NCBI GenBank assembly: GCA_016861085.1
Contig: BOKR01000001.1
Span: 1,098,040 to 1,162,039, forward strand
Direction of reading: 5' to 3'
Source: Patescibacteria group bacterium
Lineage (GTDB): Bacteria > Patescibacteriota > Microgenomatia > UBA1400 > PJMF01
Length of the DNA stretch: 64,000 nucleotides
Part shown: piece after piece, positions 1 through 64,000 of the stretch
How positions within the stretch are numbered: the stretch's first letter is position 1
How the letters are laid out: each line of letters opens with the position of its first letter
Position numbers and translations under genes: made by a program
Notes under the pieces: generated by a model
What the model saw: the letters and a program-made list of their open reading frames with translations, nothing else
What the model was told of the DNA's origin: nothing
Databases searched by the model: none

Positions 1-619
1 CATGCGATAAAGCAATAGTGACCATATTCATCCCCATTGCTTCATCGGTATCAAAAACAAAACGAATATACAGCAATTTATCTCGCATAAAAATCTCATG
101 AGAAAGAAATTGTAAATGGCTACTGGTTTCCTCACAAAACTTTGCAAAAACAGCATAATTTTGTGAAAAGTATTTTGAAAATGTAATGGCGTCTTCAATA
201 GATTGGCACTCAAACACAACAGATCTACTCATTCCAACTTTTTGCACAATGACTGTTGTTTTCCCTAAATCAAGAATTTTTAGACCTCTGTGAATTGAAG
301 CAACCAAAGCACCTTCTGTTGTAGCTAATGGGATAAGAAAAGTTTGGCTCTTTTTTTCAAGAATTGCCCCCTCATGGCTAACATAAGCAACTTTTGCAGT
401 GACTGGACCTGCAACTCCAACTGGTATTTCCACTGATCCAACAAGGTTTTCACAGTTTTTTTGCCCAGCTATATCAACAGGTAAACCAATCACAAAAAAA
501 TCTTCAAGCTCTTCTTTTTTTGTACTTGTCACAGAACACAGTAACTCCTGCCGAATTGCTACTTTTTGCTTTTCAGACGCGTCAATATCACGAATAAAAA
601 AAGATTTTTTCTGAGTCAC
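1..619 (-). CDS. HMG-CoA reductase (class I catalytic domain), partial; 3' end runs off the window start; provisional GTG start at 619
   Basis: Minus-strand translation gives CENLVGSVEIPVGVAGP, ATTEGALVAS and DAMGMNMV, the class I HMGR motifs. It is absent from the ORF track because the window holds no stop codon. An in-frame stop lies just upstream of the GTG. Confidence 0.75.
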   Translation of the reverse strand, partial: MTQKKSFFIRDIDASEKQKVAIRQELLCSVTSTKKEELEDFFVIGLPVDIAGQKNCENLVGSVEIPVGVAGPVTAKVAYVSHEGAILEKKSQTFLIPLATTEGALVASIHRGLKILDLGKTTVIVQKVGMSRSVVFECQSIEDAITFSKYFSQNYAVFAKFCEETSSHLQFLSHEIFMRDKLLYIRFVFDTDEAMGMNMVTIALSH

Positions 620-657
620 AACACATTAGTCGCAAAACAGAACAACTTTCATGCAGA

Positions 658-1332
658 TTATTTGTTTTTTTTGAGAATTTGCTTATACGCATCAAACAAT
701 ATTGGGTTTTTAAGCATAAAAATGGTCCACGGACTTATTTGAAATTCTTTTTCGCCAATTGTTACTAAAGCTGTTGGTGTCTTTTCCTGCAGCTCACCAC
801 CCTCTATCAGTAGTGAGTTTTCTGGAGAAATATACTCTAAAACTGAAATTTGGGCGAAAAGCTTTTCAAACTCTACCCATTGGTATTCACTGACTTCTTC
901 AGGATTTGGTTGTACCACACCTTCATATAAGCCGATATACACTTGGTCTAACTCATGTTCGCCATATTCCGCATTTCCATACGCTTTGTACCCAAATTTA
1001 TATACTGGGATTAGTTGAACACCGTTTACTATGCCCAACTCAACCTTAAGTCTTCTTACTGCGCAATCAAAATATGTTTCTGTTGGCCAAACGTTTCCAC
1101 ATACGCTGTTAGCCCACCAATCGGCACCAACAATTTTCTTTTTACTTCTCTTTTGAAGTAGAGTCTGTCCTTTAGAATTAAACAACCACACTGAGATTGC
1201 TAAATGCATCTGAGACGGGTATTTATGCGCAATGTATTTATCTGCTCGCCCCACAACTGTGCCATCAAAACTACATAAAGAAACCTCGTCTTTATCTATC
1301 AGTAATTGTCGTATAGTTTTGTTGTCATCCAT
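658..1332 (-). CDS. idi: Isopentenyl-diphosphate delta-isomerase type 1 (Nudix fold) with a C-terminal extension
   Basis: HLAISVWLFN...WWANSVCGNVWP...AVRRLKVELGI...EEVSEYQWV match the IDI-1 motifs (HRAFSVFLFN / WTNTCCSHP / Nudix box). It lies directly upstream of HMGR on the same strand. Confidence 0.65.
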   Translation of the reverse strand: MDDNKTIRQLLIDKDEVSLCSFDGTVVGRADKYIAHKYPSQMHLAISVWLFNSKGQTLLQKRSKKKIVGADWWANSVCGNVWPTETYFDCAVRRLKVELGIVNGVQLIPVYKFGYKAYGNAEYGEHELDQVYIGLYEGVVQPNPEEVSEYQWVEFEKLFAQISVLEYISPENSLLIEGGELQEKTPTALVTIGEKEFQISPWTIFMLKNPILFDAYKQILKKNK

Positions 1333-1337
1333 ATCAC

Positions 1338-1676
1338 TTATCTTCTAAATACTAGAGTGAATCTAATTAATAAATACAATAATAACACCTGCCAGTAAAT
1401 ACAAAAGAACGTCACCATATTTGAAAAAAATGAAATCCAACTGCAGGCAAAAAAGCCAGTTTGGGCGCAACTAAATACAATCTGCACTGTCGGCACGAAA
1501 ACAAGTTTCCAAAAAATTGTCAAGAAACTAAGAAACAAACTAGGAAGTAATGCCATCCAAATAAAAATGTTCTGCCTCACTAAAGATTGCATTGTTTGGT
1601 ATGGGTGTAGTAACAAGCCTGTCGTTATTTGACCAAGTGAATAAATGAATGAAAATAGTATCCGTCTGAACTTCAT
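1338..1676 (-). CDS. small polytopic membrane protein, function unknown
   Basis: 112 aa, almost entirely hydrophobic helices. Tightly packed between the anti-sigma candidate and idi. Confidence 0.4.
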   Translation of the reverse strand: MKFRRILFSFIYSLGQITTGLLLHPYQTMQSLVRQNIFIWMALLPSLFLSFLTIFWKLVFVPTVQIVFSCAQTGFFACSWISFFSNMVTFFCIYWQVLLLYLLIRFTLVFRR

Positions 1677-1876
1677 ACTCTTTTTACCAGTTCGACAATA
1701 ATTGCTGAGAGTACAGATAAAACACTCAAGACAACAAATGTATGTTCGCCAATAAATGAGGTAAGTGGGTCGAACGGCTGAGGAATAATTCTTGAGCTAT
1801 ACAATTTTTGCTGCTGTTTAGCTTCGTTTTGTAATTGTTTCAAAAAATCATTAGTCATACTCAAACCATTACCCAC
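1673..1876 (-). CDS. small single-pass membrane protein, candidate anti-sigma factor
   Basis: 67 aa with a C-terminal TM helix. Overlaps the 3' end of the ECF sigma gene by 16 nt (translational coupling). Confidence 0.3.
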   Translation of the reverse strand: MGNGLSMTNDFLKQLQNEAKQQQKLYSSRIIPQPFDPLTSFIGEHTFVVLSVLSVLSAIIVELVKRV

Positions 1877-2385
1877 AATTCTTTAAATTCTTTTCTCGCT
1901 CGAAACAGATCTGATTCTACTGATTTAACACTTTTTTGTAATTCTATTGCTATATCGATCACTTTTTTATTATCAGCATACTTTAAGAGGAGAAGCTCGC
2001 TATAGTACTTTCTCATTTTCGATAAGACAACAGTGACCTTTTGCGAAACCTCATCACTATCAGAAATTTGATTTAATGGAAGCAACTCTGATAAAGGAAT
2101 TGTTTGCAAGGCTTTTTTAGCATACTTTTTTCTAAAATAATCTGCTACCTCATGACGAGCAATTGAATTCATCCACGTCCAAATACTAGATTTGCCTAAA
2201 AACAGAGGTAAATGCTTTAGACAGTTCAAAAAAGTCTGCTGAACAATCTCTTCAGCATCTTTTCTATTTGAAACTTTATACTCAATAACTCTCAGTAACC
2301 GAGCGGAATAGGTATTAAACCAGACTTTAACTGCGTGTTCACTACCAGTTTTTAATTCTTTAATAAGTTGTTGTTCATCTAGCAT
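1861..2385 (-). CDS. RNA polymerase sigma-70 family, ECF subfamily sigma factor
   Basis: Region 2 (AEEIVQQTFLNCLKHL...WTWMNSIARHEVADYFRKK) and a region 4 HTH (YSELLLLKYADNKKVIDIAIELQKSVKSVESDLFRARKEFKE). Confidence 0.8.
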   Translation of the reverse strand: MLDEQQLIKELKTGSEHAVKVWFNTYSARLLRVIEYKVSNRKDAEEIVQQTFLNCLKHLPLFLGKSSIWTWMNSIARHEVADYFRKKYAKKALQTIPLSELLPLNQISDSDEVSQKVTVVLSKMRKYYSELLLLKYADNKKVIDIAIELQKSVKSVESDLFRARKEFKELWVMV

Positions 2386-2474
2386 TCCTCACTATTGTAC
2401 AACAAATTATTGGTTCCCAGGGAAACTTACATACTTTTCATCAAGTATCGCCTACTATATAATAGTACTACCTT

Positions 2475-2855
2475 ATGTTTTTTGGATTAGTACCAACCGC
2501 TTATGCTCAGGCTGAAGTTAATGAAAGTCCCTGTGGCGCCGGCACTGGAGGTATTGATCTCGGAAACTGTCTGCGACTCTCAGATAGCACTAAAGTCAGC
2601 GACGTATATGATACTCCCGCGTTCTTAGTCAATTTATTCGTAAGCAATATTTTTGTTATTGCAGGTATTGTCTTCTTTCTTATTGTCATTGTTGCAGGAT
2701 TTAAATTTATTATGGGCGGACAAAAAGGCGCTGAAGACGCAAAAGGTATCTTCCAGGCAGCATTAACTGGTTTTATCATCATGTTTGCAGCATATTGGAT
2801 TATTCAAATTGTCGCCTTGTTGACCGGCATACAAATACCTGGAGTAAGCGAATAA
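2475..2855 (+). CDS. TrbC/VirB2-like T4SS pilin paralog P1 (short 12-aa leader ending YAQ, then 2 TM helices)
   Basis: Architecture is leader-AQ / TM1 / short loop / TM2. It is paralogous to seven downstream genes. An in-frame TAG lies immediately upstream of the ATG, so the short leader is real. Confidence 0.5.
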   Translation: MFFGLVPTAYAQAEVNESPCGAGTGGIDLGNCLRLSDSTKVSDVYDTPAFLVNLFVSNIFVIAGIVFFLIVIVAGFKFIMGGQKGAEDAKGIFQAALTGFIIMFAAYWIIQIVALLTGIQIPGVSE

Positions 2856-2856
2856 T

Positions 2857-3240
2857 ATGTCACTCTTTTCTTTCCCTAAAGTCTATGCTCAAACACCAGA
2901 AGAATTGGTTGGAGACATTGCAATCCCAAAGGGTGTTGACCTCATTAATCAAGACGCAGGTGGCATTGGGGTTGTTTTATTCATCTCTAATATGATCCGA
3001 CTTATTATTATTCTAGGAGGAGTGTGGGCACTTTTGAATATTATTCTTGCTGCATTTGCGTACCTTACTGGGGGCGGAAAACCAGACACACATAGTAAAG
3101 TCAGTAGTCGGTTCACCATGAGTGTTATTGGCTTGTTATTAATGATTGTTTCATACAGTATTGCAGCACTCATCGGTTTACTATTCTACGGAGAAGCATC
3201 ATATATCCTTACACCAACAATAACACCAATTGGTGGATAA
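2857..3240 (+). CDS. TrbC/VirB2-like pilin paralog P2 (short leader MSLFSFPKVYAQ)
   Basis: Loop motif FAYLTGGGKPDTHSKVSSRF between two TM helices. C-terminal tail ILTPTITPIGG. Starts 1 nt after the P1 stop. Confidence 0.5.
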   Translation: MSLFSFPKVYAQTPEELVGDIAIPKGVDLINQDAGGIGVVLFISNMIRLIIILGGVWALLNIILAAFAYLTGGGKPDTHSKVSSRFTMSVIGLLLMIVSYSIAALIGLLFYGEASYILTPTITPIGG

Positions 3241-3245
3241 CAGAT

Positions 3246-3827
3246 ATGAAAGTATTTTTAATAAAAGCAATCAGACAGATCATCTTAAGTATTTTTACTG
3301 TGTTAATTTTTGCAGGTGTACTATTTTCCCCTCAGCTTTCTATTACAAAACAAACTTTTGCAGCAGACGGGTGTGCATATGCAGGACACTGCATAAATAA
3401 CAAAAAATGTGTTTGCCCTATCCCTGGTTATTATGACTGCAGATATAGTCCCCAAGCTTTGGTTTTAGGTGAAGAGCCTTGCGGTTCTGCAATTATTGGT
3501 GGTGTTGAACCTCCAGCTGCAGTTGGAGCTATCAATGCTGCATCAGGTGGTGACATTGGTTTGATTTTTTTCATTTCTCGAGCAATTGGTTTTGCTAATA
3601 TTGTTGCAGGAATTCTAGTAATGATTAACTTTGTTGTCGCAGGATTTTTGTATGTGACTGGGGCCGGTAACCCTAGCAATATGGCTAAGATTAATGAACG
3701 GATGCTCTGGAGTTTTGTTGGTATATTAATAATAGTTGGTTCTTATTCTCTGGCTGCCTTGTTTGGCTTAATATTTTATGGAGATCCGACTTTTATCATT
3801 ACTCCAACATTAACAGGAGCAGTTTAA
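3246..3827 (+). CDS. TrbC/VirB2-like pilin paralog P3 with a Cys-rich N-terminal insert
   Basis: Full signal/TM leader, a Cys-rich ~50-aa insert, then a conserved 2-TM core (FLYVTGAGNPSNMAKINERMLWSF) and the tail IITPTLTGAV. Confidence 0.5.
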   Translation: MKVFLIKAIRQIILSIFTVLIFAGVLFSPQLSITKQTFAADGCAYAGHCINNKKCVCPIPGYYDCRYSPQALVLGEEPCGSAIIGGVEPPAAVGAINAASGGDIGLIFFISRAIGFANIVAGILVMINFVVAGFLYVTGAGNPSNMAKINERMLWSFVGILIIVGSYSLAALFGLIFYGDPTFIITPTLTGAV

Positions 3828-3863
3828 TAAATACTTGGTATAATAAAGAAAAGAAAAGTCAGT

Positions 3864-4235
3864 ATGTTACTACCAACACTCATTGCACAACAATTTGGAA
3901 GTTTTAAACCAACCTCACCTCTCGTCGAGGGCGCTGAAGAAAATCCGGGAGCAAACTTAGAAGCAATTATTTCAAATGTACTTGGGGTTTTAACAATTGT
4001 TGGTGGAATTTTCTTCATTATTTATTTTATGGTGGCATCCTTTGAGTGGATTACAGCTGGCGGTGATGCTGGAAAACTTACTACTGCGCGAAATAAAATG
4101 ATGCAAGGAGTTTTAGGACTCATTGTATTGGTCGCAGCGTATGGAATTATTGGTCTTATTGGTAGCTTAGTTGGAATAGAGTTACTTAAACCAGCTGAAC
4201 TGCTTGAAAGTGTCACACCTGGTACGGGAACCTAA
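3864..4235 (+). CDS. TrbC/VirB2-like pilin paralog P4 (short leader MLLPTLIAQ)
   Basis: Core motif FEWITAGGDAGKLTTARNKMMQGVLGLIVL is shared with P5-P8. Confidence 0.5.
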   Translation: MLLPTLIAQQFGSFKPTSPLVEGAEENPGANLEAIISNVLGVLTIVGGIFFIIYFMVASFEWITAGGDAGKLTTARNKMMQGVLGLIVLVAAYGIIGLIGSLVGIELLKPAELLESVTPGTGT

Positions 4236-4237
4236 TT

Positions 4238-4660
4238 ATGAAATACCTTTCAAAAAAAATTACTACAGTTTTAACAGCACTTGGATTATTTTTATCAAAA
4301 ATTGTTTTCGTTCATGCCCAAATCAAAAATCCTGTAACAGGAGAACTAGGTGCAGATGCAGAAGAAGCTGCTTCAGGAGAAATTTTTGTGAGTTATTTTG
4401 TTACTTTATGGAATGCCTTCATTACCATTGGCGCAATAGCTGTTTTAATCATGTTCCTCTGGGGGGCACTTGAATGGATTACCGCCGGTGGTGAAGCCAG
4501 TAAAATTGAGAAAGCTCGTAATAGAATTATGCAGTCTTTCTTAGGTTTGCTCATTTTAGTTAGCTCATTTGTAATTATTGGTTTTGTCAGTCAATTATTC
4601 TTTGGTGAGGAATTTTCTATCCTTAACTTAACATTTACACAGGTTGGAGGTGAAGAATGA
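4238..4660 (+). CDS. TrbC/VirB2-like pilin paralog P5 (full signal peptide ...VHAQ)
   Basis: LEWITAGGEASKIEKARNRIMQSFLGLLIL core. Starts 2 nt after the P4 stop. Confidence 0.55.
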   Translation: MKYLSKKITTVLTALGLFLSKIVFVHAQIKNPVTGELGADAEEAASGEIFVSYFVTLWNAFITIGAIAVLIMFLWGALEWITAGGEASKIEKARNRIMQSFLGLLILVSSFVIIGFVSQLFFGEEFSILNLTFTQVGGEE

Positions 4661-5178
4661 AACAACTTTTTTTGACATTTTTACTTTTGCTTTCAATTGA
4701 AGTTGGTGTAGTAACACAAAAAGTACAACTCACTTCCACTGTTTATGCTCAAGAGCCAATTGAGCTCAACTTTGGAGATGTTGCCGATGAACGGGAGATT
4801 ATTGGTACAGATCTATACGAACCAGATGATGGTGAAGCTGGTTTTGGTGCGTTAATTGGTCGAATATTAACAATAGTAGTCACAATTGCTTCTATTATGG
4901 TGTTAATCATGTTCCTCTGGGGTGGTCTAGAATGGATTACTGCTGGTGGAGATAAAAGTAAAATTGAAAAAGCTCGTAATAGAATTACACAATCCTTTAT
5001 TGGAATGATTGTATTAGCTGCCATGCTTGCTTTGTTTATGCTTTTACAACTTTTCCTTGACTTTGAAGTATTTACCTTTGGTGGAGGTTCTTCTAACACA
5101 TCCACACCTCCAAGTGTTCCTGGAAATCCTAGCCAACCTGGCTGGCCTGGAGCTCCTGGAGGAAACATACCTTTATAG
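4657..5178 (+). CDS. TrbC/VirB2-like pilin paralog P6 with a C-terminal Pro/Gly-rich tail
   Basis: LEWITAGGDKSKIEKARNRITQSF core. ATGA overlap with P5. Tail is PPSVPGNPSQPGWPGAPGGNIPL. Confidence 0.55.
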   Translation: MKQLFLTFLLLLSIEVGVVTQKVQLTSTVYAQEPIELNFGDVADEREIIGTDLYEPDDGEAGFGALIGRILTIVVTIASIMVLIMFLWGGLEWITAGGDKSKIEKARNRITQSFIGMIVLAAMLALFMLLQLFLDFEVFTFGGGSSNTSTPPSVPGNPSQPGWPGAPGGNIPL

Positions 5179-5190
5179 TAAAAAGTAAAC

Positions 5191-5220
5191 TTGACGTTCT
5201 GTCTCAAGCACAGGTATAAT
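5191..5220 (+). promoter_or_regulatory. sigma70-like promoter (TTGACG-N18-TATAAT) for pilin paralog P7
   Basis: TTGACG at 5191-5196 and TATAAT at 5215-5220. The RBS AAAAGGA precedes the ATG at 5269. Confidence 0.55.
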
Positions 5221-5268
5221 TAGTAATAAGTAGTCAGTAATTAGCTGAAAAATAAAAAAGGAACACAT

Positions 5269-5637
5269 ATGAGAAACAAACTCAACGGTTTAGCTCTAAC
5301 AGCAGCCGCATTTGTAACATCAGCTCCAGCAGTATTTGCACAAATTCAAGTTGAAGAACCAGATTCATTCTTCTTTTCTGATATTGGTACACTGATTAAT
5401 AAAGCACTTAACTTTGTTATGGTACTTGGTGCTCTTTTGGTCTTCATGTACCTCATCTGGGGTGGAATTGAATGGATTACTTCTGGTGGTGACAAGGGTA
5501 AGACTGAGAGTGCTAGAAACAAGATTACCGCTGCAGTTCTTGGTTTGATCGTCCTTGCTGCATCTTGGGCAATTCTTGGCCTCGTCCTTAACTTCTTAGG
5601 CGCAGGTTCATTAAATGATGTCTTAGATAACATTTAA
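5269..5637 (+). CDS. TrbC/VirB2-like pilin paralog P7, monocistronic; candidate major expressed pilin
   Basis: Signal peptide ...VFAQ, core IEWITSGGDKGKTESARNKITAAVLGLIVL. It has its own promoter, a strong RBS and an intrinsic terminator. Confidence 0.6.
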   Translation: MRNKLNGLALTAAAFVTSAPAVFAQIQVEEPDSFFFSDIGTLINKALNFVMVLGALLVFMYLIWGGIEWITSGGDKGKTESARNKITAAVLGLIVLAASWAILGLVLNFLGAGSLNDVLDNI

Positions 5638-5658
5638 TACAGATTAGTTTTTTGAAAA

Positions 5659-5687
5659 GCCCCTCATTTATGTGAGGGGCTTTTTTA
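5659..5687 (+). terminator. Rho-independent terminator after P7
   Basis: GCCCCTCA-tttatg-TGAGGGGC followed by TTTTTT. Confidence 0.8.
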
Positions 5688-5752
5688 TTGATTTGTTAAA
5701 GGGGTGTGCTCCTTCGTCACTCCTAAAAAATCAATGTTATAATTAATTCATC

Positions 5753-6190
5753 ATGACTGGAAAAAACTATTTCTCTAAACTTGAAAAAATTTTTATTGCT
5801 GGTGTTGCTTACTTATATTCAACTTCAACAGCATTTGCTCAAACTACTGCCTGGTCTGGTGTGTGTGTAGGTGGAGTTGATAATGACGTTGCAACTATCC
5901 AAGGTCTTGAGTGTTTGATTGCAAATGTTTTCACCGTCATAATTACATTAATTGGTTTAGCAGCATTTGTGATGCTTATTGTAGGGTCTGTGCGCTGGTT
6001 AGTCTCTGGAGGTAATTCCTCTAATATAGATAAAGCCCGAAGCACTATGACCTATGCGGTGATTGGAATTGTTGTTGCACTTAGTGCATTTATTGTGCTC
6101 AATTTAATTGCTGGATTTACTGGTGTTGAAACAATCAAAACATTTACCATTCCTACTTCAGAAGATGTTGAACCACCTCCAAGTCCGTAA
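5753..6190 (+). CDS. TrbC/VirB2-like pilin paralog P8 (divergent)
   Basis: Signal ...TAFAQ, core VRWLVSGGNSSNIDKARSTMTYAVIGIVVAL, Pro-rich C-terminus. Confidence 0.5.
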   Translation: MTGKNYFSKLEKIFIAGVAYLYSTSTAFAQTTAWSGVCVGGVDNDVATIQGLECLIANVFTVIITLIGLAAFVMLIVGSVRWLVSGGNSSNIDKARSTMTYAVIGIVVALSAFIVLNLIAGFTGVETIKTFTIPTSEDVEPPPSP

Positions 6191-6244
6191 TTTTTGAATC
6201 AAAGTCAGCCTGTAAAATTATAGTTTGCAAGATATAATAGTGTT

Positions 6245-9200
6245 GTGCACAAAAAAGTACTGAGACTTCTGGTTCTACAGGTATTGTTTTTGTTGGTCTC
6301 ACTTGCAAAATTTGCAACACCAACCCATACTTTTGCGTCCGAGTTAATTGGTACTCACCTGGGTGAAGGTGATGTTGGGTATCAAGTCAACATCATCAAT
6401 ACAATCCTCATTCCTAATGGTTTAGAACCAGGAAGCCCAGTGACAGTCATGGTGCCTGTCACAATGCTACAGTCAAGCCAACAAGGATCAGTGCAACAAC
6501 TGGCAGCTGTTGTAGCTGGTGGTGGATTTTTTCCTATAGTTAGAATTAATGGAGTTTGTGAAGATTTTACTTCAGAAACAGGGCTAGATGCAGGGCAAGC
6601 AGTTGACCTTGCTCGAAATATTTTTGGTTCACAAGCATTGATTGTCTGGGGAAATGAAATTAATAATAAAGAAAACGAATGCCGCAATTGGTCAAAATAT
6701 GTAAGTGATTGGGCAAAAATTAGTGGGAAATCAAACGTCAGTCCAGCTGCTCTTGATTATTATATGGGACTGGATGCCTATAAAGTTTCTACTATGTTTG
6801 CCGAAACTCCTGGGATGGCAGCAATATTTAATACTGCACCAAGAGCTGCAAATGCGTACGGTTGTATTGGCCAAACAGCAGAAAGTTGCGAACCACTTGA
6901 AACAGTCACTCAACAAATTGGATATGAAGCTATTAATGGGACTCTCTTCCTTACAGAGTTTTCACTTTCTCCTGGAGGGAGTGCTCCAAATGCCCCAGAC
7001 ACCAATATTCAAAAAGTTTTAGAATTTATAGCGAGTAGAGCCGGTGAGACTCCCGCTGTAAAAGTCACCCCCCTTGTCAGGAATGTTTGTAACAATGAGA
7101 GTGACTGGTTACTTTACATTAATGGTAAATTATTTACTCCTCAAGGTACCGAAGTTTCTGAAAACTGCGAAGGAAGATCTGCAGACTCTAGTTATGATTT
7201 GAGCATTTATCCTGAGTATGATGTTGATGAAACCAAATTTTTCCTTTCCCCCATCAGAAACGTTATTGACTCAGGAAGCCTCCAGAGAACTACTGAAAAA
7301 TTAAGAAAAGAACTCGCACTACAAGGATATCAAGCATACTGTGCAACTGAGGGAGTTAAAATTGAACCTGAATATAACACTCAAGAAAAAATTAATCGGT
7401 ATTTTCTTCCAGAAAATTATAAAGGAGTTCAAATACTTGAGTTAGATGCAGTCGAAACCCTCAATATGACCAATGCTCAATACCCATTATGGAGAGATGT
7501 GAGTAACAAGCAATTTTTGCTTACCTCTCTTGAGGAATATTTTGGCTTTCGCGATGTGTACGTTTCCAACCCAGCCGATGCAGTACTAAACAGTTCCCCT
7601 ATCAACTCACTTCTTTCTGAGCCACAACTTTGTATGCAAGGGTGGAGAAATTTAGTAGCCCAAGAACTAGCTTGTGAGAGATTACAAAACCCTGGTGAAT
7701 GCGAACTTTTTACCAGACCAATCCCCAACTCGGCAATACCATACAATCCAGGTGTTGGCCCAGAGCTGTCACAGCAACAACAAAATATAGCTCCTCTTCC
7801 AACTGAAACGGAATTTACAGTCAAAACCTTACTTGATAAGTTAAAAGAATATGAGCCTGCATATAGAGATGGTACTGCAAAAGTTGGCTGTGAAGCCCTG
7901 ACGACAACTGATAGAGCCAGCAATGAGGCACTTTTACAAGGCCTTATGAACACCCCAACATATTTTGACAGAGCCTACAGATACGGATTTCTTGTTGCAG
8001 CAATCCATGCTAAAGATCCTGGCACAGATGAAGGTAATATTGCTACAAAACTATTTAATTTCTTCACCAAGAGAACTAGAACTCTTACTCCAGATGACGA
8101 AGTCTTGGTAGCCGCCTTTAAAATCCCAGATATTGGAACAAATAAAGGTGGTGGAGATGATACCGGTTCTCAATTTTGGTCTGATCCACTTGATTTAACT
8201 AGACAATTACTATTTAAAAACAAAGATAATAAAACCCATGAAGATGTAGATAGACCAAATAAGAGACAAACTATATTAGACCGAGCTGTTGGAGCAGCAA
8301 CACAAAATTCGGGAAGTAAAATTTATTGTGTGGATGGAAATAAAGCAACGGTCTCTTGTCAGAATGAGTTAACAAAAGCATTAACAGATATTATTAACGG
8401 AAATGTAGAAGGTTGTGGTGAGGCTGAAGCTGTAAACGTGATAAAAGACCTTGCTGGACTTGATAATCCTGCAGAGAAATATGGGAAAGCATTTAATAGC
8501 GATAATGGTCAACAAGTTATGCTTAACTTATTCTTTAAAGACCTTACTCACCCACCTCTTGGGGGCAATGGCCAAACAAATCCACAAATAGCAAAGACTG
8601 ATGATCCTGCGGAAAAATTACAATCATTATTTACTATTTCTGAAGATACCTGGCCTCCTGCAGTTGATTCAACTACTGTAGACTTTTATATTGTGTATCC
8701 AATGGGTTTCGAGCTTGATGCAGTTGAAAAAGCAATGAAGAGTGCGTTCTTTACCAAGGCTCAATTAGCCGCTTTAGAGACTGGGAATACTGTGGGAGGG
8801 TTTGAAATGACTGGACAAGCAATTGGTCTTGATGCTGGGTCTGTAGGTTTTAATTATGTTGACGAAATAAAGACGGCAAATGGAGAATGCGGTACTGAAG
8901 TAGCTACTTCAGGTGCTGTTACAAACAAACCTTGCGAAGAAGAGGTCACTATTGGGGTTAAACAGGAAAGTGCTGGAGTTGGAATACTTGGTGCTGAATT
9001 GGGATATTGGATGAGAAAAATTCAACTTCAACTCAACTCTCGCGCCTCAGAAGCATGGGCATACTTTGATTCGTGTAAAACAACAGAAGAATTTTTGCTA
9101 GGTCAATGTACTGGTGGAAATATAACTGGAAATGAAGGCGATGATGCACCACCAGTTACTGGTGATGCACTGGAGTCAGTTGCTCAATGTGATGGTGGAC

Positions 9201-9763
9201 CAAGAATCACTTCAGGAGAAACAGCAGAACACGTGGATACAACTGGAACCGGTGAATGTACTGGGAAACTCACCAGACTTTTTGTACCTGATGTTCATAA
9301 CATATCTGCCTGGAAAAATCCTGGTGATGCTGTCATCGATTGTGAAGACTTATACTCATATGCCGATTGTACATATCCCGAATCCCTCGTTCAAAATCCG
9401 GTTAATAGCCAAGGACAATTCGTAGAATCTGGAAATATAACGGCATGTGAGTTTGTAGTTAATGCGGCCAAAAGCGCTGGAGTTAGTCCAAGACTTGCTT
9501 TAGCAATGTGGGGTGAGGAGTCTGGCTTTAGCCATTATCGAGTCGCAGATTTTGGTGTGATTTCTAAACCAGCCCAAGATTTAGGTGCCCAAGTGAACTC
9601 ATTTATTAACATCTTGAAATCATATTCTTCATACATTGAATTTTTAGAAGCCTATTCTGGTGAAGAACGCGGATCTGGTGATCAGAGTCCAAATCAATTC
9701 TGTAACAATCCTAATTTTGTTGGAAGATTAAAGACATACTACGATTTTCTAGGTCCACAATAG
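6245..9763 (+). CDS. Large (1172 aa) Cys-containing secreted/anchored protein with a C-terminal peptidoglycan glycan-hydrolase-like domain (ESG motif of SLT/GH73 type); candidate PrgK/TraG(pIP501)/VirB1-like cell-wall hydrolase
   Basis: N-terminal signal/anchor LRLLVLQVLFLLVSLAKFA. C-terminus AAKSAGVSPRLALAMWGEESGFSHYRVADFGVISKP resembles the ESG(W/F)...FG motif of PG glycosidases. The ~1000 aa in between are unassigned. Confidence 0.4.
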   Translation: MHKKVLRLLVLQVLFLLVSLAKFATPTHTFASELIGTHLGEGDVGYQVNIINTILIPNGLEPGSPVTVMVPVTMLQSSQQGSVQQLAAVVAGGGFFPIVRINGVCEDFTSETGLDAGQAVDLARNIFGSQALIVWGNEINNKENECRNWSKYVSDWAKISGKSNVSPAALDYYMGLDAYKVSTMFAETPGMAAIFNTAPRAANAYGCIGQTAESCEPLETVTQQIGYEAINGTLFLTEFSLSPGGSAPNAPDTNIQKVLEFIASRAGETPAVKVTPLVRNVCNNESDWLLYINGKLFTPQGTEVSENCEGRSADSSYDLSIYPEYDVDETKFFLSPIRNVIDSGSLQRTTEKLRKELALQGYQAYCATEGVKIEPEYNTQEKINRYFLPENYKGVQILELDAVETLNMTNAQYPLWRDVSNKQFLLTSLEEYFGFRDVYVSNPADAVLNSSPINSLLSEPQLCMQGWRNLVAQELACERLQNPGECELFTRPIPNSAIPYNPGVGPELSQQQQNIAPLPTETEFTVKTLLDKLKEYEPAYRDGTAKVGCEALTTTDRASNEALLQGLMNTPTYFDRAYRYGFLVAAIHAKDPGTDEGNIATKLFNFFTKRTRTLTPDDEVLVAAFKIPDIGTNKGGGDDTGSQFWSDPLDLTRQLLFKNKDNKTHEDVDRPNKRQTILDRAVGAATQNSGSKIYCVDGNKATVSCQNELTKALTDIINGNVEGCGEAEAVNVIKDLAGLDNPAEKYGKAFNSDNGQQVMLNLFFKDLTHPPLGGNGQTNPQIAKTDDPAEKLQSLFTISEDTWPPAVDSTTVDFYIVYPMGFELDAVEKAMKSAFFTKAQLAALETGNTVGGFEMTGQAIGLDAGSVGFNYVDEIKTANGECGTEVATSGAVTNKPCEEEVTIGVKQESAGVGILGAELGYWMRKIQLQLNSRASEAWAYFDSCKTTEEFLLGQCTGGNITGNEGDDAPPVTGDALESVAQCDGGPRITSGETAEHVDTTGTGECTGKLTRLFVPDVHNISAWKNPGDAVIDCEDLYSYADCTYPESLVQNPVNSQGQFVESGNITACEFVVNAAKSAGVSPRLALAMWGEESGFSHYRVADFGVISKPAQDLGAQVNSFINILKSYSSYIEFLEAYSGEERGSGDQSPNQFCNNPNFVGRLKTYYDFLGPQ

Positions 9764-9794
9764 TGTGAAACTCATTCAAACTTTAGATAAAAAT

Positions 9795-10883
9795 TTAGGT
9801 CGAACTTGGTCCAAATCCTGAGGGATTATAGTTCAAGTCTCCTGGTTTAGGAGTATTTGTTTCCTTTTCAGGTGACTGCACGCCCTGTTGAATTTTAGAC
9901 TTATTTTTACTTCCTCTTGGTCTACCTCTTCCCCGTTTTGGTTCACTGGGAATACTCTTTTCTGACAGAATTTGAGGTTGTGGTGATACCGTTTCTTCTA
10001 CAACAAATACTTCGTCATCTTCATTTTGGCTTGATTGATTAAATACTTCTTGCTCAGTTTCATTTTCATTATTTGCAAGCTCATCACTTTGAGCTTCACG
10101 AGCAAATCTTCGTGCTCCGCTCCTGAGTAAGTAAGATACGACTTCAAACGTATCTGCGGTTGCTAAGTATGACTCTAAATTGTCTGTTTCTTCGTCGATA
10201 CCAGCAAGTAGATTAGTGGCAACTTCTTGATCTAGTTGATAGTTTAGTTCCCTTAAAAGTAACGCAACGTATTCACTGACACTCGAACTTCCCAAAATAT
10301 CTAATTTCAAATTTCCAAATGAGGTCTCGTATGAGTTAATACTGACTAAGGCTGTATTTTGGTACAAATTTTCGTACCCAATATACAGTTGATCAAGTGA
10401 TTCTAAATCATCAACTCCAACCAAAATCACCATGTCTGCTTCTGCACCAGTGTAAGAAAAGGTAACATTCTCTCTAGAAAGTGGATTTACACCTTTTTTT
10501 GGCTTAATCGTGAGATACAGTTTTTGAGTTGATTCATCTATTGCAGAGGTAATTTTTTCGACAGTTTCTGGTGTGTAGTCTAATGTTATACACAAGTTCT
10601 TGTTGCCGACCTCAGTTCTAGTTTCATCTAAATAGACGATATCAGGTTCTGCACTTGCTAAACTTTCACTAGATAACAAAGTAATTGACTTATTCCCTAA
10701 TTGTTGGAATGTTTTATATAGTGCGGTTGCAGCAAACAAATGATCACGTAAAGCATCTGGTGCATATATAATTAATACCGACTCTGCTTGAGCGAATAAT
10801 TCTTTAAAAAGGGATACTTTGTGCTGATCAATCATACTATCTTTATAGGTCATATTATATACTATATATGACAAAATATACAC
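9795..10883 (-). CDS. Degenerate DHH/DHHA1 (NrnA-like) family protein with an acidic linker and C-terminal AT-hook (KRGRGRPRGSKNK)
   Basis: IIYAPDALRDHLFAATAL aligns to the NrnA HxxPDGDAxGS region but lacks the catalytic residues. The GRGRPRG AT-hook sits near the C-terminus. Confidence 0.35.
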   Translation of the reverse strand: MYILSYIVYNMTYKDSMIDQHKVSLFKELFAQAESVLIIYAPDALRDHLFAATALYKTFQQLGNKSITLLSSESLASAEPDIVYLDETRTEVGNKNLCITLDYTPETVEKITSAIDESTQKLYLTIKPKKGVNPLSRENVTFSYTGAEADMVILVGVDDLESLDQLYIGYENLYQNTALVSINSYETSFGNLKLDILGSSSVSEYVALLLRELNYQLDQEVATNLLAGIDEETDNLESYLATADTFEVVSYLLRSGARRFAREAQSDELANNENETEQEVFNQSSQNEDDEVFVVEETVSPQPQILSEKSIPSEPKRGRGRPRGSKNKSKIQQGVQSPEKETNTPKPGDLNYNPSGFGPSST

Positions 10884-10995
10884 AGTTTAAAAGATATTTC
10901 AAGACTTACAATGCATTTCTTGCGATCAAAGTAGGTAAAGCGTATTTTACAAGTATATTCAGACTCACAAGTCTTTGTTATAATAGTATTCAAAT

Positions 10996-12633
10996 ATGGC
11001 AAAAAAAGCGCTTGCTATACTGCTGGTTCTCTTTTCATTCTTGGTAGTTACTACCAAAATTTCTTACGCACAAACACCAACACCTACTCCAATTCCTCTT
11101 TATGACGAACCATTCTCACCACAATCAGATGCTGGGCTCGTTAAAAGCTACAGAGCTGCAATTGATGATGACGGGTGTATGACACCCTCATTAGAATGTT
11201 TAGTACATCAAGTTTTTAGGTTTGTTTCATTAGAATTTGTAAACTCAACTTTATACACAGAATTCAAACCAAATATAGAAGAAGAAGCTCAAGGACCTGC
11301 TACAAATAAAAATATATTAGCAAGTGCTGGAACACTCATTGGTCATTTTTATGGATATCCTGTTGCGAATACTCAAACGTATGTTGCAGACCTCATGGAT
11401 TCAGCACATATTACTCCAAGAGCATATGCTCAAGGCCTAGGATTTGCATCTTTAAATCCTATTCTTGAACTTTGGAAAGCATTCAGAAATGTTGCGTACA
11501 TGTTCTTTGTTGTCATCTTTATTATTATTGGTTTTATGATCATGTTTAGACAAAGGATTGGTGGACAGGCAGCAATTACTGCTCAACAAGCAATTCCAAG
11601 TGTTATCGTAAGCTTACTTTTAGTCACGTTTTCTTATGCAATTGCCGGTTTTATGATAGACATGATGTATGTCCTCATGTTCCTCATCATAGGTATTTTT
11701 GGACAAACACTTCCTGATGGAAGTACAAATCTCATTGACATGACAATATTACAAGTAGCTGGAGCACTTTTTAGAGCTACAAATGTTTTGAGTCCAGGAG
11801 AAAATATAGATCTTGTTAGTAACTTATTTGGTAGTCTTCTTGAGGTACCTGCTCTCAATTCAGTCCTTGGAATTGTTGGAGGTCTTACCTTAACCGTAGT
11901 GCTTGCTGTTGCAATCTTGATCGGGACTGTAAGACTCTTTTTTGAATTGCTAAAATCATATGCAAGTATCGTTATTAGTGTTGTCACTTCGCCAATAGTC
12001 TTGATGATGGGAGCTATTCCTGGTAAAAATCCAATTGTCCCCTGGATAAAAGACTTAATCGGAAACCTATTGCCATTTCCTGTCGTTTTGTTAGTTTTAG
12101 TGCTTTTTTATCAATTTAAGGCTGTAGGAAGTGGTGCCGGTAATGAAGGTGGATTTATTCCACCGTTCCTTATTGCCCGAGGGCAAGCAAATGCTATTGC
12201 AAGTTTAATGGGACTAGCCCTAATTCTAGCTTTACCAGAAATTGTTAAAGACGCCAAGAAAGGTCTTGTTAAAGAAGGCTTTGGTTCAATGGTGTTTAAA
12301 GCAGCTGCTGAATCTGCAAAACAAGGTTGGAAAGGTGGCGAAATTATTCCAGGGGCTGCTTGGTCTGCACCTGGGAAGTATGGAGTTTCTGGCAGCTTAG
12401 TTCCAGCAGTTACAGTTGGTGCTCCATTGGGAGCAGCAGGTGGAGCTATTGGTAACGTATTTAGAAGAAGAGTCCTTAGACAACCTATTAAAGAAGGTGC
12501 TCTCGAATCTGCAGGAGTTGGTGCACTCAGAGGTACTTTAAGGACTGGTGGTGCTCTGGGTAATAAGGTTCTGAATAAAGAAGCTCCAAAGAAAATTAGA
12601 GAGTTTGCAACGAAAGTTAGAAAAGGAATATAA
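10996..12633 (+). CDS. Polytopic membrane protein with signal peptide; candidate VirB6/TrbL-like T4SS channel component
   Basis: Signal peptide ...KISYAQ and five or more hydrophobic helices spread over 545 aa. Lies between the T4SS hydrolase and the VirB4 block. Confidence 0.4.
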   Translation: MAKKALAILLVLFSFLVVTTKISYAQTPTPTPIPLYDEPFSPQSDAGLVKSYRAAIDDDGCMTPSLECLVHQVFRFVSLEFVNSTLYTEFKPNIEEEAQGPATNKNILASAGTLIGHFYGYPVANTQTYVADLMDSAHITPRAYAQGLGFASLNPILELWKAFRNVAYMFFVVIFIIIGFMIMFRQRIGGQAAITAQQAIPSVIVSLLLVTFSYAIAGFMIDMMYVLMFLIIGIFGQTLPDGSTNLIDMTILQVAGALFRATNVLSPGENIDLVSNLFGSLLEVPALNSVLGIVGGLTLTVVLAVAILIGTVRLFFELLKSYASIVISVVTSPIVLMMGAIPGKNPIVPWIKDLIGNLLPFPVVLLVLVLFYQFKAVGSGAGNEGGFIPPFLIARGQANAIASLMGLALILALPEIVKDAKKGLVKEGFGSMVFKAAAESAKQGWKGGEIIPGAAWSAPGKYGVSGSLVPAVTVGAPLGAAGGAIGNVFRRRVLRQPIKEGALESAGVGALRGTLRTGGALGNKVLNKEAPKKIREFATKVRKGI

Positions 12634-12689
12634 TTTTAACTCGCAAAATTATATTTTTTAGTAGCCTAAAAATTTGCAGAAACACTATA

Positions 12690-15326
12690 TTAGCTGCTCT
12701 TCGTGCTAGTGTCCTGTTCTTCCCATTTAATTGGTCCTGGGGGAATATCAGATTTTCCTTCTTTCTTTTCTTCGTGTCCTTCAATTTCACCCATAGTATG
12801 TTCTGTTTTTATGAGTAGTTTTCTCAAACTCATTGAAAGACCAGGCTCCATACCTCTTGTTGATTCCTCAACCTTTTGATGCTCTTTTTCATGATGTGAC
12901 GGGTTCATTGGTCGTAATAAATCACCATCACGATCTTGTGGCCTTTGATCAGATCTGGCTTCAGAAAGTAACCAAGTCATATATGCTTTTACTTGAGGTG
13001 GTATGCCACCTCCAGATTGACTTGAATCTTGATCTTGCACTTTCTTTAATGCAAGATTTCTGAATCTCTCAAATTCTGGATTACTCCTTGGTTCTAAATA
13101 TTTAAACATTTTAATTAAAAATAAAAGTGCAAGAACATTCATCATATTGTGATGTGCGCCATCGACAATCTTGGCTTTACCAAGTTCACTTAAGAAAACA
13201 TCGAGCTTCCTTAAGAGTGCTTCTCCATCAATTGGCTTAACAGGTTCTTTTATTATATCCAATGCTTTCATCCAGCCAGAACGAGCTGTTAAATACATAT
13301 TAAAGCCCTTTTCTCGTTTGTCTGATGAATCTCTAAAGTATTTTTTTGCGTATTCTTCAAATTGAGCATCATTAAAAATGATTTTTTGAGCTCTTGCTAA
13401 ATCACCCATCTCTGCAGTTACAATCCTACCGGCCTTTGGTACTGCGTCCTTCATCATTTGACCAACATAGAAATCATAAAGTGTCGGGAATGTAGAGCCT
13501 TTTGGTACAAATTCATAACCGTTCCCGTCTTCTCTTGGTCTAATCGGATGGCTCGCTTTCCCTACTGAGTAGTCTTTTTCCAATGCCTTTGCCAAACATC
13601 TGTGTACATCGCTTTCACTCAAAAAGCCTTCAAACCAAGACCTGATACGCTCAGTTTCTACCTCACCATCTTCGATACGTGCTTTAGCAGCACGCGCTTC
13701 TAAAGACTTTAATGCAGTTCTTAGCTCAGCGTGTTCTCTTTTTTGAACATCTGTTGCATCTTTTGGTAAAGAAGCAACTCTGTTATACAGGTCTAGTACT
13801 CTGGTAGGATTGGTAAGTATCTTTGACCTTTTGATTATTGATCGGATATCATCATTTTTTGCTACTACATCCCCAGTACTGTTAAAGAATGTATTATGAG
13901 CAGCCTTTTCATGCCATTCATTTGGCACATCAACAACGGCTAACAAATAGTGACTCGCCTTAGGCTCGCGGGCATACCTATTCATATCATAACCCACAGT
14001 TACCTGTGGGCTTGCCATCCATGAATAATCCTCTCCCCCGAACCCTTTTGTTACAGCTGCGGCTGTATCATCTAAGAAAAAATGTCCTCGAAGATCAAAC
14101 GCATTTGCCAGTCTAAAAGCATGTGTAGCAATATTATCTATTAAGTGTTTTTCTGCAGCATTCGTTCCCGAGTTTTTAGCCTTGGTAAGCCAACCATTAT
14201 CTTTAACTATTAACTCTATAGCTTCACGGAGATTGGATTCATTGCCATCCATATTCCTAGCTAAAAATTGTCCTGGTCTAACAATAACGGTGCCTTTTTT
14301 TAGCTTTCTACCGCTAGAATCTTCAAGTAATTCTACTGTTTTTCTATCTTTTTCTGGTTTTTTGTTTTCTTCTTCTTGTGCGACTCGCAAATCATCAACC
14401 GGACCGACATTAGTCAAATTATTTTTTAACGTATATCCCACACAATTTTCACCAGCGTCATACATATAGAGTTCGAGCAAAGCTAAAACCCTCATTGCTA
14501 GGTTCCCAAACCTTTTATTTCTCAAGATTTCATGAACGTGTGTTACATCAAACCCGCTTTGTTGAAAACTTTTTTCTAAATATGCTTTGTAATCAATGGT
14601 GAAGCCATTTCCTCCAGACCTAGGGTCAGCTTTATAGAGAACAGTCCAGGTAGTAAGTGCTGTTCTCCAATAACCCTCATACTGTTTAAATTCGGGATGT
14701 ACTTCGACAAGTCTGTTAAATTCACCTCTAACTCTAACATTATTTGCAAACTCAGCTTCGTCTGCAGGTTTAATTTCCGAAATTGCATAATTAATATAAT
14801 CCTCAGGGAGCCATCTATGTCTTTCTTGTGGTCTTTCTTCCCAAGCAGGCTTGACTTCACCAACAGCTGCTGTACCAGCATCGGCTTCTCTAGCAAACCT
14901 TGTTTCTCCTAGATCTCGCAAAGCTTTTTCTAATTTTTCTGAGGTGTTCTTAATTGGGCCAGTAACAAATTCATTATAGAACGTCACAGCTTCGTTATAA
15001 CTAATTCCTGATTTTTTTGAATCTTTAACAGCGAGATCAATTTTACCTAATATCGTTCTTCTATCTTTTATTTGATCACTATATCCACTGAAAACGTGAT
15101 AAAAAATTAGAAGGTTTTGTTTCATTGCCTCGGTGTTGAGTGTTCCAAGCGCAAGCATCTGGTTTGCTAATTCAGAATTTTTCCCAATTCTGATTATTAT
15201 CTCAATGAAAGGCTGCTTTAAATATTCTCCTTCAAATACTTTTAAAAAGTTGTCAACTTGCCAACCTAAATTAGTAACATCGTATCTGTTTAAAACTTGT
15301 TCTTCTTCTTGTCTTCTGCCTGGCAT
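12690..15326 (-). CDS. Large (878 aa) soluble protein of unknown function inside the T4SS locus
   Basis: Long ORF with no TM segment and no motif I recognise. Confidence 0.5.
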   Translation of the reverse strand: MPGRRQEEEQVLNRYDVTNLGWQVDNFLKVFEGEYLKQPFIEIIIRIGKNSELANQMLALGTLNTEAMKQNLLIFYHVFSGYSDQIKDRRTILGKIDLAVKDSKKSGISYNEAVTFYNEFVTGPIKNTSEKLEKALRDLGETRFAREADAGTAAVGEVKPAWEERPQERHRWLPEDYINYAISEIKPADEAEFANNVRVRGEFNRLVEVHPEFKQYEGYWRTALTTWTVLYKADPRSGGNGFTIDYKAYLEKSFQQSGFDVTHVHEILRNKRFGNLAMRVLALLELYMYDAGENCVGYTLKNNLTNVGPVDDLRVAQEEENKKPEKDRKTVELLEDSSGRKLKKGTVIVRPGQFLARNMDGNESNLREAIELIVKDNGWLTKAKNSGTNAAEKHLIDNIATHAFRLANAFDLRGHFFLDDTAAAVTKGFGGEDYSWMASPQVTVGYDMNRYAREPKASHYLLAVVDVPNEWHEKAAHNTFFNSTGDVVAKNDDIRSIIKRSKILTNPTRVLDLYNRVASLPKDATDVQKREHAELRTALKSLEARAAKARIEDGEVETERIRSWFEGFLSESDVHRCLAKALEKDYSVGKASHPIRPREDGNGYEFVPKGSTFPTLYDFYVGQMMKDAVPKAGRIVTAEMGDLARAQKIIFNDAQFEEYAKKYFRDSSDKREKGFNMYLTARSGWMKALDIIKEPVKPIDGEALLRKLDVFLSELGKAKIVDGAHHNMMNVLALLFLIKMFKYLEPRSNPEFERFRNLALKKVQDQDSSQSGGGIPPQVKAYMTWLLSEARSDQRPQDRDGDLLRPMNPSHHEKEHQKVEESTRGMEPGLSMSLRKLLIKTEHTMGEIEGHEEKKEGKSDIPPGPIKWEEQDTSTKSS

Positions 15327-15362
15327 AGATATCTGTTATTTTATCACTAAAACAAAAATAAA

Positions 15363-16622
15363 TTAAGCAGGGATGTTCCAGAGTTTTGCAAGTTTTTCAC
15401 CATCATCTTGTATTTGTTCAATAAAAAACAACATTGATTTGTCATCTAAATAGAATTTTTTATCTTTTTCACCCATTAAAGCAGATCCAAATTCCCTTCT
15501 GAATGCTTGTTTGTTTTTATCGCTCTCACCAGAATCGATAAACAACTCTTTCGTCATTTTAACTAGAAGGTCTTTCAAAGAGCCTTTGTCATCATCTTTT
15601 AAATCTTTAATTTTTTGTAACAATTCTCCATTCGACCCAGCCCATGTTTCATTAATTCTTTTTATTGAAGATTCTAAAGCAGCACCAACAGCACGGGGAT
15701 TGCTAAGCAATTCTCTAAAAAGAGGCAATGGTACGTTTTCATAAGAAACTCCATCAAACTCTGATGTCCCAAAACTCAAGCCGTCTCGCCCTCTTGTACC
15801 CACTGGATCAATTAAAAAAGATAGGAAAGTTTCCACACTACTTCCCTCATTAAGCTTAATTAGTGCATCAATCGATACAGATGTAAAGTTCAAAGCATCT
15901 TCAAGTTGTCTATTAATTTTTTCAGCTTTTTCAGCAGTAACATCAACTCCAATTTTTTCCCTGATTTTATTTTTTGCATCCTCAATACTTTGAGATTTTA
16001 GAGCTTCACCTAATCCTGTATGTGCTACAAAAACCAACTCTTTTTTTTGATGAATTAAATCAATTCTCTGTTGTATTGCCAAAAGGCTATCAATTTTTTC
16101 ATAAAGGTGCTTTATTTCTTCCTTTTGATGCTTACTTTCAAAGAAGTTTAACTGAGTTCCTACAGATTCAATTTTGTCTACAGTTTCAGCATATTGAAAA
16201 TCGAATGTTTGAGCATCTTCAAGAAAAAGCTGAACGTTATCTTTATTTTTTTCCATTTTTTCATATAACGTATTTAAGGAACCTTCTTTTTGTAAAAGAA
16301 AATCTCTTCCTTCATCTATATGCTGTAAAAAAGTTTCTTGTGTTAACTGTGGTATTGAACCTTGTAATTCGTCAGTAAGCTCAGTATCCAGTTCCTCAAG
16401 AGGTCCTTGTCCCCCAGCGCCAGCCTCAGCAGGATCTCCCCCACCTACTTGGCCAGTTGATGCATCAGTCCCAGCTTCAACAGCTTGAGGCTCGTCTCCT
16501 TCTGCGGGTGGTGTGTCAGCCGTTGATATAACCTCAGGTTCTCCAGCCTTTCCGCCTTCACCTTCATCTTTAACTACCAATACTTCATCTTCTGATAATC
16601 CGCCCTGTTCTTGCATATACAT
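15363..16622 (-). CDS. Hypothetical protein (419 aa) with an acidic, disordered N-terminus
   Basis: Long ORF co-oriented with and immediately upstream of the 878-aa gene. The N-terminus is rich in E/D/G/A. Confidence 0.5.
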   Translation of the reverse strand: MYMQEQGGLSEDEVLVVKDEGEGGKAGEPEVISTADTPPAEGDEPQAVEAGTDASTGQVGGGDPAEAGAGGQGPLEELDTELTDELQGSIPQLTQETFLQHIDEGRDFLLQKEGSLNTLYEKMEKNKDNVQLFLEDAQTFDFQYAETVDKIESVGTQLNFFESKHQKEEIKHLYEKIDSLLAIQQRIDLIHQKKELVFVAHTGLGEALKSQSIEDAKNKIREKIGVDVTAEKAEKINRQLEDALNFTSVSIDALIKLNEGSSVETFLSFLIDPVGTRGRDGLSFGTSEFDGVSYENVPLPLFRELLSNPRAVGAALESSIKRINETWAGSNGELLQKIKDLKDDDKGSLKDLLVKMTKELFIDSGESDKNKQAFRREFGSALMGEKDKKFYLDDKSMLFFIEQIQDDGEKLAKLWNIPA

Positions 16623-16826
16623 CTAGTTATACAAAACTCTGTTCGCTTTTTCCATTGCACTTTTTTGATAATTTCTGATATAACTACAACAACCAAAATA
16701 ATTGTGGAATCTAGTGAAATTCTAGAACTGTGCCGCAACGGTAAATTTGGCTGATAATTCCAGATAAGTCCGGTCTTCAATCGTTTTGAGTATTGGGTAA
16801 CCAATACAAGTAATTACCAACGTGCA

Positions 16827-18965
16827 TTGGATATCATGCTATATCAACCAACCGTAGAACATATTCCCAGGTTTTTACCTTTTCAGGGTGAACGCTCGTT
16901 TTGCCCTTCACTACCTGAAAGAATTACTTCTGTTCACAAACAACTTTTGGAACAAAGATTGCTGTTTCAACAGTTAGTTACAGAACAACTTAGAAAAAGA
17001 AAAAACAAAAAAAAAGAAGCACTGCATTCCAAAAACTCTATTTGGGATGCTGTTAAACTAGCACAGAGATTTCAAAAACCAGAATACCATACAAGACAGG
17101 CAAAAATTGATTTATTACGCTTTGATGCAGTTCACCATGCAAAAGAAATGGCACTTGTTGAGCCAGTTACTACATTTAGCTATTGGCATACAGTAGAAAA
17201 CAATCAAACGCTAGGTGACGGATATTTTGAAGACATGGGCCTTATGCTCAATACCTTTACTCAGGATTTAGCCCAAAACGGGTTTAACGCCAATAGAGCA
17301 AGTATAGAGTCTATCACCTTTGAAAGAGCAAAAAATATTTTAACCAAAATCGCTACTACAGGAAAAAAAGATGCCCTCTTAATAACAAGTTTTCCAGATG
17401 ATATTGAATCTGGCTATCACGGAGTTGATTCTAAACATAATTGGGACAAACCAGAAACGCACCATTCTTTTTACTACTTATTACAGGTAGGTGCAATTCA
17501 TAAAGATAAAGGTGGTTCAGTAACACAGTTTGAAATACATACTACTCAGTTCCGGGCTTGGCCAAATGCTCGTCAAGCGATTCAATTTCATGAACAACTT
17601 GGCTCTCCACTTACTCAATTTGACGCTCCAATCCCTAATTTATTATTTGCAAACACGATTCAATTAACTCAAGAAAACTTGGAATCTATCGCTAGCAGCA
17701 TGGGATTAACTGGACAATCAAGTATCGAGTCACTATTTAGAGAAATTTTGAACAGCTCTTCAGAAGAACATAGTATAAACAGCACACATATTCCTAAAGT
17801 GAATCTTTCAGAATTCTGGCAGGTTCAAGAAAATTATTTTAACGATTTTTATCTCACTGTTGCCCTCCCCGTTTTTGAAGAAATTTCTCAATTAGAAAAT
17901 AAAAAAATGGATCAAAAAACACAAAAATATCTTCAAACAAAAATTGATTATTTAGATAAAGCCTTCTTTTACTATTCAAAAATTATTCTTGGGTGGATTA
18001 AGATCCATAATACCAATCCAAATTATCTGGCTACATTTGCAGAAAAAAGTCGCATTCAAAAACTTATGGACTTTCAACAGAAATTACTGTTACAACTTTT
18101 GGGACAAAAACAAACAAATGATATCCCAAGCATTGATGATCTTAAAACAGTACTTGATATTGACCATAGACTAGCAACTCGACAAGCTGTTACAGGTGAA
18201 GAAAAGAAAAAATTATTGAGTATATGGGGATTTTTTTCTTACGTTGGCAATTTTGCGAGCTTATTGCAGTGTGGGGCTATGACGCCTTTTTCTATTCCCC
18301 TTTCAATTATGAATAGCACTCCAACTATGGGAGTATCACTTGCAGAGTTTTCTGGCTCACTGGTATCTATCTCATTGCCAGAAAGACAAAAGTTTTTATC
18401 ACTACTACAAAAAGAAACATATATTGAACTTGACTTAACAAAGCAAACCCCAGCAGCAAAGCGAGTGTATGTTGTACCCAAAAGTTACCTTGATGGTGCA
18501 GGTTGTATTGTAAATGACTCAGGTGAAGTATTAGGACCTTGTGTTGACCCTGTAACAAAACAGAGAATTTCTCTTGATGATCCAAGGGATACATTGGCTT
18601 TTCCAATGACTCTTGCTGAATTTACGCAATATATTAATAAATTGCAACAAAGTATTGAACAAACATCACTAACACAAATAGATTCTATTTTTCAAACAAG
18701 TGATTTTTCACCAATTGAAAAAAGAAAAGCTCAAGCTGTTATAAAAAAAATGAGACAAAAATTGATAAAAAATTCACTTGGTCTGCAAGAATTTATTTCT
18801 GGAAATATAACAAATGATCTCGAGTCAAATAATATATGGCTTCAAGAGTTAATTTTGAAATTGGCGTTTTCTATCAATCCAGTTCAAACCCTTATTGAAG
18901 AGGTTGAGCTTAGATTAAGGGAAAAAGATCCTATTTTGGAAGAGATTTTTGAGCAAAATAGCTAG
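16827..18965 (+). CDS. Hypothetical protein (712 aa), function unknown
   Basis: Long ORF. First gene of a long plus-strand block that runs into virB4. Confidence 0.5.
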   Translation: MDIMLYQPTVEHIPRFLPFQGERSFCPSLPERITSVHKQLLEQRLLFQQLVTEQLRKRKNKKKEALHSKNSIWDAVKLAQRFQKPEYHTRQAKIDLLRFDAVHHAKEMALVEPVTTFSYWHTVENNQTLGDGYFEDMGLMLNTFTQDLAQNGFNANRASIESITFERAKNILTKIATTGKKDALLITSFPDDIESGYHGVDSKHNWDKPETHHSFYYLLQVGAIHKDKGGSVTQFEIHTTQFRAWPNARQAIQFHEQLGSPLTQFDAPIPNLLFANTIQLTQENLESIASSMGLTGQSSIESLFREILNSSSEEHSINSTHIPKVNLSEFWQVQENYFNDFYLTVALPVFEEISQLENKKMDQKTQKYLQTKIDYLDKAFFYYSKIILGWIKIHNTNPNYLATFAEKSRIQKLMDFQQKLLLQLLGQKQTNDIPSIDDLKTVLDIDHRLATRQAVTGEEKKKLLSIWGFFSYVGNFASLLQCGAMTPFSIPLSIMNSTPTMGVSLAEFSGSLVSISLPERQKFLSLLQKETYIELDLTKQTPAAKRVYVVPKSYLDGAGCIVNDSGEVLGPCVDPVTKQRISLDDPRDTLAFPMTLAEFTQYINKLQQSIEQTSLTQIDSIFQTSDFSPIEKRKAQAVIKKMRQKLIKNSLGLQEFISGNITNDLESNNIWLQELILKLAFSINPVQTLIEEVELRLREKDPILEEIFEQNS

Positions 18966-18998
18966 AAATTAGCAGGCAACTCAGGGTATAATTAGTTC

Positions 18999-28552: not shown

Positions 28553-28635
28553 CCATAGCTAGTAAATCTGCCCTTGGGAGTGTTGTTTTACTTCCAAACT
28601 CACAAATTTGAAAAAACTAGAAGTCTGCAAACAAC

Positions 28636-30177
28636 ATGCAAGTGATTGAGGTGCAAGAAAACCAAATAAAAGAAATCTGGGCAAGAGCGTGCGCACAGCT
28701 TGAAATACAGCTTTCTTCTGCTGTTTTTAATACTTGGATTGCTGCAAATCCTCTTACTAAATTGGAATATGGTGAAGAAAATACTTGCTTAGCTACAATT
28801 AGTAGCCCAACCGCATTCCATTCTACGAATCTTAAAAAAAATTTACATATCCCAATTAAGCAAGTCCTAGATAAAATTACTGGGAAAAACTGCGACATTC
28901 AGTATATTGTGGGGTCAACGAGTCCAAATATTCCCCAACAAGGATTTTCTACAATTCGCTCTTCCATTCAACCAGAATTACAACAAACAGAGCTGTCTGT
29001 TAATCAAACGGTCAACTCTGTATTCAATCAATCATTTTCTACTGATAAACAAACCAATTCTACTCAATCACCTCGAGTGGAAGATTTGTTTTCGCAAAAT
29101 AATTTAATTTCTGCTTCTGAAGATCGTGTTCAAGCTATTTCTAAAAGAATTGGGTTAAGAACTGATTTTACTTTTCAAACCTATGCTGTTTCACCTACAA
29201 ATGAAATGGCTCACGCTGCTGCACGAGCAGTCTCAGATCGTCCTGGAGTAGCTTATAATCCCCTTTTTCTTTATGGAGGTGTTGGAGTTGGTAAAACACA
29301 TCTCATGCACGCTATTGGAAACAACATTTTACGAAGCAACCAAGATGCAAAAATCTTATATTGTACAGGCGAAGAGTTCACTAATGAAATCGTTCAGGCT
29401 ATTCAAAGAAAACAAACTGGAGGTTTTAAAAGCAAATATAGAAATACAAACGTACTTTTAATTGATGATATTCAGTTTATTGCTGGTAAAGAAGCTGTTC
29501 AAGAAGAATTTTTTCATACTTTTAATGCGCTAACACAAATGCAAAGTCAAATAGTGTTAACCTCAGACAGACCTCCTCGAGATATGACCCTATTAGTAGA
29601 TCGACTTCGTTCCCGTTTTGAAGCTGGGCTGATGATTGATATTGGACAACCTTCAGATGAACTTCGTGCCGCTATTTTATTGGTTAAAGCAAGAGCTGCC
29701 AATTTACTTATCCCAACAGATCTCGCCAGAATAATTGTCTCAAAAGTTGACTCCGCTCGAAAAATTGAAGGTGTTATTAAAAGTATTCGTTCCGAAGTTG
29801 AGTTAAAGGGAAAACCCATTAGTCCTGAATTAATTGCTCAAATATTGGCTAGTGAAACTCCAGAAAAAAAATCGCTTCTTCGAGTTTCACCCTCTGACGT
29901 TATCAAAACTGTTGCCGACCACTATAAACTCAAACAAACAGCTCTTAAGGGACAAAGAAGAGTTAAATCTCTTGTTATTGCCAGACATATAGCAATGTTT
30001 TTACTCAAAAACGAGCTAGACCTCCCATTAGTTGAGATTGGCCGTTGGTTTAGTGGCAGAGATCATACTTCAGTACTTCACGCAGTTAAAAAGATTGAAA
30101 AAGATCTTGCAACTGATGAAATAATTAGGCGCGATATAGCAAACATAAGACTCACTCTTACTGCTGCTTCCAAGTGA
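28636..30177 (+). CDS. dnaA: Chromosomal replication initiator DnaA
   Basis: AAA+ domain GGVGVGKTHLMHAIGN, box VII/sensor motifs and a C-terminal domain IV (VARHIAMFLLKNELDLPLVEIGRWFSGRDHTSVLHAVKKIE). Confidence 0.95.
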   Translation: MQVIEVQENQIKEIWARACAQLEIQLSSAVFNTWIAANPLTKLEYGEENTCLATISSPTAFHSTNLKKNLHIPIKQVLDKITGKNCDIQYIVGSTSPNIPQQGFSTIRSSIQPELQQTELSVNQTVNSVFNQSFSTDKQTNSTQSPRVEDLFSQNNLISASEDRVQAISKRIGLRTDFTFQTYAVSPTNEMAHAAARAVSDRPGVAYNPLFLYGGVGVGKTHLMHAIGNNILRSNQDAKILYCTGEEFTNEIVQAIQRKQTGGFKSKYRNTNVLLIDDIQFIAGKEAVQEEFFHTFNALTQMQSQIVLTSDRPPRDMTLLVDRLRSRFEAGLMIDIGQPSDELRAAILLVKARAANLLIPTDLARIIVSKVDSARKIEGVIKSIRSEVELKGKPISPELIAQILASETPEKKSLLRVSPSDVIKTVADHYKLKQTALKGQRRVKSLVIARHIAMFLLKNELDLPLVEIGRWFSGRDHTSVLHAVKKIEKDLATDEIIRRDIANIRLTLTAASK

Positions 30178-30454
30178 GTTTTTCACAACTGTGGATAACT
30201 CTGTGAATAAATAGTGTATAAATATGTGAATTAGTGTGAATAAAAAAAGTGAAATGTTGATAACTAATTACTTGTTAACAATTAAGGCACATAAATTCAC
30301 AACCATTATTAACATAAGAAAACCAGTAAAAAACACATATAATTCACACCATTATACTTGAGAAAAGTACCCGTAGTTATCCACGAAAGTGAGATGCCCT
30401 ACTACTAAAACTACTAGATATTTATATAATTACAACTAAACAAGGATCTCAAAC
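30178..30454 (+). other. oriC candidate: DnaA-box cluster plus AT-rich unwinding region between dnaA and dnaN
   Basis: TGTGGATAA (30190-30198), TGTGAATAA (30202-30210 and 30235-30243), TGTTGATAA (30255-30263), TTATCCACg (30377-30385). Very AT-rich between 30211 and 30360. Confidence 0.7.
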
Positions 30455-31564
30455 ATGAAATTAAAAGTACTACAAGAAAACCTTAATGGTTCACTCGCTC
30501 ATCTTTCAAAAGCTATCCCTAATAATCCCCAGCTTCCTGTTCTATCTTCAGTACTTATAACAACAGAAAATGGAATCTGTACTTTTAGTGCAACAGACTT
30601 GTATTTTGGAATTCGTTGTAGTTTGGTTGTAGACAGTGAAACTGATGGGTCTATCGTAGTTCCAGGGAAACAATTTAGAGAGATAGTTTCTTCTCTTGAT
30701 CCTGGAGTTTTAGAGCTTCTTTTTAAAGACAATTCACTTGCGATTGCAAATACAAAAACGAATATCTCTTTAGCTGGCTCATCCACACATGAATATCCTC
30801 CTTTTCCTCAAGTAGAAGGAGAAGAATATGTGTTTCCAATAGAATATTTAGAACAGATTGAAAACAACATCATCTTTAGTGCTTCAACAGATCAAGCAAG
30901 GCCTGTTTTAACTGCAGTACTATTCGTGTTTAATAATTCCGGTTTAACTTGTGTCAGCACAGACGGGTTTAGACTTTCAACGCTTATTGTTGATGATACC
31001 CAAAAATTTGAATCAAAAACATTCCTTATTCCAGCAAAAGCGCTCAGTGAAGTGTTTAAGATTGCTAGTAAACTTAAAGTGAAGGAAGTCCGTTTTAAGG
31101 TGTCTCAAGAACTAAAGCAAGTATTCTTTTCACTAGAAGGAGTTGAAGTTTTTGTAAGACTTATAGAAGGAGAATATCCACCTTATGAACGAATTATCCC
31201 TTCTTCTTTTACAACAGAAGTTGTTTTTGATACTGCTGAATTACTAGAAGCTCTTAAAAGAGCAATGATTTTTGCCAGAGAATCATCAAATATCGTCCGA
31301 TTTGAGATTTCTGAAAATAAAGTAATAATACACTCATCATCCCCTTCATTTGGGCAATATAAAGGCGAATTGCAGTTAGTCACTATTTCTGGAGAACAAA
31401 ATGAAATTGCATTTAATATTAAATATTTACTTGACTATTTGAGTGTCACTAAATCTGAAAAACAGTGGTTTGGTATGAGCGAAAGTTTAAAGCCTGCCCT
31501 GTTTATACCAGAAAATAATAAAAAACAAAGCTATGTTGTTATGCCATTTAAAGTAAATAATTAG
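30455..31564 (+). CDS. dnaN: DNA polymerase III beta sliding clamp
   Basis: Directly downstream of dnaA. Three-domain clamp of typical length (MKLKVLQENL...). The ARPVLTAVLF...TDGFRLS segment is characteristic. Confidence 0.9.
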   Translation: MKLKVLQENLNGSLAHLSKAIPNNPQLPVLSSVLITTENGICTFSATDLYFGIRCSLVVDSETDGSIVVPGKQFREIVSSLDPGVLELLFKDNSLAIANTKTNISLAGSSTHEYPPFPQVEGEEYVFPIEYLEQIENNIIFSASTDQARPVLTAVLFVFNNSGLTCVSTDGFRLSTLIVDDTQKFESKTFLIPAKALSEVFKIASKLKVKEVRFKVSQELKQVFFSLEGVEVFVRLIEGEYPPYERIIPSSFTTEVVFDTAELLEALKRAMIFARESSNIVRFEISENKVIIHSSSPSFGQYKGELQLVTISGEQNEIAFNIKYLLDYLSVTKSEKQWFGMSESLKPALFIPENNKKQSYVVMPFKVNN

Positions 31565-31634
31565 AATATTTAGAGCCTTTTAAAGAATTTTTTTTCTGGT
31601 ACAATAGCATCCTCACGAATAGAAAGTTACAAGT

Positions 31635-31784
31635 ATGAAAAGAACTTGGAATCCAAAAAAACGCAAAAGAATTAGAAAACATGGCTTCATGAAGAGAATG
31701 GCCACCCTTTCTGGAAGAAACGTTCTCAAAAGAAGACGTTCTAAAGGCAGAAAAAGCCTAGCTGTTGCTAAAAAACAAAAATAA
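31635..31784 (+). CDS. rpmH: 50S ribosomal protein L34 (49 aa; below the ORF-track length cutoff)
   Basis: Translation [49 protein letters not shown] matches the L34 consensus (MKRTYQPS...HGFR.RM.T..GR.VL..RR.KGRK.L). Confidence 0.9.
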
Positions 31785-31797
31785 AACTAAATAAAGG

Positions 31798-32133
31798 TTG
31801 TCAGTGTTGAGCAAGCAATTTAAATTACATTTGCGTCAAGAAACAGATTTTTTTTTACATTGCAAAAAAGTTCACTCCCCCTATTTTAGTTTATTTTATA
31901 CGGAATCAGAACAGTTCCAGATAACAGTGGTAGTTTCAAAAAAAATCTGTAAGTTAGCAACACAAAGAAACGCTGTTAAGAGAAGGTATACAAGTGCTCT
32001 ACAAGATCTTCTTGAAGAATTGCGTCAATTGAAAATTAAAGTAGCAATAGTTGTGCATGAAAAGGGTATTTCCTTGTCCGTAGCAGAAATTGCACAACAT
32101 ATTAAAATAAATGTACAAAAAATACGGATATAA
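31798..32133 (+). CDS. rnpA: RNase P protein component (TTG start)
   Basis: Basic protein. ATQRNAVKRRYTSAL aligns to the RnpA RNR-like motif (KKAVKRNRVKR). Canonical position after rpmH. Confidence 0.8.
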   Translation: MSVLSKQFKLHLRQETDFFLHCKKVHSPYFSLFYTESEQFQITVVVSKKICKLATQRNAVKRRYTSALQDLLEELRQLKIKVAIVVHEKGISLSVAEIAQHIKINVQKIRI

Positions 32134-32320
32134 ATTTTTATTTTTCATCTACCAAGCAGGTAGACAAATGAGGTATTTTCTGTTAAAAAGTGTTTTTGGT
32201 ATAGTGATTCATTGTAAACACACCCCAACTTGCGGTACATATCTGTTTCAGCAAATAAAAAAACGAGGGATGTTTTTAGGATTAGTATTAGGATTGAAAC
32301 GAGTTGCTACCTGTTGGTAG
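32111..32320 (+). CDS. yidD: Membrane protein insertion efficiency factor YidD
   Basis: CKHTPTCGTYLFQQIKKRGMFLGLVLGLKRVATC matches the YidD C(R/K)(F/h)xPTC(S/G)xY...G...G...R...C signature. Overlaps the rnpA 3' end. Confidence 0.7.
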   Translation: MYKKYGYKFLFFIYQAGRQMRYFLLKSVFGIVIHCKHTPTCGTYLFQQIKKRGMFLGLVLGLKRVATCW

Positions 32321-33098
32321 TAACATAGTAAGGACACACATGGAATTTATTACTCAAGGCTTTCAACAGTTATTAATGTTCTTAGTTGAAACGACTGGTT
32401 CACTTGGTTGGGCAATTATCGTTTTTACTTTTTTAGTGAGAAGCGCTCTTGTTCCAATCACTCTCCCCTCTTTAAGATCTACAAAAAAGATGATGGAACT
32501 CCAGCCAGAAATGAAAAAGCTTCAAAAACTTCATGGAAAAGATAGACAAGCCTTACAACAAGCTCAACTTGAATTGTATAAAAAATATAATGTTAATCCC
32601 CTTGCAGGCTGTGTTCCACAGTTAGCACAGTTGGTTATTTTAATTTTGTTATATCAAGCGTTAATAAAATTTATTGAGACAAATGGTGGATTAATAGACA
32701 TGAATTTCTTCTGGCTCAACCTATCCATTCCTGACTCTAAATATATCCTTCCAATTCTTGCAGTTATTACACAGTTAGTTCTTTCTTTAATGATTGCCCC
32801 AGGAGCTGAAACTCCAGATTTAGTTGCAAACAAATCTAAATCTAAAAAAATTCAAAAAGCAAATGAAAAAGAAGAAGATACTGCAGACATGGCCAGATCA
32901 ATGCAACAGCAAATGATGTTTATCATGCCATTAATGACAGGATTTATTGCGTTGCGATTCCCTTCTGGATTGGCATTGTATTGGGTAGCAACGACAGTGT
33001 TTAGTATCGGGCAACAATGGTATATTTCTGGTCCAGGTGGATTAGTTACGTATGCAAAAAGGGCTCAAGTATTTATTACTGCAAAATTAGGTAAATAA
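32304..33098 (+). CDS. yidC: Membrane protein insertase YidC (short, Gram-positive-type)
   Basis: NPLAGCVPQLAQLVILILLYQAL (YidC NPLxGCLPxLiQxPi signature), multiple TM helices, a basic C-terminus. Confidence 0.9.
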   Translation: MLPVGSNIVRTHMEFITQGFQQLLMFLVETTGSLGWAIIVFTFLVRSALVPITLPSLRSTKKMMELQPEMKKLQKLHGKDRQALQQAQLELYKKYNVNPLAGCVPQLAQLVILILLYQALIKFIETNGGLIDMNFFWLNLSIPDSKYILPILAVITQLVLSLMIAPGAETPDLVANKSKSKKIQKANEKEEDTADMARSMQQQMMFIMPLMTGFIALRFPSGLALYWVATTVFSIGQQWYISGPGGLVTYAKRAQVFITAKLGK

Positions 33099-33109
33099 TA
33101 AGGAAAAAA

Positions 33110-33580
33110 ATGACAATTGAAACTTTTTTAACACAACTATGTGAACACTGCGGAGTCGCAAAAGAAGATATTAAACTTGATATAGAAAATTTAGAATCAG
33201 AAATAATTATTGATTTACATCTTCCAGAAGAAGATTCAGGAATCTTCATTGGGCACCATGGTGAAGGAATTGATTCTATACAAAGATTGTTGAGAATTAT
33301 TTTTCAAGACGATACATCAAAAGACACAGATAAAAAAATTACCCTTAATATAAATAACTATAGAGAAAAACGTTCAGATAGATTAAAAGATTTAACTTAC
33401 ACAATTGGAAATAAAGTACTTCAAACAGGTAATCCATATACATTTAATTCATATTTACCAGCTCACGAGCGGTTTATTGTTCACTCTACTCTTTCTGAAG
33501 AGCCAGGATTTGGAGAACTTGAAAGCGTTTCAAGTGGAGACGGCAGAAACAGAAAATTGACAATCCAATTAAAAAAATAA
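33110..33580 (+). CDS. jag: Jag/KhpB-like RNA-binding protein (Jag_N + KH + R3H)
   Basis: Canonical position after yidC. The C-terminal R3H-like segment is FNSYLPAHERFIVHSTLSEEPGF. Confidence 0.75.
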   Translation: MTIETFLTQLCEHCGVAKEDIKLDIENLESEIIIDLHLPEEDSGIFIGHHGEGIDSIQRLLRIIFQDDTSKDTDKKITLNINNYREKRSDRLKDLTYTIGNKVLQTGNPYTFNSYLPAHERFIVHSTLSEEPGFGELESVSSGDGRNRKLTIQLKK

Positions 33581-33581
33581 T

Positions 33582-33995
33582 ATGAGATACCAAATTTACA
33601 CAGATGGTGGTTCTAGAGGTAATCCAGGAGACGCAGCCATTGGCGGTGTTGTATATGGTTTAAAAAAAGAGATAGTTTTTGAATTTTCAAAATACATTGG
33701 TGTTGCAACAAATAATGAAGCAGAATATACAGCAGTATTAACGGCACTTGAGTGGGCTTTACAACATACAACAGGTGTAGAAGCTATTGATTTTAATTTA
33801 GATTCAAAACTTGTTGTTGAGCAAATGAATAAAAAGTGGAAAATTAAAGAGCCAAGAATGTTGGTTCTAGCTCAAAAGTGTTGGGATTTAATTAAAGAAT
33901 TAGGAATTGAAGTAACGTTTTCACACGTCATGCGCGAAAAAAATAAAGAAGCAGATTTATTAGTTAATCAGGCGCTTGATGCACATCAACAGTAA
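33582..33995 (+). CDS. rnhA: Ribonuclease HI
   Basis: IYTDGGSRGNPGDAAIGGV, NNEAEYTAVLTALEWAL and HVMREKNKEADLLVNQA match the RNase H type 1 catalytic motifs. Confidence 0.9.
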   Translation: MRYQIYTDGGSRGNPGDAAIGGVVYGLKKEIVFEFSKYIGVATNNEAEYTAVLTALEWALQHTTGVEAIDFNLDSKLVVEQMNKKWKIKEPRMLVLAQKCWDLIKELGIEVTFSHVMREKNKEADLLVNQALDAHQQ

Positions 33996-34047
33996 TTGAT
34001 ACACAAAAAACCTCTTTAACTCTCTTCAGCTTTTTTTTACAATAAAA

Positions 34048-36969
34048 ATGATGTCTAGACTTGTAACCCAACTGGTCGCTGAAGAACCAGCGGTTGTTTT
34101 ATTGGGAGAAGATACTATTTTGAGAAAAACAGTTGCTTCTGTTTTAAATGACCAGAATGTACTGGTTGAATTTTTGTCAGCAAGTACTCTTTCTCAAAAT
34201 ATCACCAAACTGCAAAATGCATATAAAATTGTTTGGATTTGTGATCGAGAAAAAAAATCAGAAGAATATGCAGAGGGTTTTCAGTATCTTTCTCAATTTT
34301 CTTCAAAAGTTTTACTTGTTGTACCTATTTTTACCGGAGTTAATTCATGTCAAAGTGACATGTTGCAACGTTGGGTTATAGATACTCAAAAACAAGAACA
34401 GTTTATTGTTGATTGTAATTACTACTTGCAGTCTTCAAGCTTTCTTTTTGGAGAAAATATTATTGGTAATAATAATGATATATCAATATTTAATTATTTG
34501 TTTAACACAATACAAAAAAATATTTTAGTAGATCCATTAATAGATATCTCTTTTATAAGTCTTGATGATTTTGTTACCCAAATAGCTTCGCTTATCTTTG
34601 TTCCTAAAAAACAAGTTAGTAGCCTAATTACTGGAAAAGCAGTAAATAGTATAAGTTTCATTAGTCTAGTTAAAAAATTATATGATGCATATCACAACAC
34701 TAACTTAGAGATAGTTCAGGATAAAATTAGTAAGTCTCAAAGCATTCCTTTTTCAGTTCAAGAAAAACAGATTCAGACAGATATACGAACCATTGCAACT
34801 TACTTGGTTAAAAAGTTACCCGCACCAACTAAAAAAGAGGAAGTTTCTGTAAAAGTTCCCTTTCCTCAACCTGTACTAGAGACTGTCCCAATTCAAAAAC
34901 AAACTTTTACAGAAGAGATCCCTATAAACTTAATAACCCCAGAACCAATTGGAGTGCAACAAGTCGAATCAAAATCACAGCAACAGCCAGCTGTAGAACC
35001 AGAAATTAAACCAGCCTTAGAAGAGGTTGACCTCAATAAAGAAATTCAAAGAATTTTTAAAGACACAAGAACAGAACAAAAAGTTGAGAGAGTTGAAAAA
35101 ATTGTTAAATCAACTAAGACTATTACTAAAAAATCAAAACGCAAAACAAAGTTATTTTATGGTGGTTTACTTGCCATTGGTATGGCAGTAGGAATGATAG
35201 TGTTGGCTTTTACTTATCTAGTATCAGGTTCAATATTAAAAAAACAAATAATTAGTTTTTTAACAGAAACAGCAACTACTCAATCTTTAGCAACTTCTCC
35301 TGGAGTATCGCTAATAAAAACTGCAGATTTTGTAAATTCTCAAACAGAACTGTATAGCCAAATAATTGAATTGGCTGTAATTGCTCAAAATTCTGTTCTA
35401 GTAAATTTAACCAAAGGATTTGTAGAACTTCCAGAAGTTTTACTGAGAGCCGATGAGGCTTCAAAAAACCTTGTTATTAATATTCTAACTGGAACTATCG
35501 GAAACACAGGTGAATTGACCGAAATACTCACTCAGAGCGTCTCGGAGGCCTATGAAAAGCTTTCGCTTATTCAAGCAACCTTAGAGCAAATCGATTTGGG
35601 TGAAAATTCAGAAAAACAACAAACTGTTATTGAACAAATCGGAAAAGAAATTCAAGATATTCGATATGGACTCGAAATACATCAAGAATTACAGCAAATA
35701 CTTCCAGAAATGGTTGGAATACACGAAAAAAGAACCTATGCTCTACTCTTGCAAAATAACCAAGAACTCAGACCAACTGGCGGGTTTATTCAGGCAATTG
35801 CCCTCCTTAACTTTGATAAGGGCAGTTTAGTTTCTTATCAAGTTTATTCTGTTTATGAGTTAGATAAAAAACTTCCTGGACAAGTTGTTCCTCCAGACGA
35901 AATAAAACTACATCTTGGAGAAACAAATTGGTTTTTAAGGGATAGTAATTGGGATCCGGATTTTTCTAGAACAAGCAAACAAGTAACTTGGTTTTTAGAA
36001 AAAGCTCTTGGAGTACAAGTTGATGGAGTTATTTCCTTAAATGTATTCAGTCTTGAGGACCTTTTAAAGGCCGTAGGGCCCATTGACCTCCCTGAATATA
36101 ACGAAGTTATAACAGATAAAAATATTGAAGAGCGTATGGAATTTCATTCAGAAGTGGTTCTAGTAGATTCCCCTGAAGCAGTTGACTATTCGGTAAAAAT
36201 TCTTTCAGAAACTCTTGCTGCTCTATCAGCCTTAAAAGAAGAAAATGTACAAACTCTTCTCTCTGGGTTAAATAATTCCCTTGAAACAAAACAGACACAG
36301 ATCTATTCTCGATTTGAAAGTGAACAATCCATACTGCAGACACTTGGTTGGGCCGGTGTTTTGACTCAACCCTCCTGCCCTTCTCGATTAAGCGTAGTTG
36401 ATTGTTTAGTGGATACAATGACCCAGGTTGAAGCAAATATCGGGATAAATAAAGCGAATTATTATCTTGAAAGGTCTATTAATCATAAAATTTCTGTTTC
36501 AAAAACAGAGGCACAGCATGTGAGAACAATTGTTTTTAATAATAAAGCTCAATCAAACTCCTGGCCAAAAGGCACATATAAAACATATCTTAGATTTTAT
36601 GTAAATTCTAATTCAAAAATAGAAAAAGTATTGATAAATGGCTCAGAATTAACCATAAATCAAATTTTTCAGACACAAGAGAATGGATTTGATGTTGTCG
36701 GAGTAAGAGTTGATGTGCCAATTCAAAAACAAATCACCGTAGAACTTGTCTACTCTACCCCATTAAGTACAAATGAAGCTTTTTCATATGTCTTTTATAA
36801 CAGAAAACAGTCTGGTCTAGATGACGATCCATTTTCTGTGAGCATTACACATACTCCAGATATTAAACCAGTATTGATTGCTCCAAGCGCTACAATTTCA
36901 GGTAATACAATAACCTTCTCTACTCTGTCTCTAGACGACGCTTCACTTTTTGGTGTCCAGTTTGAATAG
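34048..36969 (+). CDS. DUF4012-family membrane-anchored protein (973 aa) with a ~360-aa cytoplasmic N-terminal region
   Basis: Single TM (LFYGGLLAIGMAVGMIVLAFTYLV) followed by LLQNNQELRPTGGFIQAIALLNF, the DUF4012 signature (N.ElRptGGfiGs). Confidence 0.55.
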   Translation: MMSRLVTQLVAEEPAVVLLGEDTILRKTVASVLNDQNVLVEFLSASTLSQNITKLQNAYKIVWICDREKKSEEYAEGFQYLSQFSSKVLLVVPIFTGVNSCQSDMLQRWVIDTQKQEQFIVDCNYYLQSSSFLFGENIIGNNNDISIFNYLFNTIQKNILVDPLIDISFISLDDFVTQIASLIFVPKKQVSSLITGKAVNSISFISLVKKLYDAYHNTNLEIVQDKISKSQSIPFSVQEKQIQTDIRTIATYLVKKLPAPTKKEEVSVKVPFPQPVLETVPIQKQTFTEEIPINLITPEPIGVQQVESKSQQQPAVEPEIKPALEEVDLNKEIQRIFKDTRTEQKVERVEKIVKSTKTITKKSKRKTKLFYGGLLAIGMAVGMIVLAFTYLVSGSILKKQIISFLTETATTQSLATSPGVSLIKTADFVNSQTELYSQIIELAVIAQNSVLVNLTKGFVELPEVLLRADEASKNLVINILTGTIGNTGELTEILTQSVSEAYEKLSLIQATLEQIDLGENSEKQQTVIEQIGKEIQDIRYGLEIHQELQQILPEMVGIHEKRTYALLLQNNQELRPTGGFIQAIALLNFDKGSLVSYQVYSVYELDKKLPGQVVPPDEIKLHLGETNWFLRDSNWDPDFSRTSKQVTWFLEKALGVQVDGVISLNVFSLEDLLKAVGPIDLPEYNEVITDKNIEERMEFHSEVVLVDSPEAVDYSVKILSETLAALSALKEENVQTLLSGLNNSLETKQTQIYSRFESEQSILQTLGWAGVLTQPSCPSRLSVVDCLVDTMTQVEANIGINKANYYLERSINHKISVSKTEAQHVRTIVFNNKAQSNSWPKGTYKTYLRFYVNSNSKIEKVLINGSELTINQIFQTQENGFDVVGVRVDVPIQKQITVELVYSTPLSTNEAFSYVFYNRKQSGLDDDPFSVSITHTPDIKPVLIAPSATISGNTITFSTLSLDDASLFGVQFE

Positions 36970-37122
36970 CGATAAATCAACATATTTTGTTTATTGTTTT
37001 TGATAAGATTTTTTGATATTTTCAAGAAGACATATGGTTGTCGTGTGTATCCGAGGAAGGGTACGCCAGGTAAGAGATTTCACTTTTGGAAGGCCTGCGG
37101 GTAGAAGCGGAGCTGCAGGTAC

Positions 37123-37150
37123 TTGATATATGTCTCATTCGCTGTATACT
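37123..37150 (+). promoter_or_regulatory. Candidate rplY promoter (TTGATA-N16-TATACT) embedded in an 11/12-matched inverted repeat (37119-37130 / 37145-37156)
   Basis: gtacttgatata ... tatactaagtac. The two arms carry the -35-like and -10-like hexamers. Confidence 0.35.
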
Positions 37151-37214
37151 AAGTACGGTAGTAATTCTAGTGGGAAAAACACAAATTTTTTCCTAAGAAA
37201 GTAATACATACTAT

Positions 37215-37904
37215 ATGATAAGTTCTTCAGAGAAGGTTCTTTTTCACGTCTTTTCACGCGACGTAGCAGGCACAAGTTCTGCAAAGAAACTCAGAAAACA
37301 AGGAAAAGTAGTCGGGAACGTATATGGTCTGGGATCAGACTCTGTAGGCGTTTACATGGATAAAAATGCTATTAAAAAGCTTTATGCAGCACATGGTGAC
37401 ACTGGTTTAATTTACCTTCAAATCGGTGAATCAAAACAACAGGTGCCAGTCTTGATTTCAGATTATATGACCGATCCTTTTGGTGAAAATGTACTTAATG
37501 TAGCTTTTAGAAGGGTAGACCTTTCTGATCCAATTAAGGCGGAAGTATCAGTCTATATGGTTGGTGAAGCAAATATTCCAGAAGCTGTTGTTTCACTGGT
37601 TAAAGATAGTGTCGAAGTCGAGGCATTACCAGCCGATCTTCCAGATAAATTTGAGATTGATATATCAAGTCTTACTGAAATTGGCCAAACAATTAGTTTA
37701 GCAGACTTAGTCTATGATAAGAGCAAGGTAACATTAGTCCTTGAAGAAGATGAAAAACCAGAGGAAATCTTATTGGTCATTGTTCAAGAGATTGCTGGCG
37801 AAGTCGCCGAAGAGGAAACTCCAGAAACAGTTGTTGAAGGTGAGGTTTCTCAAGAAGAAGGGACTGCGGAAACAGCAGCTCCAGAAGAGAAAAAAACAGA
37901 ATAA
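37215..37904 (+). CDS. rplY: 50S ribosomal protein L25 / general stress protein Ctc, with an acidic C-terminal tail
   Basis: AKKLRKQGKVVGNVYG...VLISDYMTDPFGENVLNVAFRRVDLSDPIKAEV matches the L25/Ctc beta-barrel domain. Confidence 0.85.
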   Translation: MISSSEKVLFHVFSRDVAGTSSAKKLRKQGKVVGNVYGLGSDSVGVYMDKNAIKKLYAAHGDTGLIYLQIGESKQQVPVLISDYMTDPFGENVLNVAFRRVDLSDPIKAEVSVYMVGEANIPEAVVSLVKDSVEVEALPADLPDKFEIDISSLTEIGQTISLADLVYDKSKVTLVLEEDEKPEEILLVIVQEIAGEVAEEETPETVVEGEVSQEEGTAETAAPEEKKTE

Positions 37905-37929
37905 TTTTTTATTTGAAATAAATTAAAAA

Positions 37930-37956
37930 CCCCCGATTTTTATCGGGGGCTTTTTT
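37930..37956. terminator. Bidirectional Rho-independent terminator between rplY and the convergent minus-strand gene
   Basis: aaaaaCCCCCGATttttATCGGGGGcTTTTTT. Confidence 0.85.
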
Positions 37957-37977
37957 GTCTGATTCATTTACTATTTT

Positions 37978-38397
37978 TTATTCAAAAATTGGATTGTTTG
38001 GATCGATTATTCTAGCTGTATTTTTATATTCTTCAGCTTTTTGTGTTTCACCTAGGGCAGCATAGAGTAGAGAAAGGTTTAATAAAATATCTCTGGAATG
38101 GGGCTGAATAGCAAGTACCTTCTCAAGAGAGTTGATCTCTAATGCGATTTGTTCTTTAGTCATTCTTTTAGCAACAAACAAATCGACATTTTTAGGAATA
38201 ACTGCAGAGGCAGAAACAACCTCGACGGGTTTTTGTGTAGTGTTTAAAAGCGAAATTCCACCAATAAACAAAACTAACCCAATAATAAAAAAGGCTAAAA
38301 TAGCGGGCTTTGTTTTATTAGAAAAATTGGCAGTTAATTTTAAAATAAAAACGAATAAATGAAGTGCAAGTCGTAGTTTAAACAGTAGAAATTTCAT
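37978..38397 (-). CDS. Membrane-anchored TPR-like repeat protein, function unknown
   Basis: N-terminal TM (AILAFFIIGLVLFIGGISLL) plus a helical-repeat C-terminus. Overlaps the valS 3' end by 20 nt. Confidence 0.4.
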   Translation of the reverse strand: MKFLLFKLRLALHLFVFILKLTANFSNKTKPAILAFFIIGLVLFIGGISLLNTTQKPVEVVSASAVIPKNVDLFVAKRMTKEQIALEINSLEKVLAIQPHSRDILLNLSLLYAALGETQKAEEYKNTARIIDPNNPIFE

Positions 38398-40687
38398 AGG
38401 GCCAGTTTGCGGTAATAAGCAATTTTTCTTTTGTGATATTAAGTATACTGAATTCTTGCCAAATTGCTTCCGTTATAAATGGCATAAAGGGATGTAGCAA
38501 CTTGAGGAAAATGAGCATGCCTTGAAGCAGTGCTTTTCTTGAAATATGTCCTGACTTGCTTGCTTCAATACATTCATCACAATACCAATGCCAAAATTCA
38601 GTATATACAGTATCAGCTGCCAGACCAATTTTAAAGTCATTGAGCTGTTTTGTCACAGTTTGGACTACTTCTTTTAGTTTTTTTTCAAATGCTTCATCTT
38701 GTGGCGCATCTTTTTCAGCACTTCCTTCAGAAGGCTTTTCTGTCTGCAACATGACAAAGCGTGCAGCGTTCCAAACTTTGTTTGTGAGATTTCGCGCTGC
38801 TTTAAAATCAGGCAATCCAACAGATTTGTCTTGTCCTGGTGTAGAGCGGATGACTAAAGCCATTCTTAAGGCGTCGGCTCCATATTCTTCTTTGACTGAC
38901 AATGGGTTAATGACATTGCCTTTTGATTTAGACATTTTTTGACCCTTTTGGTCACGAACCAGTCCATGTAAGTAGACGTCAGAAAATGGCGTTTTTTGGG
39001 TCATGTAAATGCCTAGAAGCATCATGCGCATTACCCAGAAAGGAAGAATGTCATATCCGGTTTCCATAACAGAGGTAGGGTAGAAGCGATCGAAGTCTCC
39101 TGGTTTTGCATTTTTGAGTGTGACAACTGGCCACTGACTCGAAGAAAACCAAGTGTCAAAGGTATCAGTTTCTTGTAGATATTGGTCATTTGATGGTTTT
39201 GAAAGAGAAACGACATAAGGTACGGAAATGTCGGCGTTCATTGATTGCAGATTTTGTTCAATTTCCTCGAGAGAATATGTTTGTAGCGCCTCAGAGAGTA
39301 GGGCAGAGGTGTATTTTTTTTCTTTGTCTAAGAAGTTAACAGTAATTTTGTTTTCGTATCCGGAGATTTGGTACCAAACTGGAATACCAATTCCCCATAC
39401 AATTTGGCGTGAAATGTTCCAATCCTTGAGGTTATTGAGCCAATGACGCAGGATTTTTTCACGGCCAGCGCCATGAATTTTTGTAGCACCAGAATCAAGG
39501 GCTTGTAGTGCATTTTGAACTAAATTATTTTTTTCATGATTCACACTGATAAAAAATTGAGGCAATGGTAATGGTTCAATCTGGCGGCCACAGCGATAGC
39601 AAATGCCGACTGAGTGTGAGTATTTTTCGTTTGTGTTGAGTAGAAGGGCTCCTCCCTTGTAGGTTTTATATGCTTCAAGGGCGGCTTTTCGAGCATTCAC
39701 AATACCAAGACCGACGTATTCTTTTGGTATAAGTATGTTGTTTTGATCTGCGTTGTAGAGTTTTCCAGAAGTGTTAATCACGGGTTGTGGTACTTCAGAG
39801 ATTTCATTTTTATGGTTTGTCCACATCATAAAATCGTTTGGATCATGATATGGGGTCACTTTCACAGCTCCAGTGCCAAATTCAGGATCAACATATTCGT
39901 CGGCGATAACGGGCATTTTTTTGGTACCCCACGGGAATTCTACCTCTATTTGAGTGCCAATATACTGTTTATATCGTTTATCGTTTGGATTAACTGCGAC
40001 GGCTACATCGCCAAAAATTGTTTCTAAACGTACAGTTGCAACGGTAAGTGGGCCATATTGAATTGTGTGTAAAGGATCGACTTGGTCTTTGTGATCTACC
40101 TCAAGTTCAGAGTAACTTGTTCCGCATTTAAGACAATAGTTGACCAATTTAAAATCACGATACACCAAACCATCTTTATAAAGGGTTTCAAAAGTTTGTA
40201 ACACATTTGAAACGATATCTTTGTCGAGAGTAAATTTAAATCGAGACCAGTCTGCACTAGCACCAAGTTTTTTGATTTGATCAACCGCTACACCAGAGTT
40301 TTCTTGTACGTAATCCCAAATCATTTGAAAGAGGGTAGAACGGTCAAAATTAAATCGAGATTGGTCTTTGGCGGCCAATTTTTTTTCAAAGACAAATTGT
40401 GTTTCGATACCGGCATGATCAGTACCAGGTATCCAAATGGTGTCATTGCCTAGCATACGGTTATAGCGAATTAGTACGTCCTCAAGAGAAACAAACATAG
40501 CATGACCAACATGGAGAGGATCATTTGCATTTGGTGGTGGCATGACGATAGAAAATGGTTTATTTGTGACAGGATTATTTTCTTTTTTGCGAAGTTCCAA
40601 AACAGCGTCGGGGTTAAAAGCATCAGCTTTTTCCCACAAGTCATACATTTTTTCTTCTGTTTGTTGGTGTAAATATCTTGGTTCCAT
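38378..40687 (-). CDS. valS: Valyl-tRNA synthetase (compact, 769 aa; no C-terminal coiled-coil)
   Basis: PPPNANDPLHVGHAMF (HIGH motif), IPGTDHAGIETQ and KMSKSKGN (KMSKS motif). Editing-domain segments are present. Confidence 0.85.
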   Translation of the reverse strand: MEPRYLHQQTEEKMYDLWEKADAFNPDAVLELRKKENNPVTNKPFSIVMPPPNANDPLHVGHAMFVSLEDVLIRYNRMLGNDTIWIPGTDHAGIETQFVFEKKLAAKDQSRFNFDRSTLFQMIWDYVQENSGVAVDQIKKLGASADWSRFKFTLDKDIVSNVLQTFETLYKDGLVYRDFKLVNYCLKCGTSYSELEVDHKDQVDPLHTIQYGPLTVATVRLETIFGDVAVAVNPNDKRYKQYIGTQIEVEFPWGTKKMPVIADEYVDPEFGTGAVKVTPYHDPNDFMMWTNHKNEISEVPQPVINTSGKLYNADQNNILIPKEYVGLGIVNARKAALEAYKTYKGGALLLNTNEKYSHSVGICYRCGRQIEPLPLPQFFISVNHEKNNLVQNALQALDSGATKIHGAGREKILRHWLNNLKDWNISRQIVWGIGIPVWYQISGYENKITVNFLDKEKKYTSALLSEALQTYSLEEIEQNLQSMNADISVPYVVSLSKPSNDQYLQETDTFDTWFSSSQWPVVTLKNAKPGDFDRFYPTSVMETGYDILPFWVMRMMLLGIYMTQKTPFSDVYLHGLVRDQKGQKMSKSKGNVINPLSVKEEYGADALRMALVIRSTPGQDKSVGLPDFKAARNLTNKVWNAARFVMLQTEKPSEGSAEKDAPQDEAFEKKLKEVVQTVTKQLNDFKIGLAADTVYTEFWHWYCDECIEASKSGHISRKALLQGMLIFLKLLHPFMPFITEAIWQEFSILNITKEKLLITANWPYEISTV

Positions 40688-40753
40688 GGTTTCTTAATTA
40701 TAACATCTCGAGGTGGTTTTGGATGAGTTATTTTTGATTAAGACCTATAGTAC

Positions 40754-40781
40754 TTGACTTTAACAACCTATAAAATATAAT
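40754..40781 (+). promoter_or_regulatory. sigma70-like promoter A (TTGACT-N16-TATAAT) driving the long leader of membrane-protein paralog A
   Basis: ttgactttaacaacctataaaatataat. The same consensus promoter precedes cassette B. Confidence 0.55.
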
Positions 40782-40860
40782 ATGCTGGCAATAAAAATCC
40801 ATAGGAAATGGGAAACCGTTTTTTATTCTTTCTTATTGTATGGTAAAGAATTACTAAAAA

Positions 40861-40918
40861 CCCCAATTTGCTTGGGGTAGTTTTGGTAGATCTTTGCACT
40901 TTAACATCCTAGTTATTT
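40861..40918 (+). repeat. Conserved leader element, copy A (hairpin CCCCAA-tttgc-TTGGGG + TCTTTGCaCTTTAACATCCTAGTTATTT)
   Basis: ~80% identical to 43269..43326 with a compensatory G-U change in the stem. Lies ~80 nt downstream of promoter A. Confidence 0.6.
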
Positions 40919-41066
40919 TTAATTTTTAGAGTTTAGTCCTATATAGTGAGCTCTGTTAAGTTGTTGATTTGATGAACAATTTGAGAGAGCTCATTATTTT
41001 AAAAACAGAGCTAAAAGGCCAATGATGGCTTGTCACTGGGAGGCTTTGCTTCCCGAAAACTAAATT

Positions 41067-41087
41067 AGCCGAAGGGCTTAAACTCAA
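41067..41087 (+). repeat. Conserved motif 2, copy A: AGCCGAAGGGCTTAAACTCAA (5-bp stem, GAAG loop)
   Basis: Matches 43703..43724 (AGCCGGAGGGCTTTAAACTCAA). Confidence 0.5.
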
Positions 41088-41241
41088 GAACAAAAATAAA
41101 TTGAAAAAATTCCAAAAAAATAAAAAATTCGGAAAAAAGTTTGAACGGCGTCTCAATAGGCGCGCACCACCGGCCTCGAAGAGGTCATGGCGCAACTCTG
41201 CGCCGATCATCTCTGGAGCGAATAAAAACGCTCGCAGATAG

Positions 41242-42900
41242 GTGACAAAGATGAAAATTTCAGTTCAAGATTTTGGTAAGAAACTGACAGAAATTGTTAC
41301 GTTTCTAAGTGACGAAAAGGGAAACCCCGAGTGGTATTTCCCCGGTCATGCTCGCACCATCAAGTCTCGTTTAACAAGTAATTGGCTGTCAAAGAAGGAA
41401 TCCATTGCGGATACGCTGGATAATCTTGCTTTAGCCATTACGACAAAGTATCCAGAAAAGCACCAGCAACTTGGTCTTACGGCCATGAATAACTCAAACT
41501 CTTTGCGGAGGAGTGCGCGAATTTTGCGTACATTGACTGAAGAAGGGGTTGAGCTGACTGGATTGGACGAGCAGTATTGGCGCGATGTTGAATTGCCTGT
41601 TGAAGTCATCAAAATGGATTTCGTTGCGATTTCCAAAGGTACGTTTGCTGTGACTGATGGTGATTTTTACCGCCAAAAAGAGCAGGCAAAGAAGGAAGAA
41701 GAGTCTAAAAAAGAAGAAGCCAAGCAGGCCAAGCGCGACCGTCGAAAAAATCGTTCCCAAGAACCCCCAAAATCTGAAGGCGCTCCTGTTGCTGAGGGTT
41801 CTACCAGTGGCGAAGCCCAAACCCAAGCTCAGGCCTTTCTGCAGAAAATCAATCTGCGGGCGATCCTGATTGTGGTTGCTTTGTTGATTGGTTTATGGAT
41901 TGCATGGGGCCTTTGGCAGAATAATGGTGACAGCATTATGACTTTCTTCAACAGCACAGGAAATAGTGGTGTCGAAACCACAAACCAGGGGACAAGTGAA
42001 ACTGAAACCACTGGAGGTGAAAACAACGCTGACAGCGGTTCTGGTGTTCCAGGAGAAAACTACAGTGTCATTCCAGACGGCCAACTTTCCGACAAAATGG
42101 TCGCGGCCAAGTTCCTGTTCCTTAAAGTCCAGGGGATGTTGGAAATGCCCGTTACGATTGCCGTGGCATTCCTCATTGCTTTTGTGTTCTACAAGATCTT
42201 TTTAGATCGGACACATGGTGGTGATCCCGGCGATTTTGGCCTGGTGGTTGGTGGGATGCTTGTCTTTGCTTTCCTGGTTTGGCTCCCGATTGGGGAATAT
42301 TTCTTCCCTGGTCAGGGTTTGGTTACGAAGGACGGTGAGCTCATCACTATCAGGGCTATTCAAAACTTTGTGTGCCTGATTGCTTTGGGGGTTTACCTCC
42401 TGGCTGTAGCCATTAACGGGGTGGGTGATTTGACCCCACTGTCCGGCGGCTTCTTCATCGCAGGGTTTGTTTTCTGGTTTGGCCAGCCCGATATGTACCT
42501 TAACTGGGTACCTCCCCAAATTACTTTCGCCTGCTGGGCGATTGGGGCGGGCCTTCATGCGCTAGAACTGTTCCGTCAAGGGACAGTTTTGACTACGATC
42601 ATTTTCGTGATTGTGGGTGGCATCGCGCAGGTACTGATTTTTCTTGGCCTGGCACGCGTTTTTGGTGCAACCGACATGCCAGTCGTCCTGAAATATGCCC
42701 AACTGATGGCTTTTGTTATCTCCCAGAGCGCTGTAGTTGGTGTGGTGGGTTTCCTGCTTTCCGCGGTTGGTAAAAACAAAGTGATCCCGATTAACGGGGT
42801 CATGGTCGGGAAGTTTTTCCAGGCTGTTGACAGTGTGGCGCACGACGCTGCGATTGCCCTCTGTTTCTGGGGGGCTATCTTCTTGGCCTTGTTCTGGTAA
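41242..42900 (+). CDS. Paralog A: ~150-aa cytoplasmic N-domain, K/E-rich linker, polytopic (6 or more TM) C-domain; function unknown. The likely true start is the ATG at 41251.
   Basis: EWYFPGHARTIKSRL...LGLTAMNNSNSLRRSARILRTL...GLDEQYWRDVELPVEVIKMDF aligns with paralog B. The codon usage is GC-rich and unlike flanking genes. Confidence 0.55.
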   Translation: MTKMKISVQDFGKKLTEIVTFLSDEKGNPEWYFPGHARTIKSRLTSNWLSKKESIADTLDNLALAITTKYPEKHQQLGLTAMNNSNSLRRSARILRTLTEEGVELTGLDEQYWRDVELPVEVIKMDFVAISKGTFAVTDGDFYRQKEQAKKEEESKKEEAKQAKRDRRKNRSQEPPKSEGAPVAEGSTSGEAQTQAQAFLQKINLRAILIVVALLIGLWIAWGLWQNNGDSIMTFFNSTGNSGVETTNQGTSETETTGGENNADSGSGVPGENYSVIPDGQLSDKMVAAKFLFLKVQGMLEMPVTIAVAFLIAFVFYKIFLDRTHGGDPGDFGLVVGGMLVFAFLVWLPIGEYFFPGQGLVTKDGELITIRAIQNFVCLIALGVYLLAVAINGVGDLTPLSGGFFIAGFVFWFGQPDMYLNWVPPQITFACWAIGAGLHALELFRQGTVLTTIIFVIVGGIAQVLIFLGLARVFGATDMPVVLKYAQLMAFVISQSAVVGVVGFLLSAVGKNKVIPINGVMVGKFFQAVDSVAHDAAIALCFWGAIFLALFW

Positions 42901-43015
42901 ACCAATCCGAGGAGTCTGGTGGCTTAAAGGTGAAACCAAAAAATAAATAAAAAAAGAATGGCTCCAAGTGAGCCAATATACTAAAAATAAACAAAAAAAT
43001 ATAACTAGGATGACG

Positions 43016-43055
43016 GCCGTGAGCGGGGAGGACAATAATATACCCCGCTCACGGC
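43016..43055 (+). terminator. GC-rich 13-bp stem-loop after paralog A (no U-tract); probable terminator or structured 3' end
   Basis: GCCGTGAGCGGGG-aggacaataatata-CCCCGCTCACGGC. Confidence 0.45.
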
Positions 43056-43129
43056 GCGAATCACAAGAATTTTAACTGATTTATTAGAATTTTTCTGATT
43101 TGTAAATAATTTAAACCTCTTGTTATTAA

Positions 43130-43157
43130 CTTGACTTTTCAGACCTATAACATATAA
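43130..43157 (+). promoter_or_regulatory. sigma70-like promoter B (TTGACT-N16-TATAAT) for cassette B
   Basis: ttgacttttcagacctataacatataat. The hexamers and spacing are near-identical to promoter A. Confidence 0.55.
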
Positions 43158-43268
43158 TACAAGAACTATGAAAGAGCATCATAAGAGTGCATCTGTTAAC
43201 TCTTCACTAAGAGGAGGGTACGGTGCGCTTTTTTTGTTTGAGTAATAGATGATAAAGATATATGGAAC

Positions 43269-43326
43269 ACTCCAATTAGCTTGGGGTAATTCTAGCGTAT
43301 CTTTGCTCTTTAACATCCTAGTTATT
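43269..43326 (+). repeat. Conserved leader element, copy B
   Basis: ctccaattagcttggggtaattctagcgtatctttgctctttaacatcctagttattt. Lies ~110 nt downstream of promoter B. Confidence 0.6.
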
Positions 43327-43702
43327 TATTGTTAAGTAACTTTTATAGATATTTAGATACTTTGAAAAGCGATTTTCATGTATTCCCTTGAGTTTTAGCC
43401 AAGTAGTAGGCTCTGGTAAGTTGTCTTGTTTCTTTTTAGGGACATGGCGATTTACTTGAGCCTGCTATCAACTCACGCTAAACCTGTTTTAAATAACAGA
43501 ATCTGTTGTGCTACCCTGTGTTGTGAAAACGATGCTTTGAGGTGCCCAGATTTGGTAAAGTGTGAGTTTACTTTAGGCTCTCTTTATTAAGATGCCCATT
43601 GAAAAGTGGGCTTAATTACGAACTGCCCGGTCAACGGGCGCTTATGGCCTGTTGGCCGTTTATTGTGATGGGGTTTTTAAAAATGCCCCGAGTAAATCTA
43701 AA

Positions 43703-43724
43703 AGCCGGAGGGCTTTAAACTCAA
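43703..43724 (+). repeat. Conserved motif 2, copy B, immediately upstream of the RBS/ATG at 43734
   Basis: AGCCGGAGGGCTTTAAACTCAA, followed by aaGGTGGataATG. Confidence 0.5.
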
Positions 43725-43733
43725 AGGTGGATA

Positions 43734-44090
43734 ATGAAAGCGAATGTTAGTGCTCCCGATACTTCGTCTGCTGAAACAGGGGGAAACTCTGTTCAGCGTG
43801 ACCTTATTTTATTGGTTATCTTTTACGCGATTGGCGTTGCGATTCAGGTATTTGGAAAGCTCCCCATCGGGATCTTTTTCAACTTGATCATCGCGGCTGA
43901 AATCGCGGCAATCCCGACCCGGATGTTGTTTGCTCCTAAGGTCAATCAAATGACCGCTAATAGCAAAAAGCACCTCGGCGAGGAAGCCCACGAAGTGGGC
44001 AAGGGGATTGCTTTCCTGTTTTTCTCGATTCTGGTTGGTATTCCGGCGTTTGGGTTGCTTTGCATCCCCTACATCCTGTTGTTAGTATAG
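43734..44090 (+). CDS. Small polytopic membrane protein (118 aa)
   Basis: Three or more hydrophobic helices. Sits in the GC-rich island and is preceded by motif 2 and an RBS. Confidence 0.45.
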   Translation: MKANVSAPDTSSAETGGNSVQRDLILLVIFYAIGVAIQVFGKLPIGIFFNLIIAAEIAAIPTRMLFAPKVNQMTANSKKHLGEEAHEVGKGIAFLFFSILVGIPAFGLLCIPYILLLV

Positions 44091-44116
44091 TCGGCCGGTG
44101 GCCGAAAACTTAGAGG

Positions 44117-44818
44117 GTGAATAAAATGATGCGTTTAATGGATAAACTGTTCGAGCGCCCTTTGTTGGCACTACTTGTTCTTGCTCTATTAATCGGTTTT
44201 TCTGTGTTGCCCGACATAATTGGTGGGCCACCGCAACCCATGGGCACAGACTATGTTGGTCTGGTCCGCGAGTTTGACGGCAAAACCTATTATTGTAATC
44301 AGGTGACCAACACAAACCATTGTAGTGAGTGGGAGGACGTGGCAGACAGTGCGACAGATGTTGCCGATGCCTTTGGCCCCGGAATGTTGGGGGTCGCCAA
44401 AGGGGAAGCGCCGTTGCTTCCCACCGATTTGTGGTATTCTGCATTCCTGAACCCGATCAACACGACCGTTTTCAGCCTTAGCATGGAAACCGGGATACCC
44501 GTGTTTGCCATTTTGCTAGGTAGTGTGTTGCTTTTTTGGTTTTTGACCCTCAGGGCGTTGAAGCCAAAGAGTGTTGGTGTGGTGTTGGCGGTCACCGTTT
44601 TACCGGGATATGTGGCATTCATGTCGGCCGCCACGTTGAGTGGTGGCATGGCCCTAGTTACTATCGTCCACCTTTGTGGTGTGCCATTGCTATTGCTAAT
44701 TGTTGTTCTTAAGCTTTTTGCAGGGATTAACATTAGCACTGGTTCTCGGCGATCCGCTGATGGGGAATTTGAAACTTATACTGTGATTGGAAAAGGCGGA
44801 GGTCTCCGCCGTAAATAG
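44117..44818 (+). CDS. Membrane protein (233 aa): N-terminal TM, Cys-containing extracytoplasmic segment, C-terminal TM bundle
   Basis: Long ORF with GC-rich codon usage. Hydrophobic segments are LLALLVLALLIGF and IPVFAILLGSVLLFWFL. Confidence 0.45.
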   Translation: MNKMMRLMDKLFERPLLALLVLALLIGFSVLPDIIGGPPQPMGTDYVGLVREFDGKTYYCNQVTNTNHCSEWEDVADSATDVADAFGPGMLGVAKGEAPLLPTDLWYSAFLNPINTTVFSLSMETGIPVFAILLGSVLLFWFLTLRALKPKSVGVVLAVTVLPGYVAFMSAATLSGGMALVTIVHLCGVPLLLLIVVLKLFAGINISTGSRRSADGEFETYTVIGKGGGLRRK

Positions 44819-44871
44819 TTTTTTGAGGGGCGGCTTGAATAAGGTCGCCCCCAAAAAGGGGTGAAATTACC

Positions 44872-46509
44872 ATGAAAATCACGAGCAAAACCTTAAGGGA
44901 AAAATTGGTTAAGCTCTGTAACGAACTTAATCAAGAAACAGGGGAGTACCAAGATTGGTACTTCCCGGAAGAATCAAAGTCAATTCGAGAACATCTGCCT
45001 CCTGGTGGCTGGCTGAAGCAAAAAGCCAAGCTGATGAAAGGCCTGGAGGCCGTGGCGAACGCTATGACTTCAAAATACGGCAAAGGCCATGAGTTAGGCC
45101 TGGCGGCAATCAGTAACTCTAATATGGTTCGTCGTCTTGCTCATATCTTAGACCAGTTTACTGGCGAAGATATGGAGATTGGCGGCCTTGATGAGCTATA
45201 CTGGAAAGAAGCCGATATCGCAATAGAAGTCATAGAAATGGACTTTGCCAGGATCAAGAAAAAGGTCTTCGCATCCACAGAAGGTGAACTCTACCGTCTT
45301 GAAAAGGCAGATGCTGATGCAAAGGCCAAAGCAGAGAAGGAAAAGCAAGAAGCAAAGAAGAGTAAAGGTAAGAAAAAGAAGGAGAAGAAAAATGAAAGTT
45401 CTCCTCCTGAAGCTCCTGCCCCAGAAGCTGAAAATGCTGAATCCGAACCTGCACAAGAACAAACGGCCGCACCGGCCGGTAAGAAATTCGGCTTACCCAA
45501 TGTGAACTTTTCAATGAAGAAAGTGGTTGGGGTCGTAGCTGTTTTAGTTGCCCTCTATCTGATTCTGGGTACAGGTTTGCTTGGTACCATCACTGGCATG
45601 ATTAGCGGTGATGGCGCCAGTCAACCGCTGGTGTACAATCAGGTAGATCCGAATGCAACTTCGCCAGGTTACACTGTTAACCCAGATGGGACAATCACGT
45701 TGAACCCCACTGATAACAGCTCCAACCCTGCCGTACAGATAACGCCATCGGCCCAAAACTTGCAAACGAAAGTTCAAAACTTACTTGCCCTTTTAAAAGA
45801 AGGGAGGTTGGTGGCGATGATTCTCCTGAGTTTGGGCGGCCTGGTTTTAATAATGTTTGATCGTGCGGCCGACTTCGAAGTAGAGGATTTCTACGTTTCT
45901 CTGGCAATATTGGCGGCATACCTTGTCATGGTACTCCTGACAGATGGTACTGTGACTTTGGCCGGGAAGCAAATAGAAATGGACCTGCTCTTAACTATCC
46001 TGATGGCTGGGGCGCTCTTTGTGGTTGCCTGGCTGGGCAACCGCGACTTCACTGTCGTTTCTGTTGGGATGTTTCTAGCTGGGAACATCCTATTCGTCAC
46101 GAACATTACAGCTTTTGCGGCGTTCCAGCCACCACCGGTTGCCCTGCAAGCCTGGGCCATAGGTGGAGCAGTTCAATTAATGGAGATGATCCGCCAGGAA
46201 AATACGGGTAAGACGATTCTGATTGGGGCAGTTGGGATTGTTGTTCAGGCAGTCCTGTTTTTCGTGATTCTGGGCAAGCTTTCCACAGCGACAGACCCGT
46301 TTGTTGTGAGCCATGTGCAGGTGATCAGTTACACGTCAGCGATCATTCTCACGTTCATCGGCATCGTTGGCTTCATGTTTGCTGGCCTAAAAACGGATGT
46401 GTTCAAAAACATCAACGGCATCCAAAATACAATTAACACGGCGATGTTCGACGTCGCTGTGGTTGCGAACTGTTTTGGGGCGTTATGGCTTATGCTCTAC
46501 ATTTGGTAA
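44872..46509 (+). CDS. Paralog B of the 41242..42900 protein (N-domain + K/E/A-rich linker + polytopic C-domain)
   Basis: DWYFPEESKSIREHL...LGLAAISNSNMVRRLAHILDQF...GLDELYWKEADIAIEVIEMDF. The RBS GGGGTGA precedes the ATG. Confidence 0.55.
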   Translation: MKITSKTLREKLVKLCNELNQETGEYQDWYFPEESKSIREHLPPGGWLKQKAKLMKGLEAVANAMTSKYGKGHELGLAAISNSNMVRRLAHILDQFTGEDMEIGGLDELYWKEADIAIEVIEMDFARIKKKVFASTEGELYRLEKADADAKAKAEKEKQEAKKSKGKKKKEKKNESSPPEAPAPEAENAESEPAQEQTAAPAGKKFGLPNVNFSMKKVVGVVAVLVALYLILGTGLLGTITGMISGDGASQPLVYNQVDPNATSPGYTVNPDGTITLNPTDNSSNPAVQITPSAQNLQTKVQNLLALLKEGRLVAMILLSLGGLVLIMFDRAADFEVEDFYVSLAILAAYLVMVLLTDGTVTLAGKQIEMDLLLTILMAGALFVVAWLGNRDFTVVSVGMFLAGNILFVTNITAFAAFQPPPVALQAWAIGGAVQLMEMIRQENTGKTILIGAVGIVVQAVLFFVILGKLSTATDPFVVSHVQVISYTSAIILTFIGIVGFMFAGLKTDVFKNINGIQNTINTAMFDVAVVANCFGALWLMLYIW

Positions 46510-46531
46510 GTATCTATGAATTAAACAAAAC

Positions 46532-46624
46532 GCTCCCACTAGGGAGCCCTTAACAATTCGCCCGAGAGGGCGATACATAATAACTAGGATTCACATGCCG
46601 CAGGCGTAACCCGCCTGCGGCATG
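46532..46624. terminator. Three consecutive GC-rich hairpins between convergent genes (6-bp GCTCCC/GGGAGC; CGCCC-gaga-GGGCG; 13-bp CATGCCGCAGGCG-taacc-CGCCTGCGGCATG)
   Basis: Perfect inverted repeats. No U-tract follows. Likely a bidirectional terminator or REP-like structure. Confidence 0.5.
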
Positions 46625-46627
46625 AAT

Positions 46628-48457
46628 CTATATTCCCACCATATATTTCGCAGACCACGGTCTGTAATTAGAATAATATGTGTCGTTGTGGATAATATTT
46701 CCGTTTTTATCTTTTACCGTGTGGGTAAACTCAGTTTTAATTCCCCCAACCGCCCAATCAATTTGTTTTTTGACCCCAGTTGGTAGTTCAGTGGTTGGAT
46801 AATACTCTGTTGGCAGTGGCCCAGTAGCTCCCCATTTTTTATAGTCATGAATTTCCGCGACGCGCCCATCATCAGTTCCATAAATTTCTACATTCATATA
46901 CAGCTCATCTGAATCATTGTTGTATACCAAAATAATGTGATTTGGGGTGTCATTTATAAATCTAAAATCGATATCTCCAGAATAGACTGTCGCATCAAAG
47001 CCAGGGTCAGAATTGAGTTCATAATATGAAACTCGGTACGCATGTTGTAACCGTTTGGTTATATCTAGTCCAGCATCTAGAGCTGCTCTAAAAGTAGTAC
47101 TACTCACTTGGCAAACCCCACCACCATCACCAAGCACGGTTTTCCCACCAGAAATCACATACGCTGGTCTATATCCAGTAGCAGCAGAAACATCTCCTAA
47201 AATTTTATTAAATGAAAACTCTTTTCCAGGAGGCACAATTGTCATGTTCATTTTTTTAGCAGTAATTCCTACATTGTGTATGCGATTTGGAATTGAGTGA
47301 TAGTAGTAACTTTCTCCAAACCCAATACGTTCATTGATGCCTAGATCATTTGTTTGGGCAAGGGTGATTTCTGGCTGTGTACGGTTGAGTGGAACCTCAA
47401 GCATTTGGGGTGTATCAGTAAACTGAGTACCCGATGAGGTAATTCCTTTTATGCTTGTCTCAGTTTCTATGTTTTCAACCCAATCCATGATTTGTGTTAC
47501 ACTGGCATTTTGATCAAGCTCAAGCCCGTCTTTGTGTGGGGTAAATTCATCTACTCGTAATGTGTTTGAGTCATATTTAAAGACTGCATTTTGAGCAGGG
47601 CGATTCACCTCTTCAGAAATTTCAGCCACAAACTCTTTTATTACTTCATCAAAATAATTTCCCAGAGGATTCAAAAACGAAACAAAATCTTGGTCGGATA
47701 AATAGAATTTTTTGTCTTCAGCCGCTAGTGTGACCTTTTTTCCTACGAATATTCTTGCTCTTGCTATTGTTGCGTCAATTGCTTCTTGAGACAGTACGCT
47801 ACTGGTTGAAGCAATTTCAGCAGTGACTGCATGTTTATTTTCTTGAATCGCATCTAGAATTTTTTGTGAGGTTTGTTGTGAATTGAGTGTTCGGCCGGGT
47901 TTTCCTGGAAATACAATAATTGATTTTTCAGAACCACTGACTTTTTGTTCAACACTTGGGTTTTTTCCAACGAGTTCAACTTTTTGATTAAATTGTGCTA
48001 AAAATTCCGCAAGTTTCGTTTCGTCATATTTTTTGGGAGCAACATATTCGTTTTTTTGGATATATGCAGTGAGAGCAGAAAATGCAGTAATAATTGGATT
48101 ATTTTTATGCTGATCAGTGTAGACTTCATCTATAGCTTGAGTAAAATCAGTCGTATAGCCAAGCTGTGCAGAACTACTTGCTAAAGAAATATTATCAACG
48201 CTCAATACAAATTCATGCGAATCAAGTTCTTGCCTGTGGCTTTCCAGAACAGCGATACCTTCTGACAGCTCAAGCCCAGAAACGTCTATACTATTTATAT
48301 AGGTATTTGCAAATATTCTATTGCGATATGAATTTCCGAGCAAAAAGATCCCGGTAACCAAAAAACTGATCCCAGCAACTGAACACAAAAAGATGAATTG
48401 CTGAGTGGTTACTTGCGTTTTGATTTGTGTTATCATTTGTACAGAGTATTTTGTCAA
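46628..48457 (-). CDS. VanW-family protein with an N-terminal membrane anchor. The start is probably the internal Met (48436), because the annotated start overlaps the divergent gene.
   Basis: PPGKEFSFNKILG...GGGVCQVSSTTFRAALDAGL...H matches the VanW domain signature (PG..FSFN...GGGvCQ.SsT). Confidence 0.75.
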   Translation of the reverse strand: MTKYSVQMITQIKTQVTTQQFIFLCSVAGISFLVTGIFLLGNSYRNRIFANTYINSIDVSGLELSEGIAVLESHRQELDSHEFVLSVDNISLASSSAQLGYTTDFTQAIDEVYTDQHKNNPIITAFSALTAYIQKNEYVAPKKYDETKLAEFLAQFNQKVELVGKNPSVEQKVSGSEKSIIVFPGKPGRTLNSQQTSQKILDAIQENKHAVTAEIASTSSVLSQEAIDATIARARIFVGKKVTLAAEDKKFYLSDQDFVSFLNPLGNYFDEVIKEFVAEISEEVNRPAQNAVFKYDSNTLRVDEFTPHKDGLELDQNASVTQIMDWVENIETETSIKGITSSGTQFTDTPQMLEVPLNRTQPEITLAQTNDLGINERIGFGESYYYHSIPNRIHNVGITAKKMNMTIVPPGKEFSFNKILGDVSAATGYRPAYVISGGKTVLGDGGGVCQVSSTTFRAALDAGLDITKRLQHAYRVSYYELNSDPGFDATVYSGDIDFRFINDTPNHIILVYNNDSDELYMNVEIYGTDDGRVAEIHDYKKWGATGPLPTEYYPTTELPTGVKKQIDWAVGGIKTEFTHTVKDKNGNIIHNDTYYSNYRPWSAKYMVGI

Positions 48458-48464
48458 AAAAACT

Positions 48465-50423
48465 ATGAATTCGCCACTGCCAAAGCCAACGCCACCAACA
48501 AATACTGATGATAAGCAGCAAACTGTGGTTTTTGACCAAAAAGTGCCGTTGCAACAAAAGGCGGCTACTCCAGGTGCACCCGCATCTCAATCTCCAACGC
48601 CAGCCCCAACTATGCCGTCTCCAACACCTCCTAAACCAGCAGTTGCACCATCAGCGGGAAATCAAACCGAACCAAAAGATATACCAACTACTCCTCCTCC
48701 TTCAACTTTAAAACCCACATTACCTCCAACTTCTTTGAGTGCACTCTCTTCAATGAGCAGTAACAAAATTCCTGATGGAAAAAGTGCCCCTGTAGTGCAA
48801 CCAGCAACGCCAATGCCTCAAAAAACAGTTTTGGGGCAACCGATTCCGCAAGCAATTCGTGGTGAAGCAACTCCTGTAGGTATGGGTAAGTCAGCCCCAG
48901 GAATGACACCACCTCGTGGAATAACACCTGCAGGAATTGCGGCAACTGGTGCTGCTGCTACCACAACTACAACAACGCAAACAGCAATCAAACAAGAATC
49001 ACCCAGTATTGGTGGTTCAAAAAACGCACCTGCCGGTAACGCTCCCAAGTTCGCCGAAACCAAAAGCCCAATTATGAGGTTTCTTCCCTTTATCGCTGGT
49101 GGAATTATTTTATTAGTAGTAATCGTTTTTGCTTTATCCAGATTTCTAGGGGGTTCATCTACTTCGGTTTCTGATAACCAAGGGACAACGCCGACGGCTC
49201 CAACAACAGGTGGATCCCAAAGAACAGAAGTTCCTGCCCAAAGGGTAACCTTAGAATATTGGGGATTATGGGAACCAACAGAGGTTATGGAGCAAGTGAT
49301 CACCTCATTTGAAAGCGAAAATCCAGGAATTGAAGTGAATTATGTTAAGCAATCTCCGATAGACTATCGAGAACGACTGCAAACTGCTATTCAAAGTGGC
49401 TCTGGTCCAGATTTATTCAGATTTCATGCTTCTTGGGGTCCAATGTTAAAAACGCAGCTAGATCCAATACCGGCAAGTGTTGCAACTGCAGCTGAATTTA
49501 GAGAAAATTACTATCCAATAGTTACAGAACAATTGGTAAATGCTGGCCAATATGTTGGTTTGCCACTGATGTACGATGGACTGGTACTATATTATAACGA
49601 AGATATTTTAGCTACTGCTGGGGAGACACCGCCAAAAACTTGGCCAGAACTGAGAAGAGTAGCAAAAAAAATAACAGTTCTTTCTGCAAATAAAATTCAA
49701 CGAGGTGGTCTAGCAATTGGAAATGCTACAAATGTAGAACATTTTTCTGATATTTTAGCTACACTTATTTTGCAGAACGATGGTAATCTATCAGAGGCAG
49801 ACTCAGTTGAAACTAGAGATGCATTGTTATTCTATACAAACTTTCAGTTAGAGGATAAAGTTTGGGATGAAACACTGCCAAGTTCTACGGTTGCATTTGC
49901 TCGAGGTGATGTAGCGATGATGTTTGCTCCTTCCTGGAGGGCTCATGAAATAAAAGCGTTAAATCCAAACTTAAAGTTTGCAACAGCCCCAATGCCGCAA
50001 CTTTCTGATGATACAAAAATTGCATGGGCGAGTTATTGGGCAGAAGGAATTTCATCTGCAAGTAAAAAGAAGACAGATGCCGCAAAGTTCTTGGCATATA
50101 TTAATAGAACTGATGTCCTTAAGAAATTTTTCTCAGATGCGAGTAAGGTTCGTGCGTTTGGTGAAATCTATCCTAAAGTTGATATGGCTGAAGAACTTTC
50201 TGAAGATAAAATTATCGGACCAATCTTGGAAGATGCTCCAATCGCAAAAAGTGGTTACCTGAACTCTTTCACACATGACAATGGTATTAATGATCAAATG
50301 ATTACGTATTACAAAGCAGCTATAGATGCATTACTCAAGAGCGGTGATATTGAAGAAATTCAAGAGACTTTGAGTGCTGGAGTTGCCCAAGTTTTAAAAC
50401 AATACAGTGTTAGTACAAAATAA
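48465..50423 (+). CDS. Membrane-anchored extracellular solute-binding protein (ABC transporter SBP family 1-like) with a Pro/Thr-rich N-terminal region. Start taken at the internal ATG 48465 (ORF track: 48405).
   Basis: A single TM IMRFLPFIAGGIILLVVIVFAL is followed by a LEYWGLW...DLFRFHASWGPML...GLPLMYDGLVLYYN sugar-SBP-like fold. Confidence 0.55.
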   Translation: MNSPLPKPTPPTNTDDKQQTVVFDQKVPLQQKAATPGAPASQSPTPAPTMPSPTPPKPAVAPSAGNQTEPKDIPTTPPPSTLKPTLPPTSLSALSSMSSNKIPDGKSAPVVQPATPMPQKTVLGQPIPQAIRGEATPVGMGKSAPGMTPPRGITPAGIAATGAAATTTTTTQTAIKQESPSIGGSKNAPAGNAPKFAETKSPIMRFLPFIAGGIILLVVIVFALSRFLGGSSTSVSDNQGTTPTAPTTGGSQRTEVPAQRVTLEYWGLWEPTEVMEQVITSFESENPGIEVNYVKQSPIDYRERLQTAIQSGSGPDLFRFHASWGPMLKTQLDPIPASVATAAEFRENYYPIVTEQLVNAGQYVGLPLMYDGLVLYYNEDILATAGETPPKTWPELRRVAKKITVLSANKIQRGGLAIGNATNVEHFSDILATLILQNDGNLSEADSVETRDALLFYTNFQLEDKVWDETLPSSTVAFARGDVAMMFAPSWRAHEIKALNPNLKFATAPMPQLSDDTKIAWASYWAEGISSASKKKTDAAKFLAYINRTDVLKKFFSDASKVRAFGEIYPKVDMAEELSEDKIIGPILEDAPIAKSGYLNSFTHDNGINDQMITYYKAAIDALLKSGDIEEIQETLSAGVAQVLKQYSVSTK

Positions 50424-50436
50424 ATCTGCCCTATAA

Positions 50437-51342
50437 ATGGAGTGCATGCAATTATTTGTAGCCCGTAGGATTTTGTTGACGCTTGCGTATAGTGAGCAGT
50501 TTCAGTTTCCTTTAAAAGCGTCAGAACTATTTACCCGATTACTTACAAAAATTTCTGTAACTGTTGATGAGTTTGTAGCTGCACTTACTTTTTTAGTAGA
50601 TAAGCAGTTAATTTCATACGATTCAGGTTACTTTGTCATATCTGGTTTGAGTGGCAGTGATATAAAAAAATTAGTTGATACTCGAGTAGAAAGAGCTGAA
50701 TATGCGAGCAAAAAATGGAGTGAAGTTTTAGATTTTATTTCAGTTATCCGCAGTATCCCATTTATTACAGGAGTTGCAGTAACTGGCTCACTTGCGGTGC
50801 ACAATACGATAAAAGACGATGACATTGATTTTATGATAGTAACGCCAAAAAATAGATTGTGGCTTGCCCGACTGTTGGTCGTTTTGTATGCAAGCTTGAG
50901 AGGAAAGCGGCGATCATTTGCAAAAGAAGAAAAAAATAGTTGGTGTTTTAACTTATGGATTGAAGAAAGTGATTTGCAGTTACCAGTTGGTGCTCGATCA
51001 GTGTATGAAGCATATGAAGTCATTCAGGCAACCTGGGTATTAAGTAGAGGAGGAGTGGCAAACAGATTTAGACGACTCAATGACTGGACTAAAAAAATTG
51101 TTCCAAGAGCTAGAAAATTTTGTGATGTCATAGAACAAAAATCTACGACTGTTTTTGATCTTCCCGTTATTTCTCAGATGTTAGATGTTTGTAATCAGAC
51201 CGCTTACTATTTTCAATTTCAGTATATGAAATCACATATGACCAGAGAAAAAGTTAGTAAAAGTCACGCTTTTTTTCACCCTCGTGATACGAAATCAGAA
51301 GTATTTAAGAATTGGAAAAAAACGATACTAAGGCTACTATAG
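50437..51342 (+). CDS. Nucleotidyltransferase-fold protein (Pol-beta-like NTase motif GS...DIDFMIV), function unknown
   Basis: GVAVTGSLAVHNTIKDDDIDFMIVTP resembles the minimal NTase hG[GS]...D.D motif. Confidence 0.3.
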   Translation: MECMQLFVARRILLTLAYSEQFQFPLKASELFTRLLTKISVTVDEFVAALTFLVDKQLISYDSGYFVISGLSGSDIKKLVDTRVERAEYASKKWSEVLDFISVIRSIPFITGVAVTGSLAVHNTIKDDDIDFMIVTPKNRLWLARLLVVLYASLRGKRRSFAKEEKNSWCFNLWIEESDLQLPVGARSVYEAYEVIQATWVLSRGGVANRFRRLNDWTKKIVPRARKFCDVIEQKSTTVFDLPVISQMLDVCNQTAYYFQFQYMKSHMTREKVSKSHAFFHPRDTKSEVFKNWKKTILRLL

Positions 51343-51767
51343 AGAATATGCAACAAGGCAAAAAAGTATTAGTAACAGGAGTTTTTGATGTTTTACATGA
51401 AGAACACCGTAATTTTTTAAAGAAGGCAAAAAGTTTGGGTGAGTATCTAGTTGTTGGAATTGAGTCTGACGTTCGAGTTCGACAAATAAAAGGTGAGGGT
51501 AGGCCGGTTAATACTGAGCAACTCAGAAAGAAAAATGTAGAGGCATTAGCTATCGCTGACGAGGTTTTTATTTTGCCAGAGCAGTTTAGTAAACCAGAAG
51601 ATCACAGTACACTAATTCAAAAAATTCGACCGGATTATTTAGCAGTTTCATCGCATACAAAGCACCTAGATAAAAAGCAAGCAATTTTAGAGCAGTTTGG
51701 AGGAGAGGTTGTTGTGGTGCATGAATACAATCCAAAAATTTCTACCACAAAGCTACTGCAAAAATGA
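51312..51767 (+). CDS. Cytidylyltransferase-like nucleotidyltransferase (HxGH class; RfaE-domain-II / TagD-like). Likely start at 51351.
   Basis: KVLVTGVFDVLHEEH matches the G.FD..H.GH motif. ~140-aa Rossmann-like fold. Confidence 0.55.
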   Translation: MEKNDTKATIENMQQGKKVLVTGVFDVLHEEHRNFLKKAKSLGEYLVVGIESDVRVRQIKGEGRPVNTEQLRKKNVEALAIADEVFILPEQFSKPEDHSTLIQKIRPDYLAVSSHTKHLDKKQAILEQFGGEVVVVHEYNPKISTTKLLQK

Positions 51768-51779
51768 TACGATTATCGT

Positions 51780-52100
51780 ATGCATAAAAAGATTTTATTT
51801 TCTCTGTTAGTTATTACTGTTTCAGCAGGACTTTTTTCTGCTTGCTCCCATGCAAAAAACGCGAATGACACAATGCTTAATGAAGAGTATGAACAAAAAA
51901 ATGCAGTTATCACTGTAACTGGAACACTTTCAAAAAATGGTGAATTGTTTTTCGTAACAGATGCCGCGGGAACCATTCATGATGTGGAAACATATGCTGT
52001 TGCTTTTGATGAGTATGTCGGTCAAACGGTTACTGTATCTGGTCAGTACAGTGGAAACACGCTGTTTGTAACCGAAATATCAAGTGGCTCCTCATATTAG
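51780..52100 (+). CDS. Small lipoprotein (lipobox LFSAC), function unknown
   Basis: MHKKILFSLLVITVSAGLFSAC signal with a Cys lipobox. Confidence 0.45.
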   Translation: MHKKILFSLLVITVSAGLFSACSHAKNANDTMLNEEYEQKNAVITVTGTLSKNGELFFVTDAAGTIHDVETYAVAFDEYVGQTVTVSGQYSGNTLFVTEISSGSSY

Positions 52101-52160
52101 TAGGTATTCCTACAGTTTTTGTCAGAGTTGTGTGGTTTAATTGGTTTGTAAGGAGAGTGT

Positions 52161-53570
52161 ATGGCAAAAGGTGATACTGTTTTTGTGTGTCAAAATTGTG
52201 GTTGGACAACCGCTAAGTGGGTTGGTCAGTGTTATGAGTGCCACACATGGAATGCAATGGTTGAGGAGCTGCCAATTGAAACTATAGCGAACAAAAAATC
52301 TGCCAAAGCTCAAAAAATAGAAGATTTTACCGTTACTTTTTCTCAAGTGGAGACGCTGAGTGCTTCAAAATCAAGACTTTCAACAAATATCGATGAGTTC
52401 GACAGGGTTTTAGGTGGTGAAGATTCAAACTTTGGAATGGTTTTGGGAAGCGTGATGTTAATTGGTGGTGAACCCGGTATTGGAAAGTCAACCCTGCTGA
52501 CACAAATGGTAGTTGGTATGTTACAGCCAAGCAAGACCGGTAGTAGTAAATCTGAACACAAATTTATGTACGTCTGTGGAGAGGAAAATCCTGCTCAGGT
52601 GGCGCTTAGAATTGAAAGAATTGCCAAACAATTCCATGAGAATGTCACTACTGTCAAAGATAACTTAATATTTGTGACAACTGCAGATGTAGATGCTATC
52701 ACAGCTGCAATGCAAAAATTGAAACCCAGGTGTGTAGTTGTAGATAGTATTCAAACGGTTACAACAACTGACCTGAGTGGGGCGGCTGGGAGTGTGGGGC
52801 AAGTTCGTGAGTGTGCAGAGCGATTAACTACAACTGCTAAAGCATTACATATTCCATTGTTTTTAGTTGGGCATGTGACCAAAGAAGGAGTGATTTCTGG
52901 GCCAAAAGTACTAGAACATATTGTTGACTCAGTTCTTGAACTAAGTGGCGATAGAACAGGAGATTTAAGGATATTGCGGGCGATAAAAAATCGGTTTGGA
53001 GCTACGGATGAAGTTGGGGTTTTTCGAATGAGAGAATATGGCTTTGAATCAGTGTCAAATCCTTCTGAATTGTTTTTAGAATATGCAGATACTCAAGTAC
53101 CAGGCAGCATCACAGCATGTGTGATGGAAGGGACTCGGCCGTTGCTGGTTGAAATTCAAGCCTTAGTGGTTGAATCTCAGCTGGCAATGCCGCGAAGAGT
53201 AGGTCGAGGAATAAATTTACCCAGAATTCAAGTTCTTTCAGCAGTCCTGCAAAAGCACTGCTATTTACCGCTTGGATCAACAGATATCTTTGCATCGGTA
53301 GCAGGTGGGTTTGAAGTCAAAGAACCAAGCATAGACTTGGGGTTGGCGGTAGCGATGGCCAGTTCTTTAAATAATAAGCCAATAAAAGAGAAAACTGTTT
53401 TTATCGGTGAGATAGGCCTTTTAGGTGAAATCAGATCAGTCAATTTACTCGACAGAAGAATTAAAGAAGCAAAACGCTTAGGTTTTACGAATATAATCAG
53501 CAAAAAGACTCACAAATCAGTAAGACAAGTGCTTTCAGACTTACAGTTACTTAAATCAAAGACTACTTAG
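52161..53570 (+). CDS. radA: DNA repair protein RadA/Sms
   Basis: N-terminal Zn finger (CQNCGW...CYECHTWN), Walker A GGEPGIGKSTLLTQ, KNRFG motif, C-terminal Lon-like domain. Confidence 0.9.
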   Translation: MAKGDTVFVCQNCGWTTAKWVGQCYECHTWNAMVEELPIETIANKKSAKAQKIEDFTVTFSQVETLSASKSRLSTNIDEFDRVLGGEDSNFGMVLGSVMLIGGEPGIGKSTLLTQMVVGMLQPSKTGSSKSEHKFMYVCGEENPAQVALRIERIAKQFHENVTTVKDNLIFVTTADVDAITAAMQKLKPRCVVVDSIQTVTTTDLSGAAGSVGQVRECAERLTTTAKALHIPLFLVGHVTKEGVISGPKVLEHIVDSVLELSGDRTGDLRILRAIKNRFGATDEVGVFRMREYGFESVSNPSELFLEYADTQVPGSITACVMEGTRPLLVEIQALVVESQLAMPRRVGRGINLPRIQVLSAVLQKHCYLPLGSTDIFASVAGGFEVKEPSIDLGLAVAMASSLNNKPIKEKTVFIGEIGLLGEIRSVNLLDRRIKEAKRLGFTNIISKKTHKSVRQVLSDLQLLKSKTT

Positions 53571-55746
53571 CATATCGCTCTCGACTGACTTGCACGACCT
53601 TATCTTTACCAAGATTGCTTGACGTAGCAAGCGGTAGCGTCAGGGCAGGGAACGGTTTGGAGACAATATTATCTATAGAGAGTTTGTTAATGATTTGGTA
53701 TCTACTCAACGAAACAAGGTCTTCTTGAGAATATCTGCTGCCAAACTCTTTTGTAAAAACTGAAGCGTCATCTGCTCCCATCACAAAACTGACCATGCTT
53801 CCACAGTTACCAAAGATAGCTTTCTGCACTTCCTCTGGAATTTGTGCAATATATTGGTTTGCAAGGATAAGGTCTAGGCGATATTTTCTAGCTTCTGACA
53901 AGATTTTAGTGAATGAGTCGGTGGCAAAATTCTGAAACTCGTCGACATACAGATAAAAATCTTTGCGTTCTTCCTCTGGGAGATTGACTCTTCCCATAGC
54001 TGCTAGTTGGATTTTTGTAATTAACATTGAACCAAGCAGAGTAGCATTATCTTCTCCCAACTTACCTTGGGATAGGTTAACCAACAGAATTTTGCCCTCA
54101 CTCATTGCGTCTTCAATACTAAATGAGCTTTTACGGGCGTTAACGATGTTTCTGACCAGAGGAGAAGAAACAAACTGACCAACTTTATTCAAGATAGAAG
54201 CAATAGATTCTGTCCTTTGCTTTGGCAGCATTTTATCGTATTCATCGACCCAAAATGATTTTAAAATCGGGTCATCAAGTTTCTCAACAATGCCATCTCT
54301 AAATTTCTGATTAACGAGCAGATCGAGTACATCAGAAAGCCGAGCTTGATCAGTTTTAAGTAAAGTGAGTAAGGAATTCCGTAAAATATACTCAAGTCTA
54401 GGTCCCCAAGAGTAGGCATAGAGTTTTTTGAAGACTGAAACAATACCAGAGGCAATTAGTTCTCTATGAACGACATTTTCACCTTCAAACAGGTTTAGTT
54501 TGACAGTTCGTTCAGTATCACTTGGGTCAAAGTAAATAACATCATTGATCCTACGTTTTGGAATGTAGTTTAAAAGGGTTTCAACTAGGTCACCATGAGG
54601 ATCGATGACACACATACCTTCATCATTCTTGAGGTCGTTTATAGCCATGTTAGCCAGCAGAGTGGATTTACCTGTACCAGTTTTTCCAATGACATACATA
54701 TGGCGCCTGCGATCGGAGCGTTTGAGTCCATAGATTACTTCTTTATTCTTAAACTCAGTCTTTGCAAAGACATTGATATCTCGTTTTACCTCTGGATCCA
54801 TGTCCTTGGTAACCACAGGCAGGTCTTCAGGGGGTTCTCCAAGCAGATTCTTTCCCCAAGCAATATTAGGAATCGTTGAGAGTTTTTCACTTGGCATGTG
54901 CATGAGGGTAGCCATTTCTTCAAGAGATAAGTGAAAACTGACCACAGCTTTATAGTCTCGAGCTTTCATGTGTTTTAGGAACCTACCTTTGAAGAGATAG
55001 GTTTTTTTGAGTCGAAGTGAATTACCCTGGTGGTCATTGAGTGTTTCATAGGCGCTAGCAAGATTTTCAAGTAGGTTTTTACTTCTTTGCTTATCGGTTG
55101 AGCCTAGTGCCATACGAATAGAAACTCTCAGTGCAAGGTCTTTTTCTTTTGTGGACGGTTTTTCAGTAGATTCTGTCGTGGTAGAGCTCACAACAGAAGA
55201 AAGAATGCTTTTAGGTGATTTACTGACAATGTATTGCAATACGACCTTATCGTGTTCTTCAAGTTTAGAAAGAGTAGATAAAATGGGGGCGAGGGTATCT
55301 ACTTCGTGGAATGCTTTGTAGGTTTTAATTGAAAGATGCTCCGCATTTCGTAGTGCTAAGCTGCCCATTTCAAAAAAATATTCTTCGTTGGTGTCATGGG
55401 TTGGTTTTGGGTTGATGTAGTAATCCAAAGAATCATGTTGAATTTCTTTTATAACAATCTCGGGATAACTAGAAACTAATATGCTTTTAATATAAGTAAT
55501 CAATCGAACTGGTACATATGCTTGAAAAAATATGGTTTGATTTTCAACTATTATCTCAAAAGAGATTGATTCGTTTTTACCCAGGATTCTCCAGAACCAC
55601 ATGTTTTTGAGGCTGGGGAGTGAAGAAAAGAGTTGAACTGCCGATTCTGGGGTGTGTTGTGAGTCTCTGCTGGTGCGTAACTCGAGGATAGTGTGTGGTG
55701 CTGACATATGCAAAACAAGTATAGCATTTCTAGAGAAAAGGGTCAT
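53563..55746 (-). CDS. T4SS coupling-protein-like ATPase (VirD4/TraD/TraG-type), with no evident N-terminal TM anchor
   Basis: YVIGKTGTGKSTLLANMA (Walker A) followed by CVIDPHGD, then LYVDEFQNF (Walker B-like). Lies ~25 kb from virB4. Confidence 0.5.
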   Translation of the reverse strand: MTLFSRNAILVLHMSAPHTILELRTSRDSQHTPESAVQLFSSLPSLKNMWFWRILGKNESISFEIIVENQTIFFQAYVPVRLITYIKSILVSSYPEIVIKEIQHDSLDYYINPKPTHDTNEEYFFEMGSLALRNAEHLSIKTYKAFHEVDTLAPILSTLSKLEEHDKVVLQYIVSKSPKSILSSVVSSTTTESTEKPSTKEKDLALRVSIRMALGSTDKQRSKNLLENLASAYETLNDHQGNSLRLKKTYLFKGRFLKHMKARDYKAVVSFHLSLEEMATLMHMPSEKLSTIPNIAWGKNLLGEPPEDLPVVTKDMDPEVKRDINVFAKTEFKNKEVIYGLKRSDRRRHMYVIGKTGTGKSTLLANMAINDLKNDEGMCVIDPHGDLVETLLNYIPKRRINDVIYFDPSDTERTVKLNLFEGENVVHRELIASGIVSVFKKLYAYSWGPRLEYILRNSLLTLLKTDQARLSDVLDLLVNQKFRDGIVEKLDDPILKSFWVDEYDKMLPKQRTESIASILNKVGQFVSSPLVRNIVNARKSSFSIEDAMSEGKILLVNLSQGKLGEDNATLLGSMLITKIQLAAMGRVNLPEEERKDFYLYVDEFQNFATDSFTKILSEARKYRLDLILANQYIAQIPEEVQKAIFGNCGSMVSFVMGADDASVFTKEFGSRYSQEDLVSLSRYQIINKLSIDNIVSKPFPALTLPLATSSNLGKDKVVQVSRERYAK

Positions 55747-55914
55747 CTAGTGTCCCTGGCATAGCAGGGAAGAACTAAACACCAGGATAAGACATGTTTT
55801 TTCACAATATAGTGGTGCGTTTAATTGATGTTGATAACTTGTTTAGACTCATCTATAAATTGAACACAATTATAATTATAAGATCTGATTAATATGACAA
55901 GATATAAATTATAG

Positions 55915-56159
55915 GTTGACTAAATGAGTGAAATTAGTTATACTCCTGGTAATCATCAAAATTCCTGCTTTTTAGGTGCAACGGGACAGAAGGACAGGCT
56001 CAAAGAGCCTTAAAAGCAAAAGAGTAACTGGTGAAAGCAATTTAAAACACAAATACGCAGCATAATTACACCAGCGCCATTTTCTAGAGAAAATAGTGGG
56101 TGTAAAAATTAAAAAAGCATTATTATCGCTGGACAGACCACGAGTAACAATGCTTTTTT
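55915..56159 (+). ncRNA. Candidate small RNA / rho leader-attenuator unit: sigma70-like promoter (TTGACT-N17-TATACT, 55915-55943) plus intrinsic terminator (56115-56159)
   Basis: ~210-nt interval with no ORF. Contains the internal hairpin AGGCTC-aaa-GAGCCT. Terminator is AGCATTATTA...TAACAATGCT + TTTTT. rho begins ~290 nt further downstream. Confidence 0.35.
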
Positions 56160-56447
56160 ATCTTGCACGGAAAGCTAGTAAAAACTTTTTTAAAACACCG
56201 TGTGCAAGAGAGAATATCAAGTAGGGTTTACTTTGTAAATTCTATCTTTGTGGTTTAAATGATATAAAAATATATCAATCAAGGGTGGTTGTGTGGAGGT
56301 TCGGTAGTTGGGCAGGCAACCGAGCTTCCACTCAGCCACAGGTTTGACTTTTCAATAATCATCTGAAATAATCAAAGCTATTGTTCTGAATATATTTTCA
56401 TTTCGCACTCGTAAGGTGATTTTGACTAAAAGATTACATTTTTCATT

Positions 56448-64000: not shown

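Follow-up and report, generated by a model that had tools for sequence, protein, structure and literature searches.

A conserved tandem array of eight VirB2-type pilin genes with a putative autonomous transcription unit in a Patescibacteria genome

Introduction

Close to oriC in a Patescibacteria genome of the Microgenomatia type (BroJett025), eight consecutive small genes, P1 to P8, encode proteins that can be assigned by sequence similarity to VirB2-type pilins of a type IV secretion system (T4SS). On balance, we favour a model in which these genes form the pilin module of a chromosomal T4SS, with P7 as the major pilin and the other copies as specialised, co-assembling subunits. The genes lie in a window of 64,000 nucleotides. 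Its initial annotation proposed an expressed pilin accompanied by a reservoir of variant or silent cassettes, or alternatively a set of co-assembled minor pilins. The observations of that annotation are partly confirmed here; of its interpretation, the family assignment and the special status of P7 are supported, the co-assembly alternative is favoured, and the cassette reservoir is not supported.

Eight pilin genes with a common plan

The eight tandem genes were found on the forward strand at 2475-6190, exactly where they had been placed:

P1, 2475..2855, forward strand: 11-residue leader MFFGLVPTAYA↓Q; Pfam T4SS_pilin 16.5 bits
P2, 2857..3240, forward strand: 11-residue leader MSLFSFPKVYA↓Q; Pfam 19.6 bits
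P3, 3246..3827, forward strand: signal peptide of about 40 residues; Cys-rich module in the N-tail
P4, 3864..4235, forward strand: 8-residue leader MLLPTLIA↓Q; Pfam T4SS_pilin 32.4 bits, above the gathering score
P5, 4238..4660, forward strand: 27-residue signal peptide; Pfam 26.0 bits, gathering score 26.6
P6, 4657..5178, forward strand: 31-residue leader; Pro/Gly-rich C-terminal tail; Pfam 33.7 bits
P7, 5269..5637, forward strand: 24-residue signal peptide, helical hairpin; Pfam 45.6 bits, E 7e-12
P8, 5753..6190, forward strand: 29-residue signal peptide; Pfam 39.2 bits

Every copy is a complete open reading frame with its own start, and the described architecture is present in all eight: a leader, an acidic N-tail (charge -2 to -9), a first transmembrane helix (TM1), a short positively charged loop and a second helix (TM2). 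The loop motif attributed to five copies is exact in P5, P6 and P7, and P4 and P8 carry only a relaxed version. Likewise, P1-P6 are packed with gaps or overlaps of 1-5 nt, the start of P6 overlapping the stop of P5 (ATGA), except for a gap of 36 nt between P3 and P4. P3 had been credited with a signal peptide of 20-30 residues, but its leader is about 40 residues long.

PF18895 (T4SS_pilin) is the top Pfam match in seven of the eight copies and ranks second for P1. It scores above gathering for P4, P6, P7 and P8, falls 0.6 bit short for P5 and is weak for P1-P3, with P7 scoring best. P7 also matches the NCBIfam family NF045849 (Mbov_0395, 'pilin-like conjugal transfer protein') with 37.1 bits (cutoff 40, E 2e-9), and P4 matches it with 28.7 bits. 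The ortholog profiles of P1 and P3 align with that of P7 in hhalign (96.6%, E 5e-10 and 97.3%, E 2.5e-11, respectively), P2 and P3 are 40% identical (E 2e-28), and P5 and P6 are 47% identical. Together, these comparisons bear out the proposed VirB2/TrbC-like relationship and place all eight products among the VirB2-type T4SS pilins, four by the Pfam gathering score and the others by profile-profile or BLAST matches. P1 additionally has a weak NCBIfam match to a pLS20 conjugation transmembrane protein. In an AlphaFold2 model of P7, two helices span residues 39-70 and 76-109 (block-mean pLDDT 83-96). The top Foldseek match is an archaeal conjugation pilin (PDB 8dfu), which is not significant (E 1.3) because the fold of a helical hairpin is too simple.

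The Cys-rich insert of P3, with six cysteines, is conserved and shows conserved cysteines in the ortholog alignment, and the N-tails of P1 and P8 each contain a conserved Cys pair. The C-terminal tail said to be common to P2 and P3 is real; the tail of P6, described as collagen-like, is Pro/Gly-rich but contains no collagen repeat, and the length of P6 orthologs spans a wide range (110-260 aa). Conservation is highest for P7, whose orthologs are 58-84% identical and have a near-invariant core. P8 ranks next in conservation, and 66 of its 71 orthologs have Gln at +1. In 71 loci, a P1 ortholog stands first in the array.

P7 as a putative autonomous transcription unit

The following transcription signals were located in and just upstream of the array:

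Promoter-like site for P1, 2435..2463, forward strand: 10/12; TATAAT at 2458-2463 ends 11 nt before the ATG
Extended -10 element TGgTATAAT, 3836..3844, forward strand: in the 36-nt gap between P3 and P4, read from the sequence
Sigma-70 promoter of P7, 5191..5220, forward strand: TTGACG-18-TATAAT, 11/12 consensus match
Intrinsic terminator after P7, 5654..5685, forward strand: 14-bp stem, T-run
Promoter-like site for P8, 5714..5743, forward strand: extended -10 TG-TATAAT, 10/12, ends 9 nt before the ATG

Upstream of P7, a promoter with a match of at least 10/12 recurs in 54 of 80 orthologs, versus 4 of 80 shuffled controls, and a terminator-like hairpin follows the gene in 67 of 80 (84%), compared with at most 6% for P1-P6 and 11% for P8. 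In the same comparison, the gaps flanking P7 are 83 and 72 nt versus 3-12 nt inside P1-P6. The recurring promoter and terminator support P7 as a conserved, putatively autonomous transcription unit and lend support to the special status claimed for it. It had also been described as the only copy with a promoter, a strong ribosome-binding site and a terminator. Its promoter and terminator are real, but the -10 boxes at P1, P4 and P8 mean that P7 is not the sole copy with a promoter, and the strongest Shine-Dalgarno sequence of the array belongs to P6 (GGAGGTGA).

Promoters at P1, P4 and P8 would also suit condition-specific expression, in which single paralogs or sub-operons (P1-P3, P4-P6, P7, P8) serve as alternative major pilins according to condition or host and give pili with different surfaces, an arrangement that has been proposed for the virB2 paralogs of Anaplasma, Ehrlichia and Bartonella. 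The switch might be an ECF-like sigma factor encoded next to the array:

Sigma-70 family (ECF-like) factor, 1861..2385, reverse strand: Pfam Sigma70_r2 and r4_2; divergent from P1
67-aa single-TM ORF, 1673-1876: overlaps the sigma factor gene
112-aa membrane ORF, 1338-1676: follows the 67-aa ORF

The sigma factor adjoins the array in 57 related loci, where it is conserved together with a putative anti-sigma ORF, and adaptation to different hosts has been suggested for Patescibacterial arrays (PMC12102498). Nevertheless, we regard such alternative use as possible but improbable, given that the combination of strong promoter and terminator is found only at P7 and that the conservation of P7 far exceeds that of the other copies, which is unexpected for equivalent alternatives. 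Furthermore, the tight packing within P1-P3 and P4-P6 suggests co-translation of unlike subunits, and across genera the array keeps most of its copies and their order, the exceptions being P3 and an extra P7-like gene.

Ultra-short leaders

The very short leaders reported for P1, P2 and P4 are genuine, with in-frame stops 4, 4 and 12 codons upstream, respectively. They are conserved in 58 of 70 P4 orthologs, counted as those unable to have a leader of more than 14 aa, in 32 of 66 P1 orthologs and in 18 of 56 P2 orthologs. Leaders of just 4-8 aa are also present in about 35 of 54 P6 orthologs. Among short-leader orthologs, a -10 hexamer ends 4-14 nt before the ATG in 23 of 32 for P1, and a proximal -10 element precedes P4 in 22 of 57 and P8 in 8 of 11. 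A -10 box 4-14 nt upstream often sets the short-leader start; this is clearest in P1, where the position of TATAAT implies a nearly leaderless mRNA. P1, P2 and P4 would probably enter the membrane as N-out hairpins, with no Sec signal peptide and putatively by a Pf3-coat-like, YidC-type route, and trimming may still occur at the retained AxA↓Q site.

Neighbouring genes and the secretion machinery

Components of a T4SS and a putative partner of the pilins are encoded downstream of the array:

Secreted protein of 1172 aa, 6245..9763, forward strand: lysozyme-like (peptidoglycan hydrolase) C-terminal domain
PrgI (VirB3-like) T4SS component, 23934..25115, forward strand: Pfam PrgI 28.3 bits
TrsD-like protein resembling N-terminal VirB4, 25149..26333, forward strand: NCBIfam VirB4_plasma N-terminal part E 6e-8, TrsD E 7e-4
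VirB4-like ATPase (CD1110 family), 26354..28462, forward strand: NCBIfam 383.5 bits, cutoff 325
dnaA, 28636-30177: immediately downstream of the VirB4-like ATPase gene

The 1172-aa protein, lysozyme-like in fold at its C-terminus, is a conserved partner directly downstream of the pilin genes. The VirB4-like ATPase also matches Pfam P-loop_TraG and CagE_TrbE_VirB; its gene is separated from the array by about 18 kb with unannotated genes on both strands. The window also contains dnaN.

We know of no pilus observed for any Patescibacterial T4SS, and to our knowledge pili are normally absent from monoderm T4SSs, including conjugation systems. The array products might thus be membrane-resident channel or envelope parts, or small two-TM proteins of a different type, for example holins or immunity proteins, and the pLS20 match of P1 as well as weak Pfam matches to Phage_holin_3_6 and to domains of unknown function point that way. 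We consider this doubtful, since the best profile matches of the paralogs are to pilin families and not to holins (holin match E 0.15), and the extreme conservation of the P7 core would fit a packed polymer. In addition, relatives carry pilin hairpins fused to large extracellular domains, so the hairpin can serve domain display, and these fusions and the surface-type N-tail modules suggest surface exposure.

A fixed and anciently conserved set

The P1 to P8 class order is kept, with its own ortholog at each position, in 80 of 80 related loci, all fetched through P7 similarity and thus representing arrays with a P7-like gene. Two strains differ by 36 substitutions, 33 synonymous and three non-synonymous (pN/pS 0.028, P 9e-18); P4 has ten synonymous and no non-synonymous changes. 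The absence of amino-acid changes in P7 arises by construction, the two haplotypes having been fetched by exact P7 identity. The substitution pattern indicates strong purifying selection on the array between strains. No mosaicism was seen across the array between the two strains. Copies are at most 78% identical at the DNA level over 118 nt, their exact shared stretches do not exceed about 19 nt, and no common tracts long enough for recombination were found within the array.

Although P7 has the strongest expression signals and stands among many diverged tandem copies, it is highly improbable that antigenic or functional variation arises here by recombination of silent or variant cassettes into P7 in the manner of pilE/pilS. 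Each copy is a complete ORF that has a start and promoter or ribosome-binding signals; the copies share too little DNA, lack mosaic tracts between strains and keep their positions in all 80 genomes; and those with short leaders are conserved in that form instead of decaying. A store of swappable pilin variants was therefore rejected in favour of a fixed, anciently conserved set, and the evidence favours the initial annotation's alternative of co-assembled minor pilins.

Comparison with known systems

Tandem pilin arrays of this kind have been described: 441 arrays of 2-11 VirB2-like pilins are reported from 383 Patescibacterial assemblies, including the SEML1_0006-0019 region of Southlakia epibionticum ML1 and Nanosynbacter lyticus TM7x, and Microgenomatia are reported to be rich in them (PMC10633639, PMC12102498, PMC12857230). 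The present array resembles them in its tandem, divergent PF18895/VirB2-like pilins, in a chromosomal, monoderm-type T4SS (PrgI, TrsD, VirB4) near dnaA and in a low identity between copies that is within the published range, but differs in its distance from virB4. Antigenic variation or host-range versatility has been suggested for such arrays (PMC12102498), which our data do not favour. A term search of PMC12102498 found no passage dealing with array-to-array orthology or with signal peptides. Judged against that search, the cross-genus positional orthology, the purifying selection, the autonomous P7 unit, the ultra-short leaders and the lysozyme-like giant protein appear to be new. The virB2 paralogs of Anaplasma, Ehrlichia and Bartonella, proposed to be varied or differentially expressed for immune evasion (as cited in PMC12102498), are likewise several tandem copies beside one T4SS; those systems are of the diderm P-type, whereas the copies described here are ancient, position-keeping and subject to strong purifying selection.

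Among better-characterised pilins, P7 and P4 match the whole hairpin of Mbov_0395 from Mycoplasma ICEs, also a monoderm T4SS, although both score below the family cutoff. VirB2/TrbC, TraA and the archaeal Ced/Ted pilins (8dfu) share the two hydrophobic helices, basic loop and small size, and the A↓Q-type leader cleavage site is as in VirB2. However, PF04956 (TrbC/VirB2) reaches just 15-17 bits, the 8dfu fold match is not significant, and three of the eight copies lack the long signal peptide typical of VirB2 and F-type TraA. In Neisseria, one strongly expressed pilin gene, as P7 is by its signals, also has related copies nearby, but there the pilS copies have neither promoters nor 5' ends and have conserved blocks of DNA in common with pilE, features absent here. 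Type IV pili and type II secretion systems combine an abundant major subunit with a conserved operon of low-abundance priming or tip paralogs, and a prepilin peptidase processes the class III leaders of their pilins. The layout is alike, with a major gene on a strong unit of its own and an operon of minor paralogs, but fold and machine are unrelated, and the class III leader/prepilin peptidase motif is absent from P1-P8.

Proposed model

We hypothesize that the eight pilins, belonging to a T4SS related to monoderm conjugation machinery, arose by ancient duplication as a fixed, non-interchangeable set, with a predicted topology of N-tail outside, TM1, loop inside and TM2. P7 would be the major structural subunit, transcribed alone, and its own strong promoter and terminator would allow production in large excess. 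P1-P6, probably two operons with P1 and P4 as their first genes, and P8 would be low-abundance specialised pilins joining P7 as priming, tip or adaptor subunits. Their variable N-tails, including the disulfide loop of P1 and P8 and the Cys-rich module of P3, would be exposed on the outside of the filament. Paceibacteria cultures express T4SS pilins at some of the highest levels among secreted genes (PMC10936435), and in Southlakia a pilin array is essential (PMC10633639). Jointly with the 1172-aa secreted hydrolase, the pilins would form a surface organelle through which the PrgI/TrsD/VirB4 machine would contact and breach the host cell.

An array of eight homologous pilins

Eight consecutive small ORFs on the forward strand, P1-P8, make up the array, exactly at the coordinates of the initial annotation.

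Genes of the pilin array (ORF listing)
2475-2855, + strand: P1, 126 aa
2857-3240, + strand: P2, 127 aa
3246-3827, + strand: P3, 193 aa
3864-4235, + strand: P4, 123 aa
4238-4660, + strand: P5, 140 aa
4657-5178, + strand: P6, 173 aa
5269-5637, + strand: P7, 122 aa
5753-6190, + strand: P8, 145 aa

PF18895 (T4SS_pilin) is the top Pfam match for seven of the eight proteins and the second for P1. The scores of P4 (32.4 bits), P6 (33.7), P7 (45.6) and P8 (39.2) lie above the gathering score of 26.6, P5 falls 0.6 bit short at 26.0, and P1-P3 reach 16-22 bits; weak TrbC/VirB2 matches were also obtained for P4 and P7. The copies below the gathering score are tied to the family by hhalign comparisons, in which the ortholog profiles of the P1 class (96.6%, E 5e-10) and the P3 class (97.3%, E 2.5e-11) align with that of the P7 class, and by pairwise identity, which is 40% between P2 and P3 and 47% between P5 and P6. 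Assignment to the VirB2/TrbC-like pilins is hence correct. An HMM trained on the family and run over the whole 64-kb window recovered exactly P1-P8 and nothing else. Because of these Pfam, hhalign, identity and family-HMM results, the array is real and all its copies are homologous, well above chance.

In seven copies, hydropathy profiles contain two transmembrane segments and a loop charged +1 to +2, the hairpin of P8 not being resolved by the scan, and the N-tails are acidic in all copies (-2 to -9); acidic tails together with positive loops fit a hairpin with the N-terminus outside and the loop inside. AF2 models P7 as a helical hairpin (helices 39-70 and 76-109, block-mean pLDDT 83-96). 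In a Foldseek search of the PDB its top match was the archaeal conjugation pilus of Aeropyrum (8dfu, E 1.3, probability 0.82), a match without significance, which is no surprise given the simplicity of the fold. Searched against PDB sequences, the P7 profile had no significant match, only chance matches to CD20. A protein of Patescibacteria group bacterium BroJett025 has the same sequence as P7, whose close homologues are found in Woesebacteria and Pacebacteria of the Microgenomates group.

The initial observation was largely correct, with adjustments in detail. A loop motif described for five copies is present in its strict form in P5, P6 and P7 and absent elsewhere, P4 and P8 fitting a relaxed version alone. 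The tail of P6 is indeed rich in Pro and Gly and lacks a collagen repeat. Instead of the 1-5 nt packing claimed throughout P1-P6, P3 and P4 are separated by 36 nt, and the leader of P3, put at 20-30 aa, is about 40 aa long.

Genomic surroundings

The window covers the origin region, with dnaA, dnaN, rnpA, yidC and a KH/R3H-domain (KhpB-like) gene. Genes for PrgI, a TrsD-like protein and VirB4 are located directly before dnaA, in the same window as the array but not adjacent to it, with a gap of about 18 kb.

Features around the array
1338-2385, - strand: ECF-like sigma factor gene, overlapping 67-aa single-TM ORF and 112-aa membrane ORF, divergent from P1
16679-16837, + strand: AdoCbl (B12) riboswitch (51.4 bits, gathering 50)
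16827-18965: 712-aa ORF, directly downstream of the riboswitch
18999-23318: 1439-aa ORF
23.9-28.5 kb: PrgI (VirB3-like), TrsD-like and CD1110-family VirB4 (383 bits) genes
53563-55746, - strand: VirD4/TrwB-like coupling ATPase gene (TrwB_AAD_bind, TraG-D_C), 25 kb from VirB4
63324-63887, + strand: type IV pilus/T2SS-type pilin gene (N_methyl motif, T2SSG), a separate fibre system

None of the large ORFs that separate the array from PrgI, those of 712 and 1439 aa included, has a match in Pfam or NCBIfam. A relaxase was not found among the scanned ORFs of the window. The sigma factor gene is kept beside the array in 57 related loci and the 112-aa ORF in 54; the 67-aa ORF possibly encodes an anti-sigma factor, and a role of the group in regulating the P1 operon is possible. 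Outside the window, upstream of its start, mevalonate-pathway genes (L001:1-5351 of the source contig; GHMP kinases, thiolase, HMG-CoA synthase-like, HMG-CoA reductase) adjoin the NUDIX gene at the left window edge. Many array-bearing records of related loci (L006-L085) bear the titles 'uncultured Pseudomonadales', 'Vitreimonas sp.' or 'candidate division TM6', and such oddly titled records are probably mislabelled MAGs; the TM6 record CP011212.1 (L068), however, is a complete genome.

A fixed set of subunits rather than silent cassettes

Initially, the array was read as an expressed pilin with a reservoir of silent cassettes that could support antigenic variation, and co-assembled minor pilins were named as the alternative. 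The first reading was compared with the pilE/pilS system, defined by silent copies without promoter, RBS and 5' end, by common DNA blocks and by a mosaic expressed gene, and is contradicted by repeat, strain and species comparisons. In contrast to pilS copies, which have no promoter, RBS or 5' coding end, all eight genes are complete ORFs with start codons, and -10 boxes or Shine-Dalgarno sequences were found for array copies. The best repeat between copies is a 118-nt core (78% for P5/P6, 63% for P7), the longest exact runs are about 19 nt (by eye), and the repeat comparison among the eight copies revealed no counterpart to the conserved recombination blocks of pilE/pilS.

Five public assemblies with the same locus, fetched by exact P7 identity, were used for the strain comparison. 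Two of them match the window without a difference in the compared region, and three share a haplotype that is about 1.3-1.5% divergent, with no indels. Across the eight genes, the two haplotypes differ by 36 substitutions, 33 synonymous and three non-synonymous, the latter being two changes within signal peptides and V131I. For these two haplotypes only, and with the fetch by exact P7 identity, pN/pS is 0.028 and the probability under neutrality 9e-18; P4, a copy with a short leader, has ten synonymous and no non-synonymous changes between them. Point substitutions alone, and no mosaic variation, separate the two haplotypes obtained through exact P7 identity.

For the species comparison, one genome per species was scanned with a P7-ortholog profile, giving 80 loci, in which copies were detected with the family HMM and assigned to classes by their best match to the window paralogs. 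The class order is the same in 80/80 related loci, so that every array position is matched by an ortholog of its own in other genera. Most often the pattern is 1-2-4-5-6-7-8 or 1-2-3-4-5-6-7-7'-8, P3 being missing from some loci. The 7' gene, an extra longer P7-like gene (170-260 aa), often sits between P7 and P8 in relatives, without the terminator signature of P7; it is present, for example, in the related loci L011-L016, L020, L022, L039, L045 and L051 and absent from the window. Judged from gene order and sequence, the array is an ancient fixed set of unlike subunits rather than a shuffling reservoir.

P7 as the probable major pilin

P7 had been singled out as the sole copy with its own promoter and terminator. 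Within the array it does have the closest sigma-70 match (11/12) and, at 5654-5685, the one strong terminator, but it is not the only copy with promoter-like sequence: P8 is preceded by a TG-TATAAT site (10/12), P1 by a TATAAT that ends 11 nt before the ATG, and P4 by TGgTATAAT inside the P3-P4 gap. The strongest Shine-Dalgarno sequence is that of P6.

The P7 transcription unit is conserved. A terminator-like hairpin followed by a T-run lies 3' of 67/80 P7 orthologs (median dG about -17 kcal/mol), as against 0-6% for P1-P6, 11% for P8 and 3/37 of the extra P7-like genes, and a sigma-70 match of at least 10/12 is found upstream of 54/80 P7 orthologs versus 4/80 shuffled controls. Median gaps are 83 nt from P6 to P7 and 72 nt from P7 to P8, and 3-12 nt inside P1-P6. 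P7 orthologs are 58-84% identical, with the near-invariant core ALLVF.YLIWGGIEWITSGGDK.KTE.ARNKIT, and the median identity to the window ortholog is 56% for P7, 54% for P8 and 41-50% for the other classes. Read most simply, these data make P7 the major subunit, produced in abundance. Of the readings considered, the co-assembly of minor pilins named as the alternative in the initial annotation, here with P7 as a major pilin expressed on its own, has the best support, from positional orthology and the conserved P7 unit; assembly itself is inferred. In Paceibacteria enrichments, T4SS pilins rank within the top five secreted genes by expression (PMC10936435).

Short leaders and export

Two leader classes, as first described, are real and conserved among orthologs. 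A leader was counted as short where the longest possible ORF permits at most 14 aa (alignment-based maximal length), with P6 leaders counted by anchor distance instead; a crude hydropathy rule for signal peptides misclassified P1, P7 and P8 of the window and was dropped.

Short-leader orthologs by class
P4: 58/70
P6: about 35/54 (leaders of 4-8 aa, anchor-distance count)
P1: 32/66
P2: 18/56
P8: 11/71
P5: 7/65
P7: 7/118

In the window, P3 and P5-P8 carry leaders of 24-40 aa with an AxA end, and P1, P2 and P4 leaders of 8-11 aa that keep the AxA|Q site. None of the latter can be extended: in-frame stops, as had been claimed for P1 and P2, lie four codons upstream of the starts of these two genes (11 aa each) and 12 codons upstream of that of P4 (8 aa). 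Fusion of P1 and P2 by read-through or frameshift was rejected in view of the different frames and the in-frame stops upstream. The short peptides are themselves conserved, as M(I/F)LPTLIAQFG in P4 and M.F.(L/I)(I/V)P.(A/V)(Y/F)AQ in P1, usually with Ala at -1 and often with Gln at +1, and in other lineages the same class has either a full signal peptide with the same end motif or no leader. A near-consensus TATAAT whose end lies 4-14 nt from the ATG precedes 23/32 (P1), 22/57 (P4) and 8/11 (P8) of the short-leader orthologs; a -10 element so near the ATG implies leaderless or nearly leaderless mRNAs, which fixes the short-leader starts independently. Gln at +1 is found in 8/8 window copies and 66/71 P8 orthologs, but in just 37/118 of the P7 class, and an invariant N-terminal Gln as a requirement (VirB2-like cyclisation) was downgraded.

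To our knowledge, peptides of 8-11 residues are unable to serve as Sec signal peptides. The N-tail of the Pf3 coat protein is translocated by YidC, and from their acidic N-tails and basic loops the short-leader hairpins may be inserted in a similar way, so that YidC-type N-tail translocation followed by trimming would be the candidate route. No signal peptidase gene is present in the 64-kb window. A bolder proposal, which we regard as rather unlikely in its full form, is that the T4SS filament of Microgenomatia is obligately heteromeric and ordered, built of seven to nine ancient paralogs, of which several (classes P4, P6, P1 and P2) would need no Sec signal peptide to reach the membrane and carry instead a conserved hydrophobic leader of 5-12 aa ending in AxA|Q. 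If true, this would be a route of pilin insertion and maturation undescribed for any T4SS.

N-terminal modules and a linked muralytic protein

The Cys-rich insert noted in P3 is real and conserved in orthologs; like the Cys pairs of P1 and P8, which are also conserved, it is located in the N-tail. About 20 related loci encode proteins of 350-540 aa (one of 966 aa) in which a signal peptide and a large extracellular domain precede a pilin hairpin at the C-terminus. The genes for such fusions (e.g. L013:601-1938, L014:1997-3190, L056:1082-2584 and L081:10795-13695 of related loci) mostly lie 3-6 kb upstream of the array, and none is found in the window. In F-type pili the subunit termini point outwards, and N-terminal modules would thus decorate the filament surface or tip.

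Directly 3' of P8 lies a gene for a secreted protein of 1172 aa (6245-9763, + strand), which follows the array in about 27 loci. Its Pfam search was blank. The family is restricted to the Microgenomates group and has distant members with Pfam SLT_3, and a lysozyme-like fold was found for the catalytic domain. The protein is thus predicted to be a VirB1-type muralytic partner of the array, one that profile searches miss. One homologue carries a T4SS_pilin domain at its end.

Relation to published arrays and significance

In Southlakia epibionticum, Wang et al. (2023, PMC10633639) described a series of predicted pilins in the T4SS cluster as essential. Quinonero-Coronel et al. (2025, PMC12102498) ran PF18895 and PF04956 on 3,035 Patescibacteria genomes and defined an array as at least two VirB2-like genes, in tandem or one gene apart, in a genome with VirB4. 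They described 441 arrays of 2-11 pilin genes each, notably in Microgenomatia and Saccharimonadia, with a mean identity of 25% between copies, noted the proximity of the T4SS to dnaA and, with Bartonella and Anaplasma as the analogy, suggested antigenic variation or host adaptation; the same is restated in a 2025 review (PMC12857230). With eight tandem genes and VirB4 in the window, the array belongs to this published kind. A term search of PMC12102498 gave nothing on signal peptides or on orthology between arrays. On this basis, orthology by array position, conservation of the P7 transcription unit and of the ultra-short leaders, and the linked protein predicted to be muralytic appear new.

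P7 (E 2e-9) and P4 (E 8e-7) also match, just below the family cutoff, NCBIfam NF045849, the family of Mbov_0395, a 'pilin-like conjugal transfer protein' of Mycoplasma ICEs. At the sequence level this hints that hairpin pilin-like proteins occur in monoderm conjugation systems, and the pilins of Patescibacteria need not be borrowings from diderm systems.

Among envelope machines, T4SS pilin arrays are one of few with a demonstrated essential role in the epibiotic life of Patescibacteria. At least for Microgenomatia, our comparisons point to a fixed multi-subunit organelle, against the published idea of antigenic or host-range variation. Such an organelle would be built from a single major pilin and from minor pilins each specific to its position, with a linked hydrolase of the cell wall. 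Concrete targets follow: P7 if filaments are to be purified, the minor pilins as candidates for tip or adaptor functions, and the hydrolase as a candidate for breaching the host wall. A conserved class of pilins without signal peptides is flagged as well.

Follow-up and report, generated by a model that had tools for sequence, protein, structure and literature searches.

A pilin gene with conserved expression signals of its own as the probable high-output member of an eight-gene VirB2-like array in a Patescibacteria T4SS locus

The stretch of DNA analysed here (64,000 nt in all, referred to below as the window) is chromosomal and belongs to Patescibacteria bacterium BroJett025, an organism on which no publication was found in the literature. 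It carries dnaA, dnaN, yidC, leuS, radA, rho, obg and the gene for ribosomal protein L25, together with an array of eight tandem, same-strand ORFs, P1 to P8 (2475-6190), the seventh of which, P7, is the subject of this report. All eight match the Pfam profile PF18895 (T4SS_pilin), with P4, P6, P7 and P8 scoring above its cutoff and P1, P2, P3 and P5 below. The array shares a locus next to dnaA with PrgI/VirB3-like, VirB4-like and VirD4-like genes, the first two at a distance of about 18-20 kb, and a TrsD-like gene is also encoded in the window (Table 1). The system is a monoderm-type T4SS of a Microgenomatia-like Patescibacterium. Divergent from P1 lies an ECF-type sigma factor gene (Sigma70_r2 plus r4_2), a neighbour of the array in 57 of the 80 related loci and a possible regulator of it.

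Table 1. Positions of the pilin array, of P7 and its predicted signals, and of other elements in the window
Feature	Position	Strand	Details
ECF-type sigma factor gene	1861-2385	-	Divergent from P1
Upstream unit P1-P2-P3	2458-3827	+	TATAAT 11 nt before P1 ATG (leaderless-like); intergenic gaps of 1 and 5 nt
P3	3246-3827	+	Cys-rich insert
Upstream unit P4-P5-P6	3839-5178	+	TGgTATAAT 19 nt before P4; 2-nt gap, then 4-nt overlap
P6	4657-5178	+	Stop codon 5176-5178; Pro/Gly-rich C-terminal tail
P7 -35 hexamer	5191-5196	+	TTGACG; starts 12 nt past the P6 stop codon
P7 -10 hexamer	5215-5220	+	TATAAT; 18-nt spacer to the -35 box
P7 5' UTR (predicted)	5227-5268	+	About 42 nt; A/U-rich, essentially unstructured
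Hairpin in the P7 leader	5234-5248	+	TCAGT-N5-GCTGA, 5 bp; common only to closest relatives
P7 SD core	5258-5262	+	AAGGA, 6 nt 5' of ATG
P7 CDS	5269-5637	+	122 aa; ATG 5269, TAA 5635-5637; PF18895 T4SS_pilin
P7 intrinsic terminator (predicted)	5654-5686	+	14-pair stem, full stem 5654-5685, GC core 5659-5680, 4-nt loop, T6 5681-5686, 5' A-tract
Downstream unit P8	5738-6190	+	Extended -10 TGtTATAAT 9 nt before ATG 5753; leaderless-like; directly after the P7 terminator
Next ORF after P8	6233 (TATAAT)	+	1172 aa; TATAAT 6 nt before GTG
AdoCbl (B12) riboswitch	16679-16837	+	Rfam RF01482, 51.4 bits
ORF after the riboswitch	16827-18965		712 aa; called TTG start
PrgI-family (PrgI/VirB3-like) gene	23934-25115		
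VirB4-like gene	26354-28462		
Ribosomal protein L25 gene	37215-37904		Convergent with the TPR gene
Bidirectional terminator	37925-37954		Between the L25 and TPR genes
TPR gene	37978-38397	-	
Duplicated promoter and leader, first copy	40752-40918		11/12 sigma-70 promoter
Paralogous protein, first copy	41242-42900		552 aa
Duplicated promoter and leader, second copy	43129-43327		11/12 sigma-70 promoter
Paralogous protein, second copy	44872-46509		545 aa
TrwB/VirD4-like coupling protein gene	53563-55746		
rho gene	56448-57785		

P7 is 100% identical to a BroJett025 protein. Among the eight paralogs, it obtains the highest score against PF18895 (45.6 bits, cutoff 26.6). Against PF04956 (TrbC/VirB2), P7 gave no match at E <= 0.01 and P4 a weak one under the cutoff (E = 0.0084); some P7 orthologs bear precomputed PF04956 matches. 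The best named match of P7 outside Patescibacteria is the NCBIfam family NF045849 (Mbov_0395 pilin-like conjugal transfer protein), which spans the entire helical hairpin (residues 37-109) at 37.1 bits, short of its cutoff of 40. A signal peptide is predicted at about residues 1-24 (...AVFA|Q), its AxA|Q site being conserved among orthologs, and the ortholog alignment displays two hydrophobic helices with the invariant loop EWITSGGDKGKTESARNK between them, the loop GGDKGKTESARNK being conserved as well. The AlphaFold model, for which 31 orthologs were used (pLDDT 81), comprises an N-terminal helix (residues 2-17) and two hairpin helices (39-71 and 76-109) at pLDDT of about 94-95, so that the modelled architecture, in which a signal helix precedes a pair of hydrophobic helices folded into a hairpin, would be of the VirB2/TraA type. 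A fold search with this model was unable to discriminate the conjugative-pilin fold, the best match being 8dfu at E = 1.8. The other paralogs are divergent, with 17-40% identity to P7.

By family membership, P7 would thus be a structural subunit of a pilus. Like the VirB2/TrbC/TraA pilins of diderms (T-pilin, F-pilin; PF04956), it is modelled as a small protein with a signal peptide, a hairpin of two hydrophobic helices and a short charged loop, is predicted to be Sec-dependent as they are, and is likewise associated with VirB3, VirB4 and VirD4 homologs; it differs from them in falling short of PF04956, in its monoderm host, in having eight paralogs, and in that its filament is a predicted one. 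The Mbov_0395 family, which P7 matches below cutoff, comes from monoderm MPF_FATA-type conjugation systems, and in mycoplasma ICEs its protein is known from a single gene and not from an array. The near-cutoff score against NF045849 suggests that monoderm MPF_FATA-type systems do have VirB2-like proteins, a point on which PMC12102498 states the opposite.

A preliminary description of this DNA had presented P7 as an insulated monocistronic unit, with a TTGACG-N18-TATAAT promoter, an AAAAGGA-N7-ATG translation start and a GC-stem/T6 terminator 22 nt past the stop codon. The promoter lies where it was described and is predicted to be of the sigma-70 class, its hexamers agreeing with the consensus at 11 of 12 positions; transcription would start about 7 nt past the -10 box. 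AAAAGGA indeed ends at 5262, at a distance from the ATG of 6 nt instead of the 7 claimed, and its SD core falls short in strength of the AAGGAG found in most orthologs. The distance given for the terminator is borne out when counted to the GC core, whose first base is the 22nd nucleotide after the stop codon, the full stem lying 16 nt from it. A GC-rich hairpin with a U-tract is found 3' of the stop codon, a predicted intrinsic terminator at the sequence level, and the folding energy of its region is -28.5 kcal/mol (z = -7.4 relative to shuffles). The insulation, on the other hand, holds for the 3' side alone: no terminator was found between the P4-P6 unit and P7, and read-through from P4-P6 into P7 is unblocked because the -35 box starts only 12 nt past the P6 stop codon. 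The possibility that the P7 terminator is a repeat or mobile element was ruled out by its single occurrence in the window.

In a consensus scan of positions 1-13000, the P7 promoter was the top match (11/12) and the P7 hairpin the strongest (14 pairs). Across the whole window there are three promoter matches of 11/12 (5191, 40754 and 43131) and about four strong terminators (5654, 37930/37954, 43628 and 46594), the latter, apart from that of P7, being located 3' of the ribosomal protein L25 gene and of two genes likewise furnished with 11/12 promoters. By count, the P7 promoter does not exceed chance, since first-order Markov simulations of the window yielded 2.6 +/- 1.5 matches of at least 11/12 against the three observed, and the overall numbers of promoter-like and terminator-like sites in the window were also not above those in shuffles. 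Conservation was therefore used as the deciding evidence instead; what is beyond chance is the place of the promoter, in a 90-nt gap and on the right strand, together with its conservation in orthologous loci.

The leader itself contains one short hairpin, present in seven of the related loci (L001, L041, L006, L003, L005, L017 and L048) as TCAG...CTGA without covariation. A structured RNA such as a riboswitch or attenuator was considered for the leader and rejected, given that no Rfam family matched, the fold z was -0.69 and the ortholog leaders are mostly unstructured. No operator-like repeat accompanies P7, and the simplest reading is that of a plain high-efficiency leader.

The earlier assertion that none of the other paralogs has such signals could not be upheld, as -10 boxes precede P1, P4, P8 and the gene after P8, while P6 carries GGAGG and P2 carries GGAG. 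Among the paralogs, P7 alone brings together a -35 box close to consensus, an SD-bearing leader of roughly 42 nt and an intrinsic terminator. The array reads as five units, P1-P2-P3, P4-P5-P6, P7, P8 and the large ORF, in which the 4-nt overlap within P4-P5-P6 may be taken as a sign of translational coupling. Two of the paralogs have additions that P7 is without: P3 bears the Cys-rich insert CAYAGHCINNKKCVCPIPGYYDC after its signal peptide, and P6 a Pro/Gly-rich C-terminal tail, TSTPPSVPGNPSQPGWPGAPGG.

This arrangement is set in a window where 23 of the 46 occurrences of TATAAT fall in intergenic DNA, which makes up 9% of the sequence, and where 13 of 46 genes have a -10 box 4-15 nt before the start codon and are hence leaderless-like (examples lie at 2458, 5738, 6233, 10979, 18987, 40697 on the minus strand, and 58952). 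An SD core precedes only 9 of the 46 genes. The organism thus appears to make wide use of leaderless or very short-leader mRNAs, and SD-led genes being a minority in the window, the SD of P7 is a distinctive feature.

For the comparative analysis, a P7-ortholog profile was scanned against one genome per GTDB species, which returned 80 loci, mostly labelled Pacebacteria, Woesebacteria, Microgenomates or generic Patescibacteria, and their ORFs were assigned to the window genes by BLAST. The syntenic order runs NUDIX (minus strand), ECF sigma (minus strand), P1, P2, (P3), P4, P5, P6, P7, P8, the large ORF, a 362-aa ORF (minus strand) and a 545-aa multi-TM ORF, and the pilin classes are colinear in 79 of the 80 loci. 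The same order of paralogs across loci indicates that they are ancient, each kept as a one-to-one ortholog. Conserved synteny, together with ordinary GC3, also ruled out P7 as a recent insertion or horizontal cassette.

Under a rule that demanded a hairpin plus T-run with dG <= -10 kcal/mol within about 115 nt, a terminator follows 88% of 77 P7 orthologs and 0-8% of the other classes; a promoter of at least 10 of 12 positions within 130 nt upstream precedes 83% of the same 77 and 4-29% of the others; and an SD core was detected in 90% (84% with at least 5 nt, mostly AAGGAG) as against 0-29%. AAGGAG occurs in 55 of 78 P7 genes. With the window included, all three signals coincide at 54 of 78 P7 genes and at none of 543 other cluster genes. 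Among 65 ortholog promoters, the -10 box is TATAAT in 49, the spacer 18 nt in 46 and the -35 box TTGAC(T/G/A), the commonest form, in 48; the median distance from the end of the -10 box to the ATG is 45 nt, and the leaders fold mostly at 0 to -4 kcal/mol. The 69 ortholog terminators have 66 distinct sequences and 46 distinct stem cores; this turnover, with hairpin and U-tract kept, implies that the structure is under selection and not merely inherited.

Two further loci (L011 and L014) contain real hairpins whose short U-tracts were missed by the T-run rule. In a subclade of five (L016, L021, L027, L029 and L040) the terminator is absent, having been lost or never acquired, and P8 starts 13-30 nt after P7, which suggests that the two genes may form a bicistronic unit there. 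P1 and P8 show the leaderless-like pattern across loci: a -10 box within 40 nt is found at 70% of P1 orthologs (median 9 nt; SD in 3%) and at 70% of P8 orthologs (median 10 nt; SD in 11%), and across P1, P8, the large ORF and the 545-aa ORF such a box at 40 nt or less is found in 63-82% of loci (median 6.5-10 nt), with an SD almost never. As a separate observation, 36 of the 80 loci (for instance L004 8518-9108, L007 8491-9045 and L012 8451-9038) have an extra, longer P7-like paralog after the P7 terminator and ahead of P8, usually without a promoter, SD or terminator of its own; the window genome is without a copy.

Two sequence indicators of expression were examined alongside these signals. 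Codon usage, taken as the share of codons for Phe, Tyr, Ile (ATC/ATT) and Asn that end in C, reaches 0.478 in P7 orthologs versus 0.32-0.36 in every other pilin class at equal GC3, and the P7 value is the higher in 67 of 78 loci (Wilcoxon p = 2e-11). Within the window, P7 ranks third of 44 genes, behind two genes, GC3-rich paralogs of each other, also equipped with 11/12 promoters and strong terminators, on a measure whose link to expression is not calibrated for the BroJett025 genome, the ribosomal protein L25 gene having a C-ending fraction of only 0.17. P7 is likewise the most conserved paralog class, with a median identity to the window of 59% versus 41-54% for the rest, a figure that may be inflated since the loci were selected via similarity to P7; an all-vs-all comparison of 44 complete loci, by which this bias is reduced and not removed, gave 0.547 for P7 versus 0.417-0.486 for the other classes.

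The reading preferred here, to which a probability of roughly 0.75 may be assigned, is that, of the eight VirB2-like pilin paralogs that make up a fixed set in a monoderm-type T4SS, P7 is the one with high output, and probably the bulk building block of the pilus. Transcription of P7 would begin at a sigma-70 promoter of its own, close to consensus (TTGACG-18-TATAAT), and yield an mRNA of about 460 nt, composed of the coding region and a leader of about 42 nt, A-rich and unstructured, that carries the SD. This mRNA would end at the strong intrinsic terminator 16 nt past the stop codon, which would also halt read-through from P4-P6. The neighbouring paralogs would be produced from SD-poor units, in which leaderless or short-leader first genes (P1, P4 and P8) come first and tightly coupled genes follow. 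As a result, P7 would far outnumber the other seven in stoichiometry, the design expected for a major (shaft) subunit beside minor or accessory pilins. The sequences show the signals with their conservation and specificity to P7, the orthology of the paralogs, the codon bias and the family membership; transcript ends, relative abundance and filament assembly are here what we infer. The earlier proposal that P7 is the abundantly made subunit is supported indirectly along three independent lines: its specific conserved signals, its codon bias and its top rank in conservation.

An alternative function of the private promoter and terminator would be condition-specific regulation, on host contact for example, and not high output, in which case P7 need not be the most abundant pilin. 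A separate transcription unit does permit separate control, and the conserved neighbourhood of the ECF-type sigma gene (57 of 80 loci) hints that the locus may be regulated. This explanation is nevertheless unlikely, as the P7 promoter is close to the housekeeping consensus and is accompanied by neither an operator-like repeat nor a structured leader, and the strong SD, the P7-specific codon bias and the conservation all point to high output.

Patescibacteria are already known to carry VirB2-like arrays, of which Quinonero-Coronel et al. (2025; PMC12102498) described 441, of 2-11 genes each, in 383 assemblies, with the greatest abundance in Microgenomatia and Saccharimonadia. The P7 array resembles them in its PF18895/PF04956 profiles, its tandem divergent pilins and its place in a chromosomal monoderm-type T4SS near dnaA. 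By analogy with Bartonella and Anaplasma, these authors proposed that the arrays may serve antigenic or host-range variation, under which P7 would merely be the copy currently expressed, and the low identity of the other paralogs to P7 would suit such a repertoire. The colinear orthology reported above does not fit this proposal: the paralogs have one-to-one orthologs in the same order in 79 of 80 species-level genomes, identity within classes (42-55%) exceeds that between classes, and the other paralogs have intact ORFs and -10 boxes of their own. Higher identity within than between classes, along with the conserved order, speaks for ancient, individually retained functions and not for fast-turnover cassettes, and a variation repertoire is considered highly improbable. 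The orthologous positions and the set of signals peculiar to P7 instead favour a model with one major and several minor pilins.

In its furthest extension, the preferred reading of P7 as the high-output pilin would make the eight paralogs an ancient fixed kit, with P7 as the shaft and seven low-copy accessory pilins, for a heteromeric pilus or a cell-wall-spanning conduit, its stoichiometry hard-wired by the only SD-led, terminated unit in a genome that is otherwise largely leaderless or coupled. This extension is tentative and carries somewhat less than even odds. Type IV pili, with their major and minor pilins, would offer a likeness, the subunits here being of the VirB2 type instead.

That the hairpin serves mainly to insulate the P8 and large-ORF units, or to stabilise the mRNA 3' end, with the eight pilins made in similar amounts, is also very improbable. 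P8 and the 1172-aa ORF do start in leaderless-like fashion right after the terminator, where read-through could disturb leaderless initiation; yet the near-consensus -35 box, the long leader, the SD and the codon bias, all confined to P7, would be left unexplained. A fortuitous occurrence of consensus motifs around an ordinary gene, with which the window's motif counts agree, can be dismissed as refuted by the comparative data, because most of 77 other species keep the signals at this gene despite sequence turnover and the P7 hairpin departs from shuffles at z = -7.4.

The layout inferred for P7 has its closest regulatory counterparts outside the conjugative pilins. In papA, fimA and type IV pilA, the major pilin genes are over-expressed via their own promoter, terminator or stable transcript. 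The genes virB2 and traA are part of long operons and are not known to have a promoter and terminator to themselves. As an analogy, the gene for the major subunit, followed by a terminator or attenuator, would in P7 as in papA, fimA and pilA be expressed in excess over the minor subunits encoded alongside; the protein families and assembly machines are unrelated, and the likeness is one of regulatory architecture only. To our knowledge, a pilus has never been seen on any Patescibacteria T4SS. A pilus on a monoderm T4SS has been flagged in a review as a possibility and an open question (PMC12857230). Genetic tests have been made in one Patescibacterium, Southlakia epibionticum, which cannot grow epibiotically without its T4SS and pilin array (Wang et al. 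2023; PMC10633639), and in metatranscriptomes of Paceibacteria, a class other than that of the window organism, T4SS pilins ranked in the top five by expression among signal-peptide genes without a known function (PMC10936435).

As an object, P7 is of a known kind, a T4SS pilin gene of Patescibacteria under ordinary bacterial expression signals. Two aspects appear to be new relative to the literature searched, namely that the positions of the array are orthologous across species and that one of them, P7, is systematically provided with a private promoter, SD and terminator in SD-poor genomes. The words "promoter" and "terminator" are absent from PMC12102498, and in the portions consulted of PMC12102498, PMC10633639 and PMC12857230 transcription units are not described, no pilin is nominated as the major subunit, and one-to-one orthology of array positions across species is not mentioned.

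As the probable major subunit, with a layout kept across about 80 species, P7 offers a concrete target for proteomics, antibodies, cryo-ET and helical reconstruction, and heterologous expression. With their order conserved and their orthology one-to-one, the paralogs would recast the arrays as a multi-component structural kit and not an antigenic-variation repertoire, and the locus may illustrate how expression is tuned in this lineage, with low-copy parts leaderless or coupled and the high-copy part SD-led and followed by a terminator.

Several other elements of the window deserve mention. Between 40752 and 46624, an 11/12 sigma-70 promoter and a leader of about 100 nt are duplicated at 75-84% identity, each copy being upstream of one of two paralogous proteins (552 and 545 aa) in which a soluble N-terminal domain is connected by a Lys/Glu-rich linker to a multi-TM C-terminal domain; neither had a Pfam match. 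This region is GC-richer (0.45-0.48 vs 0.38; GC3 0.52), with a strong terminator near the end of each unit (43628 and 46594), and its 5' UTRs are apparently long, about 460 nt in the first copy, while ORFs of 118 and 233 aa intervene between the second copy and 44872. The AdoCbl riboswitch lies directly before a 712-aa ORF without a Pfam match and overlaps its called TTG start. Finally, the bidirectional terminator AAAAGCCCCCGAT...ATCGGGGGCTTTTTT, between the convergent L25 and TPR genes, is a further strong intrinsic terminator, of which the window has very few, although the genome encodes Rho.

Follow-up and report, generated by a model that had tools for sequence, protein, structure and literature searches.

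What is encoded by the long open reading frame (ORF) that follows an array of pilin genes in this patescibacterial DNA, and could its product open a cell wall for a type IV secretion system (T4SS)? The stretch analysed here (the window) is 64,000 nucleotides long. The ORF, at 6245-9763 on the plus strand, starts with GTG and has 1172 codons and a TAG stop; an identical 1172-residue protein (P0001) is already called in a public assembly. The original prediction described a Cys-rich secreted protein whose only recognisable part is a C-terminal peptidoglycan-hydrolase-like motif, PRLALAMWGEESGFSHYRVADFGVISKP, which corresponds to residues 1082-1109. The following features, all on the plus strand, are discussed below.

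2475-6190, plus: eight VirB2-like pilin genes (PF18895, T4SS_pilin; Pfam), directly upstream of the ORF
5654-5743, plus: terminator-like hairpin (5654-5685, 14-bp stem), then a promoter-like site (5714-5743); consensus scan only
6245-9763, plus: whole ORF, predicted secreted three-module protein (1172 residues plus stop)
6245-6337, plus: predicted signal peptide, residues 1-31 (K/R-rich n-region, hydrophobic residues 5-23, cleavage-type site THTFA/SE)
6344-7144, plus: predicted glycosidase head resembling clan GH-A, an N-terminal (beta/alpha)8 barrel of residues ~34-300 (AF2, Foldseek, hhalign)
6653-6658, plus: codons for N137-E138, predicted acid/base pair just past strand 4 (conservation, AF2 strands)
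6956-6958, plus: codon for E238, predicted nucleophile on strand 7 (conservation, AF2 strand, alignment with the TES Glu)
7202-9109, plus: family-defining Cys-rich core, residues ~320-955, mixed alpha/beta (common to most representatives; confident AF2 model)
9113-9367, plus: variable linker, residues 957-1041 (pLDDT below 50; lowest alignment occupancy)
9368-9760, plus: predicted C-terminal lysozyme-like domain, residues 1042-1172 (AF2, Foldseek GH23, weak GH73, SLT_3/SLT in relatives)
9518-9526, plus: codons for E1092-S1093-G1094, with E1092 the predicted catalytic Glu (invariance in 43 C-domains; helix end)

The ORF and its place in a pilin operon

The ORF is genuine and not a chance reading frame: a word-index search found 58 full-length homologues and an exhaustive search at E ≤ 1e-3 found 538 representatives. 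The full-length homologues are 27-80% identical and all come from metagenome genomes of Patescibacteria (Microgenomatia/Woesebacteria/Pacebacteria). The protein is indeed Cys-rich, with 24 Cys (2.05% of residues, where 33 further long ORFs from the window have 0.54%), and of these Cys 21 are kept in 80% or more of 36 homologues. Secretion is likewise supported, since hydropathy and the cleavage-type site predict an N-terminal signal peptide: residues 2-27 are the sole hydrophobic segment of the protein, the THTFA/SE that follows reads as a plausible signal peptidase I site, and a hydrophobic stretch also occurs at the N-terminus of 165 of 188 family members. The gene product is best explained as a Sec-exported, disulfide-rich, three-module protein. 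None of its modules gives an HMM match above threshold in Pfam or NCBIfam, the whole protein has no match in Pfam, NCBIfam or PDB sequences, and PHROGs match neither the protein nor its relatives and neighbours.

The position directly after the pilin array was correctly read, the ORF starting 55 nt past the eighth PF18895 gene on the same strand. The genome collection was scanned for related loci with an alignment of 12 closer sequences as the query; at 28 of the 29 loci, same-strand pilin ORFs run up to the gene, the sole exception being a 2.6-kb contig that has no upstream DNA. The downstream neighbours are also conserved across loci. Because a terminator-like hairpin and a promoter-like site precede the last pilin gene (5753-6190), the arrangement suggests that this gene and the ORF form one transcription unit; the consensus scan found no terminator between the two. 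Farther downstream in the window, at a distance of 14-17 kb and next to dnaA/dnaN, come PrgI and the gene for a VirB4-like ATPase, the latter about 16.6 kb away; this setting agrees with what has been described for Patescibacteria (PMC12102498). Neighbouring proteins have no Pfam match at E ≤ 1. The conserved cluster includes a large protein (18999-23318) with a late cluster of hydrophobic, probably membrane-spanning segments, then HETGH; its positional counterparts at other loci match Peptidase_M23. We considered and rejected the idea that the ORF is a plasmid or ICE conjugation gene, because dnaA, dnaN, yidC, L25 and LeuRS are found in the window.

The two terminal domains

The original prediction left the first ~1050 residues unassigned, yet about 270 of these appear to form a glycosidase-type domain like those of clan GH-A. 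Structure prediction places a TIM barrel at residues ~34-300, hence the N-terminal region is not featureless, and the conserved VWGNEINN and LFLTEFSL motifs of the barrel speak against the view that the C-terminal motif is the sole recognisable part. The AF2 model of the barrel (pLDDT mostly 80-94) has eight alternating strand/helix units, in which strand 4 (residues 132-135) is followed by N137-E138 and strand 7 (residues 234-241) includes E238. N137 is invariant among 36 homologues, while E138, T237 and E238 are each present in at least 90% of them; in the further alignment A5, N137-E138 is invariant and E238 is again conserved. Conserved Arg, Tyr and Trp residues sit on neighbouring strands. 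A TIM barrel with Asn-Glu after strand 4 and a Glu on strand 7 is the signature of the clan GH-A (“4/7 superfamily”) retaining glycosidases, of which GH5, GH79 and GH30 are nearest, and this points to residues ~34-300 as a probable second glycosidase head.

The Foldseek evidence for the barrel is marginal (E 1e-3, TM-score about 0.5 or lower): the best PDB matches are GH79, GH5_18, GH30 and GH5 mannanases (E ~1e-3, prob 1.00), the best BFVD matches are phage GH5 domains, and old-yellow-enzyme TIM barrels score nearly level with the GH-A barrels in the PDB. The barrel departs from clan GH-A in matching none of the CAZy-type HMMs searched, in having an unusual GNE(I/V)NN in place of NEP, and in holding several conserved disulfide-type Cys. 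Even at E ≤ 1 the isolated domain has no match in Pfam, and no profile (e.g. GH5, PF00150) places it in a CAZy family. Nearly all alternative N-modules of the family have canonical NEP motifs, and some, at the same position as the window barrel, are Pfam GH5 or Glyco_hydro_cc. The only route from the window domain to the Pfam-GH5 modules of its relatives is an indirect hhalign chain, run without the shared pre-core linker, which gave most of the score when included. The window N-type aligns with the HNEPNC type (89% probability, E 2e-6), with E238 pairing with the TES nucleophile Glu, and the HNEPNC type aligns with the GPNEP type (98.8%) and with the Pfam-GH5 ELANEP type (63.5%). Direct transfer of the Pfam GH5 match of P0026 was rejected, because its N-module and that of the window protein do not align.

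At the other end of the protein, the AF2 model of residues 1042-1172 (pLDDT 85.4, pTM 0.81) resembles the lysozyme-like GH23 fold. The best Foldseek match in the PDB is the cod g-type lysozyme 3gxk (E 1.2e-2, prob 0.99, TM 0.48); MltF (5aa4, prob 0.90, TM 0.50) and a Ralstonia GH23 chitinase (3w6e, prob 0.72) are also matched. Although the E-values are marginal, GH23 enzymes are the only PDB matches with prob above 0.5, every other being below 0.1. The original prediction had likened the ESG motif to the catalytic region of SLT/GH73 glycan hydrolases. In an alignment of 43 diverse C-domains the Glu of this motif, E1092, is invariant; together with G1094, G1104 and P1082, it makes up the only invariant columns. 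E1092-S1093 lies in the last turn of the helix formed by residues 1082-1093. The ESG(F/G) motif is kept across the 43 domains as an invariant Glu-Ser/Thr-Gly, and the alignment has no invariant second acidic residue.

Profile searches are less favourable, with the window C-domain failing both the SLT and the GH73 thresholds in Pfam. Against GH73 (PF01832) it scores E 0.043 and 14.9 bits, where the curated cut-off is 30.2; the match spans profile positions 4-96 of 123. PF01832 is the only recurrent Pfam match, found in 6 of the 43 members, all below the cut-off (best E 0.0026); P0055 scores E 0.057, and the one SLT-type match among the 43 is to SLT_2 (E 0.048). By hhalign, window-type and SLT_3-type C-domains are not significantly related (prob 0.2%). 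Family-profile searches of PDB sequences gave no credible match; a broader profile (A3) gave weak matches to C-type lysozyme and MltC, on the SLT_3-type C-terminus only. The C-domain alone retrieved just two short fragments in a word-index search. In a profile search of the PDB, TAL-effector repeats resembled GVSPRLALAMW.E.SG (E 0.08), which we dismissed as coincidence.

Set against GH23 (goose-type lysozyme, SLT/MltF; SLT PF01464, SLT_3 PF18896), the window domain shares a helical fold (these enzymes match it best, and nothing else in the PDB does so credibly), a Glu-Ser at a helix end, and an invariant Gly some ten residues on (DFGV against GLMQ); in paralogous family members, moreover, an SLT_3 or SLT domain occupies that place. 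It differs in having no PF01464 or PF18896 match and a TM-score of only ~0.5, and in lacking GLMQ and AYNxG (SLT motifs II and III), the window sequence reading DFGVIS, without the Gln. The arrangement of helix, ESG(F/G) and (D)FG(V/I) also resembles the ESGWG...NLFGIK of GH73 N-acetylglucosaminidases (PF01832; FlgJ, AcmA, Auto), but the score is below the cut-off, just 6 of 43 members match and neither a second catalytic residue nor a YATD motif was identified. That the C-terminal ~130 residues are lysozyme-like is therefore, in our view, modestly supported: the hydrolase-like character survives at the level of the predicted fold (pLDDT 85, GH23 by Foldseek), weakly, and fails at the level of the SLT and GH73 profiles.

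The HMM scores under family thresholds and the missing SLT motifs II and III, along with a long conserved core of no known function, would also fit terminal domains that are catalytically dead glycan-binding modules, borne by an adhesin at the tip of the pilus or by a structural stalk. However, inactivated domains usually lose their catalytic residues, and here N137, E138, E238 and E1092 are invariant or present in at least 90% across homologues of 27-80% identity. As the putative catalytic residues are exactly those kept, we consider dead modules improbable. An adhesin had been suggested for the N-terminal region in the original prediction.

A conserved core with exchanged heads

Between the two predicted heads, the core (~640 residues) makes up over half of the protein and is found in this family only. 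Most of the 538 representatives share the core alone (profile positions about 305-955), and the family it defines comprises over 500 sequence clusters at 50% identity. The core has no match in Pfam, NCBIfam, PHROG, PDB sequences or Foldseek: three core pieces have none in Pfam at E ≤ 1, nothing in the PDB or BFVD matches the core in a Foldseek search with the full-length model, and the A3 profile finds nothing on it in the PDB. As judged from sequence, the core is a large domain family not characterised before.

Both terminal modules are exchanged between members, which have differing GH-A subtypes and differing lysozyme-like types. At the C-domain position, Pfam finds SLT_3 in 14 of 36 and 7 of 35 relatives and SLT in two, and in P0048 and P0179 the C-domain is replaced by a VirB2-like T4SS_pilin hairpin at the protein end. 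CHAP, NlpC/P60 and Peptidase_M23 are absent by Pfam from the window protein and 71 relatives, in which SLT_3 and SLT are the only SLT-type matches.

These observations bear on whether the protein could be a general extracellular glycan-scavenging or autolytic enzyme that shares the pilin operon but is mechanistically independent of the secretion apparatus. CPR bacteria rely on external sugars and wall fragments, and scavenging enzymes often carry GH-A and lysozyme-like domains, so the domain content would suit such a role. A simple scavenging enzyme, however, would not need a 640-residue conserved non-catalytic core, and the pilin-fused variants, the conserved downstream neighbours and a gene order that holds across different species, at 28 of 29 loci, all speak against it; we regard scavenging as quite unlikely.

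Proposed role and target

VirB1, PrgK, TraG of pIP501 and TcpG cut their own cell's wall for channel or pilus assembly. The original prediction likened the window protein to the last three, and by sequence it is not a homologue of any of them: neither homology nor a CHAP, NlpC/P60 or LytM partner was found. What holds is a functional analogy, plausible because of gene position. Like VirB1 (Agrobacterium), PrgK (pCF10), TraG (pIP501) and TcpG (pCW3), the window protein is predicted to be exported and to have a catalytic Glu within a domain of the lysozyme superfamily, and its gene lies inside a type IV secretion/pilin cluster; like the Gram-positive enzymes, it is predicted to be multi-domain with two hydrolytic heads. 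Unlike all of these, it has a GH-A-type TIM barrel as the second head rather than CHAP, NlpC/P60 or LytM, a family-unique core, a cleavable-looking signal peptide in place of a membrane anchor, heads that are swapped between lineages, and a gene that follows the pilin genes at a distance from the virB4-like gene.

The protein might nonetheless act as VirB1 does, cutting the bacterium's own peptidoglycan locally, and possibly a secondary wall polymer, for assembly of the T4SS channel or pilus. A lysozyme-like C-domain would suit this role, and the pilin-operon position recalls the adjacency of virB1 and virB2. According to a published survey (PMC12102498), no VirB1 can be recognised in most patescibacterial genomes that have pilins, VirB1 homologues are mostly missing near the pilins and virB4, and other glycosidases may take the VirB1 role. 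On the other hand, exchange of both heads among close lineages, or for a pilin, would be unexpected if the cell's own conserved wall were the target, no membrane anchor is present besides the signal peptide, PrgK, TraG and TcpG were found to be neither homologous nor alike in architecture, and the 18999-23318 protein could be an anchored wall-remodelling enzyme. We see own-wall cutting as possible, with limited probability.

Our preferred reading, which we hold to be evenly balanced, is that the last gene of this Microgenomatia VirB2-like pilin operon encodes a pilus-linked, two-headed envelope glycosidase. The exported protein would use its conserved core to dock on the type IV secretion pilus or at the place where this pilus is assembled, a step for which we draw only on gene order and the two fusion proteins. 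The N-terminal head would act as a retaining, double-displacement enzyme and cleave a beta-linked polysaccharide of the envelope, with E138 as acid/base and E238 as nucleophile. The C-terminal head would cut peptidoglycan glycan strands with E1092 as general acid, as a muramidase, glucosaminidase or lytic transglycosylase, and the two heads could jointly open glycan layers and let the pilus or channel through. Because the gene sits right after type IV secretion pilin genes, we suggest its product as a good candidate for the factor by which the apparatus opens a cell wall. Since the enzyme heads are shuffled between lineages in the manner of host-range determinants, we think that they most likely act on the envelope of a partner (host) cell; the chief alternative target is the wall of the bacterium itself.

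With low confidence, we further propose that the core is a hitherto unrecognised pilus-docking or pilus-tip module that mounts exchangeable glycan-cutting heads (GH-A, lysozyme-like) on the VirB2-like pilus. In functional analogy only, phage tail-spike and tail-fibre depolymerases and tail lysins likewise join a conserved attachment part to exchangeable glycan-cleaving heads and are encoded beside filament or structural genes; in contrast to them, the window gene is a chromosomal bacterial gene with no homology to theirs (no PHROGs match; GH5 barrels only in BFVD). According to work cited in PMC12102498 and PMC12857230, the one genetically tractable patescibacterium cannot grow as an epibiont without its T4SS and pilin array. 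If the core is such a docking or tip module, the CPR pilus would be a host-envelope drill with the logic of a phage tail carrying depolymerase spikes, and this would explain both how these ultrasmall episymbionts breach the walls of their partners and the apparent lack of VirB1 homologues. In this family the missing wall-opening activity gains a concrete candidate, with E138, E238 and E1092 as targets for point mutation, and the swapping of its heads may track host range.

Gene, product and pilin array

The open reading frame at 6245-9763 (+) matches its original description; it starts with GTG and runs for 1172 codons to a TAG, and an identical 1172-aa protein (P0001) was called independently in a public assembly. 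Its described position directly after the pilin array also holds, since the eighth pilin gene ends 55 nt upstream. The relevant features of the array are as follows.

2475-6190, + strand: eight T4SS_pilin genes (PF18895), all of which match, five of them above or near the curated cut-off
5654-5685, + strand: strong terminator-like hairpin with a 14-bp stem, between the seventh and eighth pilin genes (consensus scan only)
5714-5743, ahead of the last pilin gene: promoter-like site with an extended -10 (consensus scan only)

The consensus scan found no terminator between the last pilin gene (5753-6190) and the gene under study. Such sites would allow for two transcription units in the array, with the last pilin gene and the gene under study perhaps transcribed together (5714-9763). 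The source is a Patescibacteria (CPR) chromosome: the window holds dnaA, dnaN, yidC and the genes for ribosomal protein L25 and LeuRS. PrgI (VirB3-like) and a VirB4-like ATPase are encoded just ahead of dnaA, an arrangement already described in a survey of Patescibacteria T4SS, which also found pilin arrays to be common in Microgenomatia (PMC12102498).

The protein is indeed Cys-rich: its 24 cysteines amount to 2.05% of the residues, around four times the 0.54% in 33 other long ORFs of the window. As 21 of the 24 are kept in at least 80% of 36 homologues, they fit structural disulfides of an exported protein. By hydropathy, residues 2-27 are the sole hydrophobic stretch and are followed by a plausible signal-peptidase site, THTFA↓SE. 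The most Cys-rich long ORF of the window lies elsewhere, at 62665-63312 (+), and encodes 215 aa with 12 Cys (5.6%).

The core and its two heads

A word-index search gave 58 homologues (1076-1309 aa, 27-100% identity), along with two truncated or partial sequences of ~880 aa (P0012 and P0017); the closest named homologue, with 78% identity, is from a Candidatus Woesebacteria genome. Exhaustive profile searching extended this to 538 representatives at E<=1e-3, 210 of them at E<=1e-30. Profile positions ~305-955 are the only part that most of these representatives have in common, and we therefore regard the central part as the core that defines the family. Only about 30 representatives, those ranked highest, have the window-type N-domain; the remaining members either have another N-module of ~300 aa in its place or lack one, and variability is greatest at the C-terminus. 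The core (~320-955) gives a confident AF2 model of mixed alpha/beta subdomains; it has six invariant cysteines (463, 477, 486, 549, 944 and 955) and motifs that include QGYEAYCA, SLEEYFGF and FKIPDIGTNKGG. It has no Pfam match (71 members and three sub-pieces were searched), no relative in NCBIfam or PHROGs, and none by profiles against PDB sequences or by Foldseek against the PDB and BFVD.

The original prediction regarded the C-terminal motif as the only recognisable part of the protein. This has to be revised, as residues ~34-300 are modelled as a GH-A-like TIM barrel in which N137, E138 and E238 are conserved. In the full-length AF2 model (mean pLDDT 76.6, N-domain mostly 80-94), the region forms eight alternating strand/helix units; N137-E138 come after strand 4 (132-135), and E238 lies within strand 7 (234-241). 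An Asn-Glu pair after strand 4 and a Glu on strand 7 are the defining geometry of the clan GH-A retaining glycosidases (the '4/7 superfamily'). Among the 36 homologues N137 is invariant, E138, T237 and E238 are found in at least 90%, and all four are invariant in the 12 closer ones. The best Foldseek matches in the PDB are a GH79 beta-glucuronidase, GH5_18, GH30 XynC and GH5 mannanases (probability 0.98-1.00), with E-values of 1e-3 to 3e-2 that are marginal and, as for the C-terminal head, come from predicted models; Old-yellow-enzyme TIM barrels are close behind. The best matches in BFVD are phage GH5 domains. Almost all of the alternative N-modules in the wider family have the canonical NEP motif (ELANEPH, GPNEPD, PWNEPN, HNEPNC), and some pass the Pfam thresholds for GH5 or Glyco_hydro_cc. 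The modules were compared by hhalign without the shared linker, which had inflated the score: the window type aligns with the HNEPNC type at 89% probability (E 2e-6, LTEFS over ITESG), and the HNEPNC type aligns with the GPNEP type at 98.8% and with the Pfam-GH5 ELANEP type at 63.5%. Because the isolated window N-domain matched no Pfam model, we call it clan GH-A-like, on the basis of its model, and assign it to no CAZy family.

At the other end of the protein, the 36-sequence alignment shows C-termini of several types: the window-like (C)EYVV..A...G(V/I)SPR(L/F)ALAMWGEESGF...DFGV, a related NP.(L/I)...(I/M)..(N/T)E(S/T)GG...FGC, a classical SLT_3 type, ICNAESGGNPNA...VDYSVGLFQIN, and a few more. 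Pfam SLT_3 is found at this position in 14 of the 36 close relatives and in 7 of the 35 distant ones, and SLT in 2; hhalign of window-type against SLT_3-type domains was not significant. In the window protein, residues 1082-1109 are PRLALAMWGEESGFSHYRVADFGVISKP. When 43 diverse C-domains belonging to the window-like and related types are aligned, only P1082, E1092, G1094 and G1104 are invariant. The domain-only AF2 model is helical and confident (pLDDT 85.4, pTM 0.81), with E1092 on the final turn of helix 1082-1093. Alignment and model together make E1092 very probably the catalytic Glu.

Just three PDB structures match this model in Foldseek with a probability above 0.5, all lysozyme-like: cod g-type lysozyme (E 1.2e-2, probability 0.99, TM 0.48), MltF (probability 0.90, TM 0.50) and a Ralstonia GH23 chitinase (probability 0.72). 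Profile searches of PDB sequences with the C-domain gave no match. PF01832 (GH73) is the sole recurrent Pfam family, matching 6 of the 43 isolated C-domains (best E 0.0026; window domain E 0.043, profile positions 4-96), all other families occurring once each. The predicted SLT/GH73-like character is modestly supported by the GH23 fold matches and the recurrent weak GH73 signal, but the domain scores below what either family formally requires for membership. We conclude that, as modelled, it is a lysozyme-like superfamily protein that has diverged, and that it stands between GH23 in fold and GH73 in sequence pattern. A likeness of the helix-ESG segment GVSPRLALAMWGEESG (9488-9530, residues ~1075-1095) to the TAL-effector repeat HGLTPQQVVAIASNEGG (PDB 4osw, E 0.08) was judged a coincidence.

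Genomic link to the pilins, and the neighbouring genes

We compared 29 loci, five reached through homologous proteins and 24 from species-representative genomes, by scanning each with an HMM of the window's eight pilins. In 28 of them, one to ten same-strand pilin-like ORFs occupy the upstream flank as far as the gene itself, and no locus has a pilin match downstream or on the opposite strand; the sole exception is a 2.6-kb contig that has no upstream DNA. The conserved downstream neighbours are, in order, ~270-365 aa (-), ~550-620 aa (+) and ~900-1370 aa (-). In P0048 (8001-11231 of locus L003) and the fragment P0179, a VirB2-like T4SS_pilin hairpin, above the Pfam cut-off in P0048, replaces the C-terminal lysozyme-like domain; by sequence, these are natural fusions tying the family to pilins. 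Many public records with the locus, which is specific to Patescibacteria, bear the title 'Pseudomonadales bacterium' (L006-L008, L010, L012-L014, L016, L020-L022, L024, L027 and L028, including isolates HK-STAS-PATE-15 and -16); the source records seem to have been given the wrong taxonomic label.

Two other proteins are encoded in the cluster.

10996-12633, + strand: 545-aa protein whose N-terminus is signal-like, with numerous hydrophobic segments
18999-23318, + strand: 1439-aa protein with a long N-terminal region and no signal-like start

The 545-aa protein has no Pfam or PHROG match, and each of the five loci for which gene tables were available has a counterpart of ~550-620 aa at the equivalent position. 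We regard the 545-aa protein as a candidate VirB6/PrgH of the highly divergent kind described in the literature as 'scarce' in Microgenomatia. The 1439-aa protein has a late cluster of hydrophobic, Gly/Ala-rich, probably membrane-spanning segments, followed in its C-terminal region by HETGH, an HExxH metalloprotease-type motif. Its positional counterparts (>1290 aa, at the corresponding end of L002 and L003) match Peptidase_M23 and, weakly, NAGPA, and it may serve the system as a wall remodeller anchored in the membrane. At 16679-16837 (+), a match to the AdoCbl (cobalamin) riboswitch, scoring 51.4 bits against the Rfam gathering score of 50, lies within this conserved T4SS-associated cluster, directly upstream of and overlapping the start of a 712-aa ORF (16827-18965) that has no Pfam match.

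Proposed role and target

Module architecture, conserved putative catalytic residues, export signal, fixed operon position, head swapping and pilin fusions are established; the mechanism we suggest is as follows. The protein would be exported and held at the pilus or pilus base through its core, for which we suggest a docking function. The C-domain would cut peptidoglycan strands, and the GH-A barrel another beta-linked envelope polysaccharide. The main rival to a partner cell as target is a VirB1-like role on the producer's own wall. However, related lineages have swapped both heads, a pattern expected of host-range determinants rather than of an enzyme whose substrate is the conserved wall of the producer itself, and the 1439-aa protein, with its HETGH motif and Peptidase_M23-bearing counterparts, looks the better anchored wall remodeller. 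For these two reasons we favour, as a weak preference, the envelope of the partner cell.

The resemblance to PrgK, TraG and TcpG, all multi-domain wall hydrolases of T4SS, survives as a functional analogy in the proposed way of working; no homology to them could be detected, the protein has another partner domain and a large unique core, and it is therefore not a member of those families. The Patescibacteria T4SS survey reports that in most cases no VirB1 homologue lies close to virB4 or the pilins, and that pilin-bearing genomes mostly have no VirB1, for which other glycosidases might substitute; the present family is not described there (PMC12102498). Judged from sequence and models, we rate the protein as a putative envelope glycosidase associated with the secretion system, with an uncharacterised domain family inside it.

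Follow-up and report, generated by a model that had tools for sequence, protein, structure and literature searches.

The T4SSs of Patescibacteria are widespread and were essential for epibiotic growth in the one species tested, and their role has been termed "completely unknown" (PMC11665869). An essential T4SS in Ca. Southlakia epibionticum is also cited in the published description of these systems (Quinonero-Coronel et al. 2025; PMC12102498). There, a VirB2-like array, PrgI/VirB3, a TrsD-like protein, and VirB4 are located beside dnaA/dnaN/rnpA, with VirD4 encoded at a distance. VirB1, VirB6, and VirB8 were mostly undetectable in that survey, which gives no equivalents of them in most lineages. 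In Gram-positive conjugation, membrane-anchored hydrolases are encoded within the T4SS operon itself (PrgK of pCF10, TraG of pIP501, CwlT of ICEBs1, and TcpG of pCW3), and these feature CHAP/NlpC-P60 or LytM/M23 modules.

The window studied here is a 64,000-nucleotide stretch of a Patescibacteria MAG (BroJett025) and comprises its replication-origin region. It contains an MPF-FATA-like T4SS close to the origin (Table 1), and all components by which such a Patescibacteria locus is recognized were found: VirB4, PrgI/VirB3, a TrsD-like protein, the VirB2-like array (eight pilins), and an adjoining dnaA. The locus thus agrees with the published description (PMC12102498), also in its distant VirD4; no relaxase was seen among the window ORFs scanned. 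Four large proteins, p878, p419, p712, and p1439, fall among the unannotated genes of loci of this type. On balance, we favor the reading that they are lineage-specific accessory proteins of the chromosomal, origin-proximal T4SS of a Patescibacteria clade, and that they would constitute three functionally distinct modules: a hydrolase carrier (p1439), a riboswitch-led head gene (p712), and a substrate-adaptor cassette (p419/p878).

Table 1. Positions of the T4SS-locus features in the window
Feature	Position	Strand	Description or basis
VirB2-like T4SS pilin ORFs (eight)	2475..6190	+	126, 127, 193, 123, 140, 173, 122, and 145 aa
p1172	6245..9763	+	signal peptide, 24 Cys (hydropathy, composition)
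p362	9795..10883	-	soluble, conserved locus member; homologs 38-77% in L003, L007, L014
p545	10996..12633	+	signal peptide, about 7-8 TM segments (hydropathy)
p878	12690-15326	-	878-aa ORF
p419	15363-16622	-	419-aa ORF
Cobalamin riboswitch (AdoCbl, RF01482)	16679..16837	+	p712 5' leader, 3' end at ATG
p712, longest ORF	16827-18965	+	712 aa
p712 from ATG	16836..18965	+	709 aa, soluble; first gene of T4SS operon
p1439	18999-23318	+	1439-aa ORF
p1439 N-terminal region (res 1-1040)	18999..22118	+	no signal peptide; K/R-rich stretch before first hydrophobic segment
p1439 Gly-rich TM cluster (res ~1041-1239)	22119..22715	+	hydropathy; invariant IGRTIWALGSIGG
p1439 C-terminal domain (res 1240-1439)	22716..23318	+	HExxH/ExxAE motifs
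p194	23321..23905	+	single-pass membrane protein, conserved 3' of p1439 gene
PrgI/VirB3-like	23934..25115	+	CarboxypepD_reg-like C-terminal domain; Pfam PF12666, 28.3 bits (GA 27)
TraC-like/TrsD-like	25149..26333	+	resembles VirB4 N-terminal domain; NCBIfam TrsD and VirB4_plasma N-terminal matches; PF26593 precomputed
VirB4 ATPase	26354..28462	+	Pfam P-loop_TraG, AAA_10, CagE_TrbE_VirB
dnaA	28636-30177		directly downstream of virB4; Pfam
VirD4-type coupling protein	53563..55746	-	Pfam TrwB_AAD_bind, TraG-D_C; ~25 kb from virB4

Gene content and conservation of the locus

The initial annotation had described four large ORFs embedded in the T4SS locus, without assignable domains except at the C-terminus of p1439. 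The ORFs, with their coordinates and strands, were as described, the sole correction being the start of p712: the ATG listed in Table 1 is the likely one and agrees with how the gene is called on identical Logan/NCBI contigs. The embedding was also borne out, with the pilins upstream and the PrgI/VirB3-like, TraC/TrsD-like, and VirB4 genes (23934-28462) downstream. No usable domain was found for any of the four proteins in Pfam, NCBIfam, PHROGs, PADLOC, or PDB sequences (the last searched with both single sequences and profiles); the exceptions were a motif-level HExxH in the p1439 C-terminus and a weak PHROG match (E 0.0034). All four are real genes rather than chance ORFs, as diverged homologs occupy the same positions in other genomes, and the synteny of the region is retained across these relatives. 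The identities of same-position homologs are 59% (L007), 61% (L011), and 38% (L016) for p878, 24-46% for p419, 23-63% for p712, and 25-58% for p1439. Neither homologs outside T4SS loci nor housekeeping domains were found. A mobile-element origin was ruled against by the chromosomal site at oriC and by tblastn, which returned no matches to p1439 among 50,697 phage and 72,556 plasmid records, and none to p878 or p712 among the same plasmid records. One MAG, CAZZDG01, bears the label "Pseudomonadales", which was taken as a mislabel.

PF18895 (T4SS_pilin) matched all eight pilin ORFs (four above GA, one at 26.0 bits against a GA of 26.6, and three weakly), and precomputed matches on identical proteins also back the array. 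No Pfam matches were obtained for p1172, p362, or p545. p1172 is probably a surface protein and a conserved member of the locus, with same-position homologs in L003 (59-65%) and L014 (37.5%). In all loci, L014 and L016 included, p545 has a homolog in this position (44-73% identity); from its predicted segments, it is a candidate VirB6-like channel protein, and a better one than p1439. p194 is a possible VirB8 analogue.

A membrane protein with an exchanged C-terminal module

The N-terminal region of p1439 is presumed to be cytoplasmic, and its conservation varies among orthologs. In p1439 and its orthologs alike, a hydrophobic cluster (res ~1050-1230) precedes the C-terminal domain; hydropathy suggests four to six segments, with an ambiguous topology. 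The orthologs align with p1439 over res 1-~1270 only. Beyond the last TM segment, the orthologs in L011, L010, and L008 carry either CHAP (26.1 and 27.7 bits; GA 26) or Peptidase_M23 (61.9 bits), and the C-terminal 200 aa in the window have no Pfam match. The C-terminal domain is therefore swapped among orthologs between an HExxH type, CHAP, and Peptidase_M23. Invariant in the window subtype, which is represented by three sequences only, are H1352-E-T-G-H1356, E1391-A-F-A-E1395, and four Cys; with so few members, the invariance may be coincidental. The ExxAE motif was taken, by analogy with gluzincins, to provide the third ligand. Hydrolase activity of this domain is thus predicted at the level of motifs. 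The AF2 model of res 1195-1439 was kept out of the fold search because its pLDDT was 39.7.

The order of the gene is fixed. It follows p712 and precedes p194/PrgI/TrsD/VirB4 even at 26% identity, and it occupies the same operon position in the window and in seven relatives (L003, L004, L007, L008, L010, L011, and L014). It is co-conserved with VirB4 over deep divergence. Despite its four to six hydrophobic segments, p1439 matched none of the VirB6, TrbL, or PrgH families by which a VirB6/PrgH-type channel would be recognized. It also had no Pfam, NCBIfam, or PDB-sequence matches to VirB1/TrsG/CD419 or SLT families; because of this lack of sequence homology, p1439 is regarded as an analogue of VirB1 and not as a family member. 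Thus, where VirB1 was mostly undetectable in the published survey, the window offers a candidate analogue that was found through its orthologs.

Taken together, p1439 is most likely a membrane-anchored wall hydrolase of the T4SS. Its Gly-rich TM cluster would tether the cytoplasmic N-terminal region to an extracytoplasmic hydrolase module, a topology predicted from hydropathy. This module appears to have been exchanged between lineages, being HExxH metallopeptidase-like in the window and CHAP or Peptidase_M23 in orthologs. As an envelope-breaching component, p1439 may open peptidoglycan, either the cell's own or that of a host, at the site of the channel, in the manner of PrgK, TraG, and CwlT. 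Like those proteins and TcpG, it is encoded in the T4SS operon and predicted to be membrane-anchored, and the CHAP and M23 modules of its orthologs are of types that they share. It departs from them in the length of its N-terminal region (~1040 aa), in the several segments of its Gly-rich TM cluster, and in having only one module at the C-terminus, which differs from lineage to lineage; an SLT/lysozyme domain is absent. The module in the window is an unclassified HExxH domain, and no sequence similarity to PrgK, TraG, CwlT, or TcpG was detected.

A long region, hydrophobic segments rich in Gly, and a muralytic module at the C-terminus are also combined in phage tape-measure proteins and tail-associated lysins (T5 Pb2, for example). 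p1439 could accordingly be imagined as a penetration protein of this kind, which the T4SS would extrude so that its hydrophobic segments enter the host envelope and its module digests host peptidoglycan. The missing signal peptide, the long N-terminal region, and the Gly-rich hydrophobic cluster are compatible with translocation, as is the swapping of muralytic modules in the manner of polymorphic toxin tips; the epibiotic lifestyle of Patescibacteria requires host access (PMC11665869). The PHROG "tail associated lysin" match covers res 996-1136, i.e. the Gly-rich TM, low-complexity region, which together with its weak E-value detracts from it. In contrast to phage lysins, the gene is located inside a T4SS operon with no phage genes nearby, and the tblastn search of phage records found no homologs. 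The resident, TM-anchored hydrolases of Gram-positive T4SSs (PrgK, TraG, CwlT) are a simpler account of the architecture, and we consider translocation of p1439 unlikely. If p1439 is instead the anchored hydrolase proposed above, it is a concrete candidate for a wall-hydrolase carrier. The exchange of its lytic module from lineage to lineage would then point to adaptation to cell walls of different kinds, possibly including host walls.

A cobalamin riboswitch at the head of the T4SS operon

The Rfam covariance model for the AdoCbl riboswitch matched the p712 leader, between the divergent p419 and p712 genes, at 51.4 bits (GA 50, E 1.6e-6). A cobalamin riboswitch precedes p712 in all ten loci examined (the window and L007, L004, L008, L011, L009, L010, L012, L013, and L014). 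That of L012 matched RF01689 at 39.9 bits (GA 36.5); the other eight matches were below the Rfam gathering score (48.6 to 21.9 bits, three of them weak at 36, 32, and 22 bits) and had identical position and strand. L003, the sole relative without p712, also has no riboswitch (a single case).

In seven loci, the aptamer core TGGAATCTAGTG...GCCGCAACGGT and AAGTCCGATCTTCAA, B12 box included, was invariant or nearly so, with insertions of 9-76 nt separating the conserved core elements. These insertions caused the 3' half to be misaligned when untrimmed leaders were subjected to MAFFT/RNAalifold. The P1 helix has 11 pairs, with 90.9% of the cells paired and compensatory double changes at five of the pairs. 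In control calculations, none of 500 shuffles reached the covariation score, and slid registers were 30-49% paired. MFE folding of the leader gave no information (z = -1.3). No transcriptional terminator was found after the aptamer; "terminator-like" matches in the leader proved to be an internal aptamer stem. The element CAACGNGCATTGRA is conserved directly before the p712 ATG. With no terminator behind the aptamer and this element abutting the start codon, the switch most probably acts on translation, bound cobalamin shutting off p712 synthesis. Scarcity of B12 would then allow p712 to be produced, and the downstream T4SS genes may be co-controlled through polarity.

The p712 family comprises 55 representative clusters with invariant E104, R154, S185, C479, and C569, a set that looks enzyme-like or ligand-binding-like. 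Wherever the context was informative, with identities as low as ~23%, its genes come first in the T4SS operon (the contigs of L012 and L013 are too short to show T4SS linkage), and the family is co-conserved with the T4SS. The p1439-like gene follows after 19-37 nt in five loci; in L004, the gap is 101 nt. Hydropathy predicts no TM segments, and no known B12-binding motif is present; consequently, the riboswitch alone links p712 to cobalamin. The AF2 model (pLDDT 63) had no fold matches. Several candidate identities were rejected. MetE, NrdA, and NrdD are B12-riboswitch targets of similar size, but 47 members of the family gave no Pfam matches at all, and the predicted secondary structure is neither a TIM nor an RNR barrel. 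A relaxase, considered for its His/Tyr motifs, found no support.

Genes for B12 synthesis, for B12 transport, and for B12-independent isozymes are the known targets of cobalamin riboswitches. The window riboswitch shares its aptamer core, B12 box, and P1 with the regulons of Rfam clan CL00101 (btuB, metE, nrd, and cob/cbi leaders), as well as its place in a 5' leader that ends at the start codon. It differs from them in its Patescibacteria host and in the controlled gene, which belongs to an uncharacterized family heading a T4SS operon; none of the domains of known B12-related enzymes or transporters turned up in the Pfam search of the 47 members.

Two accounts of this arrangement were weighed. 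In the more modest one, the riboswitch and p712 form an ordinary B12-regulon unit (a B12-independent isozyme or a corrinoid-handling protein) whose adjacency to the T4SS has no functional meaning. The usual targets of such riboswitches and the enzyme-like residues of p712 are in keeping with this account, and the T4SS operon of L003 is intact without either element. There is also a promoter-like site between p712 and p1439, which may free the T4SS genes from control by the riboswitch. The constant position of the family at the operon head speaks against mere adjacency, as do the missing B12-related domains, the lack of TM segments, and the lack of plasmid homologs; we judge this account improbable. 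The bolder one is that the riboswitch, via p712, gates the whole origin-proximal operon. The T4SS would then belong to a B12-starvation (nutrient-acquisition) regulon and be used for host cofactors or nutrients rather than conjugation, with p712 either a new corrinoid handler or a protein that activates or gates the channel in response to B12. This proposal is tentative and, as it stands, doubtful.

Control of p712 by the riboswitch would tie the deployment or function of the T4SS to a host-derived cofactor, and an extension of the B12 link to the whole operon would favor a nutrient-acquisition role. A metabolite-sensing RNA coupled to the first operon gene is a testable handle on when the T4SS is used, and the B12 link would give a first regulatory handle on this secretion system. 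The link between riboswitch and T4SS appears to be unreported: none was found in the literature searched, and PMC12102498 mentions neither riboswitch nor cobalamin.

The divergent p419/p878 pair

The divergent p419-p878 operon starts with p419. The protein is acidic (net charge -36) and soluble, with a low-complexity N-terminal stretch of ~95 aa; it had no Pfam or PDB matches. The family alignment (A11; eight loci, 19-48% identity), in which the last ~160 aa are the conserved part, identifies p419 as one fast-evolving family. p878 is likewise soluble and occupies a hypervariable slot. Its own family has only five clusters in 5.8 billion, and p878-type genes were found only in T4SS loci. Among relatives with 86-90% identical VirB4, the slot holds at least four mutually unrecognizable large soluble proteins. 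Slot type assorts independently of the hydrolase type of p1439; because all four combinations of the two occur, the locus is a mosaic. A defense-island origin of the pair was dismissed, as PADLOC gave no matches.

The pair could instead be cytoplasmic structural or regulatory T4SS subunits that co-evolve rapidly (e.g. a coupling-complex platform), the slot occupants being orthologs diverged beyond recognition. Position and orientation of the pair are kept in eight closely related loci, across which p419 is one family; there is no secretion-signal-like tail, and the long forms in L003, L004, L008, and L010 are remote collinear homologs. However, slot identity drops from ~60% to undetectable among relatives in which p712 loses only a few points (60% to 53%) and VirB4 remains 86-90% identical. 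In hhalign, the p878 type and the long type were related with a probability of 0.1%, and their lengths differ by 260-370 aa. As there were also no HMM matches, the view of p878 and the 1160/1197-aa proteins as diverged orthologs was rejected, with the proviso that extreme divergence and replacement are not fully separable by sequence. The independent assortment of slot and hydrolase types also weighs against shared structural subunits, and we regard that explanation as having a low probability.

An effector plus its adaptor is plausible and the most likely reading of the pair; besides the hypervariable slot, the mosaic, and the restriction of p878-type genes to T4SS loci, the VirD4 coupling protein encoded in the window is in its favor. 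p419 would be the conserved, fast-evolving acidic partner, and the large second gene a replaceable cassette encoding the substrate or effector for which p419 is the cognate adaptor. Effector/adaptor and polymorphic-toxin cassettes are similar: a conserved partner is paired with a large neighbor that close relatives have exchanged for another, and the modules assort as a mosaic. Unlike them, the p419/p878 pair has no toxin domain, immunity gene, or recognizable secretion signal; it is a candidate by its sequence and context.

The initial annotation had offered all four proteins, as one class, either as lineage-specific machinery parts or as secreted effectors or toxins. The single class gave way to three modules, one of them headed by a riboswitch that had been overlooked and of which p712 is the cargo. 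The machinery designation held for p1439, given its predicted membrane anchor, its co-conservation with VirB4, and the CHAP/M23 modules of its orthologs; co-conservation with the T4SS was also found for p712. The effector designation survives only as a possibility for p419/p878, with their hypervariable slot. That all four would be effectors or toxins has very little to commend it. The proteins are large, unannotated, and linked to a T4SS, and the VirD4-like coupling protein that T4SS effectors need is encoded in the window. Against this, the conserved TM cluster and wall-hydrolase module of p1439 are typical of machinery, and p712 and p1439 keep their places in the operon across deep divergence, a constancy that effector repertoires do not share. 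The suggested C-terminal translocation-like charge was absent: the last 50 aa carry net charges of -2 (p878), 0 (p419), and -7 (p712), although a positive tail is a VirB/D4-type criterion that may not suit MPF-FATA/Patescibacteria systems. The hypervariable p419/p878 cassette is the best place to seek translocated substrates.

The T4SS locus and its relatives

The locus belongs to the origin-proximal MPF-FATA-like T4SS known from Patescibacteria (Quinonero-Coronel et al. 2025, PMC12102498). In most cases no equivalent of VirB1, VirB6 or VirB8 can be detected in these systems, and they lack relaxases (PMC12102498); their biological role has been called "completely unknown" (PMC11665869). The window spans the region around the replication origin of a Patescibacteria genome of low GC content (33-48%). 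Its genes, named here by protein length, run in the order pilins, p1172, p362 (minus strand), p545, p878 (minus), p419 (minus), a cobalamin riboswitch, p712, p1439 and p194, followed by PrgI/VirB3-like, TraC/TrsD-like and VirB4 genes. Beyond VirB4 come housekeeping genes, among them dnaA, dnaN, rnpA, yidC, khpB and an RNase H gene. Coordinates are collected in the table.

Features of the window and, where a locus is named, of related loci
Feature	Position	Strand	Remarks
Eight tandem VirB2-like pilin ORFs	2475-6190	+	PF18895
p1172	6245-9763	+	Signal peptide, 24 Cys; unannotated, conserved locus member
p362		-	Between p1172 and p545
p545	10996-12633	+	Signal peptide, about 7-8 TM segments; unannotated, conserved
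p878	12690-15326	-	878 aa
p419	15363-16622	-	419 aa
AdoCbl riboswitch RF01482	16679-16837	+	Rfam 51.4 bits, gathering score 50
p712	16827-18965	+	712 aa
p1439	18999-23318	+	1439 aa
p194	23321-23905	+	Single-pass membrane protein directly after p1439
DUF4012 protein	34048-36969	+	973 aa; between RNase H gene and rplY
VirD4-type coupling protein	53563-55746	-	TrwB_AAD_bind, TraG-D_C
L007 riboswitch match			48.6 bits
L008 riboswitch match			48.1 bits
L011 riboswitch match			46.2 bits
L013 riboswitch match			43.4 bits
L004 riboswitch match			43.3 bits
L012 riboswitch match			39.9 bits; RF01689, above its GA of 36.5
L009 riboswitch match			36.3 bits
L014 riboswitch match			32.1 bits
L010 riboswitch match			21.9 bits; RF00174
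L004 inter-half aptamer insertion	7390-7459		70-76 nt class
L009 inter-half aptamer insertion	9796-9866		70-76 nt class
L010 inter-half aptamer insertion	6887-6962		70-76 nt class

The first three pilins of the array were very divergent (16.5-21.6 bits against PF18895). For p1172 a role as surface protein or adhesin is probable, and p545 could be the VirB6 that is otherwise "missing". p194, a possible VirB8 analogue, was conserved (44-50% identity) directly 3' of p1439 in the closer loci; elsewhere the corresponding gene encoded 234-325 aa, with a Big_5 domain in the L011 version. The VirD4-type gene lies ~25 kb from virB4, with rho and a radA-like gene as its neighbors. Among the window ORFs scanned, none was a relaxase. 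The DUF4012 protein, large and of unknown function, is located just past the origin-proximal housekeeping genes.

The analysis was computational throughout. For comparison it drew on eleven related loci in JGI, Logan, ENA and NCBI data, namely L003, L004, L007-L014 and L016; they were recovered through homologs of p1439, p712 and p878 and are not a systematic survey. The closer relatives were 86-90% (VirB4) and 72-87% (DnaA) identical to the window. The backbone gene order was kept even in the distant L014, in which identity to the window was 46% for p545, 38% for p362, 37.5% for p1172, 26% for p1439 and 23% for p712. L007 (CAZZDG010000001.1) is labeled "uncultured Pseudomonadales bacterium", yet it is fully syntenic with the window (VirB4 90%, DnaA 83%); the label of this MAG is almost certainly wrong. 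In L003 (19643-21204), dnaA was split between two called ORFs of 281 and 240 aa, and in L007 (15721-16855) the TraC-like gene was interrupted, leaving a 290-aa ORF with the rest matching further downstream; both cases probably reflect a frameshift or misassembly of the metagenomic contigs.

Reality and annotation of the four ORFs

The coordinates, strands and lengths of the four large unannotated ORFs reported in the initial annotation (p878, p419, p712 and p1439) were all reproduced. The start of p712 is most likely the ATG at 16836, which yields 709 aa, as in gene calls on identical public contigs. The p712 and p878 products were 100% identical to BroJett025_11050 and BroJett025_11030, respectively (NCBI Patescibacteria group bacterium MAG). 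All four are genuine genes, because diverged homologs occupy the same positions in other genomes. Searches of Pfam, NCBIfam, PHROGs, PADLOC and PDB sequences returned no match for any of them, with the single exception of a weak PHROG match (E 0.0034) across the glycine-rich hydrophobic region of p1439. Housekeeping domains were looked for in the four proteins and none was found; likewise, the searched phage and plasmid records contained no homolog, and none turned up away from a T4SS locus. The initial proposal of "novel machinery parts or secreted effectors" was partly supported and fared differently by gene: it held for p1439 as machinery, p419/p878 are still effector candidates, and p712 is above all riboswitch cargo.

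Architecture of p1439

No signal peptide was detected in p1439. An N-terminal region of ~1040 aa, ending in a K/R-rich stretch, is followed (residues ~1050-1230) by a glycine-rich cluster of hydrophobic segments with an invariant IGRTIWALGSIGG; the inferred topology is N-in/C-out. The C-terminal domain (~200 aa) features an invariant H1352-E-T-G-H1356, E1391-A-F-A-E1395 and four cysteines. This HExxH type was common to L003, L004, L007 and the window. Alignment with the L011, L010 and L008 orthologs stopped at residue ~1263-1278, and past the last TM segment these orthologs carried CHAP (26.1 and 27.7 bits, GA 26) or Peptidase_M23 (61.9 bits) instead. Because CHAP and M23 replace the HExxH domain, the C-terminal position of p1439 is a swappable cell-wall-hydrolase slot. 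The HExxH domain, whose AF2 model was of poor quality (pLDDT 39.7), would by its position be a metallopeptidase-like variant of that slot.

Together, the slot and its HExxH variant make p1439 a predicted functional analogue of the TM-anchored T4SS hydrolases of Gram-positives (PrgK, TraG, CwlT, TcpG), although by sequence it falls outside those families. A live alternative, to which the PHROG match over the glycine-rich region would point, is a "penetration protein" resembling a phage tape measure or tail lysin, but no phage homolog was found in the phage records searched. The locus type and the TM-anchored T4SS hydrolase are already known kinds; the architecture of p1439 and its module swapping appear to be new.

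The p712 family and its cobalamin riboswitch

p712 is soluble and constitutes a new family. Searching 1.84 billion representatives exhaustively with HMMER yielded 55 clusters, nearly all of 600-800 aa. E104, R154, S185, C479 and C569 were invariant in the family, and Y130, E158, Y194, G196, Q238 and G567-P568 nearly so. None of 47 members contained a Pfam domain, and the AF2 model (pLDDT 63, moderate quality) had no convincing structural neighbor. As the initial annotation had suggested checking, p712 was co-conserved with the T4SS: linkage was verified in 8 of 10 loci, the other two (L012 and L013) being short contigs that are uninformative here. The sole functional clues are an obligatory cobalamin riboswitch and the fixed position of p712 as first gene of the T4SS operon.

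The riboswitch (E 1.6e-6 for the whole window) takes up the intergenic region between the divergent p419 and p712 genes, with its 3' end at the p712 ATG. A cobalamin-clan match occurred at the same place and on the same strand in every locus with a p712 homolog (nine besides the window), most of them scoring below the gathering scores. The two halves of the aptamer, TGGAATCTAGTG...GCCGCAACGGT and the B12 box AAGTCCGATCTTCAA, were otherwise invariant. Insertions of 70-76 nt separating them account for the weak covariance-model scores of L004, L009 and L010; the insertion was 9-18 nt in the other loci. The long insertions resemble peripheral-domain expansion. In the insertion-trimmed alignment, 90.9% of cells in the P1 closing helix were paired, and 5 of the 11 pairs showed compensatory double changes; this covariation score was reached by none of 500 shuffles, and shifted registers were 30-49% paired. 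L003, the single relative without a p712 homolog at this position, had no riboswitch match. Thus, the riboswitch and p712 travel as a unit, their joint absence being seen in one genome.

A conserved TATAACTA-like octamer (window 16678-16686) was present immediately 5' of P1, and at the same position in L004, L007, L009, L010 and L011. It probably serves as the -10 element of the promoter of the p712/T4SS operon, in which case the transcript would begin with the aptamer.

No intrinsic terminator was found downstream of the aptamer. A conserved CAACGNGCATTGRA directly preceded the p712 ATG (window 16812-16835, L004 7574-7590, L010 ~7013-7030) even though the aptamer-to-ATG spacer varied in length; it is a candidate expression platform, acting via RBS sequestration or a kissing loop. 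From these two features, we infer that p712 is most likely under translational control by the riboswitch. The p712-p1439 gap measured 19-37 nt in five loci including the window and 101 nt in L004, so that the T4SS genes may be subject to polarity; however, a promoter-like site lies within the gap of the window. Gating of the T4SS itself by B12 availability seems unlikely but, if true, would point to a nutrient-acquisition role. Neither the T4SS survey (PMC12102498) nor full-text literature searches mentioned a riboswitch-headed T4SS operon, and the p712 family with its obligatory riboswitch in this position appears to be new.

The p419/p878 pair

p419 and p878 form an operon that diverges from p712. 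The p419 protein is acidic (net charge -36); its N-terminus is of low complexity, and its last ~160 aa are conserved. It formed one family across the eight closer loci (19-48% identity) and was undetectable in L012-L014.

The second gene of the pair occupies a hypervariable slot. The p878 type was found in the window, L007 (59%), L011 (61%) and L016 (38%), amounted to only five clusters among 5.8 billion, and sat in a T4SS locus in every case found. The long slot proteins (1140-1244 aa) of L003, L004, L008 and L010 were remote collinear homologs of each other and showed no relationship to the p878 type (hhalign probability 0.1%, no HMM match); L009_1242, L014_1098 and L013_1072 (locus and protein length) matched nothing. 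Between genomes in which p712 identity drops only from 60% to 53%, that of the slot protein went from ~60% to undetectable. All four combinations of slot and hydrolase types occurred (p878 type with HExxH in the window and with CHAP in L011; long type with HExxH in L003 and with CHAP in L010), which argues for mosaic exchange. Such a hypervariable cassette appears to be new. Its pattern is that expected for a substrate or effector cassette with a cognate partner, and p419 and p878 remain candidates for this role.

Their C-terminal tails, inspected for the charge pattern suggested initially as a check, were not positively charged. The C-termini of the long slot proteins (L003_1160, L004_1197, L008_1244 and L010_1140) share a short K/G-I-I-G-S/V-K/A... 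motif despite strong divergence, whereas proteins of the p878 type end in another conserved sequence, SDIPPGPI[KQ]W. Both motifs could be recognition tags.

Follow-up and report, generated by a model that had tools for sequence, protein, structure and literature searches.

Architecture of the locus

Two tandem units lie between the genes for a valyl-tRNA synthetase (ValRS) and a VanW protein in the window, the 64,000-nt stretch of Patescibacteria DNA analyzed here. Their features are as follows.

38378–40687, minus strand: ValRS, the left conserved flank (by synteny)
40754–40781, plus strand: predicted promoter 1 of unit 1, TTGACT-N16-TATAAT, 11/12 consensus positions, a duplicate of promoter 2
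40788–41250, plus strand: leader 1, a shortened version of the structured leader found across the clade (RNAfold z = −9.5; alignments; repeat D11), with P2 at ~40842–40898 (inner hairpin 40860–40878), P3 at 40946–40994 and P5 (AGCCGAAGGGCT) at 41067–41078
40906–40916, plus strand: Box 1 of unit 1 (ATCCTAGTTAT), complementary to 43001–43011
41101–41241, plus strand: very basic 46-aa ORF of uncertain gene status, located where S starts in full units and ending within the Shine-Dalgarno of gene A
41251–42900, plus strand: gene A, L-type, 549 aa (552 aa if the ORF is read from GTG 41242)
43001–43011, plus strand: Box 1′ of unit 1 (ATAACTAGGAT), between a small hairpin (42959–42975) and the terminator hairpin
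43016–43055, plus strand: terminator-like perfect 13-bp GC hairpin of unit 1, without a U-run (z = −7.2 for the 3′ UTR)
43131–43158, plus strand: predicted promoter 2 of unit 2, TTGACT-N16-TATAAT, 11/12 consensus positions, a duplicate of promoter 1
43165–43733, plus strand: leader 2, a full structured leader (RNAfold z = −10.6; covariation), with P2 at ~43245–43310, P3 at 43403–43468, P4 at 43499–43553, P5 at 43703–43714 and the Shine-Dalgarno at 43724–43730
43184–43235, plus strand: P1, a promoter-proximal terminator-like nested hairpin followed by seven U (43229–43235); −25.8 kcal/mol, z = −3.7
43315–43325, plus strand: Box 1 of unit 2 (ATCCTAGTTAT), complementary to 46580–46590
43345–43350, plus strand: Box 2 of unit 2 (ATAGAT), complementary to 46512–46517
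43734–44090, plus strand: S, a 118-aa small membrane protein with orthologues at the same position in all relatives
44126–44818, plus strand: M, ~230 aa (ORF from GTG 44117; gene calls in L027)
44872–46509, plus strand: gene B, L-type, 545 aa, belonging to the full cassette
46512–46517, plus strand: Box 2′ of unit 2 (ATCTAT), immediately 3′ of the B stop codon
46580–46590, plus strand: Box 1′ of unit 2 (ATAACTAGGAT)
46594–46624, plus strand: terminator-like perfect 13-bp GC hairpin of unit 2, between the convergent genes B and VanW
46628–48457, minus strand: VanW/PG_binding_4 protein, the right conserved flank, followed by a solute-binding protein (SBP)

The duplicated promoter reported in the preliminary description was recovered independently: promoters 1 and 2 rank above all other sites in an 11-kb scan, and a 30-nt promoter pattern matches at both within the window and in 0/100 shuffles. 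Its GC-rich perfect terminator hairpins without U-runs were likewise found at the end of each unit, and the two extra small membrane ORFs that it had assigned to the second cassette are real (S, and M from 44117 or 44126). The most likely start of gene A is ATG 41251, giving a 549-aa product equal to database protein P0001, and that of M is most likely ATG 44126. The product of gene A begins with a helical N-domain in the cytoplasm; a K/E-rich linker leads to a first transmembrane helix (TM1), which is followed by an outer segment of low complexity and then by a polytopic C-domain. At its N-terminus, M has a transmembrane helix; an outer domain of ~90 aa follows, in which two Cys are invariant, and the C-terminal region is hydrophobic, with ~3 transmembrane helices. 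The region of unit 1 holding the 46-aa ORF revealed no remnant of S or M and gave no Pfam match.

A and B are indeed paralogous, as had been proposed, and align end to end at 32–35% identity. BLASTP between them returns only the N-terminal ~143 aa (41%, 5e-32), and the pair is mosaic, with N-domains 39% and C-domains 21% identical; the C-domain of A is nearer the L015/L007 type and that of B nearer the L016/L005 type. Because their 35% identity makes them as distant as alleles of different species, and given the domain mosaic, A and B are not recent in situ duplicates. L-type proteins are rare: when 1.84 billion representative proteins were searched exhaustively with HMMER, only six other representatives were retrieved. 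S, M, and L match nothing in Pfam, NCBIfam, PHROG, PADLOC, PDB sequences, or folds, which leaves the earlier suggestions of a VirB6-like or transporter role without support; the AlphaFold2 model is only moderate (mean pLDDT 69). VirB6/TrbL-type proteins are likewise polytopic membrane proteins of similar size but differ from the cassette proteins, which lack any Pfam, NCBIfam, or fold match. A VirD4/TraG-like ATPase is encoded 7 kb away (53563–55746); in every relative it forms part of the conserved flank, with no link to the cassette.

A structured leader and complementary 3′ UTR elements

The two units have in common a 102-nt leader block (40817–40918 and 43226–43327, 75% identical) and a 56-nt motif, in agreement with the conserved leader elements noted previously. 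P1 and P4 are replaced in leader 1, which also lacks Box 2. The P1 hairpin is kept in L007, L011, L015, and L016 with one compensatory pair, and this hairpin with its U-run may act as a conditional terminator. The 3′ half of the leader has 46 pairs, with 95.9% of cells paired vs 29–49% in slid controls, and 12 pairs carry compensatory changes vs 5.7 ± 1.6 in shuffles (0/500 shuffles reached 12); as there are only seven distinct leaders, three from close relatives, this covariation reflects few independent events. The 5′ half is 94.6% paired vs 37–57% in slid controls, with four compensatory pairs. A conserved upstream ORF was looked for in the leader and none was found.

JUMPStart/ops with RfaH, EAR RNA, and LoaP leaders are conserved leader elements that recruit processive antitermination; they precede variable surface-polysaccharide operons and others that are exchanged horizontally. 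The present locus resembles these systems in placing a long conserved untranslated leader before a compositionally atypical, strain-variable operon, and in a leader that would double as the upstream recombination anchor. It differs from them in leader structure, including the predicted promoter-proximal terminator, and the leader contains no ops/JUMPStart sequence and matches neither the EAR family nor any other in Rfam. New here is the constant frame, in which a sigma70-like promoter is combined with a terminator-like hairpin close to it and a covariation-supported leader of 450–650 nt that is absent from Rfam.

Box 1 and Box 1′ are complementary over 11 bp in 7/7 units, with two positions covarying (A-U to U-A and G-C to A-U), and 95.6% of cells pair vs 25–47% in slid controls. 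They constitute the longest complementary leader/3′ UTR match in six of the seven units. Both sides of Box 2 are present in all six full units and neither side in unit 1 (product of per-unit shuffle frequencies, 1.5e-9). Covariation is confined to one of the two leader boxes, Box 1, whose 11-bp core displays Watson–Crick changes only, a pattern that a DNA-level inverted repeat would also give. Pairing of the leader boxes with the 3′ UTR of their own mRNA could control its stability, processing, or translation. 5′UTR–3′UTR base pairing is known from bacterial mRNAs, namely, S. aureus icaR (PMC3868564) and B. subtilis hbs (PMC5737220). As in these examples, the 5′ UTR has a short complement in the predicted 3′ UTR of its own mRNA, beside the terminator hairpin; the differences are that the 5′ partner in the cassette is ~420 nt upstream of the Shine-Dalgarno and not on it, that the partners are 2.1–3.5 kb apart, and that the putative interaction is bipartite and deduced from covariation.

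Composition and allele replacement among relatives

The four island genes (41.25–46.5 kb) have a GC content of 0.477–0.494 and a GC3 of 0.518–0.568, compared with 0.376 ± 0.028 and 0.264 ± 0.042, respectively, for the 42 other ORFs of the window, placing their GC3 at least 6 SD from the other ORFs. The compositional anomaly and the preference for CTG, CCG, GGC, and GCC therefore hold (shares in island/rest: CTG 0.27/0.07, CCG 0.24/0.07, GGC 0.30/0.14, GCC 0.29/0.14), as do the AT-rich leaders (GC 0.33–0.35); AGA accounts for 0.00 of Arg codons in the island vs 0.50 in the rest. The 50–58% GC originally given was too high, since the top 500-nt segment reaches 0.508 and values of 52–57% fit GC3 only. 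GC1 and GC2 are near background, so that the strong shift is confined to third positions. In each of the relatives, GC3 is higher in the cassette than in the flanks, by +0.08 to +0.27, and this includes the 49%-GC relative L020 (cassette 0.64, flanks 0.37–0.45). This GC3 bias is thus a property of the cassette pool or of the locus and not evidence of a single recent import. GC3 is not uniform among alleles of the same genomic background, ranging over 0.36–0.41 in L007 and 0.28–0.35 in L011. The excess might stem from an allele pool circulating through higher-GC relatives or from GC-biased gene conversion at a recombination hot spot.

Synteny is conserved: an S-M-L (small-medium-large) membrane-protein cassette lies between ValRS (minus strand) and VanW (minus)/SBP (plus) in L005, L007, L011, L015, and L016–L019, i.e., in every relative recovered, and the locus is therefore ancestral to the clade and not an insertion private to the source genome. 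The payload of this slot is hypervariable. Among L007, L011, and L015, the flanking proteins are 96% (ValRS), 98–99% (VanW), and 99% (SBP) identical, whereas the cassette proteins are 27–38% (L), 26–35% (M), and 29–86% (S) identical; sibling strains have one S in common at 86%, with all other cassette proteins at 26–38%. The cytoplasmic N-domain also varies (14–49% identity), extending variation beyond the predicted outer segments, which would not be expected of a simple "surface antigen". Strains whose flank DNA is 94–100% identical differ by replacement of whole cassettes, and the recombination boundaries are sharp. Between L007 and L011, blastn similarity stops 15 nt into S and returns 54 nt past the L stop; L007 and L015 have the leader and S in common and diverge from the S/M junction on. 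Flank identity drops from 99.5–100% to 93–96% within about 500 nt of the right edge, and to 86–92% within about 1.2 kb of the left edge.

A probable replacement-type locus and its alternatives

We consider it probable that a lineage-specific expression "socket", at a hypervariable locus of the replacement type, is present here in two tandem copies. Each socket would run from a strong sigma70-like promoter through a long structured 5′ leader RNA to a membrane-protein payload, a leader-complementary 3′ UTR element, and a GC-rich hairpin terminator. A narrow Patescibacteria clade would possess one socket at the fixed place between the ValRS and VanW genes, with a three-gene payload encoding the integral membrane proteins S (~115 aa), M (~240 aa), and L (~540 aa); the source genome would additionally carry a second, upstream socket with an abridged leader and the divergent L-type gene A as sole payload. 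Homologous recombination, with the conserved leader and 3′ flank as anchors, would swap the coding part between strains, either as a whole or by modules. All alleles display a common GC3-rich codon style unlike that of the host genome. In effect, the locus is a replacement-type flexible island and not a one-off import.

Replacement flexible genomic islands, such as O-antigen or cell-envelope clusters, are exchanged by homologous recombination, and raised substitution density in the flanks at their edges is a described signature (Lopez-Perez, Martin-Cuadrado and Rodriguez-Valera 2014, PMC4033161). The S-M-L locus corresponds to them in its fixed slot between core genes, a highly divergent version in every strain, sharp boundaries with raised substitution density in the adjoining flanks, and atypical composition. 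It departs from them in being very small (three genes, ~2.8 kb), in alleles that are homologous to each other instead of different gene sets, in encoding unclassified membrane proteins and not glycosylation enzymes, and in having a conserved structured leader on one side and a complementary 3′ element on the other. Whereas GC in O-antigen clusters is typically below that of the host, cassette GC is above it.

The preliminary description had read the region as DNA acquired horizontally from a higher-GC donor and then duplicated in tandem. Its anomaly, duplicated promoter-leader-gene unit, and A/B paralogy stand; the single import with subsequent duplication does not, given the slot filled in all relatives with the same bias, the wholesale replacement, and the A/B mosaic. 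One acquisition by the source genome or a recent ancestor, then duplication and divergence, would account for the strong GC3/codon anomaly with sharp edges and for the promoter, leader, and 3′ architecture common to both units, and L020 places the L family in higher-GC Patescibacteria. This history is nonetheless improbable, as the region contains no integrase, tRNA, or flanking direct repeats, sibling strains hold unrelated-looking alleles, A and B are only 35% identical, and synteny contradicts it; it could be rescued only by acquisition at the base of the clade, when it becomes part of the replacement reading. The concern that a contaminant contig had been joined into a low-GC genome, to which the compositional jumps at 41.2 and 46.5 kb and the breaks of short-read assemblies inside leaders might point, is refuted and its probability negligible: independent Logan assemblies from other sequencing runs cover 31251–43158, 39998–43158, 40932–43244, 43215–52509, and 44046–52509 at 99.99–100% identity, reproducing both junctions and spanning ValRS–leader 1–A, A–leader 2, and B–VanW–SBP, and other species have the same arrangement. 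A local, nonforeign origin of the GC3 excess, by GC-biased gene conversion at a hot spot or by selection for host-rare GC-ending codons in these membrane-protein genes, is a serious if tentative possibility. It is favored by a strong shift in GC3 alone, by an excess in every genome whatever its background GC, and by a locus that demonstrably recombines, but flanks inside the recombination tracts are not GC-enriched, and the differing allele GC3 of L007 and L011 also fits differing residence times after import.

Box 1 and Box 1′ could alternatively be recombinase inverted-repeat sites of an invertible, phase-variable DNA cassette, whose flipping would uncouple S-M-L, or A, from the promoter. 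An 11–13 bp inverted repeat surrounds each unit with arms changing in concert, the promoter lies outside the bracket, and in several samples breaks in the assembly are concentrated within the leader region. Short inverted repeats around a segment encoding variable proteins also recall Hin/Gin/Cin and the R64 shufflon, yet the cassette varies by allele replacement and not inversion, all ~20 independent contigs display a single orientation, and none of the relatives has a recombinase gene within or next to the locus. With contig breaks (43158, 43215) away from the repeats, and a second box pair with structured spacer and a G-U pair extending the helix that fit RNA pairing better, inversion is very unlikely. 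Somewhat less doubtful, though still unlikely, is a conflict module (for example, one for phage exclusion, or a polymorphic membrane toxin plus immunity protein) in place of a structural envelope complex: the extreme diversity, cytoplasmic domains included, the hot-spot-like replacement, and expression apparently tightly gated by the predicted promoter-proximal terminator would suit it, but PADLOC and PHROG gave no match, toxin or nuclease domains are absent, and the three-protein architecture, with its invariant residues, is preserved in every allele. Under the replacement reading, S, M, and L may instead form a strain-variable envelope complex, the diversity of which would be kept by frequency-dependent selection, for example, through phage pressure or partner-cell recognition.

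Gene content and composition of the island

Across 41-47 kb the window, which belongs to the metagenome-assembled genome "Patescibacteria group bacterium BroJett025", reaches 45-50% GC, against an average of ~37%, in a region encoding four predicted membrane proteins. Two of the genes are of the L type (A and B), and a small (S) and a medium-sized (M) gene precede B to form an S-M-L cassette. They are arranged in two units, unit 1 consisting of promoter 1, leader 1, A, and a 3' UTR, and unit 2 of promoter 2, leader 2, S-M-B, and a 3' UTR.

Open reading frames of the island
41242/41251-42900, + strand, gene A
43734-44090, + strand, gene S
44117/44126-44818, + strand, gene M
44872-46509, + strand, gene B

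The preliminary description, a GC-rich island carrying a duplicated promoter-leader-membrane-protein unit, is confirmed as an observation. The 50-58% GC it assigned to the coding sequence needs qualification: a compositional shift is present, but total GC per gene is only 47.7-49.4%, and the claimed range fits GC3. The latter is 0.52-0.57 in A, S, M, and B versus 0.264±0.042 in the 42 other window ORFs of at least 120 aa, with GC1 and GC2 of the island genes near background. The reported codon preference is borne out by CTG (0.27 in the island, 0.07 in the rest) and CCG (0.24 versus 0.07), and AGA makes up 0% of Arg codons in the island compared with 50% in the rest of the window. GC rises again to 0.476 at 48.5-49.0 kb (region 48405-49100, + strand), where a long, low-complexity P/T/A-rich N-terminal region of a solute-binding protein, and not foreign DNA, accounts for the increase; the ORF of this protein opens at 48405, overlapping the VanW gene, and on independent contigs its start was called near 48465 (652 aa).

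The island is not chimeric, as independently assembled contigs from other sequencing runs match it at 99.99-100% identity over spans that include 31251-43158, 39998-43158, 40932-43244, 43215-52509, and 44046-52509. Contig ends fall at 43158 (L001, L002), 43215 (L027, L029), and 43244 (L003), such that short-read assemblies of four different runs stop on either side of the 56 nt at 43159-43214, where the 5' half of hairpin P1 in leader 2 lies, and only L003 crosses them. These breaks suggest micro-diversity among strains at this position, or else an alternative sequence.

The paralogy of A and B was recovered by full-length alignment (32-35% identity), with BLASTP of A against B aligning the N-terminal 143 aa only (41% identity, 5e-32). 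All L proteins are built alike: a ~140-aa helical N-domain, which lacks a signal peptide, is joined by a K/E-rich linker to a single transmembrane helix, and a low-complexity segment of 55-70 aa, rich in S/T/P/N/Q, then leads into a C-domain with about eight helices. Nine residues do not vary across 9/9 L sequences (D339, F340, L356, D392, G399, G404, F463, D527, and W545, B numbering). In M, an N-terminal transmembrane helix precedes an outer domain of ~90 aa in which two cysteines are invariant, and the hydrophobic C-terminal region is interpreted as three transmembrane helices. S, which is small and polytopic, is like M and L predicted to be an integral membrane protein with outer segments. 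The S alleles of two related strains (L007, L015) give a sub-threshold Pfam match to EI24/CysZ (E ~5e-4, 20 bits, cutoff 32), and other S alleles give none.

None of the four proteins matched Pfam, NCBIfam, PHROGs, or PADLOC, and PDB sequences likewise gave no match when searched with profiles of the N-domain, the C-domain, and M. The VirB6-like role raised earlier finds no backing in either the family profile or the fold of VirB6/TrbL. An exhaustive HMMER search of 1.84 billion representative proteins with an A+B profile retrieved six other representatives only (P0003-P0008), bringing the family to eight at 50% identity. Three runs of a word-indexed homologue search recovered only the query itself or P0006, probably because the K/E-rich linker swamped the candidate list, and a related-locus search of viral contigs with two subgroup alignments found no match. 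As judged by sequence comparison, the L proteins constitute a tiny, new family without known relatives. Its most distant member, P0008, is encoded in a 49%-GC genome (L020, JGI Ga0256681_11880169) next to a dihydroorotate dehydrogenase gene, at a locus without S or M genes, a recognizable leader motif, or 5'/3' boxes; an L protein can thus exist outside the socket, the constant promoter, leader RNA, 3' element, and terminator that surround the cassette elsewhere.

Allele replacement in a fixed slot

In the related loci (L005, L007, L011, L015, and L016-L019), S-M-L lies between ValRS (- strand) and VanW (- strand), followed by the solute-binding protein. Cassette sizes in close relatives are 111-122 aa for S, 242-259 aa for M, and 505-577 aa for L, and all of them carry a non-coding stretch of 590-780 nt upstream of the cassette. 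The occurrence of the same three genes in the same slot in every close relative indicates that the locus is ancestral to the clade. GC3 of the cassette exceeds that of the flanks in each relative, an excess that is therefore clade-wide and that could stem from a pool of alleles in common with higher-GC relatives or from GC-biased gene conversion.

GC3 of cassettes and flanks in related loci
L005 (closest relative): cassette 0.50-0.53, flank ~0.26
L007 (sibling strain): cassette 0.36-0.41, flank 0.16-0.27
L015 (sibling strain): cassette 0.37-0.41, flank 0.16-0.22
L011 (sibling strain): cassette 0.28-0.35, flank 0.25
L016 (related locus): cassette 0.25-0.31, flank 0.15
L020 (distant, 49% GC): cassette 0.64, flank 0.37-0.45

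The sibling strains L007, L011, and L015 are essentially one species, with ValRS 96%, VanW 98-99%, and the solute-binding protein 99% identical. Their cassette proteins are only 27-38% (L), 26-35% (M), and 29-30% (S) identical, except for the S proteins of L007 and L015 (86%). At the DNA level, L007 and L011 are 94% identical across ValRS and 90% identical across the leader up to 15 nt into S, after which blastn detects no similarity across the coding sequences until 54 nt after the L stop codon, with 98% identity beyond. L007 and L015 have the leader and S in common and diverge exactly at the S/M junction, which implies that modules recombine independently. Relationships of alleles and flanks also conflict, as M and L of L011 are nearer to the window and L005 types than to those of its sibling L007.

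Identity of the right flank falls from 99.5-100% to 93-96% beside the cassette, the distant level being reached ~500 nt away, and the left flank is 86-92% identical within ~1.2 kb of the cassette. Such decay has been reported as a boundary signature of replacement flexible genomic islands, which are exchanged through homologous recombination (PMC4033161). As in those islands, the position is fixed between conserved core genes, the content is very different in near-identical strains, and substitution density is raised at the boundaries. The locus is a replacement-type hypervariable locus, a known kind. A classical mobile island or integrative element was rejected (no tRNA in the window, no flanking direct repeats, and no integrase-like ORF in 38-49 kb), as was a diversity-generating retroelement, given that the locus contains no reverse transcriptase and the divergence covers whole proteins.

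The genes neighboring the cassette are housekeeping genes, and dnaN-rnpA-yidC lies ~10 kb away. A VirD4/TraG-like coupling ATPase (53563-55746, - strand; TrwB_AAD_bind, DUF87, TraG-D_C) is found at an equal distance from the cassette in L005 and L007 and belongs to a core flank with RadA, Rho, an M23/LysM peptidase, and Obg. Elsewhere in the window, an AdoCbl (B12) riboswitch (16679-16837, + strand; Rfam RF01482, 51.4 bits, just over the gathering score of 50) directly precedes, and slightly overlaps, a 712-aa ORF (16827-18965). The public metagenome-assembled genomes containing L005/L022 (CAZDWQ010000009.1) and L007/L021 (CAZUHV010000003.1) are titled "uncultured Pseudomonadales bacterium", a label that looks wrong, since both gene content and GC (~35-40%) agree with the Patescibacteria window.

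The two units of the window did not arise by recent gene duplication. At 35% identity, A and B stand as far apart as alleles of different species, and they are mosaic, with N-domains 39% and C-domains 21% identical. The C-domain of A is nearer to the L015 (32%) and L007 (28%) alleles, and that of B to the L016 (44%) and L005 (35%) alleles. Unit 1 nonetheless retains a complete frame of promoter, abridged leader (P2, core motif, P3, and P5 at 41067-78), gene A, small hairpin, 3' box, and terminator hairpin, and a search between leader 1 and gene A found no pseudogene remnants of S or M. A complete frame around a divergent A implies duplication of the entire socket or capture of a second one, now with a different L allele. 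The preliminary interpretation is partly supported; the history it proposed, foreign import followed by tandem duplication, is not supported as stated, the slot being ancestral to the clade and the GC3 excess occurring in all relatives. An extremely basic 46-aa ORF (41101-41241, + strand; MKKFQKNKKFGKKFERRLNRR...) starts at the S-equivalent position relative to the P5 hairpin and stops inside the Shine-Dalgarno sequence of gene A. It lacks homologues as well as its own Shine-Dalgarno sequence and could be noise or a coupling upstream ORF.

Leader RNA and 5'/3' complementarity

The duplicated promoter noted previously was recovered as the two best predicted TTGACT-N16-TATAAT sites in 11 kb (40754-40781 and 43131-43158). 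Both lie inside a 31-nt repeat that is 84% identical, and a 30-nt promoter pattern matched these two sites and 0/100 shuffles. The leaders indeed share conserved elements, namely a 102-nt block and several shorter ones, and each unit ends, as described, in a perfect, GC-rich, terminator-like hairpin without a following U-run (43016-43055 and 46594-46624). Folding of the two leaders against shuffled controls gave z = -9.5 and -10.6, and an alignment of seven distinct leaders yielded the following predicted elements.

Elements of the leader RNA
P1, just after the predicted transcription start: nested hairpin with U6-7, -24 to -27 kcal/mol, terminator-like
P2: long hairpin
Core: near-invariant single-stranded UUUAAC-AUCC(U/A)A(G/A)UUAU
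P3: helix of 24 bp, apical insert 0-100 nt
P4: paired element
P5: hairpin AGCC-GAAG-GGCU, directly beside the Shine-Dalgarno sequence

For P3-P5, 95.9% of alignment cells pair versus 29-49% in slid controls, and 12/46 pairs carry compensatory changes compared with 5.7±1.6 in shuffles, none of which reached 12 (0/500). For P1-P2, 94.6% of cells pair versus 37-57% in controls, with 4 compensatory pairs. The covariance models of Rfam 15 gave no gathering-level match in the region (best E ~1-9, unrelated eukaryotic families only), and a conserved upstream ORF was sought in the leaders without success. Leader-motif scans retrieved only two already known contigs from GTDB genomes and, from JGI metagenomes, one known contig and three chance matches in eukaryotic DNA (L023-L025). 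The leader is a candidate new structured RNA. In the closest relative, NCBI and Logan contigs begin ~70-90 nt upstream of the leader core, and P1 has no aligned counterpart in this initial stretch (L005 1-92 and the beginning of L006). Contigs that break there may point to a repeated leader and hence to a second socket in that genome too.

The leader core recurs inverted in the 3' UTR of every unit, between the small hairpin and the terminator hairpin. This Box 1 forms an 11-bp complementarity that is perfect in 7/7 units and covaries at two positions (A-U to U-A in the window/L005 clade, G-C to A-U in L016); 95.6% of cells pair versus 25-47% in slid controls, and the match is the longest between leader and 3' UTR in 6/7 units.

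Box 1 pairs in the window
40906-40916 with 43001-43011, unit 1
43315-43325 with 46580-46590, unit 2

A second element, Box 2, pairs ATAGAT in the leader with ATCTAT just after the L stop codon, in the variable part of the 3' UTR. It is found in 6/6 full units, both sides being missing from unit 1, with a chance of 0.012-0.063 per unit (product 1.5e-9), and the order of the boxes fits an antiparallel duplex. In L011, the second box is 14 nt long (TGATCATAGATTAT; 3629-3642 and 6980-6993) and constitutes the longest leader/3' UTR match of that locus. Homology between sibling strains picks up again exactly at the 3' box.

The boxes are read as a putative long-range 5'UTR-3'UTR interaction within the cassette mRNA. 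Transcription would start from the sigma70-like promoter and be gated by P1, and read-through transcripts would adopt the P2-P5 structure and pair with their own 3' UTR, with an effect on stability, processing, or translation. The same boxes may instead act on DNA as inverted repeats flanking an invertible segment; the repeats required are present, but a single orientation is seen in all of ~20 contigs, and the neighborhood contains no recombinase gene. The nearest precedents for pairing between UTRs are icaR (PMC3868564) and hbs (PMC5737220). As with icaR-type mRNAs, complementarity is conserved across homologues; in icaR, however, the 3' element masks the Shine-Dalgarno sequence, and the 5' partner here lies ~420 nt upstream of it, which makes the icaR mechanism itself unlikely. 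The 5'/3' bracket is new.

The frame and its payload

An integron gene cassette was also considered and rejected, since each unit has its own promoter, intI is absent, and the 3' hairpins are perfect GC stems rather than attC-like imperfect repeats. A bolder proposal, to which we give only a small chance, is that the conserved frame is a dedicated, previously undescribed Patescibacteria cassette-presentation system whose payload is a new three-protein envelope machine for strain-specific phage or host-cell interaction. The frame would then comprise the promoter, the gated structured leader, the bipartite 5'/3' complementarity, and the terminator, and a recombined-in S-M-L allele would be expressed only via a self-closing RNA (over 2-3.5 kb), or the boxes would instead guide exchange or inversion at the DNA level. 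In the main reading, S, M, and L would assemble in the membrane, their diversity being kept by frequency-dependent selection, for example, through recognition by phages or partner cells. An alternative to such selection on the envelope is that S-M-L is a conflict module; profiles of known anti-phage systems (PADLOC) and phage proteins (PHROGs) gave no match, and a fold search of BFVD was also empty.

Most Patescibacteria are uncultured, and life attached to other cells is common among them. To our knowledge, the determinants of their strain-level specificity towards hosts and phages are largely unknown. The locus provides a compact, sharply bounded case of extreme allelic replacement in the Patescibacteria envelope proteome and a rare instance of covariation-supported long-range 5'UTR-3'UTR complementarity in a bacterial operon. 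It also illustrates that such a "foreign island" signature of high GC need not be evidence of recent import, as it can be a stable trait of a recombination hot spot across a whole lineage.
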